Shown piece by piece: positions 1 to 64,000 of a stretch of 64,000 bases of DNA. The DNA is taken from the NCBI GenBank assembly GCA_015680685.1, contig MNCI01002682.1:62001-126000 (forward strand), in the 5' to 3' direction. Positions within the stretch are counted from its first letter, which is position 1, and every line of letters begins with the position of its first letter. The notes under the pieces are model-generated. The model was not told the DNA's origin. It made no database searches and saw only the letters and a program-made list of their open reading frames with translations. Source of the DNA: Gnetum montanum (Eukaryota > Plantae > Gnetophyta). Position numbers and translations under genes: made by a program.

Positions 1-334
1 ATGCATGATCATAGATAAATTTTCTTTCTTTTCTTTGCATAAATAAAAGGACATAATTGCTGATAAATAAATGGAGTTAATGAATTGAAACCAGAATAAG
101 TAAATAATATTTTACTTTTTATGAAAGGAAAATCTAAATATGGCAAATGTACAAACATTCATTATTCAATAAAAGACTTACTCCAAGGAGATATCCAAGC
201 TTCCAAGATCCACTATTCTCAACATACAATTGAAACAAGATAACTGTACATCTCAAGTATGTTTTAAATGCTATGTAAGAAATTAGCTCACACATCAATA
301 GTAGTTACAACACGTAGGTTTATTCATTTGTTAA

Positions 335-465
335 GGATCATTGCCTGAAGCTACAATGCTCATCTCGCTAAGCGGGGTCCTGGAAGGCTGTGAAAGCTTA
401 ACCTCTTTGAGTGGCTGCACCTAGGCTCAAACAAGCACTTTACCATCACTCCAAATGATGGTCTC
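335..465 (-). mobile_element. tRNA-derived SINE copy (Au-like family), degenerate
   Basis: Shares 'atgctcatc..gctaagc.gggtc..ggaagg...aagc.taacctctttgagtggct.c.cctaggct' with 5352-5490, 8160-8270 and, in reverse, 22640-22740. Confidence 0.55.
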
Positions 466-1269
466 TGTAAGTTTGTTCATCTTTTATGTTAAAGAAAAAG
501 GTTGCCACTGTTTCTAGCCATTGATACTAGATGAATGTTCATATGTGAAAATCAACTAATATTTTCCTTTCATTTTAAGGCATTCTAAATTTGGCAAGCA
601 AGATGTAAGGCCTGAAGTTTTGGCAAATAAATCTGAATGTAGGCAGGAATGAGGGTCTGAAATAAATCTAAAATTATAGTTATTAACACAGTTCATGAGA
701 ATTGGGATTTTACAATGTTTTCCTTTAAGCCTATGGCAATTTCAGTTCCTATAATTTCTCTAAATGTGGTGGCTGAAACATGTAGAGTTTAGGTACTAAC
801 TATTTTATTTTGGACCAGCATTGTTTTTGTTTTTCCTTCCTTTTTACATGCATAGAGACTCTAGCAAGACCTTACAGATTTGGAAAACTGCATAACTTGA
901 AAATGATACAAGTATTTTTTGCACATGCATACTTTAAATAAAATGCAAAGTTAAGGGTATTGCTGATAATGAGGCACATAAATTGAAATACAACTGCAAG
1001 CAGATTAACAGTCTCTGACTTGTTAAAAGAAAAAGAAAAAAACAGAGGACAGTCACAGTCTCTGATTTTAAAATAATATAACAGAGAACAGTCATAGGCT
1101 GCGATTTCCAACAACAACAATAACAAAAACAGAGAACAGAGTTTATAGGTGACTGTCTAGAGAATATTAAACAGAAACCAGAAATTGACAGCCATAAAAC
1201 ATGCAGTGTCTATCATAATCATGTAATCAATCTTTAATTCTAAACAAATGGAATAGGTAAACTCTACGA

Positions 1270-3270
1270 ACACAAGTTTGCTGGATGCGTTTAATTTGAT
1301 GCTTTGGTGGGGCCAAGTTTGTAAGGAAATTAATTGTTTGCATATTGTTGTGTTGCCTAAGATTCCCAACCCCACCCTACCTTCTCAATATCGGCCAATT
1401 GGGGTGTGTAATACTTTACTAAGGGTTTTCACCAAAATTCTGGTGCACCGTCTGCAACCTCTAATGTCTGCTTTGGTTGGTTCCCATCAGGCTGGATTCA
1501 TTAAAGGACGATTTATTGAAGACCAAACTCTTTTGCTTCACAAATTGGGCCACTTCATCAAACATTCCTCCTTTTCTAGTATGTGCATCAAATTAGATCT
1601 TGCAAAAGCCTATGACACTATTCAATGATAGGCACTCCAAGAGATCATGTTGAGAAAAGGGATTCACCAACACTTTGTGAATCTTTGTATTAATCTCCAT
1701 CAAACTAGTGCCTATTCTTTTGATTTGTGCATGCGGCTCTGGGGGTTTTCCTCCTCCACCAGGGGATAACAGCAAGGGGACCCCCTTTCTCCCTACTTGT
1801 TCATCATTTTCATGGACACCATGAATTTGTATTGTAGGAAGGAAGGTGTAGGGGGGCTCAACATCGCTGGTATCACATGCATCATGGAACACTATGTTGA
1901 AGATACCACCCTCATGACTAGCGTTGTGGTACTACAAGCCCAAGCGATTAACCAAGCCTTGACTCATTTGGCACAGGAAATAGGGCTACAACCTAACCGG
2001 GGGAAATCTGTAGTGCATTGCTTCCATCCAGAGACCCGGGTGTAGTAGTAGGTGTGCCAATGTCTTGGGATCTTACTAGGTTCAGAGAATGAGTTCTATC
2101 TGGGTATTCCCATGTTTTCTTGGAATAGATATTTCACGTGGACTCATTTGATATAGAGGTTATTGTCGAGGGTGGAGCACTAGGTTGCACGGTTCTTCAC
2201 TCGTAAGGGTAAGATTCTCTTAGCTTCTTCAGTGTTGCTTGCTTGCCATCTCTCGTTACGTTGCATTTGTGGCCACTCCTCCTGTTGGGGTGATTAACAA
2301 AATCAGCCAAATCATTCGAAATTTTATTTGGTTTGGGGGGAAGGGGGAACATCATCTACATTTGTTTGTTGGGAAAATGTGGTGCGACCAAGAACTACGG
2401 GAGGCCTAGGGGTGCTAAAATTTGAAGTTGTTATCTTGATGGGACATCAGATCTTGATTGATCGCTTGCTGGAGGATTCGAAGTGTCAGATGCCCTGCTC
2501 TTGCATCATGAATTCTAAGTACACTTTGTGGGTTGTGGTGCCTAGAGACTCCCACGTGTGGAGAAATGTCTGTACTCATGCTCATAAGTTGCTCCTTGGG
2601 GGAATGATGGGTTTGACTCTCACGCATACCATTAAGCTAATGTACCCAGATCAAGATGGGTGGAAACTTCTCTGGCAAGGGAAGCTCCTGAAAAAGATCG
2701 AATGTTTTGCTTGGTTGAGCTTGCAAGGCACCCTACTATTGTGTGTCGGTCTTAAAGTGCGGGGGTTAATTAACCATGATGATTGCCCTTTTTGCTCTTT
2801 GTACACCGAGTCCACAACACATCTCTTTCTACATTGCCCTTTTGCTACCAAGGTTTGGGCGAATGTCGATATTAGGCCTATGCTTAGGGTGATTGGAGAT
2901 TTCTTCCATACCGTGGTTTTGCGGCAAATTTGGGAGGCCCGTAATGCCAGGGTCTTCTATGCACCTCCTTTTCCTACTCTGGCACAAGCTGTGGTCCTTG
3001 TGCGTAGACTATGGATGGAGTCTATTATAGCTATGGGAGTGACTTTGACTTTTGAACTAAAGGCAAAGATGTTTCATCAAAAATGAGAGCTGTGGGGCCT
3101 TGTCATCCATATGGGGTGGGCTAATGTGCTTCTACTTCTAGTTGGTGANATGGAGGGGGCTCTTGTTCTGTTATTTTGTCTTTTGATCATGTTCTTTGAT
3201 GGTTGGGGATATTATCACCCCCGATTTTGGGTGTTGGGAGGTGGCCCTTAGCTGATTCTAGGATTTGGTT
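1270..3270 (+). mobile_element. Degenerate, 5'-truncated L1-clade LINE (RT + zf-RVT), probably in the DJ-1C upstream intron
   Basis: ORFs 1278-1628 (YRPIGVCN...KILVHRLQ...QAGFIKGR...IKLDLAKAYD), 1797-2045 and 2328-3086 (W..V.RP...GGLG; CPFC...E...HLFLHC; IWEARNARVF) are plant L1 ORF2 motifs, interrupted by stops and frameshifts. Confidence 0.9.
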
Positions 3271-4760
3271 TGCAAGGATGACATATTTAGTACTTTACTA
3301 ATAGATAACCCGAAGGTTAGGAGCATCACAATGATAACTTGATAACCATATAAGTGACTGAACCAATGCACACACATAATATACTCAAAGAGCACCAACA
3401 TATACACATAATAGATATTGTACCTTAAGAGAGTTAATATGTATAACGTGTTTAGCCTTAAACTCCCACTCTATAGAGAAGGTGTGGTGCCCAAGCTAGA
3501 GAGGCCAAAGCCTCTCAAACAAGCCTACATATCCTTGTAATATCATTCACAAGGAATCAAGGCAATGCAGTTCTATAGGGTGATAGTTAAGATAGCATGG
3601 AACCCAAGTGGATCTCCATACTTCTTTCAACAAGAAGGCATATTTTTAACAAGGTTAACACAATCAAGCATCTCCAAGGACTATGCCCACGTAGCCCATA
3701 CGAGATCGCCAACCTTGGATAGAATGATAGGGAGCATTTCTTAACAATGATAACAAAAACATGAAAGACCAAGTGCACATAACCCAAAGAAAATGCTAAC
3801 TTGTAAGCCCAATACATGAATGTCAAAAATCAGATCCATGACTCATGAAAGACCCCATGCATGAGTCACAACTCACAAGAAAATCTCACATGTCCTCATG
3901 AAATAATTCTCACCTATCCGAACCAACACCTACTAAAAATTTCTGTACAACAAAGGTTTGGGATGCACATCTCTAGAAATGAGTTTGGCCAATTTGGAAA
4001 GGGAGAAGACACTTCAAGCTCAAGTTGTTGCCCACCTAGTTGCTTCAAGAATTAGCTTAAAATTAAAAGTTCAAGGTGCAGCCAGAACCCTCTCACAAAA
4101 CCAGAGAAAACAGTCTTCAAAAATCAGCCTTAAAAGCCTTCAACAGTAGCAGTAATGTCAACCTCTTATGCCTTCACAAAAGCTCATAAAGATCACTAAG
4201 ACAGCCCCCATGCTCAGCCCAAAAGACAAGGTAGGAGCAGCCCCACACAATCTTCTCTCTCTACCTCAAACTAGCATATTCTTCCTTTCTTGGAAAAAGA
4301 TGGAAAATGAGAGCAAACTTCCTTCTATTTGTAGAATGAAGGAGATCCAAAGCTTGGACAAAGACTTGTACACAAAAGTTTACACAACAGGCAAAGATTA
4401 GACAACTGATTTCCCAAAGATCCTTTTTTGTTTAATTCATGACATCATTAAGCTTTCATGAAGAAAGGAGTGGATATGTGAGAGTGACAACACTTAAGAG
4501 AGTCACATGTCCCCTATTAAATGAGTGTTTTGTCCTTTTTTTAGCCATTATTATGAAGTGGACAATTAACATATCAAAAAAAGATATTATCACAAGCATG
4601 TCATAAAGCATACATCACCATCCCACATTGACTTTTCTTGTGGCTCCACCTTCTTTTGGTTTGTTTCAAGTCATTTTTACTTTATAAACTACGAAGCTTT
4701 TCTAATCTATTTTTGGCCATTTATCTATTTTCTACATTCCCTATGATTTATCTAATAAAA
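3270..4760 (-). mobile_element. Probable old LTR-retrotransposon remnant (LTR-like)
   Basis: Non-coding, with LTR-like composition and a TATA-like tract near 4325 on the minus strand. No clean termini or TSD found. Confidence 0.3.
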
Positions 4761-4761
4761 G

Positions 4762-5070
4762 TCATTTTTGATGAAACATCTTTGCCTTTAGTTCAAAAGT
4801 CAAAGTCACTCCCATAGCTATAATAGACTCCATCCATAGTCTACGCACAAGGACCACAACTTGTGCCAGGGTAGGAAAAGGAGGTGCATAGAAGACCCTG
4901 GCATTACGGGCCTCCCAAATTTGGCGCAAAACCACAGTATGGAAGAAATCTCCAATCACCCTAAGCATAGGCCTAATATCAACATTTGCCCAAACCTCGG
5001 TAGCAAAAGGGCAATCATCATGGTTAATTAACCCCCGCACTTTAAGACCGACACACAATAGTAGGGTGCC
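4762..5070 (-). repeat. Inverted partial copy of the L1 3' end (2727-3086) with a 51-bp in-frame deletion
   Basis: ORF 4762-5079 is nearly identical to the end of ORF 2328-3086 but lacks CSLYTESTTHLFLHCPF. Confidence 0.9.
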
Positions 5071-5095
5071 TATAAACAAAGGTTGCTAATAATGA

Positions 5096-5292
5096 GCCTA
5101 TAAACAAAGGTTGCTACATCACTGTTCTAGGAAAGCCACTGAAAGAAAGACCAAAGAAGATATGGGGAAAAATGATTTAAAGAAACTACAAATAAACAAA
5201 GATCTAGTTCTTTGTAGATGTGAATGGTGAAAAAGAACTCATGTAGCCGACCCCATTTTGTTGTGATAAAGCTAGGATGATGATGATGATTT
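5096..5292 (+). mobile_element. Dispersed repeat ending in an RTE-type 3' tail (gccgacccca...gataaagct..(gat)n); inverted copy at about 7570-7780
   Basis: The reverse complement of 5096-5292 aligns by eye to 7570-7780. The same tail motif occurs at 11760-11817 and at the RTE end 30937-31000. Confidence 0.55.
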
Positions 5293-5315
5293 AAAAAATT
5301 ACAAGTGTTTTTGGT

Positions 5316-5495
5316 AAAAAAAAAAAAAAAAGGATTATCACTTGGAGCCACAATGCTCATCTTGCTAAGCAGGGTCTTAGGAGGGTTAATAGATGAGCAA
5401 AAGCCTAACCTCTTTGAGTGGCTATGCCTAGGCTTGAACCCAAGTCTTCATCTTGAGAAACGAGCACTTTACTATCACTTCAAATGACAGTCCTT
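5316..5495 (-). mobile_element. tRNA-derived SINE (Au-like), best-preserved copy
   Basis: On the minus strand: A-box-like and B-box (GGGTTCAAGCC) head and a poly-T tail (A-run 5316-5331). Four copies in the window. Confidence 0.6.
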
Positions 5496-8149
5496 AAATG
5501 TGCTACTGTAATATCTCACCTATAGCTAATGTGGTCAAATGTAGGACATTGCAGGAACATGTGATGTTTATCTTTAATGCTATTTGTATTCCACAATCGA
5601 CATATATATTCTTCATGAGGAATTTTGAGCTATGTGCTTGTTTTAACCCTCAAATGATGAGATCCCATTTATGCTTTGCAATTGTGCATTGCAAATGATG
5701 ATGAATAGTAGCAAATAAATAGTTTACCTTTAAATTATATCTTTTCCTAATATTATTCAAATAGAACTATTTTTTACCTTATACATTTTCCCAAAGTTTT
5801 TGAAATACAACTTATTTCACCAATTTGTGAATTTGCTTAAGATTAGAATTAAAAACAATATACCATTGAATATTTTATCTATTAAGCTATAAAAGTGCCT
5901 CATGAAACCATCCTTTGTCTTAGGTTTTGATCATCACTTTTTTTGAAGTATTAATCTAATGAGAATTTAGAAAGATTATGAGTGTAGACTATACATTGAC
6001 AAATAGCTTCAACTTCTAAGGATATTATCTCTACTTCAAGAAACATAATATCATATTGTGTTTGTCTCTTCACCTTGAATTCATTGAGCAAATGCAACTT
6101 TTGAATTTCTTTTTCTATCTATTTCCATTGTGTATTTGCTAGACTAGGATCCCATACAATATACCCATAATGAATCGTTGGTTAAACAATGGCATAATAG
6201 AATTGTTTTTGGATATCTCAAGCCAGAATAGATTCCTTATTAGATTTGTTTTTTAAAGCAAATAATGCTTTAATACCACTTGCAACTTTTTGAGTAATGC
6301 ACTATCTCATTTGTAATTGTAGGATCATTTTAGGCCAATGCATTTTTCAAGAGGAGGTTATGTTTACATGTTTATTTCTTATAGTGCGTGTGCCACAGGT
6401 CATGATTTTTAGCTTTCTAGAGAGTAACTTTCATTTCAGAATATTGACAACAGTCATCAAGAATCTAAATCCTTTGTTGCAATCCTTCTATTGAATTTAA
6501 TTTTAAAACATCATTAGCATAAAGTAAGAGTCTAACCAGAGTACTTTCACTTGTAATTGCAAATAGAGGTGGTACTTTATGCATCCATTCTTCAAGTTCA
6601 TCAATAAAAGGTCCAAATAAAGTAGGAGAAAAAGGACATCCTTATTTTACATTACCATAACTATCAAATAAAATTCTTTCTTAACCATTTGTGAAGTGAA
6701 TGTATACCTCTTTGGTGTTGGGAACTTCTAAATTTTTTAAGCATCTCCATAACTTGCTTTGAATGGCTGGCCGAATCATACCGCTTGTGTGGAACTTTTG
6801 CTCCATCAATAAAATCTTATAAAATCTTTTAAAGTGAGGAGATGGTCTATGGTAGAATGTTGCTGCCTAAATCTTGTTTGGGAAATTACACATCTTATTT
6901 CCTTCAGCCTATCTTCTAAGCATTGATTCTAGAATAGTGCCTACAAGCTTGGCAAAAATATTGTTGACTACAATTAGTCTATAATTATTTAGATCTTTTT
7001 TATCCCCTTTTATAAAGAGAATAACTACTTTATTGATGCACCATTCCTTTTCTAACCGCACTTGCACAACTAAATTTAACTTCTTCCAAATGACATTCTA
7101 TACCAATGGCCCTTCCCATTTAGGCATTTCTTCATGCAAGTTATTTATATCAGAAACTTTTCTTGATACTTGTCTTTTCATCCTGCTGCATTGAGTCATC
7201 AAAATAAATGAACAATGTATTATCATTTGAATTAGCTTGCACATTTACACAATATATTTTGTGGTGGTTTGTGTCTCTCTAATCAAATACACATACTAGA
7301 ATTAGTAGATTGATTATGGGAGTTAGGATGGTACGAATTATTATATTGAAATTGTATTCATTCAAGAAAGCTCTGAAGTGTATTTTAATTTTCCATAACT
7401 ATTTTTCATTTAGTTGTAACTCCTTAAATTTAGAAAATGGTTCTAGCTATTTAGTTGAATAGCAAACTTTTTCAAGTTCTAACATGCATGTTGTTCTTAT
7501 ATGTTTGTCACACCTTGGGTAAATATTGAATAGTTTCGTAATTTTCAAAACTTTTCATCCCATATATTAAGATCATCATCATCTTAGTCTTGTTTGTAAA
7601 AGTTGGGGTTGGCTATATGAGTTTTCTTTCACCATTTGCCTCTATAAAAAGTCAAATTCTTATCTATTTGCAATTTCTTCAAATCATCTTTAGTTGTTTG
7701 TCTTCATGTCTTTTTGGTCTTTCCTTTCAATGGCTTTCTTTTGATGTAGCAACGTTTTTCAATTGGCTTAGTATCCCATATATTGAGATGCAAGCCAGAA
7801 ATGCAAATGCAAATACATTTTGAAATACTTATTTACTTAAAATCTTCCTTCTTATTGAGGGGCTTCTATGGTAAAAATTCCCAAAGTCATAAAGGATATG
7901 GAGTTGATAGATTAACTAGATTTTTATCAAATTTGGATACATGAGAACATGAAAATCTCCAAAGATTGTGTATTTTTCTTAATATTATGATCCTTTTTGA
8001 GAGTTTCAGCTTCAACCATATCACTTAATGTGAAGAAACATTATATGAATGATGTGTAACAGATGTAACTTGAGAGTTTTTATCTTAGCTTTACACTTCC
8101 TTCCAGTCAACTAATTCAACAATGTAAACCATGCAACTAGGGTTCTATG

Positions 8150-8285
8150 TCATCACCCGAAGGCTCAATACACCTCCTACCAAGTGGGCTCTAGGAGGGT
8201 CTGTAGATGAGTGAAAACCTAACCTCTTTCCATGTTGTTGTGCCTAGGTTTGAATCCAGGTGTTACATATTGGAATTTGAGGTCC
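8150..8285 (-). mobile_element. Au-like SINE copy
   Basis: Similar to 5340-5490 (ggagggtc...gatgag..aaa.cctaacctcttt...gcctagg.ttgaa.cc). Confidence 0.5.
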
Positions 8286-9744
8286 ATAGGAAGTAGGAAA
8301 CTTAGTTCATTGAGGATTTCAATTTGAAATGGGAAAACATGACAAATCATAGGCAATATATAACAAGCAATCTATGGTTGTAGATTTAAGTAATAGACAA
8401 CATAGACATGATGTCAAGAACAATATCAAAAGGTACAACGACTAATTGTGAATTATAAGAACTACACAAAGAATGAAACCATCATATAGAATGGTGAACT
8501 GCCAAGATAGATATCCACAGTTGAGAAGATAAAGTAGTTAACAAAGATGAATCCGACACTGAACATCATGAACGTTATAGATAACATGGTATTATTAGTG
8601 AAATATCCAAACTCAAGAAAGTATCTGCAACCACAGACCAACTCGATAAACGGTGTGTGTTTGTATAGGTGTAAAGGATGCGGTGAATACCTCCCCTTTT
8701 ATCTATCATCAAAGTAAAGGTTGCATCCATACACAAACCAACACGTCCCTTTATTAAGAAAATAACAATTTTTTTATTTATTATGTAAACCGTCACTGTT
8801 ATAGATCACTAACTTTTAACTTTACACGTTGAGGTTTGTAAATTCATTAACTCTGATCGGAACAGCTTGAGAAACAAGCACCGTATGATGATCCCTTAAG
8901 CAAAAAAAGAGCTCATGATCTTTTAGTTCTTGAACCTGGTGCATCTTTGCACACATGTTAGTGGAAATATAACTTGCCTATGCAAATGGCCTTGGTGTTT
9001 CAGGGCTAAAAACTTGCTGGTGTAATTTTAGTAAAAGGAAGTATACATGCATTAGCAATTATTTTGCAACCTTTGTTCTACGTTATGGTAGATATCCATT
9101 GTTGTTTAGTTGCATTCCCTAAAACATGCAGACATGCATCTAATTTTAGAATTCTTATCCAAGTCAACATATGCAATGCTTTTAACTCTGTAAGGACTTC
9201 AGGACCGTTATATACAATCAAGAACAATTATGCTTTACTGTTATCCAATAAAAGTCAGGAAACTCCAGCTTGATGTCTCTGATAAACCATTTCTTGATTA
9301 GATGAAGACTTGGTTTATGTTTAGATTGATAGATTTATGTGTGGGACCTTGGTTTTTGGTAGCAACTTAGCAGCTGGGTTTACATTGTGTGTCTAAATGG
9401 TACTGATACACATATTTAGCACTGGAGCACGTGGTAGGTTGGTCAATTACAAATTATGATTTCCTTTAGAATAAGTAGAATGAATGTCTCATTAGTCATA
9501 ATGATGCAATTTGAAATTATCATCCTCTACCATCCATCCTATTCCCAACCTTGGTTTATGATGTTTTAATCTCATAACTTATTAGTATCAAAGATTTGGG
9601 CATTTGAGACCCATTCTATAATAAAATTCTTACTTGAACTTTTTACCGCCAACTGACATATTCCCTCTTCTCTTTTCAATAGCCTCGAAAATCAGTGGCA
9701 TCTTTCTTTCCTATTACAATGACTACATACATATGCTAGTAATC

Positions 9745-10805
9745 TGATGAGGGCATCACCCCAGCCTCTTTTACTCTTTTCTCAATTATGAGATGTGTTT
9801 GTTATGTCTTGATGACTTGTGCATGTTTTGTGTGTGTTTCGGGCATTCCAGGGTCATGAAAGGGTCAAGGGAATTCAAATGGAAGACTTCGGGAGCTGTT
9901 TGTAAGAGTCAATTTGGTTTCTGCTCAGATGTCTCTAATGCCCAAGACGTCTTGGTAGCAGCTGCTCTTTCAGACTGGAAGACTTCTTTGGTGAAGTCTA
10001 CCAGGTGTCCTGATAGTAGACGTCTTTGGTGAAGTCTACCGGACGTTCTGATAGTAGTTGTCTTTCCAGAAGCAGGCCCAGATGAGATGCCCATACGTGC
10101 CAGACAACTTGGATTTCAAATAGAGGTGCCCATGAAGCCGAAGAGTTAGCTTGGGAAGGTGAAAAGTCAGCCTAAAAGGTATAAATTGATGGCTTGATTG
10201 ATCATGTAGGCATCATACCTTGGAGGAGGCAAGAGGGAGGCACTAGGGAGAAAGAGTAGCCTAAGGAGAGGAGAAAAGATTCTCTTGTGGAGTGTGAGTC
10301 TTGTCTTGTGGGTATGGTCTTGTGTAATTAAGGTGTGAATTCTAAAAGTGAAGGAGAGTTGGGTGAGGCTAAGAGTGCTTTGTTTCTCCTTGTGTTGTGA
10401 GTTCTAAAAGTGAAGGAGAGTTGGGTAAGGCTAAGAGTGCTTTGTTTCTCCTTGTGTTGTGAGTTCTAAAAGTGAAGGAGAGTTGGGTGAGGCTAAGAGT
10501 GCTTTGTTTCTCCTTGTGTTGATTGAGTCTCATTGGGAGGCTTGTGTGGCTTAAATTGTGAGCCATTGTGTATGTGTGATTGTTTTGATATTTTGGGAAT
10601 TGATGTATATTTTTAGTCCTTGGGAGTGTGGGGAATGAGTCCTACCGATCTTTGTGATGTAATTCACCATTGTTGAGCATAATTGAAGCACAAGATCTTT
10701 AGCTCTTTGTGTTTTTGCTTTCTTGCTTCCAATTGTATCTTGAAGGTAAGGGTAAAGTCGTATTCTTTTCACATCGTAGGGGCTGGTAGGGGCCAGTCCT
10801 TACCA
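9745..10805 (+). mobile_element. Solo LTR in DJ-1C upstream intron
   Basis: TG...CA ends with an imperfect terminal inverted repeat (tgatgagggc / gtccttacca), near-TSD taatc/taatg, TATA (tataaat about 10180) and internal tandem repeats. Confidence 0.6.
10335..10520. repeat. About 62-bp tandem repeat x3 within the solo LTR
   Basis: ttctaaaagtgaaggagagttgggtgaggctaagagtgctttgtttctccttgtgttg repeated three times. Confidence 0.9.
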
Positions 10806-11344
10806 TAATGTGCTTCACATTTTATTCATGCATCATGCTATATAATGTTGCAAGATAATGATTGGAATTCTATTTTGATGAAGTGCTTGCTTGAACACGG
10901 CTTTGGTAATTCAGTGCTTTGGAGCGAAGCTTGTATGACTCTCATATTGCTAATTTGATTGATTATGCATATCTATTGGATGTATGTATATACCATACAT
11001 TGTGTATATATCGGTATATACAACACCAACATGATGAAAAATTTGAAACACAATGCCAGAAAGGCACACATCTTATCAGGCCAGGGGAAAGAAACTCTGT
11101 TAATAAAATCTGTAACAATAATGCAGGACATTGTGTTATATAAGCATCATTAGTATTCGAAGATAAATTCTGACAATGGCTTAATGTTGATATTTGGTAT
11201 GAAACAAATAATTTTTTAAATATTCAATTTTTTGTTGGATTTTCATCCTTTTCTAAAAACATTTTGAACAATTTATCCGTGGTACTAGCTACTAATTTTT
11301 TATCAATTAAACAGCTGTACTAAATAAACTCTTTGCATGATCAG

Positions 11345-14300
11345 GTTTGCAAAAAGGATAACACTGTCTTGGACAAACAGGAATTTAATGGAATGGAGTG
11401 GACATTTAATGAGACTCCTCGTGTAAGTTCATTTAATAAGTACATTTCTAATGTAAATTATGTGTCCTTTGAAACCTCTTTTTTTAGTTCATGCAATGGC
11501 AGCATTATCTCTGAATTCTAAATTAAGCCACTGTGTTGTAGTTGGATATGATTTTATCTTGGAGACTTAGACATGGTTACATGATTGAAATTTTGGTTGT
11601 TGTACACAGTTGAATCTAAATTAGCATGTTATAAAATCATTGAAATCTTGTGTCATTGAAATACAATAACTGTCTTATTTAAATCGAAATTTCAGTACTT
11701 TGTGATGTAAAAAGGTAAACGAACTCATAAAAGAATCAAAACGATTGGTCAAAAGTTAAATTCAACAACACCTTCCAAGTTAATGGGATAAAGGCAAGGA
11801 TAACAATGATGATGATGTATCGAACTTCTTGATATTTCCAAGTCAAGCTCAAATGAAATGTGTTTTTGCAGCACTACATGATCCAAGGAAGGATTTAAAA
11901 TTCTACCATCTGTCCTTCAATTAGGTCGGAGGTATTTAAAAATTAGATGATTCTGGAATTTTACAAATTTCTGTCCAGAAAAGAAGTCGAGTTAGGGCAT
12001 CTGCCAACTTTAAGTTGGTGTTTGCGGATTGCCACAGTTATTTTAATCTCTAATGTCCTCATGCGTTCCATGAATTGTCTTCTCGGTATGTTTAGCCCAT
12101 GAACCGCAGAAATATTGAATTTGGACTGGAGTTTTTTCATTGTGTCAATGTAAAAACCTCTGGGATCAATTTCAGCTATTTTTTTACAATAGTTATTTGT
12201 ATATAAATATAAACTATTTGCATTGAACTTGTAAGCTCAGGAGATCAAACTGGAAATCTTGGCAAATATGAATAAGCAATTACTTGCTGGTTGTGTGCAT
12301 TGCAGCAATCCTACAACAATACACTGATAGTGGTGATTTATAGAGAAACTATAAGTTGAATGTCCAGCAGTATGTTTCTAAAATACCACAAGCTACCTGT
12401 GAGTACACAGTAATAGTTATTGGATACGGTTGAATGAAACAATTGATGATGGGGGGAAGGAAATCTAAGTCTTCATGATGAGGATTCAGAATCTATGAGT
12501 GAAACAATTGTGCAGTGGTCACTAATAGCACAACATCAAAGAACATAAATAACTTGGTGGCAAAGAAACAATCGCTGGATAAGATCTGTAACCATCTGAC
12601 CTGACTTCACTTAGTGTGCCTAGCATAGGCAACATGTGGGATAATATATGGTTAGCCTTCAATGTTTACGGTCAACATTCAATTGACATCAACGATGCTT
12701 GTGGGATTAGTCCAGTTTACAACATTACATGCTTTGAATGTAGAAGCACCTGAATGCAATACCTACTACATGAAATAGCAAACTTGACTTTTATCAAGAA
12801 GTTTTATGATACAAATTAAAATTTGAGAACATGTACCGTGTAGCCGTATCATATAGCCCCAACGCCCGATACTAGCAACGTAGACATAAAAGAAAACAGC
12901 AAACTTTGCAGCTCAAACTTGAAATGCTCCTTCATCAGTTACCTTGTAACACTTATCATCTTAATAGTTTACGAGGAATATTGTTTACTAGGTATTTGTT
13001 GAGATCATAGGTTAGGGCGTTGATAGTATTTGCAATGGCTCTTAGTAGAACCTTATTTTAATGGATTTTATCATGTCCATAGATTTTGAGCATATCACAT
13101 TATCAGACTTTAGTCTCCTCTAAACATCATGTGAAGTTGAGTTATGTCACATTTTTTATTTGCTCTCTAGCCAATATGATTGCTTATCAAAACGAATGAA
13201 ACTGATATGCAAATTGGAATAAAAATCTCTGATTACAGCAGCAATAATCTCGAAGATGTATATCAATAACCTGCTTTTTCTAAAGATGCATTTAACATCC
13301 TGTTTCAATGAATGCATGAGAACAGACCAACCAGAAGCAGCTTATTGCATATCTCTAAGGAATACATGTCAGTATTCTATTACCTGTTCTTTTCCAAATA
13401 AAAATTATTTTTAAATATTATTTATTTAATTACCTTCCCTATTTTGGTAGATTAGTTTTATGATAATCAAACTATCTGTCAGCTATCTCGGGTTGTCAAA
13501 TGAATTTAACTCTAGTTGCCAAACAAGCTATATTGATAGATATGGTTTCATAATTAGTAAATATAAAATTTTTAATCTTTTGTTTTCAAATATTTTGCTT
13601 AAAATCTGAAAGAAGTATAATATCAGGTGTTAGTTCCAATTGCCAATGGTACAGAGGAAATGGAGGCTGTAATTATCATAGATGTTTTAAGGAGGGCAAG
13701 TATGGAGGTGTTAGTTGCGACTATAGAAGAGACGCTGGACATAGTGGCTTCAAGGAAAGTAAAAATTGTTGCAGACAAGAGGATTGGACACTCATCATTT
13801 GTTCCATATGACTTAATTGTTTTGCCGGTAAGATATCAAGCATTTCTATCCTTTTTTTGTTCTTTTATTTTATGGAGATCAGTGATTGGGTAAAGTGCGT
13901 GTAATTTTCTATTCCTTTTCAAGGATGACTTTAAATAGCTTGTTATAAAGTCATATCATTATTGCATTATTCATGGTGGTTCATCCTTTGACTCTCTCCT
14001 CTCTGCAGAAATGAGTGGACTTCATTCAACTGTATGAGTTAGAGCCTTATTTTAAATAATGACGTGTCTGACTTGAAGAGTGCAAGTGACCTATCATATA
14101 CTTTGGTGTAGCAGGCAAATGGCCAACAACAGTAACAGAAATCGTATTAACAAATAATGGTAAAAGCAGTACATTGCCACACTTTTGTCTGGGGTTACTA
14201 ACTTGCAAAATTTCATGACATACAGTATAGGAAATAAAATAAAATCGGTGTTATATCTTATTTTTTGGAAGTAAGGTCAGGCATTTTATTCATGTCAAAC

Positions 14301-17300
14301 ATATCGTGTATTTACATGTACTTCTTCCCAAAAGTCGGCAGGAGAAACCCCTCCTACCCTCTGGCCCCGTCCTGGCCGACACAACCTCGGATTGTCAAAC
14401 AACAAAGACATTCGCAACAACAGTAACCAAAACTGACTGCCCAACGCAGATGCATTTTTTGCCCATCCCTGGGCCACGGCTAATAACAACTAAGAAAACA
14501 TAAAGATCTTTAATCTACCATATGCAACCTTGCTAAGCACTTTATCTAAAATGAACTGAAGTTTGACCAAAGCAACAAATGAAGCAGCCTGCTGGAAATC
14601 AACAAACCCGCACTCCACCTGAACACGCTCCGCCTTCGGCAGACACTGTCTTGTCCAGGTGCAACTTCACGACCACCTGACGGATATGCCTGCGAAGCTC
14701 ACCCATGGTGTCTTTGTGTGAATGAAGAGAATAGGAGGTTCAAAGCTTACGTAAGCTTTAAGATAAAATATTCTTTGAATAGAATTTGTTAGAAGGTTCA
14801 AAATTGCCTTGTCTTTGAATTTCTAAGTTTACGTAAGCTTTAAGATAAAATATTCTTTTGAAAGACCGTTCCTGTTATAAGCTAGGAGTAAGTACACCTT
14901 TGTTATTGATAGGGTGCAACTTCTTATAGCTGTCAATTATCTCTTTAATCTGCCCCAAAATATGTTTTTGCAATTCAATCTACCATAATAGCTTCTAAGC
15001 AAGATCTAAATGGTTTGTGAGAATACTAGAAAGGTTTGTGGCAGATCTATGGTTGAATGGTGGGTCTCCTGCTTTGATTCCAGAATTAATGGCTGTAGTG
15101 GTTGCTGGTTATGGTGGGAGTTACACTTAAATGTTGGCAGTTACAGTTAAGCCTGGCCATATGCCGTTATAATCATGCCTGAAATATGGTAGATAATTAA
15201 TGTGGCAGTTACATGTAGGGAATGGCAAACCTTGCATGAGTGCAAGGAAGAGGAAATAACACCCCTCGCTCTCTCATTTGTGAGAGGGGAAGGGAAGAGG
15301 TGGTTCCCAGTTTTTTAGATGGAAGTGAAGGAAGAGATTCATGTTATGAATGTCCATCTAAAATGCAGCTTCGATATTTGGATAGAATTTGTTGTAATTC
15401 TCTTTTTACTTTTGTAACTTCCAGCTTTGTAATCTATTCAAGTTGTGAAATCATCGGTTACTAAAAGGTGTTTCTGAGTTAACAACATGAAAAGATTGTT
15501 GTTTCTCTCCTATAAATTGAAGTGACACTCAACGTCCACATTAGCATTCACATCTTTGCCATATGCATGTGTTAAAGTTGATACTTTTTAACATACCAAC
15601 ATTTTGTAAAAGGATCACAAGTTTGATAGCGGCTTGTAGAACTTCCTCTTCAAGCTAGTAGCTATTCTTCTATCATAAAGCATACCACTTGTTTCTCATC
15701 TATCCTCATGGAATTCTGTTTATTACATCATTATTAATTTCACCGTCCATTTAAAAAAATGATCTCAAGAATCTGAATTGCTTATTTTGAATAACTTCTT
15801 GATTTTAAATTTTAATCTTCATATCTTCATAACTTGCTTTTTTATCCAATATGTATTTCATGTATTCTGTTTTACTTCCATCAATATTTAATTGTTTTGA
15901 TTCTAAAATACTTCTCCAAGTCTTTATCTTCATAGCTAGGCCTTCCTTAAGTTTACCCACCAAAATAGTATTCCTTTGATGCTTAAATTTACCTTAGCTT
16001 ATTGTTTAAATGAAACCGTCCTTGTTTGACGGACCATCAACACAATTAACACTGTTAAGGCATGTTTGGTTAGTTGAATCGTTAAATGTTGAGTCCATAG
16101 TTCATTAATCGGAATACATTACCCTTCTCAAGGTGAATTTTGGAAAGGGAAAAAAACAACAAAAATGGGTACATCTGGTGAGTCTGACAAGAATATGAGA
16201 ATTCATCCATGTAAAACTACACAACCAAATAATTTTTATAACACAAAAGGTGGAACTAAATAATTTTTATAACACAGAAGGTGAAATCTGCAAATTTACT
16301 GCAACCAAAGAACACCCTTAACGGGTGGAATCCGCATATCAGAAATTAATCTCTTAATGAAAGGTTTGGACTTTTGCGGGTTTTGAGTGTGGTTCATGCT
16401 GATGCTTAGACCGTCTGCATGCTGTTCATGAAGCAGGCGGAAACAAGAGTTGTTCTATTTCGACTATTTTGAATCTAGACTTGAAAAAAGAGCTGGCAGG
16501 ACTTGTCAATGAAGCCAGAGGGATTAATTGTGTTCAAGCAAAATCTGTTTATAAAAAATTTTTATTCTAAATAATCATTCGGAACATACTGTTATCATAA
16601 GTAGAGCTGGGCTTTTGCTCGGTAGCATTGTGGTCAGTGGTTAAAGTCCCTTTGTAATTGCTTCGGTGTACGGAGTTTGAATTCCTTTGAGGATCTTCTC
16701 AACTGACTTATATAATAGAACTAGTCCTTTTTTTGAGCCTTGTATCTATTATGCACCATACTTCCGTTGTAGTACGTGGTAACTGTACCATTATTCTTTA
16801 GTTGATAATTTCAATTTTCACATTTCATCAAAGGAGACACCTCTTTATATCACCCGCATTACGGTTTTAACTTTTAGTTATATTATTAATACCGGAAATC
16901 ACATGGTAATTTGTAATGCAGGGTGGCTTGGAGGGTGCTGAAAGGATGAGTAAGAGCGAGCTGCTGATCAAGTTGCTCAAAGAACAAGCTAGTTTAAATA
17001 AACCTTACGGTGCTATCTGTGCATCTCCAGCTGTTGTGCTAGAGAAGCATGGCTTGCTGAGTGTGAGTAAATATCTAATCATTTCCCTTGCAAACATATG
17101 CTTGTTTTCAGAAACATAAACTTTTAAAATTTAACAGTATGATCTATATCTGTGTTTGAGCAGCAAAAGAAGGCTACTACACATCCTATGTTTTCAAAGA
17201 ATCTTTCTGATCAAAGTGAAGTGGAAAAACGCGTTGTGATTGATGGTAATCTGATTACCAGCAGAGGTCCTGGCACAGCTATGGAATATGCCCTAGCAAT

Positions 17301-17370
17301 TGTTGAGAAATTCTATGGCCACGAAAAGGCAGCTGACATCGCTGAAGCAATGGTTTTCCCTTATCCATAG
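11345..17370 (+). CDS. DJ1C: DJ-1/PfpI family protein, DJ-1C type (3' part: interdomain linker and second DJ-1 domain). Exons 11345-11422, 13627-13827, 16922-17062, 17164-17370
   Basis: Phase-0 GT-AG exons join to EFNGMEWTFNETPR|VLVPIANGTEEMEAVIIIDVLRRA...YDLIVLP|GGLEGAERM...YGAICASPAV...|QKKATTHP...VVIDGNLITSRGPGTAMEYALAIVEKFYG...VFPYP*. The TPRVL and VF.YP features match DJ-1C, and the catalytic Glu and Cys are retained. 5' exons were not found in the window. Confidence 0.88.
14283..14742 (-). mobile_element. Probable short 3' fragment of an L1 LINE in a DJ-1C intron
   Basis: CpG-rich insert with an (R)NLLF-like ORF end, a GT-rich 3'UTR and AATAAA on the minus strand. A 37-bp local duplication lies next to it (14743/14825). 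Confidence 0.35.
16605..16735 (+). mobile_element. Possible tRNA-derived SINE
   Basis: A-box-like tggtcagtgg, B-box-like gagtttgaattcc, terminal T-run. Confidence 0.35.
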
Positions 17371-18111
17371 ATGCTGTTTAATACTTTTAAGGTATTTTCA
17401 GCCATTTCAGTGTCTTTCAATTATGAAGTCTACATAGAAAATTAGGAGTGAATATGCCACAAGGATTTCTTTCTTCCACCTTTAGAATATACTTGCCATC
17501 ATGGCAATGCTGCTAAAATAAGTTTTGGAAGGCTCATCCTTGTCAAGAAAGTTGGAAAGAAATGTCAGTATCTTTTGATTGTCTCCTACTTTTATAACAG
17601 ACTTTTTTATTTGTTAAACTACCCTTTACTTTTCCCGTGTAACGCTAAAATGGGATTTAAATGTTGCAACCTTTGCTTTATGTTTTGTTGAATATGGGGC
17701 AGTTACACATGGTTGTATTTTTCGAAGTACTGACTGATGTTTTGTCTTTAAGGTGATAATGTATTGAGCTTCTTTTTGAAGTTTGTATTTTATTCGAGAA
17801 CCTGAAATCTATTATTATTTTCCACGTATCCACCGTTGCATTAATCATTGTGCCACACCCCGCTCGTTATCACTGTAAACAGAGCTACTGTTACTCTTTG
17901 TATGAGTTCGTTAATGCATACGATGATGAGCTATTTTGTACCTTGTTATTTTTAGTCAGTGAACAATAGCGCTGGGTGCAGGAACGTAATCGTTGAACCG
18001 TTTCTTTCTACCCACGTAAGATCTATATACCAATGATTACGACGATACAATATTAATAAGCTTTAATAGTGAAATTGTGGCATAAGCGTGACTGTTATGA
18101 AGGGTAGAAAA

Positions 18112-18394
18112 TGTCCTAGTGAAAGGGAAGGTTAAGTGTCCTAGTGAAAGGGAAGGTTAAGTTTACTAATTCAATTCCTTATTAGAAGGATCTCTTAGAA
18201 ATTATATTAAAAAGTATATTATTGATGAATGAGAGATGTAAGGTGGTTGTTTCTTAAGTCATAAAAAGTCCAAGATTCCATCCTTCATAGAACCAAAGTT
18301 TACATTTTATATTCCAACTTATATAAGGTTATATTAAAAAGTCCAAGATTCCATCCTTCATAGAACCAAAGTTTACATTTTATATTCCAACTTA
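18112..18394. repeat. Two short local duplications (25 bp x2 at 18112-18161; about 60 bp at 18262 and 18335)
   Basis: Direct repeats visible in the sequence. Confidence 0.8.
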
Positions 18395-20658
18395 AAACAT
18401 GGAGTGCTTTCTTTCATATGATTAAATGATAATAAAGTTTTTTCTTTGTTTCTATTTTAGAAATTTTTTGTAATTAAAGTATTGCATATAGAACTTTAAG
18501 TTCTAACTCTAAATTCATTTAACAAAAATTGTTTTTGAGGTTTGTTACTTTTCTTTCAAGATATTTTGATCAAGACATAGGTCCCAAAGCATGCCTAAAG
18601 ATAGTATGCATTGCATGATTGGTTAAAATAAATCTTTTCAAATTTCGCAAATCCAAATACATAATGATTCCATTTGTAATTGAGATCATTCTAGTTGCAA
18701 TCAACTACATATATCCATAATTGTCTTGTCTTCAATTGAAAATTATGATTTCTTTCTATTGGCTCCACAATTAACACTTATGTTTTTTTGTCAACGTGAG
18801 CTTCATTCTTATATGTTCACAAAAGTTTTCTTATGGGTATAGTATTATTTCAAACATTTTTTTTTTCTTTTTTGAATTTGCAACAAGTGTTACATCCACA
18901 AACTAACATATTTATGTTGGCCAAGAGGACATCTACCATCCCCATCCAAGAGAGTCCTTGGTCACAATAAAATAATTTTGTCATAATTGTGAGGGGAGTT
19001 CTCTTGGTCACAATTTTTCTCTTAATCATAGCTAAGGAGGAGCTTTATGGCCAAAAGGCCAACTACCAATAAATTTCATCCAAGGATGAATATAGACCCA
19101 TCAAACAAAGATAATCATTCCAGACAATAAATAAATAATTATCATCATAATGTTGGTCTAAGAAATGAACATTTTCACAAGAATTATTATTTTGACTAAG
19201 AGTTTTGTTGAGAGACCAACTATTTTGGGACATGAACTTTGTTGCTAAAAATAAATAAATTGTTATAAAGCTTGGGGAAGATATCAACTTTTTCCCCAAG
19301 AATTATTGTTGAATAACATGCACTAGTTTTTATTTTTGTTTTTCAATGCAAATCAATTCGAGATTTTATTAATTTGAAAAATATAAAAAAAAATTTCAGC
19401 CAAATAATAGATATATATTATAAATACATAGCTAACCAAAACTAATAATTAATGCATATAATAACATATATTTCAAGTTTAATTTAGCCAACTCTTCTAG
19501 CTTCTCAATAAAATGCTGAACAATATCAAAGAAAGAAAATAGCCTTTAAGCTCATTAATAATTTGAATGTGCCTTGTTAAGTATCTACAACTTTTTCATA
19601 TTATCTTTAATATTTTTTTTCTTAGAGATTCCTTTCTCCAGCTTTCCTAAAATTATGCTGTAATAATCTTCTCTTTCTTATTTTTTTCCAAAAATAATCT
19701 CATTATCTAAACTTCTTTAAACTGACTCCCTTCAATTATTTTTTCATCATTAAATTTACCATAAATATAGAATAACACGTCAATTAATATTATTTAAGTA
19801 AAATATTTCATCAAGATATTCACTTTTGCCAGATGACCATTTCAAATGTTGAAAGTAGGCTTGGTATTTCAAAAACAACAAAACAACAATGCTAATTGTT
19901 AGGTTAACATATAGCCTTCGCGAACCGATGGGGCAAATTCTTAGGATACCATATAGCCTTCACGAAGTATCTGAATGAAAATTATTGAAATGGTAAGTCG
20001 ACAGCTGCTGTAAACGTAGTTGTGACAGTATAATATTATGTATAAAATATGTACACAAGGCTAAAAACTTGACCTGTTTCATAGAAAATTTAACCTCTAT
20101 TTGGATACAATATCCTGGAATACAAAACCGTAATATACGTTTTGAGCAATGATATGCCTTTATATGAACCTCAAATTCCACTACTGATTGACATTGTTGA
20201 AATTATAAATCTAAAAGAAAATGCCTTGATTTTTCGGGATGGAATTTTTACAAATATTGGATTGGAATTATGGTAAATAATTTTTGTAACGGGACTGTTC
20301 TGTTTTTCCCATCTTATTAAATCCTTCCTTGTATTTTCAGAGCAGTTATGGGCAAACGTCATGCCTCCCAAGTTATCCTCACATTTTGTCATCATCATAT
20401 GGGTACTTTACAGCCACGATTTCTCTCAAGGCCATGTAAATATCAATGACTTGCATCAAAGAACTACATCAGCACATAACACTGAGAAAAATGTATGTTG
20501 CAGCCTCTTCTTAAAGATTAATACAGAGATTACATATGATAAAATGAATAACGGTGAGGCCCAAAGCCTCAAAATAGAACTTTGTTGGATTTAAATTGCT
20601 TCCTATACTGTTATAAGTTACAAGAATTTACAGAGCATCTCCATCTTGAAAAGAATGC

Positions 20659-23600
20659 TCACTTCTGTCCTCCATAGATCTGAAGAAAATATGATGCCTT
20701 GTTCCGAACCTGTGAAAGCACAGTTCATTTACAACTTAAATTTCAGATGGCAGAGATAAATTTTATTCAAGAAGGGTTGCAGTAGTCACCTTTGAAGCAT
20801 ATGTTCTCCAATCAGCACTGCTAATTTGACAGGAACAATTTCTGAGGAACTGCAGCCATGTTTCAATTAAATTTGATCCTTCAAGGATCAAAGTGTTGCA
20901 CCATAGCCAGCTGTCTGCCAGTGAAAGCCATATAAATAACTGGGAAAAATCTATTTGCTTATTCCTTATGTTAATGAAAGAAAGATCTCTGACTATATCT
21001 ATGTCATCAGTTGATTCCTGTAACATATTCCACTGTTTAGCAGAGCTTTAAAACAACAAACAATTGAGAGTTCGAAACTATCAATATTCCAACTATTGTA
21101 TAATTAATACAAAACAAAAAAATTGTTTAACAAAAAACAGATCAATCCAAAATTTCTAAGAGAAAAATTAACCTGTTTTCCCATACAAGTTAGCAAAAGT
21201 TGACGAGAAACCATCCATTTCAACTCCTTCATACGAATGTGCCCACTTGATAAACTATCGACAAGCCTCAAACAACTAAAATCCATTTTGGGAAGACTGC
21301 CCAAGCAAGACAATTACCTTAGAATTAGGTTTAAAGAAATATAGACATTTTCAGGATTTCAATAAAGGGCAAAAAATATAGAGAAGATGTTACTAACATT
21401 GAAACAATTTTATTAAAACTTTAATATATATTGTTTTACATCAAGGAATCATATATTGCACTCAAGCAAAGGCAAAATCCTGCTGCAACTTGAATGAGAC
21501 ATGATCAATTTCTACCGCACCAAAGGGTACTTGTACTTATAACTTACTGGATGACAAACCAACAAATTACCAAACAACAGAATTACAACATACTTTCCTA
21601 AAACTTTTCAGAATTCAAGTCTATCCTACTACCTTTTAGAAGTTTTCAAACTGAAACTGAAACTATCAATCAAAGACTTGATGGATCCAATTAGAACAAT
21701 TGTAGAAGTTGATTTGTTAACTTTCTTCAATGATATAATTTTTAGCAACTATGGCTTGGTTAAAGCATGTAACTTGTGGTTTGTAAGTCACAGGTTCAAT
21801 CTCAAAGATGCTGATAAACATGTCAACCCAGGGCACAGTAAAAATATAGATTCAAGCTATAGCATCAAATAGACAGCCAACAATAGAAAATCATCATCAA
21901 ATCCTTCACTAACTATGAGAATAAAGACACCATGATGATGATTCAACATTGTTTTCAGAGAGATTCATTAAGAACATTTGAGGAAGATTTGGTATTTATC
22001 CTCAATTATGTTGGAGATGTAAAATTTAGAATTGGACATAATTAAACCTTTATTAAGGAACAATTCCAAAAAGAAAAGGCCCTAATTAGAAACTAAATAA
22101 ATATAAAATCATAAAGAGTCAGAGCATCCCGACAAAACAGGGCCTTTGGCCAAGATCAGAGAGTCTCTAGGCATATCCACAAGGACCCAATCGTGATAGA
22201 TCAGGAGATGAAAAGGATGGGGCGCTTACTTCTTTGACAAAACAATTGTGCAAACCAAAAACTGGTCCAGATAGAGCAAATGTAACATTAAGTCTGGGAA
22301 CCAGGGCAGGGGTCTTGCATGAGATGCATAGGGGTTGTTCAGTGCCGAAGGGGGAGAAGGCATCTGAGGCACATGAGTGTAAGGCCCATAGGGCATTCTC
22401 CAAGCCCAACAACATGATTACACTTTACTAGAAATCCTGGAATTACATGCTTTTTATTGTAATAGGACAATCATATTCCTAGGGTCTAATGGTATCTACA
22501 TGGATGTACCAAAACTATGCGCTCTTGCAAAATTCTGATGCTGAAATTTTAAAGAATTAATTAATTGTATGTATTGTATTAAAAATGACCACTTGGCCGG
22601 ATTGTACAGTGCTTGTTTCTCAAATCATAAGATGTGTTTGAGCCTAGGTGCAGCCACTCGAAAGAGGTTAGAGGTTAGGGTTTTGCTCATCCATGGCCCC
22701 TCTCAGGACCCTGCTTGGATAAGCATTGAGCCTCTGGGTGATGATCCTATATTGTATTAAATATGACAAGACATTAATATGTCATGTAACCTAACATGAA
22801 TTTCAACATATATTGCAACCTTCATAGAAAACTCTGCATGTACCTTTTGCCCTGCATGCATGGATATAATGTAGTCATATTTCAAACAAACAACTTATTG
22901 CTTAACAAACCAACAAATTTCTCATCAAGCGTCAACCATATTAGCAATTTATCAAATTATATTGGCTCTCTAAAACCTCATAATGATGAAATGTCCATTC
23001 CTAATTTTTTAACAAATAAAAAGATGGTAATACTAATGATAAAATTAAGCTTCACAGTGCATCCAGAAATTTTTTAGAATCGGTGTTCATTTATAATATT
23101 ACTCCGAAGTTGCAACCTTAGAAGCCAAAACAAAGCCTTACGTTTGCACGACTGCACTATTTATAATGTCCAATTTCAAATAGCCATGTGTGCGCACAAC
23201 CTAAATGTACTCCAATGATAACATCTTTTAAAAATATGACAAAACCAAGACATACTAGCGAGTAAACAACCAGAAAATGTAATCCAATTCCATCATGTAA
23301 CCAGTTCTTAAAATATAAACATGTACCAGACAACAAACCTGCAGCAAAGGCGAGATGAAATCTTCTTCAAACTGACATACCATTCTTCCTCAGTGAAAGA
23401 TTCAATGACAGAAATAAGACTTTCTCGCAGGAGGATGTTAAGATACAGAAGTTGGTGATCTAAGAAAAAATGTGTCATTATAACAACCAGATTTTCTATT
23501 TCATCAGCAGTGAATAAGGATCTTCTTTTCCTGCAATTAATTTCTTTCCTCATCATAACACAAAGTAAAATGGAAGAATCAATAATATTATCTGAAACAG

Positions 23601-26600
23601 TTGTTAGGAAACCAATATGTGAAATTGAAAATTAAAAAAAAAAAAACTAGCTGACAAAAATGCATTGTCATGTGTTAGATTATCACCATAGAACTATTTT
23701 AGAAAGCAACAATAGATTCAGTCAGTATTCCCTCAGACAGCATATCATAAGGCAGCATATTCAGTCAATAGATTTTCTTTTTCTTTTTTGTGGTGGGTAT
23801 TAAGAAAGAAAAGGTATCCCAGCTGAACAGATACATGGAATATTTTGAAAAACATGAAATATATATATATTCAGACTTCTAAAGATTCAACGTTTTAACT
23901 GGTTGTGCATTGGAATGTTTGATCTTGCAACAGGTTTGTGTCTTAAGCTTTAAACTACTGACCCAGCCACAATATATTTGAAGAGTTTTCTTTTTAAATA
24001 AAATAAAAATCCAAATACCAGCATAAAGCGTACTATGTGTTGTAGAAAACCCTTAGAAATGTTTGATAATCAATACATATATATATTATTGCATCAACAC
24101 CAAGTACAATCAAAACAAAATAATTAATTGATATGATAGACAGTGGGTATACGGGTGGACAAACAACAATAATTGCTGATGGATAGGTATTCAACCTTAG
24201 GGTCATAACATGCTTTAAATCACATTCCTATTGGATAGAACACCCATGGGAAAGGAAGCCCTAGCTAGCAACTACCAGGTCTATACTAGTCACGGCAACT
24301 GAGCACAAGCTTCATATGGCTTAACAACTGAAGTGTGGATTAGCATCACACTGGGTTGTGTTTGCTTTATGTACAGGGTGTTGGGTAGCAGCCACTGCCA
24401 TTCCCATATTTCATGCTCATGTTCTACAGGATGTTTGTAACAAGCAAATTCACAGCTGGAAACACAGGACGCAAAAAAACAGGAAAAGATCTGAGTTATT
24501 CCAGGAAAGAATGGCAGATTTACTTTTTCCATTATTAGAATCACCCATTACAGTTTGATTCATATGATAACCACATTTTATGGTAGGACTAATCGGTACA
24601 AGGCATGAGTCTCATTCTCTATGTAATATTTAGAATCTTCAATGTTATGCAGGGTTGTGTTTGCTATATGTACAGGGTGTTGCGTAGCAGCATTGCCATT
24701 CCCGTAGTTCATGCTCATGTTCTGCAAGATGCTTGTAACAGATGAATTAGCAGCCAGTAAAACAGGACGCAAAAATACAAGAAAATATCTGAGTTATTTC
24801 CAGGAAAGAATGGCAAATTTACCTTTTTCGTTATTAGAATCAACCCATTACAGTTTGATTCATATTATAACCACATTGTATGGCTGAAGTACTCGATACA
24901 GGACATGAGTCTCATTCTCCATGTAATATTTAGAATCTTTAATGTTATACATCCAATAATAGGCATTCTCTAACACCAAAGGTGAAATTATATAGACAAA
25001 CATTACAAAATCCTGCATGTATTAAGCTCTTCTTATCATGCATGTGATTACTATTCGTTTTTATGTGTCGTAAATGTGTGATACCGTTAGATTTTTTTTT
25101 AAAAAAAATCTTATCATACATAAGCGGCATGTGTAATGGGAAATATCTACGCACTCTTGCTATTTACTAGAGCTAACCAAACTTTTTTAAAAGCTTCCTA
25201 ACCAAGTTGTCGTCATGAACTGTTTGGTTTTGCTTTTTGCAACCTTTCCCCAGGATAAGCTTATGCAAATTTATTTTTCTTTCATTAAATTCATGTAACT
25301 AGGTTCCCACCAAATCTATTTAAAGACTAGACATAAAATCATTTTATCACTGTTTAGGAATAAAGATCTCTCATAAATTCTCTACAAAACATGTTTTCAA
25401 CTCTGCTTGCAAAATATGTATGGCTAGCATCTATATTTTAGGTAATAACATATTGTAGACATGTCAGTCACAACTAACGTGAGGGCACAATGATTTACTT
25501 TTTAAAGCTAATTAAATAATAGCCATTTTCAGCAATTTCAAACATGGAATATTTTAAAGAAGACGCTTAAAAACAGTGAATTTTTGAACCTATTCTCACA
25601 ACAAGCCACCACAAATTTCATCCATGACCGAACATTTCTTGGAGGTCCATTTCCAGAACTTTCTGCAAATAAGCTATATTTAGTTCAATATATGATGTCC
25701 AGGAAAAAATTAAGAAAAGCAAACAAGTGTAACTAGCTCATACCATCTGAGTCAATCTGGTCGCTTGCTTCCGGTGCTTCCAGATAACCGTAATTTTCAA
25801 TAGCCTTCTTGAGTTCAGCATATGGTGGAATCCACTCAATGGTGCAGGATGGTTCAGAATCCTGACAGTTGGTGAATACAGCTGACTTTTAAAAAAGAAA
25901 AAAGAAAAGTGCGATGCATATCATTGAAACCAGTGTTTAAATACCATCAAACAAAGCTAGTTTGTAATCCAATATTCCAATAATATGCCAAAATAAAGTA
26001 TAGGTAAATAAAATAATGTCTTCTAAAATACATTCATCTTGAAACAGAACAGAAATTACAATTAACCAATATTGAGTTGATGCTAGCAAAAATTTTGAAA
26101 ACCATGGTATCCTAAAACAAAAGCCGACCTTATTCCCAGAGCAAATGATGTTGCAAAGGAAGTTGCATGCAGAAATTTCCACAATGTCATTGGATGAGTA
26201 GAACACTGAATAAAAAATGATAGTTACATATTTTGAAAATCAACATTCTGAAAGCAATGTTGCAGGAACATTAAATAAATAAAGCAGTGAACCATATCTT
26301 ATAAATAGAATCCATTTAAATATATTTTTAAAAACTTACTTAAATTAAAAGCCCACCGAAAAACGGATGGTTCACAGCATCCACGAGACAACACAAGATT
26401 AAGAAGCCAGTTGCTTGTTAATAGCTCTAACATAAATGAACCCCCTGGCAACAATAAGTTCATCTCCGATGAATCAAATGTCAATGCAAAAGCATATATT
26501 TCAGTGATTGTAGCTTATAATGAAGAATTTTTATCCTTAAACAACTATTCGGGTATCTATACTCCAAAGAATTAAAACAAAGATCATTGCCACATTGATA

Positions 26601-29367
26601 ATGAGCCAAGATTATTCAAAAACATTAGAATCTTTACAGTGAGGTTCTATTTAGGAAAACAACAGAAAAAAACATGTAGAATGATTTCTGCTAGAATTAT
26701 GAACAAGCAGAGAAATAGTATTCCACTTTTAAAGACCAAATGGATCCAGAAATATAATGAAAACTAACCATCATCAATAGGCAACCCAATAATGGATCTA
26801 AGCGTGCTATCTTTAATAATATCTTGCACAAAAGGTAACGTCTCAACTCCTGCAACAGATGGATGATTTTGGAGTATCTGTATATTTCAACCAAGAAACA
26901 AGGCAACAGTGAAATTTAGCAAATTGCCATAAAGAAATTGAATGATAGAAATATTCTTTAAAAAGGCTTATACCTGTTGATCAAATACTTTCAGACCCCA
27001 ATCCCTGATCTCAACTGAAGAGCAAATATTGCTGACCTGCAAAACCCACCAAGAAAAAAAAATAGTTAAGAACAATGCTGCCACAGTGCCAGCTACTTAA
27101 AAAGTTTTCACAAACAGTATTCAGCACCTGCTTCTCACACTCACTAACAAACTTTTCTAGCTCTTTCACTTTTTTCTTTCCAGGCCAATCATTTTCATCA
27201 TCAGAACTTTCAGAAGAGTACACTTTTGGCTTTTTTGAGTCCTTTTCAAGGATGGTGATTTTCTCTTGATAATAATCCCTCAATAGATCATCCAGACCAA
27301 TGACATTTTGAGATCTGTCAATGTAGAAAATTAGGATTTTCTAAACACAGGGCACCAACACATTTTTCTTAAGTAACTAGTTAAGTTCCTATGAACCATA
27401 AATGATCTGAATTTTTTGAAAACCGTACAACACCCATGGAACTATGTTTTGAGACTGCATACCAAGAGCCTATCTTAAAATCAAAATTGTGAAGACGAAA
27501 GACCAACTTAATATATAAAATTAGGTTTTTCTAAAAACATGACACCCATATATTTTTTTCCTAAGTAACTAGTTAACTTCCTATGAGCTATAAATGATAT
27601 GTTTTTTTTTTTTTAAGAACTTGTACAACACCTATGGAACTATGTTTGAAAACGGCATATTAAGAGCCTATGTTAAAATCAAAACCAAGACTGAAGACTA
27701 ATTTTCAAGCATACTTAAATCACACACCTAGTAAAATCATTAGCTGTGCATGTCAGACTGCTTCTAGTGCTGCAGCACTGACAAAACTGATGCGCTGAAA
27801 CCTAGACAGTCTAAATTCATATATATCAATTATTTGCAATGCAATACTCATTGTTTGTCTCTTTGGTACTTCTGCATACCTCTAATTTGCAATCAGTGGT
27901 GTTATACATGATGTCTCTGTACATACTGTCCAGATCATTAAAAAAAAGGACACAAAGCATGCATATAGAGTTACTCTAACCACTGTTGTTGAATGACACC
28001 TGACCCACTGAAAATCACAATAAGCATGGATTCAAATCAAATGAAAGAACTCAGCAACTATTTACAATAATTTTAATAATTTATATGATTTAGATGCATC
28101 CTCAAATTCAGCTTTATTCTCCCAAATCTCCACATCTTATCTAGAGACCTTGATAGCAATTCCACCCATGTCTTCTATGTACATGAGATTTTTTAATATT
28201 TTTGCATATGATCTAATCTATAAAACTTCTTAAAAACTGCAAGTAAATCAATTAATGATGCTAAAAAGCACCAAATTTTTACAACTTCAAATTCAGAGGT
28301 TTTGTAGACAGACAAGATTATGTTTTAAGTATTTGCAATAAAGGAACCGTGTGCAGCAAATGCATTAAAATACAAATATCAACAGGCAAAACCAAGATAA
28401 TTCACAAGAACAAAGATGCTGCCAGGGCATCCAAGAAAGCATGCATTTCACCTAAAACTCAATTGTTTCAAATGGTTTCATGGATGCACCTGAAACTTAT
28501 TTAGGTTCGTGTGTTTGCTGCTGAAGACGGATAGGATAGCATGATTGAGGTATTTGCATCAGATAATGACTTAATGGTGATAAACATATGATTTACCATG
28601 CTTCCCTCTTGTTTTCATTTTCATTGAACCTATACAAAAAATTGGGTTTTTCTTAAAGATTTTCGGTTTGTCAATGTAAGCATAGCGCAATTGATGAGCT
28701 TTTTGCTTTATTCGTTAAAAGTGTAGGTTACAAACCTGAGAATTGACCTTGTGAAAGTTCCAACAACCAATTTAGAGCCTTTCGGTTTGTTAATACATCG
28801 TTTATTGAACACAGAATACCCTTAACCACTTAAAAGACCTTTTAAGTTTGTTAATGCATCTATCTAACATTGAATGGGCTTATCAATTGGATAGCTTGAA
28901 CCGGTAACCTTATAGGTAACCTGGTAAGTAGAGGTACTTTAAGCACAAGCTCACAATCAACTCAAACCTACTCATGTTGTAACAGTTAAAGAATAAATAA
29001 TTTAGCATGTTGATCTCTACTCTCTTGTCATCCAAAAGATTTCCCCATTTAAAAAACATCCAAAGATACGTATCCATTTTTAAAGGCTATCCATGAGGTT
29101 AACAATAAGTCAATAACAAAAGCGCCGTCATAGCGGAAGAGTAAAATGCCCATATTTAGAGAGAGACGTCTGTATGTTTCAAAGATTCTAAATCCAAGCA
29201 AAAACCTGAAGAATAGCGGTCCTAACTACCCCACTTCTTGAATGCTTATAAGAGATTCATCAGCAATAAAAATTTATCATGCTGATTGACCTTTGAGAGT
29301 GTGGTTGCTTTTTAGGGCTTGTCTCTTCGTTTTCGAAGTCCAAAGGGCCATCGTCTTCAACTTCCAT
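20659..29367 (-). CDS. ASAP1: ASAP1-like (SNI1-associated protein, SMC5/6 complex subunit), 467 aa. Coding exons 29367-29291, 27314-27128, 27036-26974, 26877-26769, 26444-26340, 26205-26129, 25861-25744, 25662-25590, 23530-23339, 21296-21173, 21017-20790, 20709-20659
   Basis: All GT-AG and phase-compatible, 1404 nt in total. Motifs recognised from Arabidopsis At2g28130-type proteins: DGPLDFENE, VIGLDDLL.DYY.EK, WGL..F..Q, GPP.N.R.W.KFV.ACC, LRNCSCQI.S.D.R.YASKVRNKASY. The name assignment is from memory. Confidence 0.8.
22600..22760 (+). mobile_element. Au-like SINE copy in an ASAP1 intron
   Basis: Reverse complement of the 335-465 and 5340-5490 repeat. Confidence 0.5.
24352..24945. repeat. 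About 300-bp tandem duplication in ASAP1 intron 8
   Basis: 24352-24650 and 24652-24945 align along their length. Confidence 0.9.
27328..27690. repeat. About 190-bp tandem duplication next to the ASAP1 coding exon 2 acceptor
   Basis: aaaattagg.ttttctaaa...taagtaactagttaa.ttcctatga...aagagcctat.ttaaaatcaaaa occurs twice. Confidence 0.8.
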
Positions 29368-29373
29368 TGTCAA

Positions 29374-29800
29374 CTGAAAACAAAAAATTGTGAGTCAGTC
29401 AGTACAAATAAACCGCGTAAAATGAAAAATCCATCTGAAATTTAAACCCCGTGAAAAATCTAGTACAGCAGCTGACCTCTTTATCAGTGCATGAACGCAA
29501 CTCTTATGTATAAATCCTGCCAGTAACGACCAAGACTAAATCTTTGAAGCAGAAACGAAATGAAATCAAGTGAAGGAAACTTTTTGGTTCTGGAAACGCG
29601 TGTATTACGCAGCGAGCGAGCAACGTTGTTGAACCTCCAGGTTTTGACGAGGGAGAAGATTGAAAAGTGTTTGTACAGAGATTCACCGGGAGACGGCGAA
29701 ACAGTCATGATGTTTGGTTTGCCGCGCTCGATCGGTTCGAGTTAACAAGGATTTTAATTTCAGAAGACATAGGGCGTAGCTTAGCGATAACGATCTTTTC
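29374..29800 (-). promoter_or_regulatory. ASAP1 5'UTR intron, leader exon and CpG-rich proximal promoter
   Basis: Acceptor ttttcag 6 nt before the ATG, candidate donor ccg|gtgaat at about 29687, and local CpG enrichment. Confidence 0.5.
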
Positions 29801-30936
29801 AATATACCTAAAATATTCATTTGATTAAAAAAATCAGTTCCCTCTGCCGACAGTATTCTTTTCACTGTATCTAAACTATTAATTTAGTGTTATGTGAGTA
29901 AGCTGTTTGAAGGGTTATGAACCTCAAGTTTTGCTTAATGTTGCTCATTAGAATCAAATTTGTGAGCTACCATCATATTAGAGAAAAAGTGATATTGATA
30001 TTTTATTGCATTTGGATGGATCCAAAGGATCTGTAAGACAAATGAACTTGTGAAAAATACATCAATAATAATAAATTTTGAGTATAATAAATATGTCCAA
30101 TATTCATGCAACTTGAACACATCTTCTATATAATTCCTTTGAACCAACACCAATAGTTTAAATATCTCATACAAATATTGACTAGAGATTTGCAATTTTC
30201 TTCTATAGAGATCTGCAATTTTCTTTTAAAGAAATTTGTTCCATAGTATTCTAATAATACATGTTGCTCATGTTCTACCACTTGCAATAAACACAATCAC
30301 GTATTCTTTCTTCATACTCATTATTCTATCTTCCAATTTTAACTCGAGGATGGTGTGATTACATTCTTACTCTTCTCATTAGTGCTCTCGTGAATATTGG
30401 AATTGTTGCATGTGGATATGTTGTTTAATCATATTTGCTACCTACAATATTTTGCCAATAAAATTGAACCTTTTTTGGTATTTGTGCCTCATTTTGACAT
30501 CTCTCTAAAACTTTATCTATTAGAAGTTTCTAATATTGTTTTGAATTTAGTATTCCATCAATATTATCAATACCCGATTTTTGTAGCCATGATAATCATT
30601 CATGAAACTGCTTATATTGTTAAAACTTTTGAATGATCTCCAAGTTTCTATTTTTGTAGCCAAAGTACATATCCATTAGTGAACATGTTAGGATTTGAAT
30701 GTATAAATAATGGAGTATAAGATTATTCCAATAATGAATATTAGAACTTGCATTAGTCTATGTAAGATACCAAACATCTAGTGGCTCCCATGCTGACATG
30801 GTTGTGTATCGATTTAATGATGAATTTGGTGATAACCATTGTTTTTTGGAGAAGAGAAATGCCCACTAGCATAGCTTACATTGATAATAAGTTGTACAAG
30901 TTTCTTGAACTACAATGTTATGTGGTATGAATTTTT

Positions 30937-32920
30937 ATCATCATCATCATCATCAATAGTGTAGCATTATCCCAACTATATGGGTTTGACTATATGAGTT
31001 CTTTGATGCCATGGGCTTCTCTCAAGAGTCAAGCATGCATTGATGCCTAAATCTTGGGTGTCTTCCTTTATACAAGCAAACCATGTATGTTTTGTTTCAA
31101 CTTTAATAAAGTGAAGTCTTCTAGTAAGAGCATCCTTCTTAGCACATGACCAAACCATTTAAGATGACTTTTCTTAATATTATCATTTACGGATGCTATT
31201 CACAAAACTTCCTCTAATAAGAGAGTTGTTAATTCGATCTTTCATAATCATACCCCACAACCACATTAGCATACACATCTTAGCCACATGCATGTGTTGA
31301 GCTTGATGCTTTTTGATAGGCCAACATTCCACATCATAAATGATGAGACGCGATTCGCATGAGCCGCAATATCGCGTTGTCCCCTGCTCTGTCGCATACG
31401 CGATATCGCAATCCACCGCCATATCTATAAATAAAAGGCGGCTCTCCCTTGTTTCTCGATCCTGAGTTAGAAGTAGGGAAACTTTGGCAGTTTGATCACT
31501 CCAAAGATAAAATATTTTCCATGTGCCCACAATAGAAGACCTAAAGTGAACGGATCTTTATTCGAGCAACATTGTACCTGAACATAAGTTGTGTACGGCA
31601 ATAAAGACGAACTTCTTGGATAAACCTTGCAGTGCATGGAATAGGATTTTATTTATTGTTTTCTCTTTCACCCTTAAACTCCTAGAATGCGGAATGAGTA
31701 CGACTTGATTATAAGCGTCTAAGGATGTGTACGAATAGTCAAAGAATCAGTTACTCATTGCATGTAGTATGAGCACGACTTGATTATGAGCATCTAGTGT
31801 GACTGCTTAGTAACCCAGTGGCGTATCCAGGATCTACGCTTGGTATTCCCAGTGGTAGTCTCAGATGTGTACGGTTAGTCAAGGAATTGGCTGCTCATCG
31901 CACTTAGGCTAGATAGATTCTCCAACCCTTTCCTCCTAGTTAAGTGCCTCAATATGACCACTTCAAGCATGTGCGTTACGCGCGGTGATCCCAACAACGA
32001 TTAGCGTTTGGTAGTCGCGGTTGCATCTATTCAGGGTGTGTACGGTAAGTGGGAACGGCTGCTGACGCTAAGTAATTTAGACTTAGTCATTAGTTAGAGT
32101 TAGTTAGTTTCTCAACCCTTCACCTCGATAGCATAAGAGAAAAACATAAAAGACCATAAAAAATCATACACTTTGGACTTACTTAACCATACACCGTGAC
32201 AACTACAAGTAAGTCTAAGAAAACAACGAATGATTAACCCCAAGTGTTCCATGAGGTGTCTAGGCACTTAGTTTGCGGAGTTTGACCGGATCATGCGTGG
32301 TACGCTTGTTTCGTATGGTTGAGTGTAGGGGTACCTCGTCACTCATCAATAAAGGATTTATAGAACTTATCCTTCAACCTAGCAAGGATTTAGGACAAAA
32401 CACACCACTACCTTTCTACCATTTCATCCACCCTGCATCAATTTATTTGATCACATCATCATGAATCTCACCATCCACTTCAACTAGAGACCCTAAGTAT
32501 CCGAATTACTTACATTAATAAACTTTGTAGTTTTTGATTCTAATATTCTTTTCTTTGTTACTTAATTTTCCACTAAAAGTACACTCCATGTATTCCATTC
32601 TACTTTCGTGGATTCCCAACCCTTTTGATTCTAGGATGTTTTCCCAAATCTCCAATTTTCCAACGAGGAGTTCCTTTGATTCATCCATCAAAACAATATC
32701 ATTAGCAAAGATCTTACACCTAGGAATATCATCTTGAATATCTTTGGTTGGCTCATTTGTGATAATATCAAACAAATTAGAGCTGGGAGAAAATCCTTGG
32801 TGTAACTTGAACTTCACCATAAAGTTTGAAGCCTCTCCCCAAATAATATGGACGTAAATTACTGCACTTGAATTGTTGCTTCATAGTCCATGTCTCGAAT
32901 AGTATTTATGTACCCAAAAG
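30937..32920 (-). mobile_element. RTE-clade LINE 3' fragment, split by a solo LTR
   Basis: LHQG...S..LF; DDIP.C..FA.DIVL.DES; EYMEC.F; YLGS; AGWMKW; LYDVECW; ends in the (gat)n tail at 30937. Confidence 0.85.
31341..32348 (+). mobile_element. Solo LTR related to the 35316-43370 Athila LTRs (opposite orientation)
   Basis: tgatgag...ctcatca termini, perfect 5-bp TSD ATAAA (31336-31340 / 32349-32353), TATA ctataaata at about 31426. Similar in sequence to the reverse complement of 35316-36115. Confidence 0.9.
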
Positions 32921-34499
32921 GAAAACATGATCGGTTAGATTTACATATTATGTCGTTCTTATAAATCATCATAGGTTTGATTAATTTGTTTTTTGTTTCT
33001 GGGAGTTGAATGGGTTCTTAGACGTTTTTCAGTCTTGTTTATTGATGTTGTACAGACTGGTATGTTAGTATGGTCTCATTGGCGGATGGTCCTGTGCCTC
33101 CGGAAATCAAACCGGGAGCGGAGGGGACTTGTGATTGGAGACAAAAGCTGTGCAAGATTTGCAACAGCAAAAATGCAGGAGGGTCAGAGAGTAAGTTTTT
33201 GTAGATGAAGGACACGGTGTTACCGGGAAAAAGCTTACTGCTACCACTATCAGTCACCTGGTCTTGCCGACACGTTCCGGAGATCAGGGCAGGAGCTTTG
33301 ACAGCCAATCCCCAGAAGCTCATACGGGCAACGCCCAGCACGGAACCTCCTCATACAGGACGCATCTTACCCGTTCTCTCCACAAGCCAGGAAAAACGAT
33401 ATGTTGGAGGTTTTACAGCAACAGAAGTTATTATGGAACGACGGCATAATGGAGTAGCTTAGTACGAAAATTTGCTCAGATCAACGCTGACACATTTGCC
33501 GAGACCAAGTTCGACACAGTTTTTTTCTTTAATTGTTTGCACTTACTGTACCAATGCGGGCACATCTTTTGGCTCTAATTGTTTGCCTGTGGTTGTTTTA
33601 GTAGAAGAACATATATTTATTTGTATACGCAGTTGTGTCAATTATTTTGAGGAACGACTTTTAATTCATCGCTGAATGCATTTTTTGTGACGGTAGTACA
33701 AGTTCTCTGATAACCGATTTTTATGAATAGTTACAGAACTGCTGGGAGGGCACGTCCTGTATTTCCAGGACCCCAACAGATTTCAGCTATATTAATACTT
33801 GCTTAAGAGAAAAATTAGGAATGATTACCCTGTTGGTTGTATGTACTTTGCACATGGAATTTTCATACGTTGAAGTTGCAGAAACTCAACGGGGAATCAT
33901 ACATGCAAATGAAGTAGTGTTAGTGTTGCAAATCGTTGAAATTATTTAAAAAGCAAAAAAACCCAGCATTCCAAACTGTGAAAATCATGGAAACAATGAT
34001 TGGAACCAGTGTAGCATACAAGTAGTGAAATTCCTTCAAAAGCTGTATAATCAATTATAGCCTGCCATGACGAAGGAATAAATCTCAGTTGCAGCCTAGG
34101 AATTTTAATGGGTTGTTAATGTTTGTTCTGTATAAGCAAATTCTTAATTTGTTCAATGTCAATCAAAGGCCAGGCAAAAACGTAACCCCATGCAACTTTG
34201 AAGGAGTCTTAGCAGTTCAGTTCTAACTTAAAGCAAGCTTCTGGGATTGTACTAGCAATAATAGTTTTGGTCTGGTTCGGGACCTCCAAACTCTATGACG
34301 CCGACACTACCCATAAATGAGCACACGGCCACACCCCACGTGGGTGGGTACATGACATAAGTCGTTACTCATTGACAACTTTTTTTCTTCTTACTACCTC
34401 ATGACTTAAATTTACTTTAAAAAATTTAAATTTTTAATTATACTTACAATGGTACTTTTTTATAGTGATATTTTATTGTATTGCTATAGACCCAAAGCA

Positions 34500-35315
34500 T
34501 GTGGTAGTGAAATTAATTTGTGCAAAAATACATTGGTAGTAATAAATTCTAAGTACAGTGGATGTGTTCAATATCCATGTAGCTTGAATGCACCTTGTAT
34601 ATATTTTCTTAGAATTAACATTGGTAGTATGAATAGCTCATACAAATGTTAACTAGAGATTTGCCATTATATTTTGAAGAAATCTATTTTGCAACATTCC
34701 AATAATGCATGTTACTCTACAACTTGTGGTAAACACAATTGATAGATTCTATCATCATGTTACTCATTGTTCCATCTTCCAATTTTAACTTGAAGACGGT
34801 GTGATCCTATTTTTACTAGGCTAATTAGTGCCCTCATAAACATTGAAATTGTTGCAGGTAGAGATTTTATTTCTTCATGCCTAACACCTATATTATTTTG
34901 CTAGTAAGATTGAAGCTTTATGGTATTTGAGCTTCATTTACCATCTCTTTGAAACTTTTTCTCTAAGCTTGTTTTGAATTTAGTACTTTATCCAATCTTT
35001 CTTGAGACTTTTAGCCAATCTTCTTGAGATGTTATTGCTATTTTTATTACTCAAATAGAAAGTTCAGAATTGATACATTGCTTTAGCATCTAATGGCAAC
35101 AACCTAGCTTATAATAAAAGTATTGCATATGGGATTTGAGCTTTCACCTTAAATTCATCCAACTAGAATTGTTTTTGAAGCTTTTCAAATTTCTTCCATG
35201 ATTCTTGATCAAGACTTAGGCCCCACACCACACATCCATAAAGCAAGGTAGGCTATATAATTGTTTGAAAATGATATTTTCAAATCGTTCAAGTTCAAAT
35301 ATTGTAATTACTTTA
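34500..35315 (-). mobile_element. Old LINE, 3' part (continues at 43371-44166 and 62948-64000)
   Basis: The minus strand reads PTLLYGCVVWG next to the Athila TSD. Related relics lie at about 18400-18900 and 29900-30900. Confidence 0.6.
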
Positions 35316-36115
35316 TGATGAGTGATGAGGTATCCCTATGCTCAACCATATGAATATGAGCGTCCATGCACAATCTGGTCGAATTCCAAGGACTAAGTGC
35401 CTATGCGCCTTTGTGGAACAAGAATAAATTGATCAATTGTTGTCTTTCCAAGCTTACTTGTATGTCATGATTGTATGGTTAAGTAAACTTGAGGCATATG
35501 ATTTTTATACTTTTTATGTGTTTTTATGTCTTGCTACTAATAAGGGAGGAGAGAGAGATAGCTGAGTAACTAATTTAATTTGACTACTTATTAACTAGGC
35601 TCTAACTAATCCTAACACTAGTATTTGTTCTCACTTGCTATACACATCCTGAACCAGTGCAACACTACTGGGATTACCAAACGCTAATCATTACTGGGAT
35701 ACCAAGTGGTACACACATGCTCGAAGTGCTTGTACTATGTGTGCTTACATAGGAGAGTTGTAGGGTGAGAGAGAATCATTAATTAACTAAGGAACGCATT
35801 AAGTAACAATAATTAACATTAATTAATCTATTCTGAATGCTGCAAGGTCTATCACAGAGTTCATCTTTATTGCTGTACACAAGGTGTGCTCAAGTACACA
35901 ATGCTCGAATGAAGATCTGTTCACTTTATGACTCCTACTATAGGCACGCAGAAATAATTCTAACTTTGAGAGGAAGAAAAGGCAAGAGTTTGGGTAAGGG
36001 ACTAAGACTAACTATGCAAACCAAGTGCGCTTGCCTCTTATTTATAGGCAATGAGGCAGGTTGTGATATCGCGTGGAAGGTTGCGATATCACGTACGTGA
36101 TATCATGACTCATCA
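35316..36115 (-). repeat. Athila 3' LTR
   Basis: Direct repeat of 42559-43370; tgatgag...ctcatca ends. Confidence 0.9.
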
Positions 36116-38159
36116 TACCCCCATGACTGAATGAAAACTCGTCCTTGAGTTCCTTACAAAATATTGGGAAGGTATGGGATTATTGACTGAATGAGAACTG
36201 ATAGCGACAGGGAATAACAGACTCAAAGTGCCCAATGAACGGATCCATGAACATATTACAACATTGGTGTTCATGCCGTTTGTGGTGAACACTGTACATG
36301 GATGACATCCAGACCTTCACTTGACAGCTTGAAAAGAAAGAGGGAGAAAAGAAAATGAGGCGTGTTGCTGCCAATGCCGAGATTGCGCCCTCCGTTGTTT
36401 ATCCATAACCATGCAACTAGACTTGTTCTTGGCGTAAACGTTCCAGCTTCATTCCATCTCGAGTGCTTCGTCCTATTCCAGTCCATAGTTCGTGTAATCG
36501 CCATCTGCACACACAACACAGTCACGAATGAGCAAGGATAAGTAAGCCACATTGCAATTGATACCTTGCCTCGATATAAAGCGCATTGGCTGGGTTGTGG
36601 TTATGGTAGAAACTAGGTTAGAGGTTTATTAATGATAACTACCCAAGGTGTAGTGGTTAGGCAAGTAGTAGAATGGAGAAATTGAAAAATTTGTGCCAAG
36701 GCCCCCACGACTAAGAGTGAACCTCTGGTAGCAATAAGATGAAAAAATATAAGGAACAAGAAAGATGGAAAGAATAACAATGACAACGGCAATAAAGTGG
36801 GTGTCAAAGATGGGGATGAAACGATAAATGGTTGATTGCAGATAATGTTTAAGGAAAAGAACTTAACAATTGCACCAAAAAGGAATGCTAGTGGATCCTC
36901 CCCAAAGTAGGCTCATGCCCTTTATGCCCTGACAAATCCACAAACTAAAGCGTCCGTAGGCTCTAGGAATGTCATTTGGAAGCAAGAGTTAAAACTTCCC
37001 CATAAGAGTTTACCAAGGAAAAACAATGCATCAACCAAGATATGGACTAATCATAAAACCGACAATGAGGTGGAAAATGGAAAGAAAGATGGAGAGTAGA
37101 AATGGAATGGAATCCCAAGAGCAAAGTTATGTAAAGTCCCTTATGTATGTCATGGTTAATGTGACTGAGTAGAACTCATTCCAAATCCAGACTCAAACCA
37201 ACCACACTCAGTGACCTCACATCAATACACTTGGCCAATCCATCCTCTTGAAACAACAAGAAAGCCTCCACAAAGAGTCACCACCATCCCAAGGAGAGCG
37301 AGATGGAGAAGCAGGAAGCGAGAAAGGGCCTTAGTTAGAGGGAACCTTCAGGCATGGATAACATGTCTTTCCAGTACCATAACCAATGCTTGTAGCCCAT
37401 ATTGCTTTATTATGTCTAAAGGGTATGCTTTGAATTCCCTCTTTTTTTTCTTTTTTTCTTTTTTTTTTCGTGTGAGAACCACACCATGCAAAGACTTATT
37501 TTTATTCATTGAGCTTCTTGATATTTGATCGATGGCAGAATAGCGGAAAACCTAAGAAAAAGCATCCAAGGACCCAAGAGAATGGCTAGCACAAATGCAT
37601 CAAATCCCCTTGAAGTCATACCCTTTTCAACCATTGAGTTCGTCCTTTAGTTTGAAAATTACCAAGCCACCAATTTATTAAGAAGTTGATTAGAAAAAAG
37701 GGATTGTACAGTTCCAAGCCAAGGGAGATCACCGAGTTGAACGGAAGAATGGACGGTGTGGACTCATTGCTTGTTTTATCAAAAGAACCATATCTTAATA
37801 TCAACATTGAGAATCAAAGGTAAAAACCAAACATTAACAATCAACATTATTATAATACAATCCACCATGATGAGCACTTATTGTATGACGAATGAAAGTA
37901 AATCAAATAAAGAAATAGGAAAAAATGTGAACGATGGTGTAAGACAAAAATAAGTGAATTTGAAAAATGTGCAAAACAAAAAAGTGTAAAACAAAAATGT
38001 GTAAAACAAAAATATAAAAAGAGCTAAGGGCTTAGAATGGTTAGCATAGGTGGTCGTCTCTCCCACGACTGAGTTGGAAGGAGGAGATCTGAAATAGCGA
38101 GCAAGGTTGTCCACCAATAGAGGTAGTATTGGTACTGGCTATTTTAGGCTCATGGAAGG

Positions 38160-41100
38160 GTCTATAATAGCCAGTATGTCCAAGGAATGATCGAATATCT
38201 TTTATAGTTTCAGGCTACCGAGTAATTTCTTGGATAACTTTAATCTTTTTAGGGCCTACCTCTATCCCTGTTTGTGAGATCTTATGCCCTAATACTATGC
38301 CTTCTTGGACCATTAAATGGATTTTCTTTTACCAGTTGAGCCTTAAATTGGTTTCTACACATTGCTTTACTACTTGCTCTAACTAGACCAAGGCTTGATC
38401 AAAGTTCACTCCGTAAGTGGAGAAGTCGTCCATGAAGACTTCCACACCATTTTCTATCTACTGCTGGAATATGCTTAGAACTAATCGTTGAAACATTGCA
38501 GGGGCATTGCACAAGCCAAATGACATTTGTTTGTATGCAAATGTTCCCCAAGGACTGGTGAATGTAGTCTTGGCTTGGTCTTCTGGGGCTATTCATATCT
38601 GGTTGTACCCACTGTACCCATCCAGAAAACTATAGTAGCGATGCCCTGCGATGGTGTCTAAGACTTGGTCAACAAATGACAATGAAAAGTGGTCTTTGAA
38701 TGTTGCCATGTTTAGTAGCCTGAAATCTATGCACACCCTTCATTTGCCTCCCTTTTTGGGCACTATAACTAAGGGGCTAACCCATTCGTTATCAACAATG
38801 GGGTATATGAACCCATCTTCGAGAAGCTATTCGATTTATTTCTTAACTACTTGCTTCAGCTTTGGGTTTAATCGCCTATGCAGTTGTCTTCGAGGCTTCA
38901 TGGAGGGGTCGGTATAAATTCTATGTTGGCATATCCTAGGATCTATTCTAGTTAATTTGGGATATGACCAAGCGAAAGCTTTCGATCATTTATTTATCAC
39001 TTTCAGTAGTCTTTCTTTTTGTTGAGGAGCAAGCTTCGCGTTAATAATTACTAATTTTTCATTTTTAAGAAACATGTATTCCATATTGGTGGGCAATGGT
39101 TTTAGCTCAAGGGGCTCTTTCTTAAACTTATCAGGGATTTCCAACTTCCCCCAGTTGATATTTTCAAGGTCAAGACTTGGAAGTTGGCAATGGACTTGCT
39201 CTAATGTGTCTATGCTATCGATGTAAGCGCAAGTCAGACCCTCAGTTGGTTCTATGCATATAGTTGAACTACTCTCTTGATCAGCTGTCAACCACTAGGT
39301 GCCTTCCTATATTGTGGCTGCTGCATACAGGCATCTTTTTATATCAGTCACTTGTGCACATTGATTGCATGTAGGCAATGTTAAATGTTACATGAACCAT
39401 GACTTATGCATGCAATTACACCCTGAGTCATTGTATGCGATGCATGGAACTTTCTTCTTCTCAATCTTTCCAAATGTATTTTCCTTCGATATTTTCAGGG
39501 AAAGATTGTAGATTCCTAGGCATGCATCAACTGTGCTTAGCCATGCTCTTCCCATTATGATTGGGAAGTCTCCCTTATCGTTGTTCACTTGAATCACTAG
39601 GAAGTCAGCTGGATATGACCACCCACAAACAGTGGTGACAATGTCCTCCACTAGTCCCAATGGGACAGTGATGGACTGGTCGACCAACGAATGTTACTCT
39701 TTTTTAGCAGAGGCAAGTTCCAAGCCTTGTACATTTCTTGAGAAATCAGGTTAACACTAGAACCTGAATCCAAAAGAGCTTTGCAGGGCTCATTTTCAGT
39801 GATTTGTAGATATATTAGAGGACTTCTAGAATCAGAGAATTTCCTAGGAAGATGGCTAGCTTTTATCCAATCGGTGACGGCATGAGTTAACATGACCATA
39901 TGCGTTGAGCATGGTTTTTGGGTTGAAGGGTGCTTTGAAGCTTCAAGTAATAGTGAGGCGATTGAAGAATCAGCCGCTTGTGGTTGCAAGGGCTTAGTTG
40001 GACTATTGGTTCTAAAGAAAGGTCTTTTCTTCATGCGGTTGTCAGAACCAACAGTAGGTTGAGGGTTAATAGCCCTTGTGGCATTACATTGCTGCGACTA
40101 GGTAGGGATTTCACCTTGCATAGCTGGAGCAAGTGGTAATGGAGTTAAGGGTGGAAGAGGTGTAGCCGAATGAGAAGGATGGTATGTTTGTGGAACATCA
40201 CCCCTAGGAGAAGGACTCCTTTAGTACTCACAAGCTTGGTAGTGAGGTTGAGGAGTAACATGACCAGTAGAGTCACGTGGAGAAACTAGCTGCTGCATGT
40301 AGTATCCATACGAGTTAGGTTTTCGGTAAGGATACTATTGCCTTGGTGGTGGCATTCCCCATGATTGAGGGTACTGCCATTGTTGATACTGCTCGATCGA
40401 TTGTGATGAAGTTCCACTTGGATGATACATTAAGGGTTGGTGGAACTATCTTAAGTTACCTTGAGGATAAGGTAACCTTCGGGGTGTTTGCCTTTTGTTT
40501 AATCGTGGGTTGAGTGCATACACTCCAAACTCCTACAGATGTGAGATTATAGGGAAACATCCCTTAGGATGGTCATATTGGCATATCTTGCATCCACTAT
40601 CATTATTTGTATCTGAATACACAACCTCTTCGATGATGGCAACTTTGTCCTTACCCTTGTTATGTGCATGTTTAGTTTCTCTCTTTTTTCGTGATCACTA
40701 CCTTACTCTTTAGACTCCTCTACTATTTTGAGAATGGTTTGAAATCTATCATCTAGGGAATCCCACATTTTTTCTACCTTTGCCGATATTTCTGATGCTA
40801 ATTTTTGGATAGGCAAGGTTGTCTTATTCACCATCTCTTTGAGTGGTGACTCTTCTTCATCCTCATAGAATCTTACTCCCCTCTTTTAGAAGGAAGGATC
40901 TCTATTATATTCCTTTGCACTCTCTCTTTTCCTTATCTCACCTTCTTCTTTAGCAACTTGCTCCAATAATCTTTGAACTTGATGGGTCCTAAGCTCAGAT
41001 AGTCTTCCTTGGGCATAATTCCCGAGGGTTCTTCGCATTTCATGCCTAAGCCCATCTACGAGATGGCGTAGTTGATCCTTCTATGAATAACCATGGCTAG

Positions 41101-42100
41101 GACAATGATGTAACAGTGCATAATATCGACCCATGGTAGCATCCAAGGGTTCATGTCCTCCTTGTTTCTAGCCTTGGATTTGCTTTCACAGGTTGGACAC
41201 TCGAGAGTACGTTTGGTACTTATCGTTGAACAATTCTAACATGGTACTCCACCTACGAATGGATTCCGGTTCTAAGGACTGGTACCAACTTTCTGCTTCT
41301 TTGATCAGCATCCATGGGAACAACTTAAGTTTTTGCCATTTACTTTCTATGTTTTGTAAGGCACATGCATCATGAAATGCTTGTAGATGATTTTGAGGAT
41401 CAATGTTGTACCATCCTTCAAATTGTGGGATGTTGTTCATGTCTAATCTCTTGATCCTACTATCTTTTTGGTGCCTTGTTGGGATTTTAATGGCCTCAAT
41501 TATGTCTAGCATACTTCAAGTAGCGAGTAAGGGTTCATCGTGATCGTCTCGTCTGTGGTGTCTATGATGCCTATGTTGTTCCCTACTCTCCCTTCTTTCA
41601 CGGTGTGTTTCTCTGGAGTTCCCTCATCCCCTTTCTTGACTATTTTGTCTATGACTCCTATTTTGCTTACCCTTATCCTCATGGTCTTTTTCTTTGTGAC
41701 TACATCCAGATCTTGAAGGAGAGGGTGAAGAAGATGATGAAGGTGAAGAAGAAGGGGGACCATCACCATGTCAATGCCTACTTCCTTCTCTTCGGTGGTC
41801 GCGGCCTTGATTGCGGTTACAATCGGAATTCCCATCTTCATCATGTGTTCATGTTCATTTTTTAGACCCTTTGTGTCTGTTGGTACTAGAATCTGGGTTA
41901 TGGATAGTTGAGTAAAGATTATGATACACAACCCCTTGATCGAAGTCAATGGGAGGAACATCATTGTGTGGGCGACTGCCTAAGGTAGGTTCACCACCCT
42001 CATTTTCACTTAGGACATGTGGGACGTTCTGCGACAACTTTCCCTTCATGGATTCATGATGTCTCTCCTGTTGCAAATCCCTTTGATGCTGTGCCTCCGT
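38160..42100 (-). pseudogene. Athila gag-protease-RT, disrupted
   Basis: ORF fragments 41186-41512, 39651-40034, 39388-39687 and 38986-39291, plus RT motifs to about 38160. Many stops. Confidence 0.85.
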
Positions 42101-42558
42101 GGGTCAATACTCTCTCGAGTCATGATCATGCATAACGTACTCTGCCTGTGAGTGCTGCATACCAATTCATGTAAGATCACGAAGAAGCATGCTTGGGGCT
42201 AAATGATCGGGAGGTGACACTATGTTACCTTCTAAATATCGCCAACACAACTATTCATCCTGGTGGAAGATAAAGGTAAAGTTTGGTACATATTCATCAG
42301 GATGAACATATACCACATGAAACTATTGAGGGACTGGCAGATTATCATGTGTACTATGCCTCCGATTGTTCCCTGTATCAGACCTAAGTGGTGAAACATT
42401 TTTGTATGAAGAAGAAGCCATGATTGTCTATTCAGTGTGCAATGTATTATTATTTATTATTTTTCTTTAACCAACCCCAAGGGTTCATTCCAACAATGTG
42501 AAAGATTTCCTATGTTCTAGTTAGCACACAAACAACAAAGTCCCCGGCAATGACACCA

Positions 42559-43370
42559 ATGAGTGGTGAAGTATCCCTATGCTCAACCATAAGAATACAA
42601 GCATCCACGCACGATCCGGTTGAATTCCAAGGACTAAGTGCCTATGCGCCTTTGTGGAACAAGAATGGGTTGATCAATTGTTGTCTTCCCAAGCTTACTT
42701 GTATGTCATGATTGTATGGTTAAGTAAACTTGAGGCATATGATTTTTATACTTTTTATGTGTTTTTATGTCCTGCTACTAATAAGGGAGGAGAGAGAGAT
42801 AGCTAAGTAACTAATTTAATTTGACTACTTATTAACTAGGCTCTAACTAATCCTAACACTAGTATCTGTTCTCACTTGTTGTACACATCCTGAACCAGTG
42901 CAACACTACTGGGATTACCAAACGCTAATTGTTACTAGGTTACCAAGTGTTATATGCATGCTCGAAGTGCTCGTACTATGTGTGCTTACTTAGAAGAGTT
43001 GTAGGGTGAGAGAGAATCATTAATTAACTAAGGAAAGCATTAAGTAATAGTAATTAACATTAATTAATCTATTCTGAATGCTGTAAGGTTTATGACAAAG
43101 TTCGTCTTTATTGCCGTACACAAGGTGTGCTGAGGTACACAATGCTTGAATAAAGATTTGTTCACTTTATGACTCCTACTGTAGGCACGTAGAAATAATT
43201 CTAACTCTAAGAAGGAGAAAAGGCAAGAGTTTGGATAAGGGACTACGACTAACTATGCAAACCAAGTGCGCTCGGCTCTTATTTATAGGCAATGAGGTAG
43301 GCTACGATATCATGTATGCGATATTGGATGGAAGGCTGCAATATCGCGTATGTGATATCATAGCTCATCA
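42559..43370 (-). repeat. Athila 5' LTR
   Basis: Direct repeat of 35316-36115, abutting the PBS. Confidence 0.9.
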
Positions 43371-44166
43371 CTTTATTTGTTCTTTATTGTATAGAAAGCC
43401 TTCTAAGCATTTGCAACTTGCTATACTATATAATACTTGCTATAATATATAATACTTTCCCTTATAATTTTGAGAGTGTTTTACTTTCAAATATTATGTA
43501 ACTAGAATCTCAAGTCTTTTGATATTTAGTTGGAAAGTGTAATCTCTCTTCCTAGATTCACAAATTAGCACACTTTTTTTGTCATCATTCATCTTTATTT
43601 TTGTACATTCACAAAATTTTTATAGTTGATGCAACATTGTGTTTAACCTTGTTTTTGAATTTTCTATTAGCGATACATCATTTGTAAAGATTAAAAGTCA
43701 TTTCCATAATTAATCCACTTTAATCCACTCTTCTAGTTCATTAATAAAAATGTTAAAAAAAGTTGGTGAAAGAGGAAAACCTTGTTTTACTCCTATATTA
43801 CTAAAAAACTAATAATATTGTGGAGTTTCTTCATCCTTAAATTCAAAAAGTGTTTTTTTATACATTTTGGATAGTATTAAGTAAACTAGAAACAACTTTA
43901 ATTTTGATGAGTCTACTCCATAATTATTTTCTCATGACAGACTTAAAAGCTTTAGTAAAATCCATGGAGAAAATAAATGTTTTTCTTTATTTGCCTTGTG
44001 CCTTTTTAATATAATATTTGAGAGCAATCAGATGATCTAGTATAGAATGTTTTTTTTTTCTAAATCCTACTTGTGAAATTACATGTGAATTATTTCCTTC
44101 TGCTTTAGATCTTAATTTTTTCTCTAAAATAGTACCTAACAAATTTGCAAACAAATTACTGATCAT
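43371..44166 (-). mobile_element. Old LINE RT segment (host of both LTR insertions)
   Basis: The minus strand reads GFRK...SILDHLIAL, DFTKAF and IGVKQGFPLSPTFFNIFINELEE. Confidence 0.7.
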
Positions 44167-45834
44167 TGAACACCACTAATTTTGGCCTAACACTTTGAAA
44201 CAAGAACAACTCAGAGCCTCTGGAGCTTTTGGGAGGCAAAAATTTGGCTAAGGCATGTAACTCACGCTAAGCTTGTCAAGCCGGGCTTGCCTGAGTGTCA
44301 GCAACTCCAACAACTTCAAGATCAAGTCAAAGATGGTCCAATCTGAGGGTGCAAGTCATCCTCAAGGGTCAATATTGTCCACTTCAAGTTTCAGCATTCG
44401 GGAGTTCAAATTTTGGGCCAAATTGTAGAAATTGTACAAATTTTCTCACTTACGCTGTGGTCACATTGGCAGCATGAGTCCACGTGACCAACTCTAAGAG
44501 CCTCAAAACTGAGTTAAAATGGTTTGATTTCAAAGGTGTAAGTCATCCTCAGGGTTCATTGTTGATAACCTCAAGTCCCAGCATCCAGAATTCTAGATTT
44601 CAGGTCCAAAATTGCAAAGTTTTTGTAGCTCACGCTGGCAACGTGAGTCCAGCATGAGCTACCAAAAGTGGTTCAAAACAAGGCACATCCAAGCTCAGTT
44701 TTTGACTTGCAGATGACTCTTAGGGTCAACCACAGTCAGGCAATTGTTGCATTCAAGAAACAGGCTTCAAAGGAGCAAAAAATTAGTGTGAAATGTGTCA
44801 TTTTTCTTAGGTCACACTGGCAGCATGAGTACAACATGAGTCCAACATGAGTACTGGTCACGCTTGATCAAAAGCATGCCAAACACATGCTGAGGACATG
44901 CCAAGACAAAATCAACTCACGCTGGAAGCTTTGGTGGAATAGAAATGCCTCAAACAGCCACAAAACCACTCAAAGCAACATCCTGCAGTAGTCAATCCAT
45001 GGATCAAGTGAGCTGGAGTAAATTTCTCTTATTGTACACTATCATTTTTGTAAATTTTCACCATTTGTGAGCTTGTTAAGCTCTTACGCTCCAAATTGTA
45101 TCTATGGGCGTAAGCTAGCTTGCGTAAGCTAACACATGTTGTAAGATACAATGCATCCGGTTAAGAACGTAGTTTTCCTATGCATGTCCAATTCACACAT
45201 AGCTATCTATCAAACACATGTCACATGATCCATTTTCCTCTCGTCTCTTAGCCGTTGATTCCATCCATGAATTTCGTACTCGAGCCTAGCCAAACCTTAT
45301 AAATACCCCGTCCATTCACATAAAGGGAGTTGGAAATTTTGAAGGTTGACGGCTTTGGGAGCATTGACTGGCAACTTTGGATGCTCAGGCACACGTGACT
45401 CCTAGCATCCAAGCACTCGTAAACAAATCACTCTAGGGCTTAGCACTTGACTTACCATTCACACACGCAACTACGCTTTGACCGGTGCACATCTTTTTTT
45501 AAGCAATAGAATAAAGTTCATTATTGCCTTCCATTTACATTGTTTGCTCTATTTATGCTTTGTTTACAATATAGTTTTGTATATGCTCTGTTTGTATTTC
45601 ATGCGTCACTGTTTACATTTTGTACGTCATCAGTTATGATAACCCTAGCGCTAGCCATAGCTTACGCTTGGGGAAGTCCTTGGTTGATTTGCATGTAGAC
45701 CATCTAAGGCACTTTGCCTTCATTTCCTTTTCCAACTTGGCCTCACGCAAAGGTAGAGTTGGCTGTGTCTCTTTGACAATCTTTTGACGTTTATTTTCCC
45801 TTTCAGCCTCACATCGACGATTTCGGTCAGTACA
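44167..45834 (+). repeat. Tat 5' LTR
   Basis: tgaacacc...cagtaca; TATA ttataaata at about 45297; direct repeat of 61247-62947. Confidence 0.93.
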
Positions 45835-46449
45835 GTAAATTGGCGCTAGAAGGAGGGCATACCTATTTACTATCCTATCAAAACGTTGATCACACTACCT
45901 TAAACACCATGCAGGCCAGACACTGAACTCAAGTTGAGCTTGCTCAAGCCTAGGTTGCTTAAGTTCACCCTAGTCTGCTCATGCTAAATCAATCAAGCGT
46001 ACAACCCTTCAAATTCTGCAATCATAACCCAAACAGCATACACATGCTGCCTAAACAAGCCACCTCATATATAGCTTGCCAAGTAACGTTCCCATCACCA
46101 CCATTGACTGATGATTGTGAGCTTCTCTCACCACTTACAACTTGCATCTTGCTTGGCTCATGCTTAGCTTACTCACGCTGAGCTTGGTCACTTAGGCTCA
46201 GCTTACTCACACTAATCCCCACCACTCACGCCCAGCTTGACAAGCTTGCTTGCTCATGCTACTATGAAATCTTCCCACATCAACACAACGATGCTGCAAA
46301 TCTCTGACTTTGGGGTCGGGACCTCGAACCCTGTGACTACGACAGAACCCATAACTGCCATTGAAACAATAAACCCTCAAGGGCCAACTCACCAGTCACT
46401 TAGGCTACAGGGTAGGGACCCTACTTATGCGATCCTCACACTGGAATAA

Positions 46450-49400
46450 TGTAATTTCATTTGTGTGAAGATTCAAGCCAAATTACCTATCGATCGCATA
46501 GAAAGAGAGGCAAAGTGAAACTATGAACTCATCTACAAGGGAGGTTGTGAGTTCACTCCCTTAGCATTTCATATAATTCCCCTTTCTGAGCCCCATCATC
46601 GACTCATATCTCAACTTCTCATGGCGAAGAATCAAACTTGATAGCCACCTTTGATAGAGCCTCAGAGCAAAGATAAGGAAGATGACTTTGCGGCCCAAAC
46701 TGATCATGGAGATTCATACCATACTGTTAGTCCTCATGCCCATACAAACCTATCATTCTAACCTTTCTTGGAAGAGACCATACTTCCTCCTTTATTCGCG
46801 AACACTCAGGCATTAGTTTCTCTATAGGAAGTACCCACTGCCATTCCCACCTTCTCCAGGTCCAACATCTAATCTGATACGTCCATCTCCATCATACCTT
46901 CGTGAGTACAATCCCAAAAATCCCCTTCTCAAACTAATGCAGGATCAATTTTTTGACCTCAAGTAATTGGGATGCCATAAGTTATACTAGCTTCCACGGC
47001 CATCCACTACATACCACAAGTACAAACCCATGGAGCACCTCTGATTACTTCAGCCCAACATGTTCAGGGTGTCACCTCACAACCTATGGTTGGGCAGTGG
47101 GTTGCACCAACTGTCCAGCAACACCAACCTACTCACTATAGCATATCACACCTTGCAATCCCATCTTTTAATGTTGCTCCACCACAACAACTAACAATCC
47201 AACAGCCTCCCTTTCCACAAACAATGCAACAGTTGAATTACTATCAATCACAATCCACTCAACCCATCGGTTTGCCTACCTTCCAAGAGTGGGCAGACAC
47301 AAAAAAATGATGCACTCATTAACTGAGGAGTTATAGCATCTTAAAACTGCAAACACTGAGGAAGTCAAGGTGCTGGACTTCTACCAAGATGACCCAATCC
47401 ACCCTTCAGTTCCACCATTAACCTTGCCAAAGGGAATCTCATTACCTCAACTAACCAAGTATAATGGAAAGGGAGATCCAAACACCCATCTGGTAACATT
47501 TATTTAAGCATTTGTTAAATCAAAACTTTATTATTTGAGCGCTTGTACTTTGAGTCAAGCATTCGCACAAATTAAGAACATAGAAGAGGTGATGCAATCA
47601 AGTAATGACCCAGCTTACTTAGCCTTTAAGAGCTAACATATGAGGAAAGATAAGGATAAATCCAAAACGATGGTAGCGGCGGTGGCCGAGACAACCTGAC
47701 CAAACAATTTAGGACAAAGAGGAAAACAACCCACTACTCCAACCAGTCATGAAAGAACCACATCTACACCTACACCTGAATCTTCCTCAATAAAAATCAC
47801 AAACACGGGTCACACTCGTACATTTGAACGAAAAGATCCTACTCAATACACACCCTTGCCTATGAAGCCTTCACAATTGTTAGATCAACTTCTAAAGTTC
47901 GGGTTAATCCAACACAAACAAATGTCCCCCGTGGCATCCCAAAAACATGATCGATTCTGTGAGTTGGCTAAAAACCCAACTTTAGCAATAGCTAATGAAC
48001 CCCCTATTCCAAGAGGCTTTAGGTTGGATAGGTTTTACGAATATCATCAATGGTGTGGGCACGGAATTGCCTACTGTTTCACCTAAAAACAAGAAATACA
48101 GTGCATGATTGACAAGGGTGAAATAGTATTTGACGAGGCAAACTTGGTAAAGCCTCAAAACCAACCCACGGGGGTCTACAAGGATCCTCTCAATACTAAT
48201 GATGCACCATACGTGATCAACACTATCCATGTGGAGAATGGATAAGGCGTCCCTCAAAAACCTTTTGTAATTTGCAGGTCTTCTAAAACTACACCTACCC
48301 CAATGCCTTCCCAAATCCCTTTCATCATACGCACATTCCCTACACCACAAAATCCATTCGTCATCCGTGTACCTCCCTCTGTTGCAATAGCAACCACACC
48401 ATCAGAAAATCGATCCACTCCCTTCATGATCTGGATGCCAAAACACCCTAACATGCAACTCCCTACCATTCCCCCACGACCCCTACGAGAATGCCTTGCT
48501 GACAAGCTGACAAGAGAGCTTCTGGAAAGAGAACATCATGAGTACAAATTAGGACCACCGAAGCCCATACCGCTAAATGCTATTCCTATGGTTCCGCCCA
48601 CCAGTGAGTCTAGCACAAGTCATGAAGACAAGAATACTGGTACTCCCAGTGTCCCAAACTAGTTGCTAACATAAAAATCCCTCCACAAGAGATATGAATG
48701 CTAGGTCAAATGGACGAAGTCTCCACAGACAAAAGAATTCCAAGTGGTAAGGATTTAGCAAGTGCATTGACCCAAGTCACATAGGCTTTGAAACAAAAGA
48801 ACACCTACTTAAGCCTGTATGATCTAGTAATGACTTCATTGGTACATCGAGAAGCTCTCGTGCGTATGTTGACTTTAATTCCTATTAGTGAGGACCTTCC
48901 CACGGATGAGCCGTCCATTTATGCGGTACTGTCCCCATAACCTCAAGAATCAAGGTCCACATCCCTAGAATTTCGTGCCAATGACATTAAGAGAGATGAG
49001 AAAACAGGAGAGGTCACTACAGCCCCTATGTTCATAATAATACAAGTCAACCACTTCAAGATATGTAGGGTGCATGTTGATGACAGTGCAGCAACAAACG
49101 TAATACCCTTTCCTGTAATCGAAAAACTGGGTCTTATAGAGAAAATACGACCCACAACAACATCTTTTTAAAAATCCTTCAATGGTTCCCATGTCATGGT
49201 AAAAGGCATGTTTACCTTGGATTTTGTAGCAAGGGACTAGTTCCCCACATCGGTTGAATTCGTAGTGGTTGATGAAATGCCAGGGTTCAATCTAATTCTA
49301 GGACGACCTTGGCTAGATCAACTTAGAGCCATATCCTCACCAATCCATCAAGAAATCCACCTACCTTATGAGGGCAGTGAAGTTGTCATACACGGGGACA

Positions 49401-49690
49401 CGACAACATCACTCACTTCCATGCACCCAGGAATGGATCAAGGATCAGAGGTTGAGTTCTCTGATCCTAAACAAGAAACCATGAGCACACTTCAAGACAT
49501 GAAGTAACCATTAACTCGTGATCCTACTAAAACTAAGGAAGCACTGGACGACATCAACATAGGAGCCATTCCCATTGACGTCTCTTGGTCAGAACTACCT
49601 TTTAGCATCTCCAGTGAAGGGGAAGGGAAGTATAAGATCATACCTACATGTCCTACCCCTCACATCAAAGCACGAAAAATAAAAAGATGA
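46450..49690 (+). pseudogene. Tat gag-protease, disrupted
   Basis: KYNGKGDPNTHL gag motif (about 47460), degenerate C-x2-H-x4-H-x4-C knuckle (YEYHQWCGHGIAYC), protease RVHVDDSAATNVIP and FNLILGRPWL. Confidence 0.8.
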
Positions 49691-49715
49691 CTCAATAGCT
49701 AGAGCAAACTTCACT

Positions 49716-49965
49716 AGCGTTCGGAATGACATTAAACTACCAACCGTCTAGTATGACGTTAAACTGCTAGCGAATGTCTGCAATGACATTAAACTAGCCA
49801 CGATCAGAAATGGCCAGTTTCTTTTGAGTTCCCCAAAACTGTTATCGCTTTTGGCCCACTATGGCCTAAAACTAGTAATCCCTCATTCTTTTCTTTCAAC
49901 ACAAATACAAGTCCACCATGACTTTAAACTGATGTGCACAGCCCGAAATGGCCTTAAACTAGAGC
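49716..49965 (+). ncRNA. Array A of predicted pseudoknot units (about 6)
   Basis: Repeated nGTC/GCC-stem-A-Y-GAC/GGC-NN-TAAAC-T-stem' units with complementary, variable stems. Confidence 0.55.
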
Positions 49966-50368
49966 TTAGTAAGTCGCAAGTTTACAAACTTTCATTACGT
50001 TATGTCAAATTTTCATTTACATGTCATAAGTTATAATTTCAATTAGTGCATTCTTGTTACTTTTTCCTTTTACAAATATTTGCCTTACGTTTCGTTCTAC
50101 ATTTTGAAATCTCATTTTACGTTCAGCTACATGCATATGTTCACAATATACCTAAGAAAACAAGAAAAACAACGAAAAAAAATAAAATGAGAAAACATAT
50201 AAAAATAAATAAATCTTGAACGCCAATATGGTAATAGAATTCCAACACATTATGCCATGATTAGATCCATATCATTATATCTATCCATCATATATTTCCA
50301 TTAAACATCCAAAAATCCAAAACATTTAATAACTAAAGCCGGATTAACAGTTAGCTCATGCATTAGTA

Positions 50369-53300
50369 CTAGGAGGCGGGCTGGCCTCCAAAATCCTCCT
50401 CACCATTCACTCTCGCTCCACTGGGGCTAGCCTCATCATTACTAGGTCCCTATAATAGAACAAAAAAGAAAAAATAGGTAAGCATAACAAAACAACTCAT
50501 AAATACAAAACTCGAAAGAAAAAGTAACACTAACACTAAAAACAACAAAACCATACAAAAGTAAGCACCATAATAAAATACTCACAGGAGAAGAAGGCCT
50601 TAGGCTAGCTTCCAAGCGCCGTAGAATCTCCTCCTTGGGCACATTTGCCAAATCCTCCTCTAGGCCAAGATCAATACCAACCAAGGTTTTACCCTTGTCC
50701 ACTGAGGTCCAGGTAGGGTGCTCAAGAGAGAACATGCTTATCGAAGCCTCCCCGGAGGCGGTGGTAATGGTTCTCTCAGGAGATCCCTCTACTTTAGTGC
50801 ACTTGACGAACCTATTGTAAGCAAGACGCAAGGCTAGTCCATCAATAAAAATTTCCATCTGGCGATGTTCAACTGATTCCTCCTTTAACCACTTCTTGTA
50901 CTGGTGCTTGTGATCCTTTTGATCTTGACCCCACTTCCGTACTTTAGTAGCAAAGGATTTCCAATCATGACATTTCCTGTTTAGCAAATCCATATGTGCC
51001 CTTTGTTCTGCTAAATAGTGTGTCACCTGTACTTTGCTGTTCAAAACTGTCCAGTAATGTGCATAGGTGATCCCAGATGTGCGCCAAGTACTATCACTAG
51101 ACAGCCTAGTAGTAGCAAAATCATAACGGGATTGAAGGTCCCTCTTCTCCTCTTGCTCCTTGGCAATGTTTCCTTCAATGAGTGCACCTCATCCCATAGG
51201 TACTCAACTGAATGCCTACAAGTCCAAAGCGACTTAGCGTTTTGTATGACACAACCGGAAACTGCGTCGTAAACCTTTCTAGGGACTTGTTCAATATTCC
51301 TTGGCAATTCAAGGAGGGCATTAATATGAGTAGCCTCAGAAGGATCCCATTGAAGTTTGGCGCCTGCAAGTATGAGTACCGCACACATGAATCAGCTGTA
51401 ATTAACAATGAACACAAAGAAACACAATAAACGCAGACACTTAGCATAATACATAATGTATACATACCTAGTTCTGGATGAGCTTGTTCTAGGCAAGTGA
51501 CTTTATCATTAACGATGCTCGTGACAAAGTCCATTTTGTTGGGCATTTTAGGCCATGGCCTCAGCTGGTCAGTAGTTATTGGATAAGCATGGGAAGTCAC
51601 CTCAACTGAGGCCTGTGCCCCTGACACCTTTGCCCAGGATGTATGTGCCTCAGAAACCTCAGCATCTACCTATGGTGCTAGAAATAATCAAGATAATCAA
51701 AAACAACACATAAAAGTTAAAGGGTACAAAATATGGATCAAGCTAAAAGGAACATACCAAAAAGCCCTTTGCTGGTTAGTTTGGGATGATCACCAAGGTG
51801 CAAGGACCCATCGAGAAAACCATTGAATACACCCCTCTCATTGCTTGAATGCCTAAGTTCATCCAAAGCCTCAATGAGCTTTGATCCCATGATGCTTGTT
51901 ACATTTTCTTCTTGCGAGACAGGGGGTTTCTTGATTGCTTCTTCCCCCTCTTTTTCTTCTTCTTTTGGCCCTGTAATGATCACTTTTGGTTCAACCATCG
52001 GGGCCAAGGCTTCTCTTTCCCTCTCAAGGCTTTTCTTCGATAATACCAGTATTTTGATGTTAGCATGACATAGTACATACATTTAATAAACATATAAATT
52101 AAAATGAAAAAATAAAATATATAAAAATAAAATAAAATACTTACCATCCATTGGCAATACAAAGTGAATCCTCTTCGCTCTTGGTGGTCTCACCTCAGGA
52201 GCAGGCTCCCTTGGGCATTTAGCTCTCTTCACCTTCGCCTTAGATCTCCCAACAGTCTCATGAATTAGACATTCAGCTCTCCTAGGAGATGTATGCAGTC
52301 TAGGTGGTTCCAATCCCAAGCTATCATGGGAATGATGGGAACGACTAGCTGCACCCCCAGTAGTAATGGACACTGACTCATCAATGCCTTAAGGTGGGTC
52401 CTGAGATCTAGTAGTACTAAAAAAATGGTGAATCTAGGGGCGAGATAGCTATGAGTGATCCCTCAATATATAACGGCTATCACCATAAAGTACTAAAAAC
52501 TCAACAAATCTACGTAGGTAACCTGCGAAGAAGGCAAATGTGAAATGGGACTTGGTGCTAGTGTTCGAGCGTAATCTAACGATCTCTTCACGAAAGCCAG
52601 ACCCAATAAATTGTGTCCAATTATAACACATGCCTATCTCTAGGACTGCACGTATGGTACGTGCAAACTCAATCCCAAGGTTTCTTCCTTGAGAAAGAGA
52701 TTTAGGAAATGCTTATGCTTGAAAGAGAGGGTACAAGAAGTTCACCTCCATTGATTGAGTATCATCTTGCATGGCAAAAACTTTGGGACCCCAAGACACA
52801 CCTAACCAATCTTCAAGCTCCTTTATGATTTGGCTTTCTTTAGTCACTTTATCTACTGCCACTCTGGTGTCATCCATAGGCATGCCAAAGAGATTGGAAA
52901 GGAACTCAGCAGTCAGGTGAAAAGACACCTTGACTCCTCGAACCCGCGTAGTGAAATGAGAAGCATCATTGCTAAAATAATCAACAATGGTAACCATTTC
53001 AGTAGCCAAGATATTAGAAGTCAGAGCAGTGAACAAGTCCATCAAACCCGTATGGGTAAGACGGCTGATGATTAACTCAGAAGCCTTCGTTTGCAACCAT
53101 TTTTGTGATTGTTCTGTCTCTCCATACTTCATGAAAAGAGTGGCTTGAGTACGCCTTGATACGAAAGTAACTTCATCATAAGAGATGACTGTTGTAGAAA
53201 AAACATAGAGCGAAATGTTAAAAACATAGTACACGATAATGCAACAAAGAGAAAATGTAGTCTAGAATGTGATCATTTACCATCAGTAAATGGTGTAGGT

Positions 53301-54590
53301 GGATTAGGTACAAGATCAATTCTCTGAGGAAAAATTGGCCCATTGGAGGACCAATCCTCATGCAACCAACCATGAACTTGAAAATGTTCAAAAGCCGTTG
53401 AGAATTGCCTATTGTAGTCAACAATAGCACCTCTTGTTTGGTCTAGTACCGTAGCATGAAGAGTGGGGTCCACCATGAATGCCTCCAATGCTGTGCATGC
53501 TAAGGCAAGCCCACTGTCATCATCACGCATCACATTCTCATTGAAACAAGGCTTGCATAAAAGAATAATTTTTATGCATAGACAACGATATAATTTTAGA
53601 AGAATTGAAAATCAAGCAAAGCACAAAAGAGCATACCTGTCCACTTTATACACTGTCCTAGGTGGGTTTTGGAACAACGTGTGAACATGAAAAGCTAGAA
53701 AAAGTGTGTTATTGCTGCTATAATGGCTACAGATAGGCAGTTCCCATACATGAGTCAAAGGATGAGTAGACCTAGGACCCTTAGGAGGGCCTCCCTCAAT
53801 TGTAAAAAATCCCTCGTCTATGTTAGTAATGAAGGCAAGCATGTCTTGTGTAGATCCAGGCAACATTGTTTCAACCATATCACGGGCCAATTGTTCACTT
53901 AAATGAGACCATATAACTACGCTGAAACTTTGTAAAATGAATGACAAAAATGCACCAACACTAGGATGGAACCATATCACATGAGGCCCAATATGCATGT
54001 CATAAGGAGGTATGTCTGGTCCAAAGGGTCCAAACCAAGCAAGCACACCAACGAGCTCAACCACAAGGAGGGAAGGTTTAGGTCCCCTGCATATAGCCAA
54101 AACTTTAGATAAGTAAAGGGTTTGAGTGCTCAACATAACATGTAACTACATAAACCAAACACATATATAATATTTAATATATAGTTCTACCCATGGGACA
54201 AGGACACGAATATTTATTTGGTGTATTCAATGCTTACTAGGGTACATCGAAATCTCTTACACAAGTAACATAAAATGAACACGCAAGTATAAAACCATGA
54301 ACATTCATAGATTCGACATAAACATAGAAACGTGGAAACATATTTAAAATCATCTATCCAAACAAGAAAACAATAAACAGTGTATACATAAGCTCCAACA
54401 AAAAGTAAAGATTTCAGCAAACAATTCACACCTTTGCATTTTTACACAGGCTAGGCACGCTCACATTACCAGCAAATACACCAAGCTTTGACACATAAAA
54501 CTCACTAAAAATCAATTGCTGCTTTCTCTTAAACGTAAAAGACCTAGCTCACCTCACGGCAGACACTGAACTTCAAAGCTCTCCCCATGG
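50369..54590 (-). pseudogene. Antisense multi-exon accessory gene of the Tat element: dead FCP1/NIF (HAD) domain + plant-transposon-protein-like domain + charged helical C-terminus
   Basis: Minus-strand ORF blocks 54129-53637, about 53552-53280, 53188-52145, about 52037-51758, about 51677-51468, about 51396-51125, about 51037-50586 and 50450-50369. They are bounded mostly by GT/AG with T-rich introns. A few stops fit methyl-C decay. Confidence 0.7.
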
Positions 54591-56077
54591 TCGATTGATT
54601 TTCCTGACACTCAAAACTTGGCAAAAACTAGGATCGTTGTGGCCCGTATATAGGACAGTCAAAGAAAAATTGATAACAAAAAAAAAAAGAGAAGAAGAGG
54701 AAGCTCGACGAAAGAAAACGCCGCATATGAGAAGCCCACGTTGTGTGCTCACGTTGTGTGCTCACGTTGGGCGTACCCTGCAACAATACGCCCTGGAACA
54801 TGCCTTGGGAAACTCATGCCCTAGAGCTCACACTGGGCGTGCCCTAGTCGGGAAAACACAGACTTTCATTAGCCCCTGTGGTTGCATGTAGTGCGCGTTG
54901 GCAATGAGTTCATCGTGGTATTTGCCCTCAACGCAAGATATTTTCGCAAGTGCAACATTCAAGCAGTTGCAGCAAGATCACAAAAGCAAGGCTCTTAAGC
55001 AGCTGAGTTGAAGTAAACTGACCAGAAATTACAGATTGATCGAGAAAATATCAAATTGCTGCCATCAGAACAATGGCTGTGAACGATTCCCCCTAAGCTA
55101 ACTCATGTTGTGATCTTCCCTGGGCACTCATGCCTTGGAAACTCATGCCCTGGAACTCACGCTAGAGCCTTCCCTGGCACTCACGCTACACCTACCCTGG
55201 TTTGAAAAATGAAAAAGAAACCTAACTCGCCCTAATTTGACCATGCACGCCTGAAAGATGACAAAAATACAGCAAGGCATAAACCCCAGTACAAGCCCTG
55301 ATGTCCCAAAACACGGTAGAAAAACCCAAAATCGCACTAAGAAAACAACATAAAATGATGTCCATGAGAGACCATGTTGCCCTAGCTAACACTATGCACA
55401 AAATACTGGAAAGAAACAAGAAGAAATGGACCTACGTAGAGCTCCATCCCATGCTGGAATTCTGGCTTGAGGGAGATGCTGAAGTAGCTCTTCACTCTCC
55501 TCCACGAACGCCAGATTTGCTTGCCTCTTCTCTTTGCCTCAGCTTGCTTTTGCTTTGCTCTTCATTACTGGTCCTATAACTTATGCTGCAACTCATGCCA
55601 ACGCTCATGCTACACTCTCTAGCTTTCTCACGCTACAATCCAAATTCCCAAGAGCTCACGCTAGCATAAATGACACCCCTTTACCTCAAAATCGCCTTTT
55701 TAACTCCCATCTTCATTTCCATTTTGTTTATTTATTTTATTTAGTAATTTATCATGTTTCAGGATTAACTTTTCCTTTCATATTATTATTTACATCATCT
55801 TTATTTCATTCTTACATAGTATTCCTCATTATTTCATTCTTTGGAGATAAAGTCAAAATGTTAAAGATGGCAAAAATAAAATAGAGGGGGGAAGAGAGAA
55901 AGGTTAAAATCAAAATGAAATGATGAAAAAAATATAGATATATATAAATATATAGAAAAATATATATAGTGGCATGCATAAAAATCCATAAGACTATAAA
56001 ATCCCATAAACTTGTTGTTCGCATGAAACATAGAAATTAACAATATTCTGTACACTCATTCATAACACTGAATATTA

Positions 56078-56135
56078 CCAGCCCGGTATGGCCTAAAACT
56101 GCCATGTGGTCCAGGTATGACACTAAACTACCACT
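56078..56135 (+). ncRNA. Array B of predicted pseudoknot units (2) upstream of pol
   Basis: agccc-ggta-t-ggcc-taaaac-tgcc and ggtcc-aggta-t-gaca-ctaaac-tacc. Confidence 0.5.
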
Positions 56136-56256
56136 ATGATCCTCAATTTAGTTAGTACATATATTAATTACCTGATGCTCGTTTGCATTTAACAATTCCC
56201 TCGTCAAGCCAATGTCACTCACTTCGCTCCTAGTTTAAATTGGCAGGAGCGAGCAC

Positions 56257-59200
56257 ATGGCCACTAAGAATATCTTTTCAACATTGTCTCTCAGTGGACC
56301 ACATGGAGAAGTAAAAAGAGTAATGAAGATAGAATCCTTGGATCTAGACCCATATGCTTACACTAATTTAATGGCCTCCATTCAGGAAACGTCATATTGG
56401 TCTAAAAATGTGGCTAAGATTTTAGATCTAGAGGCCGATAATATTACTGAAGATCCTCTCATTGAAGTCCCCATTATTACATCCAATGATGAAACTAAAA
56501 CATTGAAATTAAGTGCTCTACTAGACTCACAACTTGTCAGTGACATCACTCAAGTACTAAAAGATGATATAAAAATATTTGCATGGTCATATACCGACAT
56601 GCCAGGGTTGGACCCTCGAATCGTCCAACATAACATTATCCTTGATGAAAAAGTCAAACCCGTGAAGCAAAAGGTATGAAAGGTTAGACCTAAAGTGGCA
56701 TTAGCAGTCCGCAATGAAATCACAAAGCTCTACCAAGTCGGTTTCATCCGAGCCGTTGACTATTCCGATTAGGTATCAAACATTGTCGTAGTCCCTAAGA
56801 AGAACGGTAGTATACACATATGCATTGACTTTCATGATCTTAACATAGCCACTATCAAGGATGACTTCCTGCTACCTAGTATCAATCAACTTATTGACAC
56901 AACTGCTGGGCACACTCTATTATCCTTTATGGATGGATTTTCAGGATATAATCAAATAAGAATCAACCTAGAACATCAACTCAGGACAACCTTTATGACA
57001 CCTTGGGGCACATTCTGATATACAATGATGTCGTTTGGTCTTAAAAATGTAGGCGCTACATATCAACAAGCAATGACATATATATTTAGCGATTACATGC
57101 TCAATTTGCTCAATGATTATGTTGATGACATTGCGGTTAACTCCAAAACAACCGAACAACATGCAAAAGATCTAGACTTAGTGCTTAAACGTTGTCTCAA
57201 ACATGACCTCAGACTCAATCCAAAGAAGTGTGTCTTTGGTGTCAAAACAGGCAAATTGCTTGGCTTCATAATCTCTAACAAAGGGATACGAGTAGACCCT
57301 GATAAGGTTAAGGCAATAACTAACATGCAACCACCAAAAAACTTTACCAAACTACGTGGTCTACAAGGTAGGTTACAATTCATTAGACACTTTATTGCAA
57401 ATCTGACAGATAGGTTGAGACCCATGCAACACCTACTATGAAAGAATGTGCATTTCCAATGGACTCAACAATGCCAGGAAGCATTTGAGGACATAAAGCA
57501 AGAGTTGGCTCAAATCTCGACGGTTTATCCCCCACAAAGCGATAAACCCTTCTACATCTACCTTGCGACCTCCGATTCTTCCATTGCATCGATGCTTTGC
57601 GAAAAACATGAAGATGGAATCGAGATTCCTATATATTACTTAAGCCATGCTCTAATCACCTATGAAAAATGATACAATGACGTGGAGAGATCATGCCTTG
57701 ACCTTGTGTTCTCCTTGAAGAAATGGTGGCATTATCTCTTCCGTAATCAAGTCTACATCATTTGCAAGAATAATGTGCTCCGTGCCATCAATAGCAACAT
57801 CTACGAGTCAAGTAGGATAGCCAAATGGAAAGCAATGATTGCAAAGTTTGACCTACACTATGTTGCTCAATCCTCCACAAAAGGTCAAGTAATTGTCACA
57901 CAATTGACCGTCTCGCCAATGCATGATCAAGGAACGATTAACCCTGAATTCCATGATGAGAATGTTAACAGTATAGACACCGTACCTGATAACTATGAGG
58001 TGATCCTTTATTTTGATGGAGCTTCAACTTTCCAAGGAGGAAGTTTTGTGGCCATTTTAGCATACCCCTCTGGAGAAATTCGAACCTTCGCCTACTAATT
58101 GATCTTTCCTTGTACCAATAAAATGGCAGAATACGAAGGTCTTCTTAGAGGTCTTCAAGCAGCATTGACTTCGGGAATCGCACATCTTGTAGTTTGAGGC
58201 AATTCACAGTTAGTCATTAATCAAGTCACAGAAGTTTATGCATGCAAGGCTCTCCATTTGCAACCATATTGTGATTTGACCAAATATTTGCTGAAGCAAT
58301 TAGTAGACGTGGATATACAACATGTCCCTAGAAGCGAAAATCCCGTTGCTGATGCACTCGCTACATTAGCCCTAAACATGACACCTGAAATGTTCTATGT
58401 GTTGCCCAGCTCTATAACAGATTATGCCAAACCTATAACCGACGCTCTCGATGAAATGACCATAGCATTCGTTAGCACAACACATGAAATAAAATGGTAC
58501 GATGACATAAAAGAGTACCTTCTACAAGGCAAACCTCCACAACATTTAACAAACGTTCAAAAGGATGCAGTGCAAAAATGCTCTTGGCAATATGCATTAA
58601 TAGGAGACACATTGTGTCGCAGATCCTATGAAGGCATTCTGTTGATGTGCGTTAGTAGCATCGACAGTCAAACAATTGTAGAACAAGTCCACGAAGGACT
58701 TTGTGGAAGGCACATAGCATCCAAAGCAATGGCAACAAAGATTAGGCATTTGGGCTACTACTGGCCACACGTGGAGTACGATTGCTTCTCCAGGGTCAGG
58801 ACATGTGACATTTGCCAAAGGCACGGTAACCTAATACATGTGCCACCTAATGAATAGCACACAACACAAATCACATGGCCATTCCAAAGATGGGGATTAG
58901 ACTTAATTGGACCGATAACGCCGCCATCTTCCGCAGGGCATATCTTCATTATCACTACAATTGAATACTTCACAAAATGGGTAAAAGCTATTCCCCTCAG
59001 GAAGACCACCTCTAAACATGTTTGTACTTTCATAATAGGAAACATCATGACCTGTTTTGGTATTTTGATGACCATCGTTACCGATAATGGGCCACAGTTC
59101 AGCAGTGTGGATACTAAGAGCTTCTATGAAATCCTGGGTATTAAACATGCATTCTCGTCACCTTACTACTCATAGAGCAATGGTCAAGCGGAGGATACAA

Positions 59201-59717
59201 ACAAAATTGTCATCATAGTGCTTAAAAAGATGCTAAATCAGAGCAAGAGGCGATGGCACGAATAACTAGTTTATGCATTTTGGGCATACAAAACGACACA
59301 TCGAACATCTATAGGTAAAACTCCATATAATCTTGTATACGGATTTGAAGCTATAGGTAAAACTCGTTGTGGATAGTTCTCTCAGGGCTCCTCGATGAAA
59401 GCCAAAGTGATGAACTGCACATTGCTGACCTTGACTCGGTGGAGGAGGAACGTGTGCGAACGCTTGATCAGATTGAGTGGTACCAGAAACAACAATGGCA
59501 ACGACATAAACACGATCTGCAAAAACACTCGATTAAGGAAGGAGACCTAGTCCTTAAGGGCATCTGTGAACATCCAGACAAATTCTTAGCTAACTGGAAA
59601 GGACCTTACTTAGTCACCAAGGCGTACAATAACGGAGCATTCAAATTTGCTGACATGGACAGGAATGAGTTCGCTAATCCTACAAATCACCTGTACCTGA
59701 AATGATACTATGTCTGA
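56257..59717 (+). pseudogene. Tat pol: RT - RNase H - archaeal-type RNase H - integrase, disrupted
   Basis: FAWSYTDMPGLDP; SFMDGFSGYNQI; YVDDI; LNPKKCVFGV..GKLLGFII; aRH LYFDGAS...AEYEGL..GL...SQLVINQV...HVPRSENPVADALA; integrase HEGLCG.H...GYYWP...C..CQ, WGLDLIGP, IVTDNGPQF. Confidence 0.93.
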
Positions 59718-59734
59718 TGAACTTGAGGTATGTA

Positions 59735-60066
59735 ATGGTCCTGGCATCACAACCTAAAACTGATACCATAGAACGGTCCTAGGGCTATGACTTGAAACTG
59801 GCACCACAGAGTGTCCTAGAGTCATGACGGTAAACTGACACCATAGAGCTCCATCTGGTATAACACTAAACTACCACATTTGTTGGCCATGACGTAAAAC
59901 TAGCATGCAGAGTCCACTAAGAATATAAATTGGTTTGCCTCTTCACAGTCCGCTATGACTATAAACTAGCACTGCACCATCTGCTACGATGCTAAACTAG
60001 CATCGTCCAAAGGGTTATGATGTGAAACTAACCTGCAACAGTATGCTAAGACTATAAACTGGTGAC
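59735..60066 (+). ncRNA. Array C of predicted pseudoknot units (about 10) immediately after the integrase stop
   Basis: Ten units, about 30-37 nt apart, with a conserved A-YGACNNTAAAC-T core, variable complementary flanks and an upstream GTC-like strand. Confidence 0.6.
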
Positions 60067-61246
60067 ATCATCAATGACCAGGCAATACTTGAAAAGATAT
60101 GTTGCGGCTATTGGCTGTATGTGTTTCACAAAGACTTGCTGCATAATGGACCCTGATGAAGCTGATGCTATTCATGATCCTATCTGCTTTGAAATTGCAG
60201 ACGGTGGCTCTATCTCCTTGGTTATTTTCAAGTTAAGGTGCTTAGTTAATCGAATCATTTGTGGTTTTCTTGTCCTCTTGGAGTTGTGTTTACAGGATGA
60301 CACACCCGAGGCATTCGTGCATAGATGCACTTCATCATGATGACAAGGTATCACATTCCTCTTGATGCACACAATTGGGTTAATCAATCCATTCATAAGT
60401 ACATTCTTGACTCTTGATACATTCCGTATTCCCCATCATGTTCCCCTTATCTCATTCAATTATACCCCCTTGATAAATTTGACTCACCCCAAAGCTCTTG
60501 GTACACTATTGCATACTATGATTCTCTAAGTAATTGCAACGCAAAACACAGTACATAGTACATGATACAAATGCAAACGCATGAGCATGAGTATAGCATT
60601 GAAAGCAAGCTCTTCCAAAAAGAACAAAAAAACAAGAAGAAAAGAAAAACAAAAAGAAAAGAAAAGCAAACAAAAAGAAAAAGAATAAAAAGATCAAACA
60701 ACAAAATGCACAGAAAAGGTCTTCATGACCCCGTGGACATCATAGACCAAAGACCATTTGCTCTTCTCATATAAGCCCTAGGTAGGAAGGCAATCGTCTT
60801 AGAAAGAAAGTTACACTCGTGTCTCAAAAGGTCATGTTGCACATCATCGCGTGGCTTTGGCTATTTATAATGGTCCCCCGTAAACACTCTACAAGTGTCC
60901 CATTTCTCCAAAGAACAAACATTTTATGTCTTAGTTCCGAGTCTGCTAAACACTGGCTATTGACAAGGATAAAAAATATGGCTCATTCACAGGAGAGCAT
61001 TCCTCTCCCATAATTCCAATAGTAATTATAATCCTTGATTAACTCCTGATTTCCCCCTAGTTACAACCAATCCCCTTGCATATTGAACTACATTTTCCCA
61101 TTCCCATGTACTTTTGAACATGGCGTGATGACATCCAGCCAAGGGTCGACGGATAATGCTTGTTACTTGGTTGGTCATGGTGTTTTGTACTTCTTTGTCA
61201 ATGCCTCTCAGGTGGATTCCTCCAAACGTCAACAAAGAAGGGCTAA

Positions 61247-62947
61247 TGAACACCACTAATTTTGGCCTAACACTTTGAAACAAGAACAACTCAAAGCCTC
61301 TTGAGCTTTTGGGAGGCAAAAATTTGGCTAAGGCATGTAACTCACTTTGAGCTTGTCAAGCTGGGCTTGCCCTCAGCCTCAGCAACTCCAACAACTTCAA
61401 GATCAAGTCAAAGATGGTCCAATCTAAGGGTGCAAGTCATCCTCAAGGATCACTGTTGTCCACTTCAAGTTTCAGCATTCGGGAGTTCAAATTTTGGGCC
61501 AAATTATAGAAATTGTACAAATTTTCTCACTTACGCTGTGGTCACGCTGGTAGTGTGAGTCCAGTGTGACCAACTCTGAGAGCCTCAAAACCAAGTCGAA
61601 ATGGTTTGATTTCAAAGGTGCAAGTCATGCTGAAGGTTCATTGTTGACAACCTCAAGTCCCAGCGTCTAGAATTCTAGATTTCAGGTCCAAAATTGCAAA
61701 TTTTTTGTAGCTCATGCTGTGGTCACGCTGAGCCCACACTGGTAGCATGAGTCCAACATGAGCTACCAAAAGTGATTTAAAACAAGGCACATCCAAGCTT
61801 AATTTTTGACTTGTAGATCACTCTCGGGGTTAACCACAGTCAGGCAATTTTTGCATTCAAGAAACAGGCTTCAAAGGAGCAAAAATTGGTGTGAAATGTG
61901 TCATTTTTCTCAGGTCATGCTGAGGTCAGTTTGGCAGTGTGAGTACAGCGTGAATCCAACGTGAGTATTGGTCACACCCGGTCAAAAGCATGCCAAACAC
62001 ATGCTGAGGACACACCAAGACAAAATCAATTCACATTAGAAGCTTTGGTGGAATAGAAATGCCTCAAACAGCCACAAAACCACTCAAATCAACATCTTGT
62101 AATAGTCAATCCATGGATCAAGCGAGTCAGAGTCAATTTCTCTTGTTGTACACTATCATTTTTGTAAATTTTCACCATTTGTGAGCTTGTCAAGCTCTTA
62201 CACTCCAAATTGTATCTGTGGGCGTAAGCTAGCTTGCATAAGCTAACACATGTTGTAAGATGCAGTGCATCTGGTGAAGAATGTAGCTTGCCTATGCATG
62301 TCCAATTCACACACAGCTGTCTATCAAACACATGTCACATGATCCATTTTCCTCTCATCTCTTAGCCATTGATTCCATCCATTAATTCCGTGACCGAGCC
62401 TAGCCAAACCTTATAAATACCCTGTCCATTCACATAAAGGGGGTTCACAATTTTGAAGGTTGATGGCTTTGGAAGCATTGATTGGAAACTTTGGACGCTC
62501 AGGCACACGTGACTCCTAGCATCCAAGCACCCATAAACAAATCACTTCGGGGCTTAACGCTTGATTTTCCATTCACACACACAACTACGCTTTGACTGGT
62601 GCACATATTTTTTAAGCAATAGAATATAGTTCATTATTACCTTCCATTTACATTGTTTGATTTGTTTATGCTTTGTTTACAATACAGTTTTGTATATGCT
62701 CTATTTGTATTTCGTGCGTCACTGTTTATATTTTGTACATCATCAATTATGATAACCCTAGCACTAGCCATAGCTTACACTCAGGGAAGTCCTTGGTTGA
62801 TTTGCATGCAGACCATCCAAGGCACTCTGCCTTCGTTTCCTTTTCCAGCTTGCCCTCATGCGAAGGCAGGGTCAGCTGTGTCTCTTCGACAATCTTTCGA
62901 TGTTTGTTTTCCCTTCCTGCCTCACATTGACGATTTTGGTCAGTAAA
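61247..62947 (+). repeat. Tat 3' LTR
   Basis: Direct repeat of 44167-45834; terminal CA mutated to AA; followed by TSD ATCAT. Confidence 0.93.
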
Positions 62948-64000
62948 ATCATGATAAATATTTAATTATTTAAATATGATTTGTATCCATTTTTTTAAAT
63001 TCATAATAACTCTAACAAAATTCCACTATCTAGTCAAACCATTTTGAACTCCTTCATTAAGCCTTTTCCATGTTTCTCTCCAGACTAACTTTCCACCACA
63101 TTTTAATAATTCTGCTTACAATCCTTTTGCATCTACAACTTTTCTAGAAGTTAATTTCTCAATCCATATACTATTTCATCATACATAAGCTATAAAATAT
63201 ATAAGAGCATGCAACTAGTTATGGTATTTGTCTTGTGATGAAACAAATTTTTGTAAAACCCTTTATGTTTGAAAATGAAATATCATTACTAGAGAAACTT
63301 TATTTCTAAAAAGGTTTCCAAAAATTTTGTGGATATTTCTTTAATATTAGAAAAAAATAGAGCACATCATATTATATTAATAACAAACAAACACCAAAAC
63401 AATAACAAAAAGGCAAGACCCAATGATTTTGGGAATGCCCTTGTAGATCTTCATCTTTATAACTAATCTTTAAAATCCTTTCCTTTGGTGTCACAAAAAG
63501 AGATGCTGGAACACAAAAGAATGACTCCACTCTAAGACATATAGCCAAGAAAGTATATTTGAAGAATTTTAGAGGAATATAAAAATGCATCAAGTGCAAT
63601 TTATATTGGTAACCTCTTGAAGGTAGAGAGCTAATCAACTAAGCCACATATCATGAGTTTTCTACAACAAGGTTACTTCAATTTACTTTAACCCTTTGAA
63701 ACACACCAAATCTAGAACGTATACAAGATAATTTAATTGCAAGAAAACAAGAGAGCTAGCTATTTTTTATTAATTTTGAAAGAAGATTATAAATACATTG
63801 GATCCATAGACCCACAAAACATCATACCAAAACACTCATATGCTCAACAATATTCCAAAGTAGGAGGCTCTACAACCACTCATAGGATGGACCTTAATGC
63901 AAGGTACAATTGAACTAGACCTCTTTCTCATACATAAGATTGAGATCCAAGCATAGAGATACAATGGCCAATATCACATACATGATTGACTGATAAGATG
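62948..64000 (-). mobile_element. Old LINE, upstream part (continuation of 43371-44166)
   Basis: Joins across the ATCAT TSD; same strand-biased decayed LINE composition. Confidence 0.5.

What the first reader, a model, noticed from the sequence alone, without database searches (positions are those of the whole stretch)
49716..49965. Second pseudoknot array directly after the gag-protease stop
Seen: about 6 units of the same architecture start about 30 nt after gag-PR ends (about 49690). Examples are AATGTC-tgcaa-t-GACATT-aaac-tagc (49773-49798), AAGTC-cacca-t-GACTT-taaac-tgatg and GGCC-cacta-t-GGCC-taaaac-tagt. The GTC/GAC to GCC/GGC double change is a clean compensatory substitution. Inference: the motif is placed after each sense-strand stop codon, suggesting a role in handling long 3'UTRs (NMD/XRN4 escape, termination or re-initiation) rather than being a random satellite seed.
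Basis: partly seen in the sequence, partly recalled or inferred. Interest (0 to 1): 0.8.

Follow-up and report, generated by a model that had tools for sequence, protein, structure and literature searches.

The report
Viral nuclease-shield motif in plant retrotransposon
Just behind a gene of a large plant jumping element lie six short repeats that match a known plant-virus RNA motif and are predicted to fold into tiny knots, which likely stop the cell's RNA-degrading enzyme there, as the motif does in viruses.

Summary
The array is real. Six units (hairpin GYC-loop-GRC, then NNN-AAACU) start 29 nt after a gag-protease-frame stop in a decayed 18.8-kb Ogre-like LTR retrotransposon. Two more sense-strand arrays lie before RT and behind the integrase stop. 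The unit matches the coremin motif (xrRNA-C), an Xrn1/XRN4-resistant RNA of plant and other RNA viruses. Three of six units meet its published YGNNAD loop rule; two are 20/22 identical to units in RNA-virus contigs. The other three break that rule but pair loop with downstream bases, and this pseudoknot stem covaries across the element (41/54 pairs, 24 expected). Two intact chromovirus retrotransposons from metagenomes carry canonical units 11-15 nt after the pol stop; 14 others picked by RT carry none. Best reading: an exoribonuclease block at ORF ends, inferred and untested; RNA reads were uninformative. Ten paper searches found no coremin in retrotransposons. The scan had noted coremin-like motifs in giant viruses and phages and a flavivirus-type xrRNA in animal retroelements, but not this.

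The parts
44167..45834 (+). 5' LTR of the host element
   Evidence: 88.7% identical to 61247-62945 over 1701 nt; 5-bp target-site duplication ATCAT flanks the element
45841..45856 (+). Primer-binding site (TGGCGCTAGAAGGAGG); tRNA-Arg type is recalled, not tested
   Evidence: sequence right after the 5' LTR
46500..49690 (+). Decayed gag-protease region (start approximate; many stops and frameshifts); frame ends at TGA 49688-49690, earlier stop at 49505-49507
   Evidence: three-frame translation, gag and protease motifs read by eye; the two short protease fragments scanned gave no Pfam hit
49719..49740 (+). Unit A1, canonical coremin type: loop CGGAAU (meets YGNNAD), spacer AAACUAC; loop-closing pair U-G
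   Evidence: 19/22 identical to the nearest virus-contig unit
49746..49770 (+). Unit A2, Watson-Crick-extended type: loop UAGUAU pairs 5 of 5 with the bases from U of AAACU onwards; lacks G at loop position 2
49776..49797 (+). Unit A3, canonical type: loop UGCAAU (meets YGNNAD); followed by a candidate second hairpin at 49797-49814 (4 bp, -2.4 kcal/mol)
   Evidence: top score of the virus-trained matrix, 29.1 bits; 20/22 identical to a unit of L008
49854..49878 (+). Unit A5, extended type: GCC/GGC stem, loop CACUAU pairs 4 of 5
49911..49935 (+). Unit A6, extended type: loop CACCAU pairs 4 of 5
49941..49962 (+). Unit A7, canonical type: GCC/GGC stem, loop CGAAAU (a loop shown Xrn1-resistant in PMC10520033)
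   Evidence: 20/22 identical to a unit of L013
50442..54145 (-). Antisense ORF remnants between arrays A and B; the stretch laid (to 52000) is present family-wide
   Evidence: four ORFs of 164-248 aa; no Pfam family above cut-off; DNA contig depth in the thousands over 50000-52000
56081..56133 (+). Array B: two units upstream of the RT frame, not behind a sense stop
56257..59718 (+). Decayed RT-RH-aRH-integrase region; stop at 59716-59718 taken as the end by eye from the C-terminal motif
   Evidence: Pfam RVT_1, RVT_3, Integrase_H2C2; RH similarity to L088
59738..60064 (+). Array C: ten units starting 20 nt after the integrase stop, mostly extended type, loops of 6-11 nt
61247..62947 (+). 3' LTR

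Best explanation
[quoted passage not shown] Shown: the units, their strand, their place 29 nt behind a gag-protease-frame stop, their match to the published motif and the covariation of both stems. From the literature: this motif stalls Xrn1 one base upstream of the first hairpin, makes a subgenomic RNA with plant XRN4, and slows scanning ribosomes. Inferred: the units sit at the first ribosome-free position behind an ORF; when the upstream part of the RNA is decapped or cut and degraded, the enzyme would stop at the array and the downstream RNA would persist; tandem copies would back each other up. Half of the units replace the non-canonical loop-spacer contact of the viral motif by 4-6 ordinary pairs. 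This copy is old (LTRs 88.7% identical), so some units here may no longer work.
For: Published motif GUCCGAAGACGUUAAACUAC with YGNNAD hexaloop variants; GCC/GGC stem tolerated and spacer A16-A20 essential; plant XRN4 makes ncRNA3 in yeast. Three of six units of array A meet YGNNAD; 6 of 6 keep AAACU and the penultimate loop A (AAACU was the search anchor, the loop A was not). A tandem pattern from the window returned 17 IMG/VR loci, 15 of them RNA-virus-like (7 of 7 ORFs scanned hit RdRP, coat or viral methyltransferase families); 13 of 14 arrays in 13 non-redundant contigs start within 60 nt of a long-ORF stop. A matrix trained on 28 virus units ranks 12 units of the three arrays as the top 12 sites of the window; four score 22.9-29.1 bits, above the best of 100 shuffled windows (21.2). 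Second-stem covariation: 41 of 54 Watson-Crick pairs against 24.0 expected, 0 of 20000 permutations; array A alone 11 of 18 against 6.3, 56 of 20000; slid registers 14-23 of 54 against 47; same picture. The invariant loop-A/U19 pair (13 of 13) is the register proposed by mutagenesis for the viral motif. Two intact chromoviruses only 35% alike in pol carry two canonical units each, 11 and 15 nt after the pol stop.
Against: No functional test exists for any retrotransposon unit. Three of six units have A at loop position 2, and such loops failed to stall Xrn1 in the BNYVV context, though there without a complementary partner. The required second hairpin is found behind only 1 of 6 units of array A by a simple test that also finds it for just 8 of 28 virus units and 17% of random sites: inconclusive. 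Ordinary frameshift pseudoknots of this size do not resist Xrn1, so a covarying knot alone does not prove resistance. No pile-up of RNA 5' ends at the units was listed for two RNA runs, which were thin and came from other copies. 0 of 14 RT-picked Ty3 elements carry the motif behind pol. Array B follows no stop. The virus comparison is partly circular, since the virus units were fetched with a window-derived pattern. Units within an array are related by duplication, so the permutation values overstate independence. Of all 136 arrays scored, 68 lay in loci with a long same-strand ORF and only 17 started within 60 nt of its stop; most of the rest are in decayed repeats without intact ORFs.
Confidence: 0.62

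Rival explanations
1. Translation-level insulator: the knots mainly block post-termination 40S scanning or re-initiation, or UPF1 movement, so that the long region behind gag-protease neither triggers NMD nor is translated. Not exclusive with the best reading.
For: xrRNA-C slows scanning ribosomes about five-fold in reticulocyte lysate, with similar results in wheat germ. Position right after stops. The RNA stability element behind the Rous sarcoma virus gag stop is a recalled analogue.
Against: No direct data. In the source paper ribosome stalling is a property of the same fold that stalls Xrn1. No UPF1 or NMD link to this motif was met in the papers read.
Confidence: 0.14
2. Other structured cis signal of the element: packaging or dimerisation site, splice regulator at the two ends of an Ogre-type intron, or binding site for an element-encoded protein; the likeness to coremin would be convergent on a stable mini-pseudoknot.
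For: Arrays A and B bracket the gag-PR/RT spacer, which is an intron in pea and Medicago Ogre. A weak candidate donor at 49630 and acceptors at 56246 and 56294 share a phase. The extended units depart from the viral loop rule.
Against: Does not explain the canonical units, near-identical to viral ones, array C, or the two chromoviruses with units after pol. No loose end at the candidate donor was listed, but protease-region RNA depth was too low to test.
Confidence: 0.13
3. Neutral tandem repeat: a short sequence, perhaps once captured from an RNA virus, amplified by template switching in the hypervariable non-coding regions of Tat elements.
For: Tandem arrays next to pol are common in Retand and Ogre, family-specific and of unknown function. 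Metagenome loci show the unit expanded up to about 20 times or dispersed in decayed repeats. Patchy distribution.
Against: Units are diverged in loop and linker yet keep paired stems by two-sided changes (20 cells against 8.3 shuffled). Linkers are unrelated and Tandem Repeats Finder does not call array A. One strand only; same position behind stops in unrelated elements.
Confidence: 0.08
4. Recoding signal (-1 frameshift or stop readthrough) joining gag-protease to pol.
For: xrRNA-C and xrRNA-WCC stimulate -1 frameshifting in vitro behind a slippery site.
Against: The array lies behind the stop, 6.5 kb and many stops away from RT; no slippery heptamer by eye just before the first unit; arrays behind the last ORF have nothing to recode into.
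Confidence: 0.03

Closest known systems
Coremin motif / xrRNA-C, hexaloop variant (BNYVV, cucumo-, umbra-, enamo-, hypo-, chrysoviruses; PMC6546385, PMC10520033, PMC5869530)
   Same: 3-4 bp hairpin GUC/GAC (GCC/GGC tolerated), YGNNAD loop in 3 of 6 units, spacer NNN-AAACU(A), tandem copies, sense strand, just behind stop codons or between ORFs.
   Different: Host is an LTR retrotransposon in a plant genome, not an RNA virus. 6-10 units per array rather than 1-4. Half the units have A at loop position 2 and a 4-6 bp Watson-Crick second stem that canonical virus units lack (12 of 96 pairs, 11.7 expected). Second hairpin unclear. Resistance untested.
xrRNA-WCC, Watson-Crick coremin variant (PMC10321173)
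   Same: Same first stem and A-rich spacer; loop pairs antiparallel with the bases behind AAA; the 7-19 pair has the same register.
   Different: xrRNA-WCC needs G at the first loop position and a G8-C18 pair; the units here start the loop mostly with a pyrimidine, end it mostly with U opposite C18, and pair further downstream.
Tandem repeat arrays next to pol in Ogre/Retand (Tat) elements (PMC11963269, PMC7004042)
   Same: Arrays of short units in the non-coding parts of a Tat element, next to pol.
   Different: Those are described as family-specific sequence repeats of unknown function, with no structure noted in the passages read; these units are diverged, covarying and shared with viruses and other retrotransposon lineages.
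Luteoviral frameshift pseudoknot (BWYV type; as discussed in PMC10321173) and tobamovirus upstream pseudoknot domain (recalled)
   Same: Small H-type knot with an A-rich loop crossing stem 1; in tobamoviruses, tandem knots right behind a stop (recalled).
   Different: BWYV-type knots lie in coding regions and do not resist Xrn1. No Rfam family matched 44000-64000 at E<=5.

Membership tests
xrRNA-C (coremin) | First hairpin of 3-5 bp with pyrimidine-purine closing pair | tested here: met
   6 of 6 units of array A (five C-G, one U-G); stem pair U-A/C-G covaries, 13 of 13 paired
xrRNA-C (coremin) | Loop YGAD or YGNNAD | tested here: inconclusive
   Met by 3 of 6 units of array A (49719, 49776, 49941); not met by 3 of 6, which have A at position 2
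xrRNA-C (coremin) | Spacer core A16-A20 (AACUA) | tested here: inconclusive
   AAACU in 6 of 6 (search anchor); A20 in 4 of 6, G in the two where it pairs with a loop pyrimidine
xrRNA-C (coremin) | Second hairpin directly behind the spacer | tested here: inconclusive
   Found at <= -1 kcal/mol for 1 of 6 units of array A, 8 of 28 virus units, 17% of random sites; in tandem arrays the next unit may serve
xrRNA-C (coremin) | Sense strand, untranslated or intergenic position, often just behind a stop | tested here: met
   Arrays A and C 29 and 20 nt behind stops, B intergenic; 8 of 8 strict hits on +
xrRNA-C (coremin) | Stalls Xrn1/XRN4 in vitro | not testable with these tools
   needs a digestion assay
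xrRNA-C (coremin) | Subgenomic RNA with 5' end one base before the hairpin in vivo | tested here: inconclusive
   Two RNA runs, 775 and 245 reads laid, mostly under 95% alike, not 5'-phosphate libraries; one pile of 9 molecules at 49939 with first mate on the minus strand, whose end type is ambiguous
xrRNA-WCC | G at loop position 1 and G8-C18 pair | tested here: not met
   Loops of array A start with C or U and end with U
H-type pseudoknot | Loop pairs with downstream bases, with covariation | tested here: met
   41 of 54 against 24.0; 4 of 5 second-stem pairs change on both sides; weak in the canonical units
Ogre (Tat) LTR retrotransposon | aRH between RH and integrase | tested here: met
   RH, then RVT_3, then Integrase_H2C2; rule from PMC6317226; shared with Retand
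Ogre (Tat) LTR retrotransposon | gag-PR and RT-RH-INT in separate ORFs, spacer spliced | tested here: inconclusive
   Separate ORFs yes, but the spacer is 6.5 kb against about 274 bp on average; candidate splice sites only
Ogre (Tat) LTR retrotransposon | Placement in the RT tree | not tested

The most novel reading that the evidence does not exclude
Plant and fungal LTR retrotransposons use viral-type Xrn-resistant RNAs at their ORF borders to cut their own genomic RNA into stable subgenomic RNAs: a non-coding 3' RNA behind pol (a retrotransposon counterpart of viral ncRNA3/sfRNA, possibly a silencing decoy) and, in this element, RNAs starting behind gag-protease and in front of RT. The Watson-Crick-extended units are a new natural xrRNA-C subtype whose covariation fixes the register of the unsolved coremin pseudoknot, and some 'function unknown' repeat arrays of Tat elements are amplified xrRNAs.
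Probability: 0.35. Interest if true: 0.88.

Novelty: new variant of a known kind. Interest (0 to 1): 0.72.

Why it matters
In the papers read, coremin xrRNAs are described from RNA viruses only. Finding the motif behind stop codons in a high-copy plant Tat element and in two chromoviruses would extend programmed exoribonuclease resistance to nuclear-genome retrotransposons. It gives a cheap, direct test (Xrn1 digest, degradome in xrn4) for an open question, the function of repeat arrays beside pol in Ogre and Retand elements. The natural covariation in the extended units also supplies the base-pair evidence for the coremin pseudoknot, whose structure the source papers call unresolved.

Tried and rejected
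No whole genome is held for this window, so no family-wide map in the host. Rfam on 44000-64000 at E<=5: 0 matches. Tandem Repeats Finder does not call array A. Global folding of 49691-49990 is not more stable than shuffles (z -0.73); the signal is in local motifs. Scans of viral contigs with the window's aRH/integrase and RT fragments found no Tat-like relative (the one locus is a weak phage match). No plant Tat element other than this one was recovered among the 71 metagenome loci. No RNA holder listed for the stretch. Reads were laid only on 46000-52000, so arrays B and C and a gag-PR to RT splice joint were not examined. The Retand paper's sequence supplement could not be read (too large) and would bear on how general the motif is in plant Tat elements; the Ogre splicing paper PMC2596294 is not held. 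The protein atlas gave only weak unnamed plant clusters for one antisense ORF. Frameshift and readthrough roles were rejected on position. Paper searches for a prior report; none listed a paper placing coremin or xrRNA-C in a retrotransposon (listings only; subscription journals are mostly not held).

Full report
Context. The finding lies inside an LTR retrotransposon spanning 44167-62947: LTRs 88.7% identical over 1701 nt, a 5-bp target-site duplication and a primer site behind the 5' LTR. The coding regions are decayed. Gag-protease ends near 49690. RT, RH, aRH and integrase run from about 56257 to 59718. An aRH between RH and integrase marks Ogre and Retand, and a split between gag-PR and RT marks Ogre (PMC6317226, passages), so I call the element Ogre-like; no tree was built. 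Antisense ORF remnants fill the 6-kb spacer. The family is high-copy in DNA runs of organisms A and B.

Observation. The quoted units are present as written. The unit is G-Y-C, a loop of mostly six bases, G-R-C, three variable bases, then AAACT. Six units start at 49719-49941, two at 56081 and 56109, and ten at 59738-60041. A strict pattern finds 8 hits, all on the + strand inside the element, against 0 in 100 shuffles. Array A starts 29 nt after the TGA at 49688-49690 and array C 20 nt after the integrase stop; array B follows no sense ORF. An earlier stop in the protease frame (49505-49507) leaves the native end of gag-PR uncertain.

Structure. I anchored units on AAA(C/T)T, dropped 2 of 20 anchors that lacked the hairpin arm, and counted pairs between the loop and the bases behind AAAC. 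At the three variable positions 41 of 54 are Watson-Crick pairs against 24.0 when partners are permuted (0 of 20000); array A alone gives 11 of 18 against 6.3 (56 of 20000); slid registers give 14-23 against 47 with G-U allowed. On the 13 hexaloop units, 81% of cells pair, 7 of 9 pairs change on both sides, and the penultimate loop A with U19 is invariant. The units are related by duplication, so these values overstate independence. The region as a whole is not unusually stable (z -0.73) and matches no Rfam family.

Identity of the unit. I recalled the plant-virus coremin motif and checked it in print. PMC10520033 (parts 1-4 of 6 read, figures not seen) gives GUCCGAAGACGUUAAACUAC, shows hexaloops such as CGAAAU and CGCAAU resist Xrn1, derives the rule YGNNAD, reports that loops with A at position 2 fail in the BNYVV context, and shows stalling of scanning ribosomes. 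PMC6546385 (parts 1-3 of 4) shows the GCC/GGC stem works, A16-A20 are essential, a second hairpin is needed, and tandem copies occur. PMC10321173 (parts 1-4 of 6) places loop base 7 against U19, describes a Watson-Crick variant that needs G5 and G8-C18, and shows ordinary frameshift knots do not resist Xrn1. PMC5869530 (passages) shows plant XRN4 makes the viral ncRNA3 in yeast. Units 49719, 49776 and 49941 meet YGNNAD; 49746, 49854 and 49911 do not, but pair 4-5 of 5 in the second stem. Array A is thus a mix of canonical units and an extended type that is neither xrRNA-C by the loop rule nor xrRNA-WCC.

Relatives. A two-unit pattern gave 17 IMG/VR loci. Fifteen look like RNA viruses (7 of 7 ORFs scanned hit RNA-virus families) and carry 2-4 canonical units; 13 of 14 arrays in 13 non-redundant contigs begin within 60 nt of a long-ORF stop. 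Their units show no Watson-Crick second stem (12 of 96, 11.7 expected). Units A3 and A7 are 20 of 22 identical to virus units. A matrix from 28 virus units puts 12 array units at the top of the window, four above the best shuffled score; this is partly circular because the virus units were found with a window-derived pattern. The same pattern gave 71 distinct metagenome loci. Five of them represent two intact Ty3/gypsy chromoviruses (for L088 Pfam protease, RT, RH, integrase and chromodomain; for the L063 fragment integrase and chromodomain), 35% alike in pol, each with two canonical units 11 or 15 nt after the pol stop. Thirty-five loci fall in two clusters of decayed repeats with many units; 4 of them have pol remnants, one on the opposite strand. 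Over all 136 arrays scored, 68 lay in loci with a long same-strand ORF and 17 began within 60 nt of its stop. As an unbiased control, 14 Ty3 elements fetched by RT alone, mostly related to one another, had no unit behind pol. No other plant Tat element could be fetched, so generality in plants rests on this element and its in-species copies.

Reads. Two RNA runs and two DNA contig sets were laid on 46000-52000. RNA reads cover the array in both runs but come from other copies (most under 95% alike). No 5'-end pile-up at the units was listed; a pile of 9 molecules at 49939 has its first mate on the minus strand and cannot be read as a 5' end with confidence. These are not 5'-phosphate libraries, so the result is no evidence either way.

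Mechanism. Shown: motif, strand, position, covariation, sharing with viruses and chromoviruses. Established for the viral motif: Xrn1/XRN4 stalling and ribosome slowing. Inferred: the element uses the units as a 5'-3' decay barrier at ORF borders, leaving stable downstream RNA (0.62). Rivals are a translation or NMD insulator (0.14), another cis signal such as packaging or splice control (0.13), a neutral repeat (0.08) and recoding (0.03). What the protected RNA does is open; a silencing decoy, as for viral ncRNA3, is a guess.

Novelty. Ten searches (listings) showed no paper placing coremin in retrotransposons; the coremin papers listed had zero occurrences of the word, as did the xrRNA structure paper PMC12397905 (abstract and passages). 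A 2025 review of plant LTR elements mentions Xrn1 only for yeast Ty elements and granules (PMC12786077, passages). Retand arrays are called of unknown function (PMC11963269, passages; sequence supplement unreadable), and Ogre arrays are treated as satellite seeds (PMC7004042, one passage). Earlier notes of this scan (unchecked) report coremin-like motifs in giant viruses and phages, a flavivirus-type xrRNA in animal retroelements and other folds behind fungal pol stops; two of them pointed me to the name xrRNA-WCC. Verdict: a real feature, a new variant of a known kind in a new class of host, function untested. Interest 0.72.

Noticed in passing
window 49966-56080: About 6 kb of antisense ORF remnants with intron-like gaps sit between gag-protease and RT. 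The Retand paper read here places antisense ORFs behind pol instead. Arrays A and B may be two halves of one array split by this module.
   Followed up: partly
window 49969-49974: A perfect GTAAGT donor-like site lies right behind the last unit of array A; with acceptors near 56246-56294 it could remove the antisense module. About a 1 in 5 chance occurrence by a rough estimate.
   Followed up: partly
L035:complement, oriented 3674-4390: The intact chromovirus L035 has a 238-codon antisense ORF directly behind its two units, echoing the window's layout.
   Followed up: no
L003 and L004 (one 73-kb contig), oriented 4924-6050 in L003: A dsDNA-phage-like contig carries an extended unit plus a canonical CGAAAU unit, duplicated about 1 kb apart between genes.
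   Followed up: no
L027 cluster (25 loci) and L022 cluster (10 loci): Decayed repeat DNA with up to about 20 units per locus; strong second-stem covariation in a largely overlapping hand-picked group (237 of 372 against 170 expected); 4 of these loci have pol remnants, in L069 on the strand opposite to the units.
   Followed up: partly
window 49618-49818, runs X1, X5, X14, X17: DNA contig depth over the array is about four times that of neighbouring bins, and joints and loose ends show other copies with units in different order and further canonical units; the poly(A) run holds array-bearing RNA from another locus.
   Followed up: partly
window 35318-43370: A second LTR element (about 800-nt LTRs, 90% identical) with no coremin-like unit on either strand.
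   Followed up: partly
window 10334-10521 and 24353-24951: Three near-perfect 62-nt repeats and a 300-nt tandem duplication.
   Followed up: no

Follow-up and report, generated by a model that had tools for sequence, protein, structure and literature searches.

The closest described relatives of the RNA units reported here are the coremin, or xrRNA-C, elements of beny-, cucumo- and other viruses, which lie behind stop codons, come in tandem pairs in some viruses and combine a hairpin of 3-4 bp with an AAACU spacer at a 10-nt register (PMC6546385, PMC10520033). The requirements described for viral coremin are a short hairpin with a YGAD or YGNNAD loop, a second hairpin, and correct positioning of spacer residues A16-A20 (PMC6546385, PMC10520033, PMC10321173). 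In xrRNA-WCC, canonical pairing between loop and spacer (6-20, 7-19 and 8-18) produces an H-type pseudoknot with a tetraloop and an essential first loop G (G5) (PMC10321173). The second hairpin is needed in vitro for the Xrn1 resistance of both viral coremin and its Watson-Crick variant; the latter still promotes frameshifting without it, and ordinary frameshift pseudoknots of such size do not stall Xrn1, so that the fold alone does not prove a function (PMC10321173). A 2021 review describes xrRNAs as characterised only in viruses, and states that the nuclease resistance of the benyvirus element is not accounted for by the accepted model with two hairpins (PMC8374639). In the literature searched, which leaves out most subscription journals, we found no report of coremin or an xrRNA for a retrotransposon.

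Three more distant systems share part of this architecture. The luteoviral -1 frameshift pseudoknots (BWYV, PLRV) have the same compact H-type form, with a short loop 1 and an A-rich minor-groove loop, but lie in coding sequence 3' of a slippery site and fail to stall Xrn1, whereas the units described below are non-coding (PMC10321173). Class 3 xrRNAs of Tombusviridae and Solemoviridae are likewise pseudoknot-based nuclease barriers of plant viruses, built however on a different and larger fold, in which two helices stack and a network resembles that of a tRNA elbow; a term search of that paper returned no mention of coremin or retrotransposons (PMC12397905). Finally, tandem arrays 3' of pol that grow by duplication are reported in the long non-chromoviral Tat/Ogre/Retand elements, as repeats of primary sequence that are particular to each family and whose function is unknown (PMC11963269, PMC6317226). 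The units of the present element differ from these in that structure is kept over sequence, and in that their motif is common to unrelated elements and viruses.

The units that we describe sit in a plant nuclear LTR retrotransposon, in arrays of 2-10, which brings a coremin-type element into a nuclear retrotransposon family of high copy number and hence into a new genomic setting. As in coremin, the first hairpin has at least 3 bp and closes with a 5' pyrimidine - 3' purine pair. Seven of 13 hexaloops read YGNNAD, four read YANNAD with a compensated partner and two depart at one end, while the other 5 of the 18 units have loops of 7-11 nt; loops of 10-11 nt and the YANNAD type fall outside the range of the published tests. 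One unit loop, CGAAAU, is a loop that proved resistant in a viral context, and spacer length and A16-U19 likewise agree with the tested viral rules (PMC10520033, PMC6546385). The spacer reads AAACT in 17 of 18 units and AAATT in one, at the exact 10-nt distance to U19 in all of them. Position 20 is A in 10 of 18 units and G in the remaining 8, each G facing a loop pyrimidine, and a pairing change at this position was tolerated in one published mutant (PMC10321173). With respect to xrRNA-WCC, 17 of 18 units have a pyrimidine as their first loop base, and pairing starts at U19, leaving C18 unpaired, with a longer stem and a different register.

A second hairpin past the spacer is not enriched (5 of 18 units against a 24% background; 10 of 20 anchors against 29% with a looser test), the same test being a weak discriminator that recovers it in 11 of 23 RNA-virus units. 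Most units have at least four canonical stem-2 pairs, with loops of up to 11 nt. Given this longer canonical stem 2 and the lack of a consistent second hairpin, we predict that the units work like coremin and do not file them as members. The coremin likeness proposed in an earlier sequence-only reading of this DNA is supported, as the published hexaloop rules are followed (PMC10520033) and a Watson-Crick coremin variant exists (PMC10321173). No Rfam model matched the arrays with an E-value up to 10; in 9 viral loci tRNAs were the sole matches, and 20 further loci gave none.

The host element and its three arrays

The window, i.e. the whole stretch of 64,000 nucleotides of Gnetum montanum DNA that was analysed, contains a decayed yet complete LTR retrotransposon at 44167-62947 (Table 1). 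Its LTRs are 89% identical (K2P 0.103; 132 transitions and 26 transversions over 1668 columns), and we take its primer-binding site to be of the tRNA-Arg type, as in Ogre. Pfam matches in pol (RVT_1, RT_RNaseH, RVT_3, Integrase_H2C2, rve) follow the domain order of Tat-clade Ty3/gypsy elements, RVT_3 sitting between RT_RNaseH and integrase as the second RNase H that marks Tat. The succession of RT, RNase H, second RNase H and integrase is the Ogre/Retand order (PMC6317226); for that narrower placement the features seen are the closest proteins, plant Tat elements that are mostly 27-39% identical, and an antisense extra ORF located between protease and RT. The family is present in high copy, with 11,313-14,423 contigs per run matching 700 nt around array B (four runs, four organism labels); the window copy itself is decayed and probably silent.

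Table 1. Coordinates of the retrotransposon, its coding remains and its predicted pseudoknot units in the window
Feature	Position	Strand	Remarks
Target-site duplication, 5 bp	44162-44166 and 62948-62952		
5' LTR, TG...CA ends	44167..45834	+	TATA-like box at 45298
Primer-binding site	45841..45857	+	6 nt past the LTR
Decayed gag-protease frame, end	49069..49690	+	stop at 49688-49690
Array A, 6 hexaloop units	49718..49963	+	starts 49718, 49745, 49775, 49853, 49910, 49940
Antisense extra ORF remains, apparently multi-exon	50442..54145	-	between protease and RT
Array C, 2 units	56080..56132	+	about 125 nt 5' of the first ATG (56257) of the RT frame
Decayed pol: RT, RNase H, second (archaeal-type) RNase H, integrase	56239..59717	+	several in-frame stops; natural stop 59715-59717
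Array B, units 1-3	59737..59839	+	10-nt loops, extended stem 2, 37-38-nt period
Array B, units 4-8, hexaloop	59852..60001	+	59947-59970 and 59978-60001 fully paired in both stems
Array B, units 9 (11-nt loop) and 10 (hexaloop)	60004..60063	+	
Polypurine tract	61234..61246	+	
3' LTR	61247..62947	+	

Protease-like motifs were identified by eye in the gag-protease frame, the pieces of which gave no Pfam match when tested. The 6.5 kb between protease and RT are occupied by the remains of the antisense ORF, for which Pfam gave no match at a useful E-value and Atlas matches stayed below 0.9, plant-leaning and with a weak ATHILA lead. Intron-like breaks were observed within this ORF. At the other end of pol, the window copy carries an extra in-frame stop (59703-59705); several homologues (P0023, P0026, P0031, P0037) terminate 3-4 residues past the stop-free piece, and 59717 therefore fits as the natural end of the frame.

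Altogether 18 units were counted, six in array A, two in array C and ten in array B; the sequence-only reading, which had proposed about 18 units overall and about ten just past the pol stop, had not listed the pair of array C. The first stem of array B begins 19 nt 3' of the pol stop and its units follow with fixed anchor spacing; array A starts about 28 nt 3' of the gag-protease stop, behind which some 13 kb of the element remain. Weak candidates near 49691-49713, 49970-49993 and 60066-60092 were left out of the count. Each unit consists of stem 1, a loop of 6-11 nt, stem 1', a spacer ending in AAAC, and a strand complementary to the 3' portion of the loop. The predicted fold has a stem 1 of 3-4 bp and a stem 2 of at least 4 bp with an invariant A-U pair, and in 18 of 18 units stem 2 begins at the same 10-nt register, counted from stem 1'.

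Conserved cores amid divergent flanks, as had been described, are clearly visible, with 75% identity in the core and 27% in random-like linkers. A model trained on 13 units recovered 17 of the 18 as its top 17 matches in the window, four untrained ones included, and missed only B9; a two-unit pattern gave 3 window matches and none in 100 shuffles. Bare core motifs alone were not clearly above chance in the window. The claim that these are not simple tandem repeats agrees with the random-like linkers around a fixed register, but units B1-B3 are at the same time a detectable 37-nt tandem repeat. That repeat, and the gain and loss of units among sister contigs, indicate that duplication enlarges the arrays. 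In nested folding the array does not stand out (z 0.21). With a flexible pseudoknot score the arrays differed only modestly from background (mean 6.05 vs 4.28, with many of its sites equally high), and fixed-register tests were used for that reason.

A candidate 3' splice acceptor, with its AG at about 56245-56246 (within 56225-56260), lies immediately 5' of the RT frame. Ogre elements splice between protease and RT, and if the present element did so too, arrays A and C would stand at the two ends of the intron. Elsewhere in the window, inverted repeats of 254 and 67 nt (97-100%) flank a 262-codon frame at 2726-5071, likely a small DNA transposon or fold-back, and a second pair of direct repeats (35318-35617 and 42559-42858, 95% identical, 7.2 kb apart) is probably another LTR element, at which we found no units.

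Covariation and the pseudoknot register

Over the 18 units, stem 2 (positions 2-4) is Watson-Crick at 41 of 54 places against 24.1 expected when 3' strands are swapped among units (p<1e-4), and stem 1 at 56 of 72 against 44.8 (p 0.0007), or 62 of 72 when G-U is included; as the units of an array are relatives, these permutation p-values overstate independence. The earlier claim that both stems covary therefore stands for the whole set, and all the stem-1 and stem-2 examples quoted for it are present in the sequence. Within array B alone it holds for stem 2 (25 of 30 vs 15.8, p 0.0005), and stem 1 stays below significance (29 of 40 vs 25.4, p 0.09). In the 13 hexaloop units 85.6% of cells are paired, with 18 two-sided changes that affect 6 of the 8 pairs, a result that none of 500 shuffles matched; slid registers gave 11-50%.

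Most mismatches had been attributed to methyl-C decay, which proves right for many of them. Of 217 variant places in sister contigs 40 were listed, and 22 of these fall in array B: 6 replace a mismatch by a pair, 5 a wobble by a Watson-Crick pair and 3 match the conserved loop or spacer letters, while 6 are unpaired, 1 weakens a pair and 1 breaks a pair unless compensated. This leaves 14 changes toward pairing or conserved letters, 6 unpaired and 2 against, which supports decay for many of the mismatches. Most closing-pair mismatches, too, are paired in the majority of sister depth. Decay does not account for the four loops with A in second place, which all face T and so form a compensated pair (YANNAD, 4 of 4), for the purine-A apposition in three array-A units, which is of the viral non-canonical type, or for 2 of the 5 stem-1 mismatches, which are not transition-type.

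A wider comparison used 374 distinct hexaloop units from 203 loci. Here the fourth loop base covaries strongly with the base after U19 (MI 0.68; A-A 164, C-G 107, G-A 49), and the outer stem-1 pair, which was not selected for, is Watson-Crick in 65% vs 29%; with one unit per cluster the values are 0.40, and 53% vs 26%. These data suggest that a purine-A or a Watson-Crick pair adjoins the invariant A-U, an arrangement that agrees with a published proposal of a G-A pair (PMC10321173). Outside the window, stem 2 past its first two pairs reaches 0.47 and the off-register control 0.43, and because the control is nearly as high the pair beyond this position is less secure. The covariation of the arrays yields a specific, testable pseudoknot register, for which the fully paired natural units of 24 nt are good targets of structure determination.

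The same unit in other elements, viruses and bacteria

A metagenome motif scan returned at least 124 stretches, equal to at least 121 loci in at least 76 clusters. An intact chromodomain-bearing Ty3/gypsy element (L123, the same as L129) has two units starting about 10 nt past its pol stop, and two other chromoviruses (L101, L153) carry units just inside the 3' LTR; from their domain type we infer that the three are fungal. Three chromoviruses found protein-first (L204-L206) lack the unit, L204 covering only about 150 nt past the stop, which shows that not all elements need it. Among the metagenome matches listed, a cluster of 21 LTR-like loci bears arrays of up to 15 units, which at 8 of these loci start 28-226 nt past a polypurine tract and TG. 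A repeat family at L108, L109, L118, L136, L143 and 16 related soil loci has arrays of 3-15 units that begin shortly inside an LTR-like end. Because the copia-type RT of L148 is on the strand opposite its array, the 21-locus cluster was not placed in a superfamily.

RNA viruses carry the unit as well: among the matches listed, it occurs at eight loci with RdRP or capsid domains, several of them with tandem units, which favours a role at the RNA level. Placement is also informative. Among the matches listed, 18 of 36 long-ORF loci have it between -25 and +90 nt of a sense stop, where 2.8 would be expected, and the antisense-strand control gives 2 against 0.9; L124, L129 and L140 were left out of this count as duplicates, and Pfam was run on 126 of the 147 selected ORFs, omitting overlapping frames and duplicates. 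A phage-like contig (L078:2991-3590) has about 15 units behind a stop, 10 of which pass the strict filter, with a long and well-covarying stem 2. In bacterial genomes a GTDB scan found single coremin-type hexaloop units (L207-L245), often 5-20 nt past a stop; 33 of the 39 matches are in Bacillota/Mollicutes, organisms that possess RNase J, and one phytoplasma chromosome has five copies.

Two-stem covariation and the recurrence of the unit after pol stops in unrelated LTR elements together make well supported the earlier proposal that each unit is an H-type pseudoknot that was selected as RNA. A viral two-unit scan (82 stretches) contained no retrotransposon. Neither viral contigs nor a search with longer proteins gave Tat relatives with DNA context, and blastn had no match in the metagenome loci, so that no second Tat family was seen with its DNA context.

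Several loci show peculiarities of their own. L093 and six related loci have arrays of up to about 22 units in which the hexaloop type is mixed with one whose middle stem-1 pair is flipped, a type also present in the LTR of chromovirus L101. In L123, a 238-codon frame antisense to pol (4080-4796, +) lies in the LTR region just past the two units. L146 and L157 are long palindromic contigs with arrays in both arms, possibly amplification chimeras.

A proposed decay barrier and its competitors

We lean, if only somewhat, towards a reading in which the arrays act in sense RNA as serial roadblocks of coremin-type H-pseudoknots to a host 5'-to-3' exoribonuclease, which in plants we infer to be XRN4. 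Fold and selection are deduced from covariation, whereas this function is deduced from the likeness to tested viral elements and from position. Mechanistically, decay after decapping or after the last ribosome would digest the coding region until the enzyme halts at the first intact unit just 3' of the stop codon, and further units would catch the read-through. Array B would leave a non-coding 3'UTR-LTR RNA of about 3 kb, and arrays A and C longer RNAs bearing RT-integrase, all 3' co-terminal; reverse transcriptase, coming from the 3' side, would open the knot. The protected RNAs could serve as a decoy against silencing, as packaging substrate or for translation. Since Xrn1 matters for the packaging of yeast Ty1 (PMC12786077), and EVD shows a coupling between decay and silencing (PMC8892269), a selective pressure of this kind is plausible. 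Some of the repeat arrays in Tat 3' regions, whose role is described as unknown (PMC11963269), would thereby also gain a possible function.

More tentatively, and with a little less than even confidence, we propose a general picture in which plant and fungal LTR retrotransposons carry working coremin-type xrRNA arrays behind stops, nuclear, in very high copy and yielding overlooked subgenomic RNAs. Natural variation would then give the coremin register, and one motif would act against Xrn and RNase J across domains; xrRNAs are reported to block RNase J1 as well (PMC8374639).

As the main alternative, the same knots might stall scanning ribosomes after termination, or a 5'-to-3' helicase of the UPF1 type, and so limit reinitiation or NMD on long 3' UTRs. 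In extracts of reticulocytes and of wheat germ, coremin does stall scanning ribosomes (PMC10520033), and the Watson-Crick variant affects ribosomes even in the absence of the second hairpin (PMC10321173), which the window units mostly lack. The arrays starting 19 and 28 nt past two stops, one of them followed by about 13 kb, would also suit this reading. We consider it unlikely nonetheless: the pair 5' of RT does not follow a sense stop, fungal LTR arrays begin tens to hundreds of nt past the polypurine tract, phages and bacteria have copies and no NMD, and the block of UPF1 is itself conjecture.

Distinctly less probable are repeated RNA structures that bind protein, whether Gag in packaging or dimerisation, a factor of nuclear export or a host protein, the number of copies determining avidity. 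Mouse LTR elements contain structured export elements (PMC12786077), but viral coremin works protein-free in vitro (PMC6546385). Although a high number of units, gained and lost among sisters, would be expected of such sites, RNA viruses, phages, bacteria, and fungal-type and plant LTR elements would all need one common ligand.

A neutral, drifted tandem repeat of the Tat/Ogre/Retand type, or an array acting on DNA through transcription factors, for which the TGACG-like and TAAAC-like sites in the units would presumably serve, is very improbable and largely refuted. Arrays of this sort are widespread, with a function that is unknown (PMC11963269, PMC6317226), B1-B3 are a tandem repeat, and some fungal-type arrays lie in the LTR; drift or DNA binding, however, predicts neither two-sided changes in two crossing stems, nor random-like linkers around a fixed register, nor strand-specific post-stop placement and presence in RNA viruses. 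Hardly any credence can be given to a recoding signal for frameshifting or stop read-through, since, for all the luteoviral-like dimensions of the units and the -1 frameshifting that coremin promotes (PMC10321173), 18 of 18 units lie outside ORFs, further stops follow each stop, and the only slippery heptamer, upstream of 1 of 18 units, is the preceding unit's own spacer.
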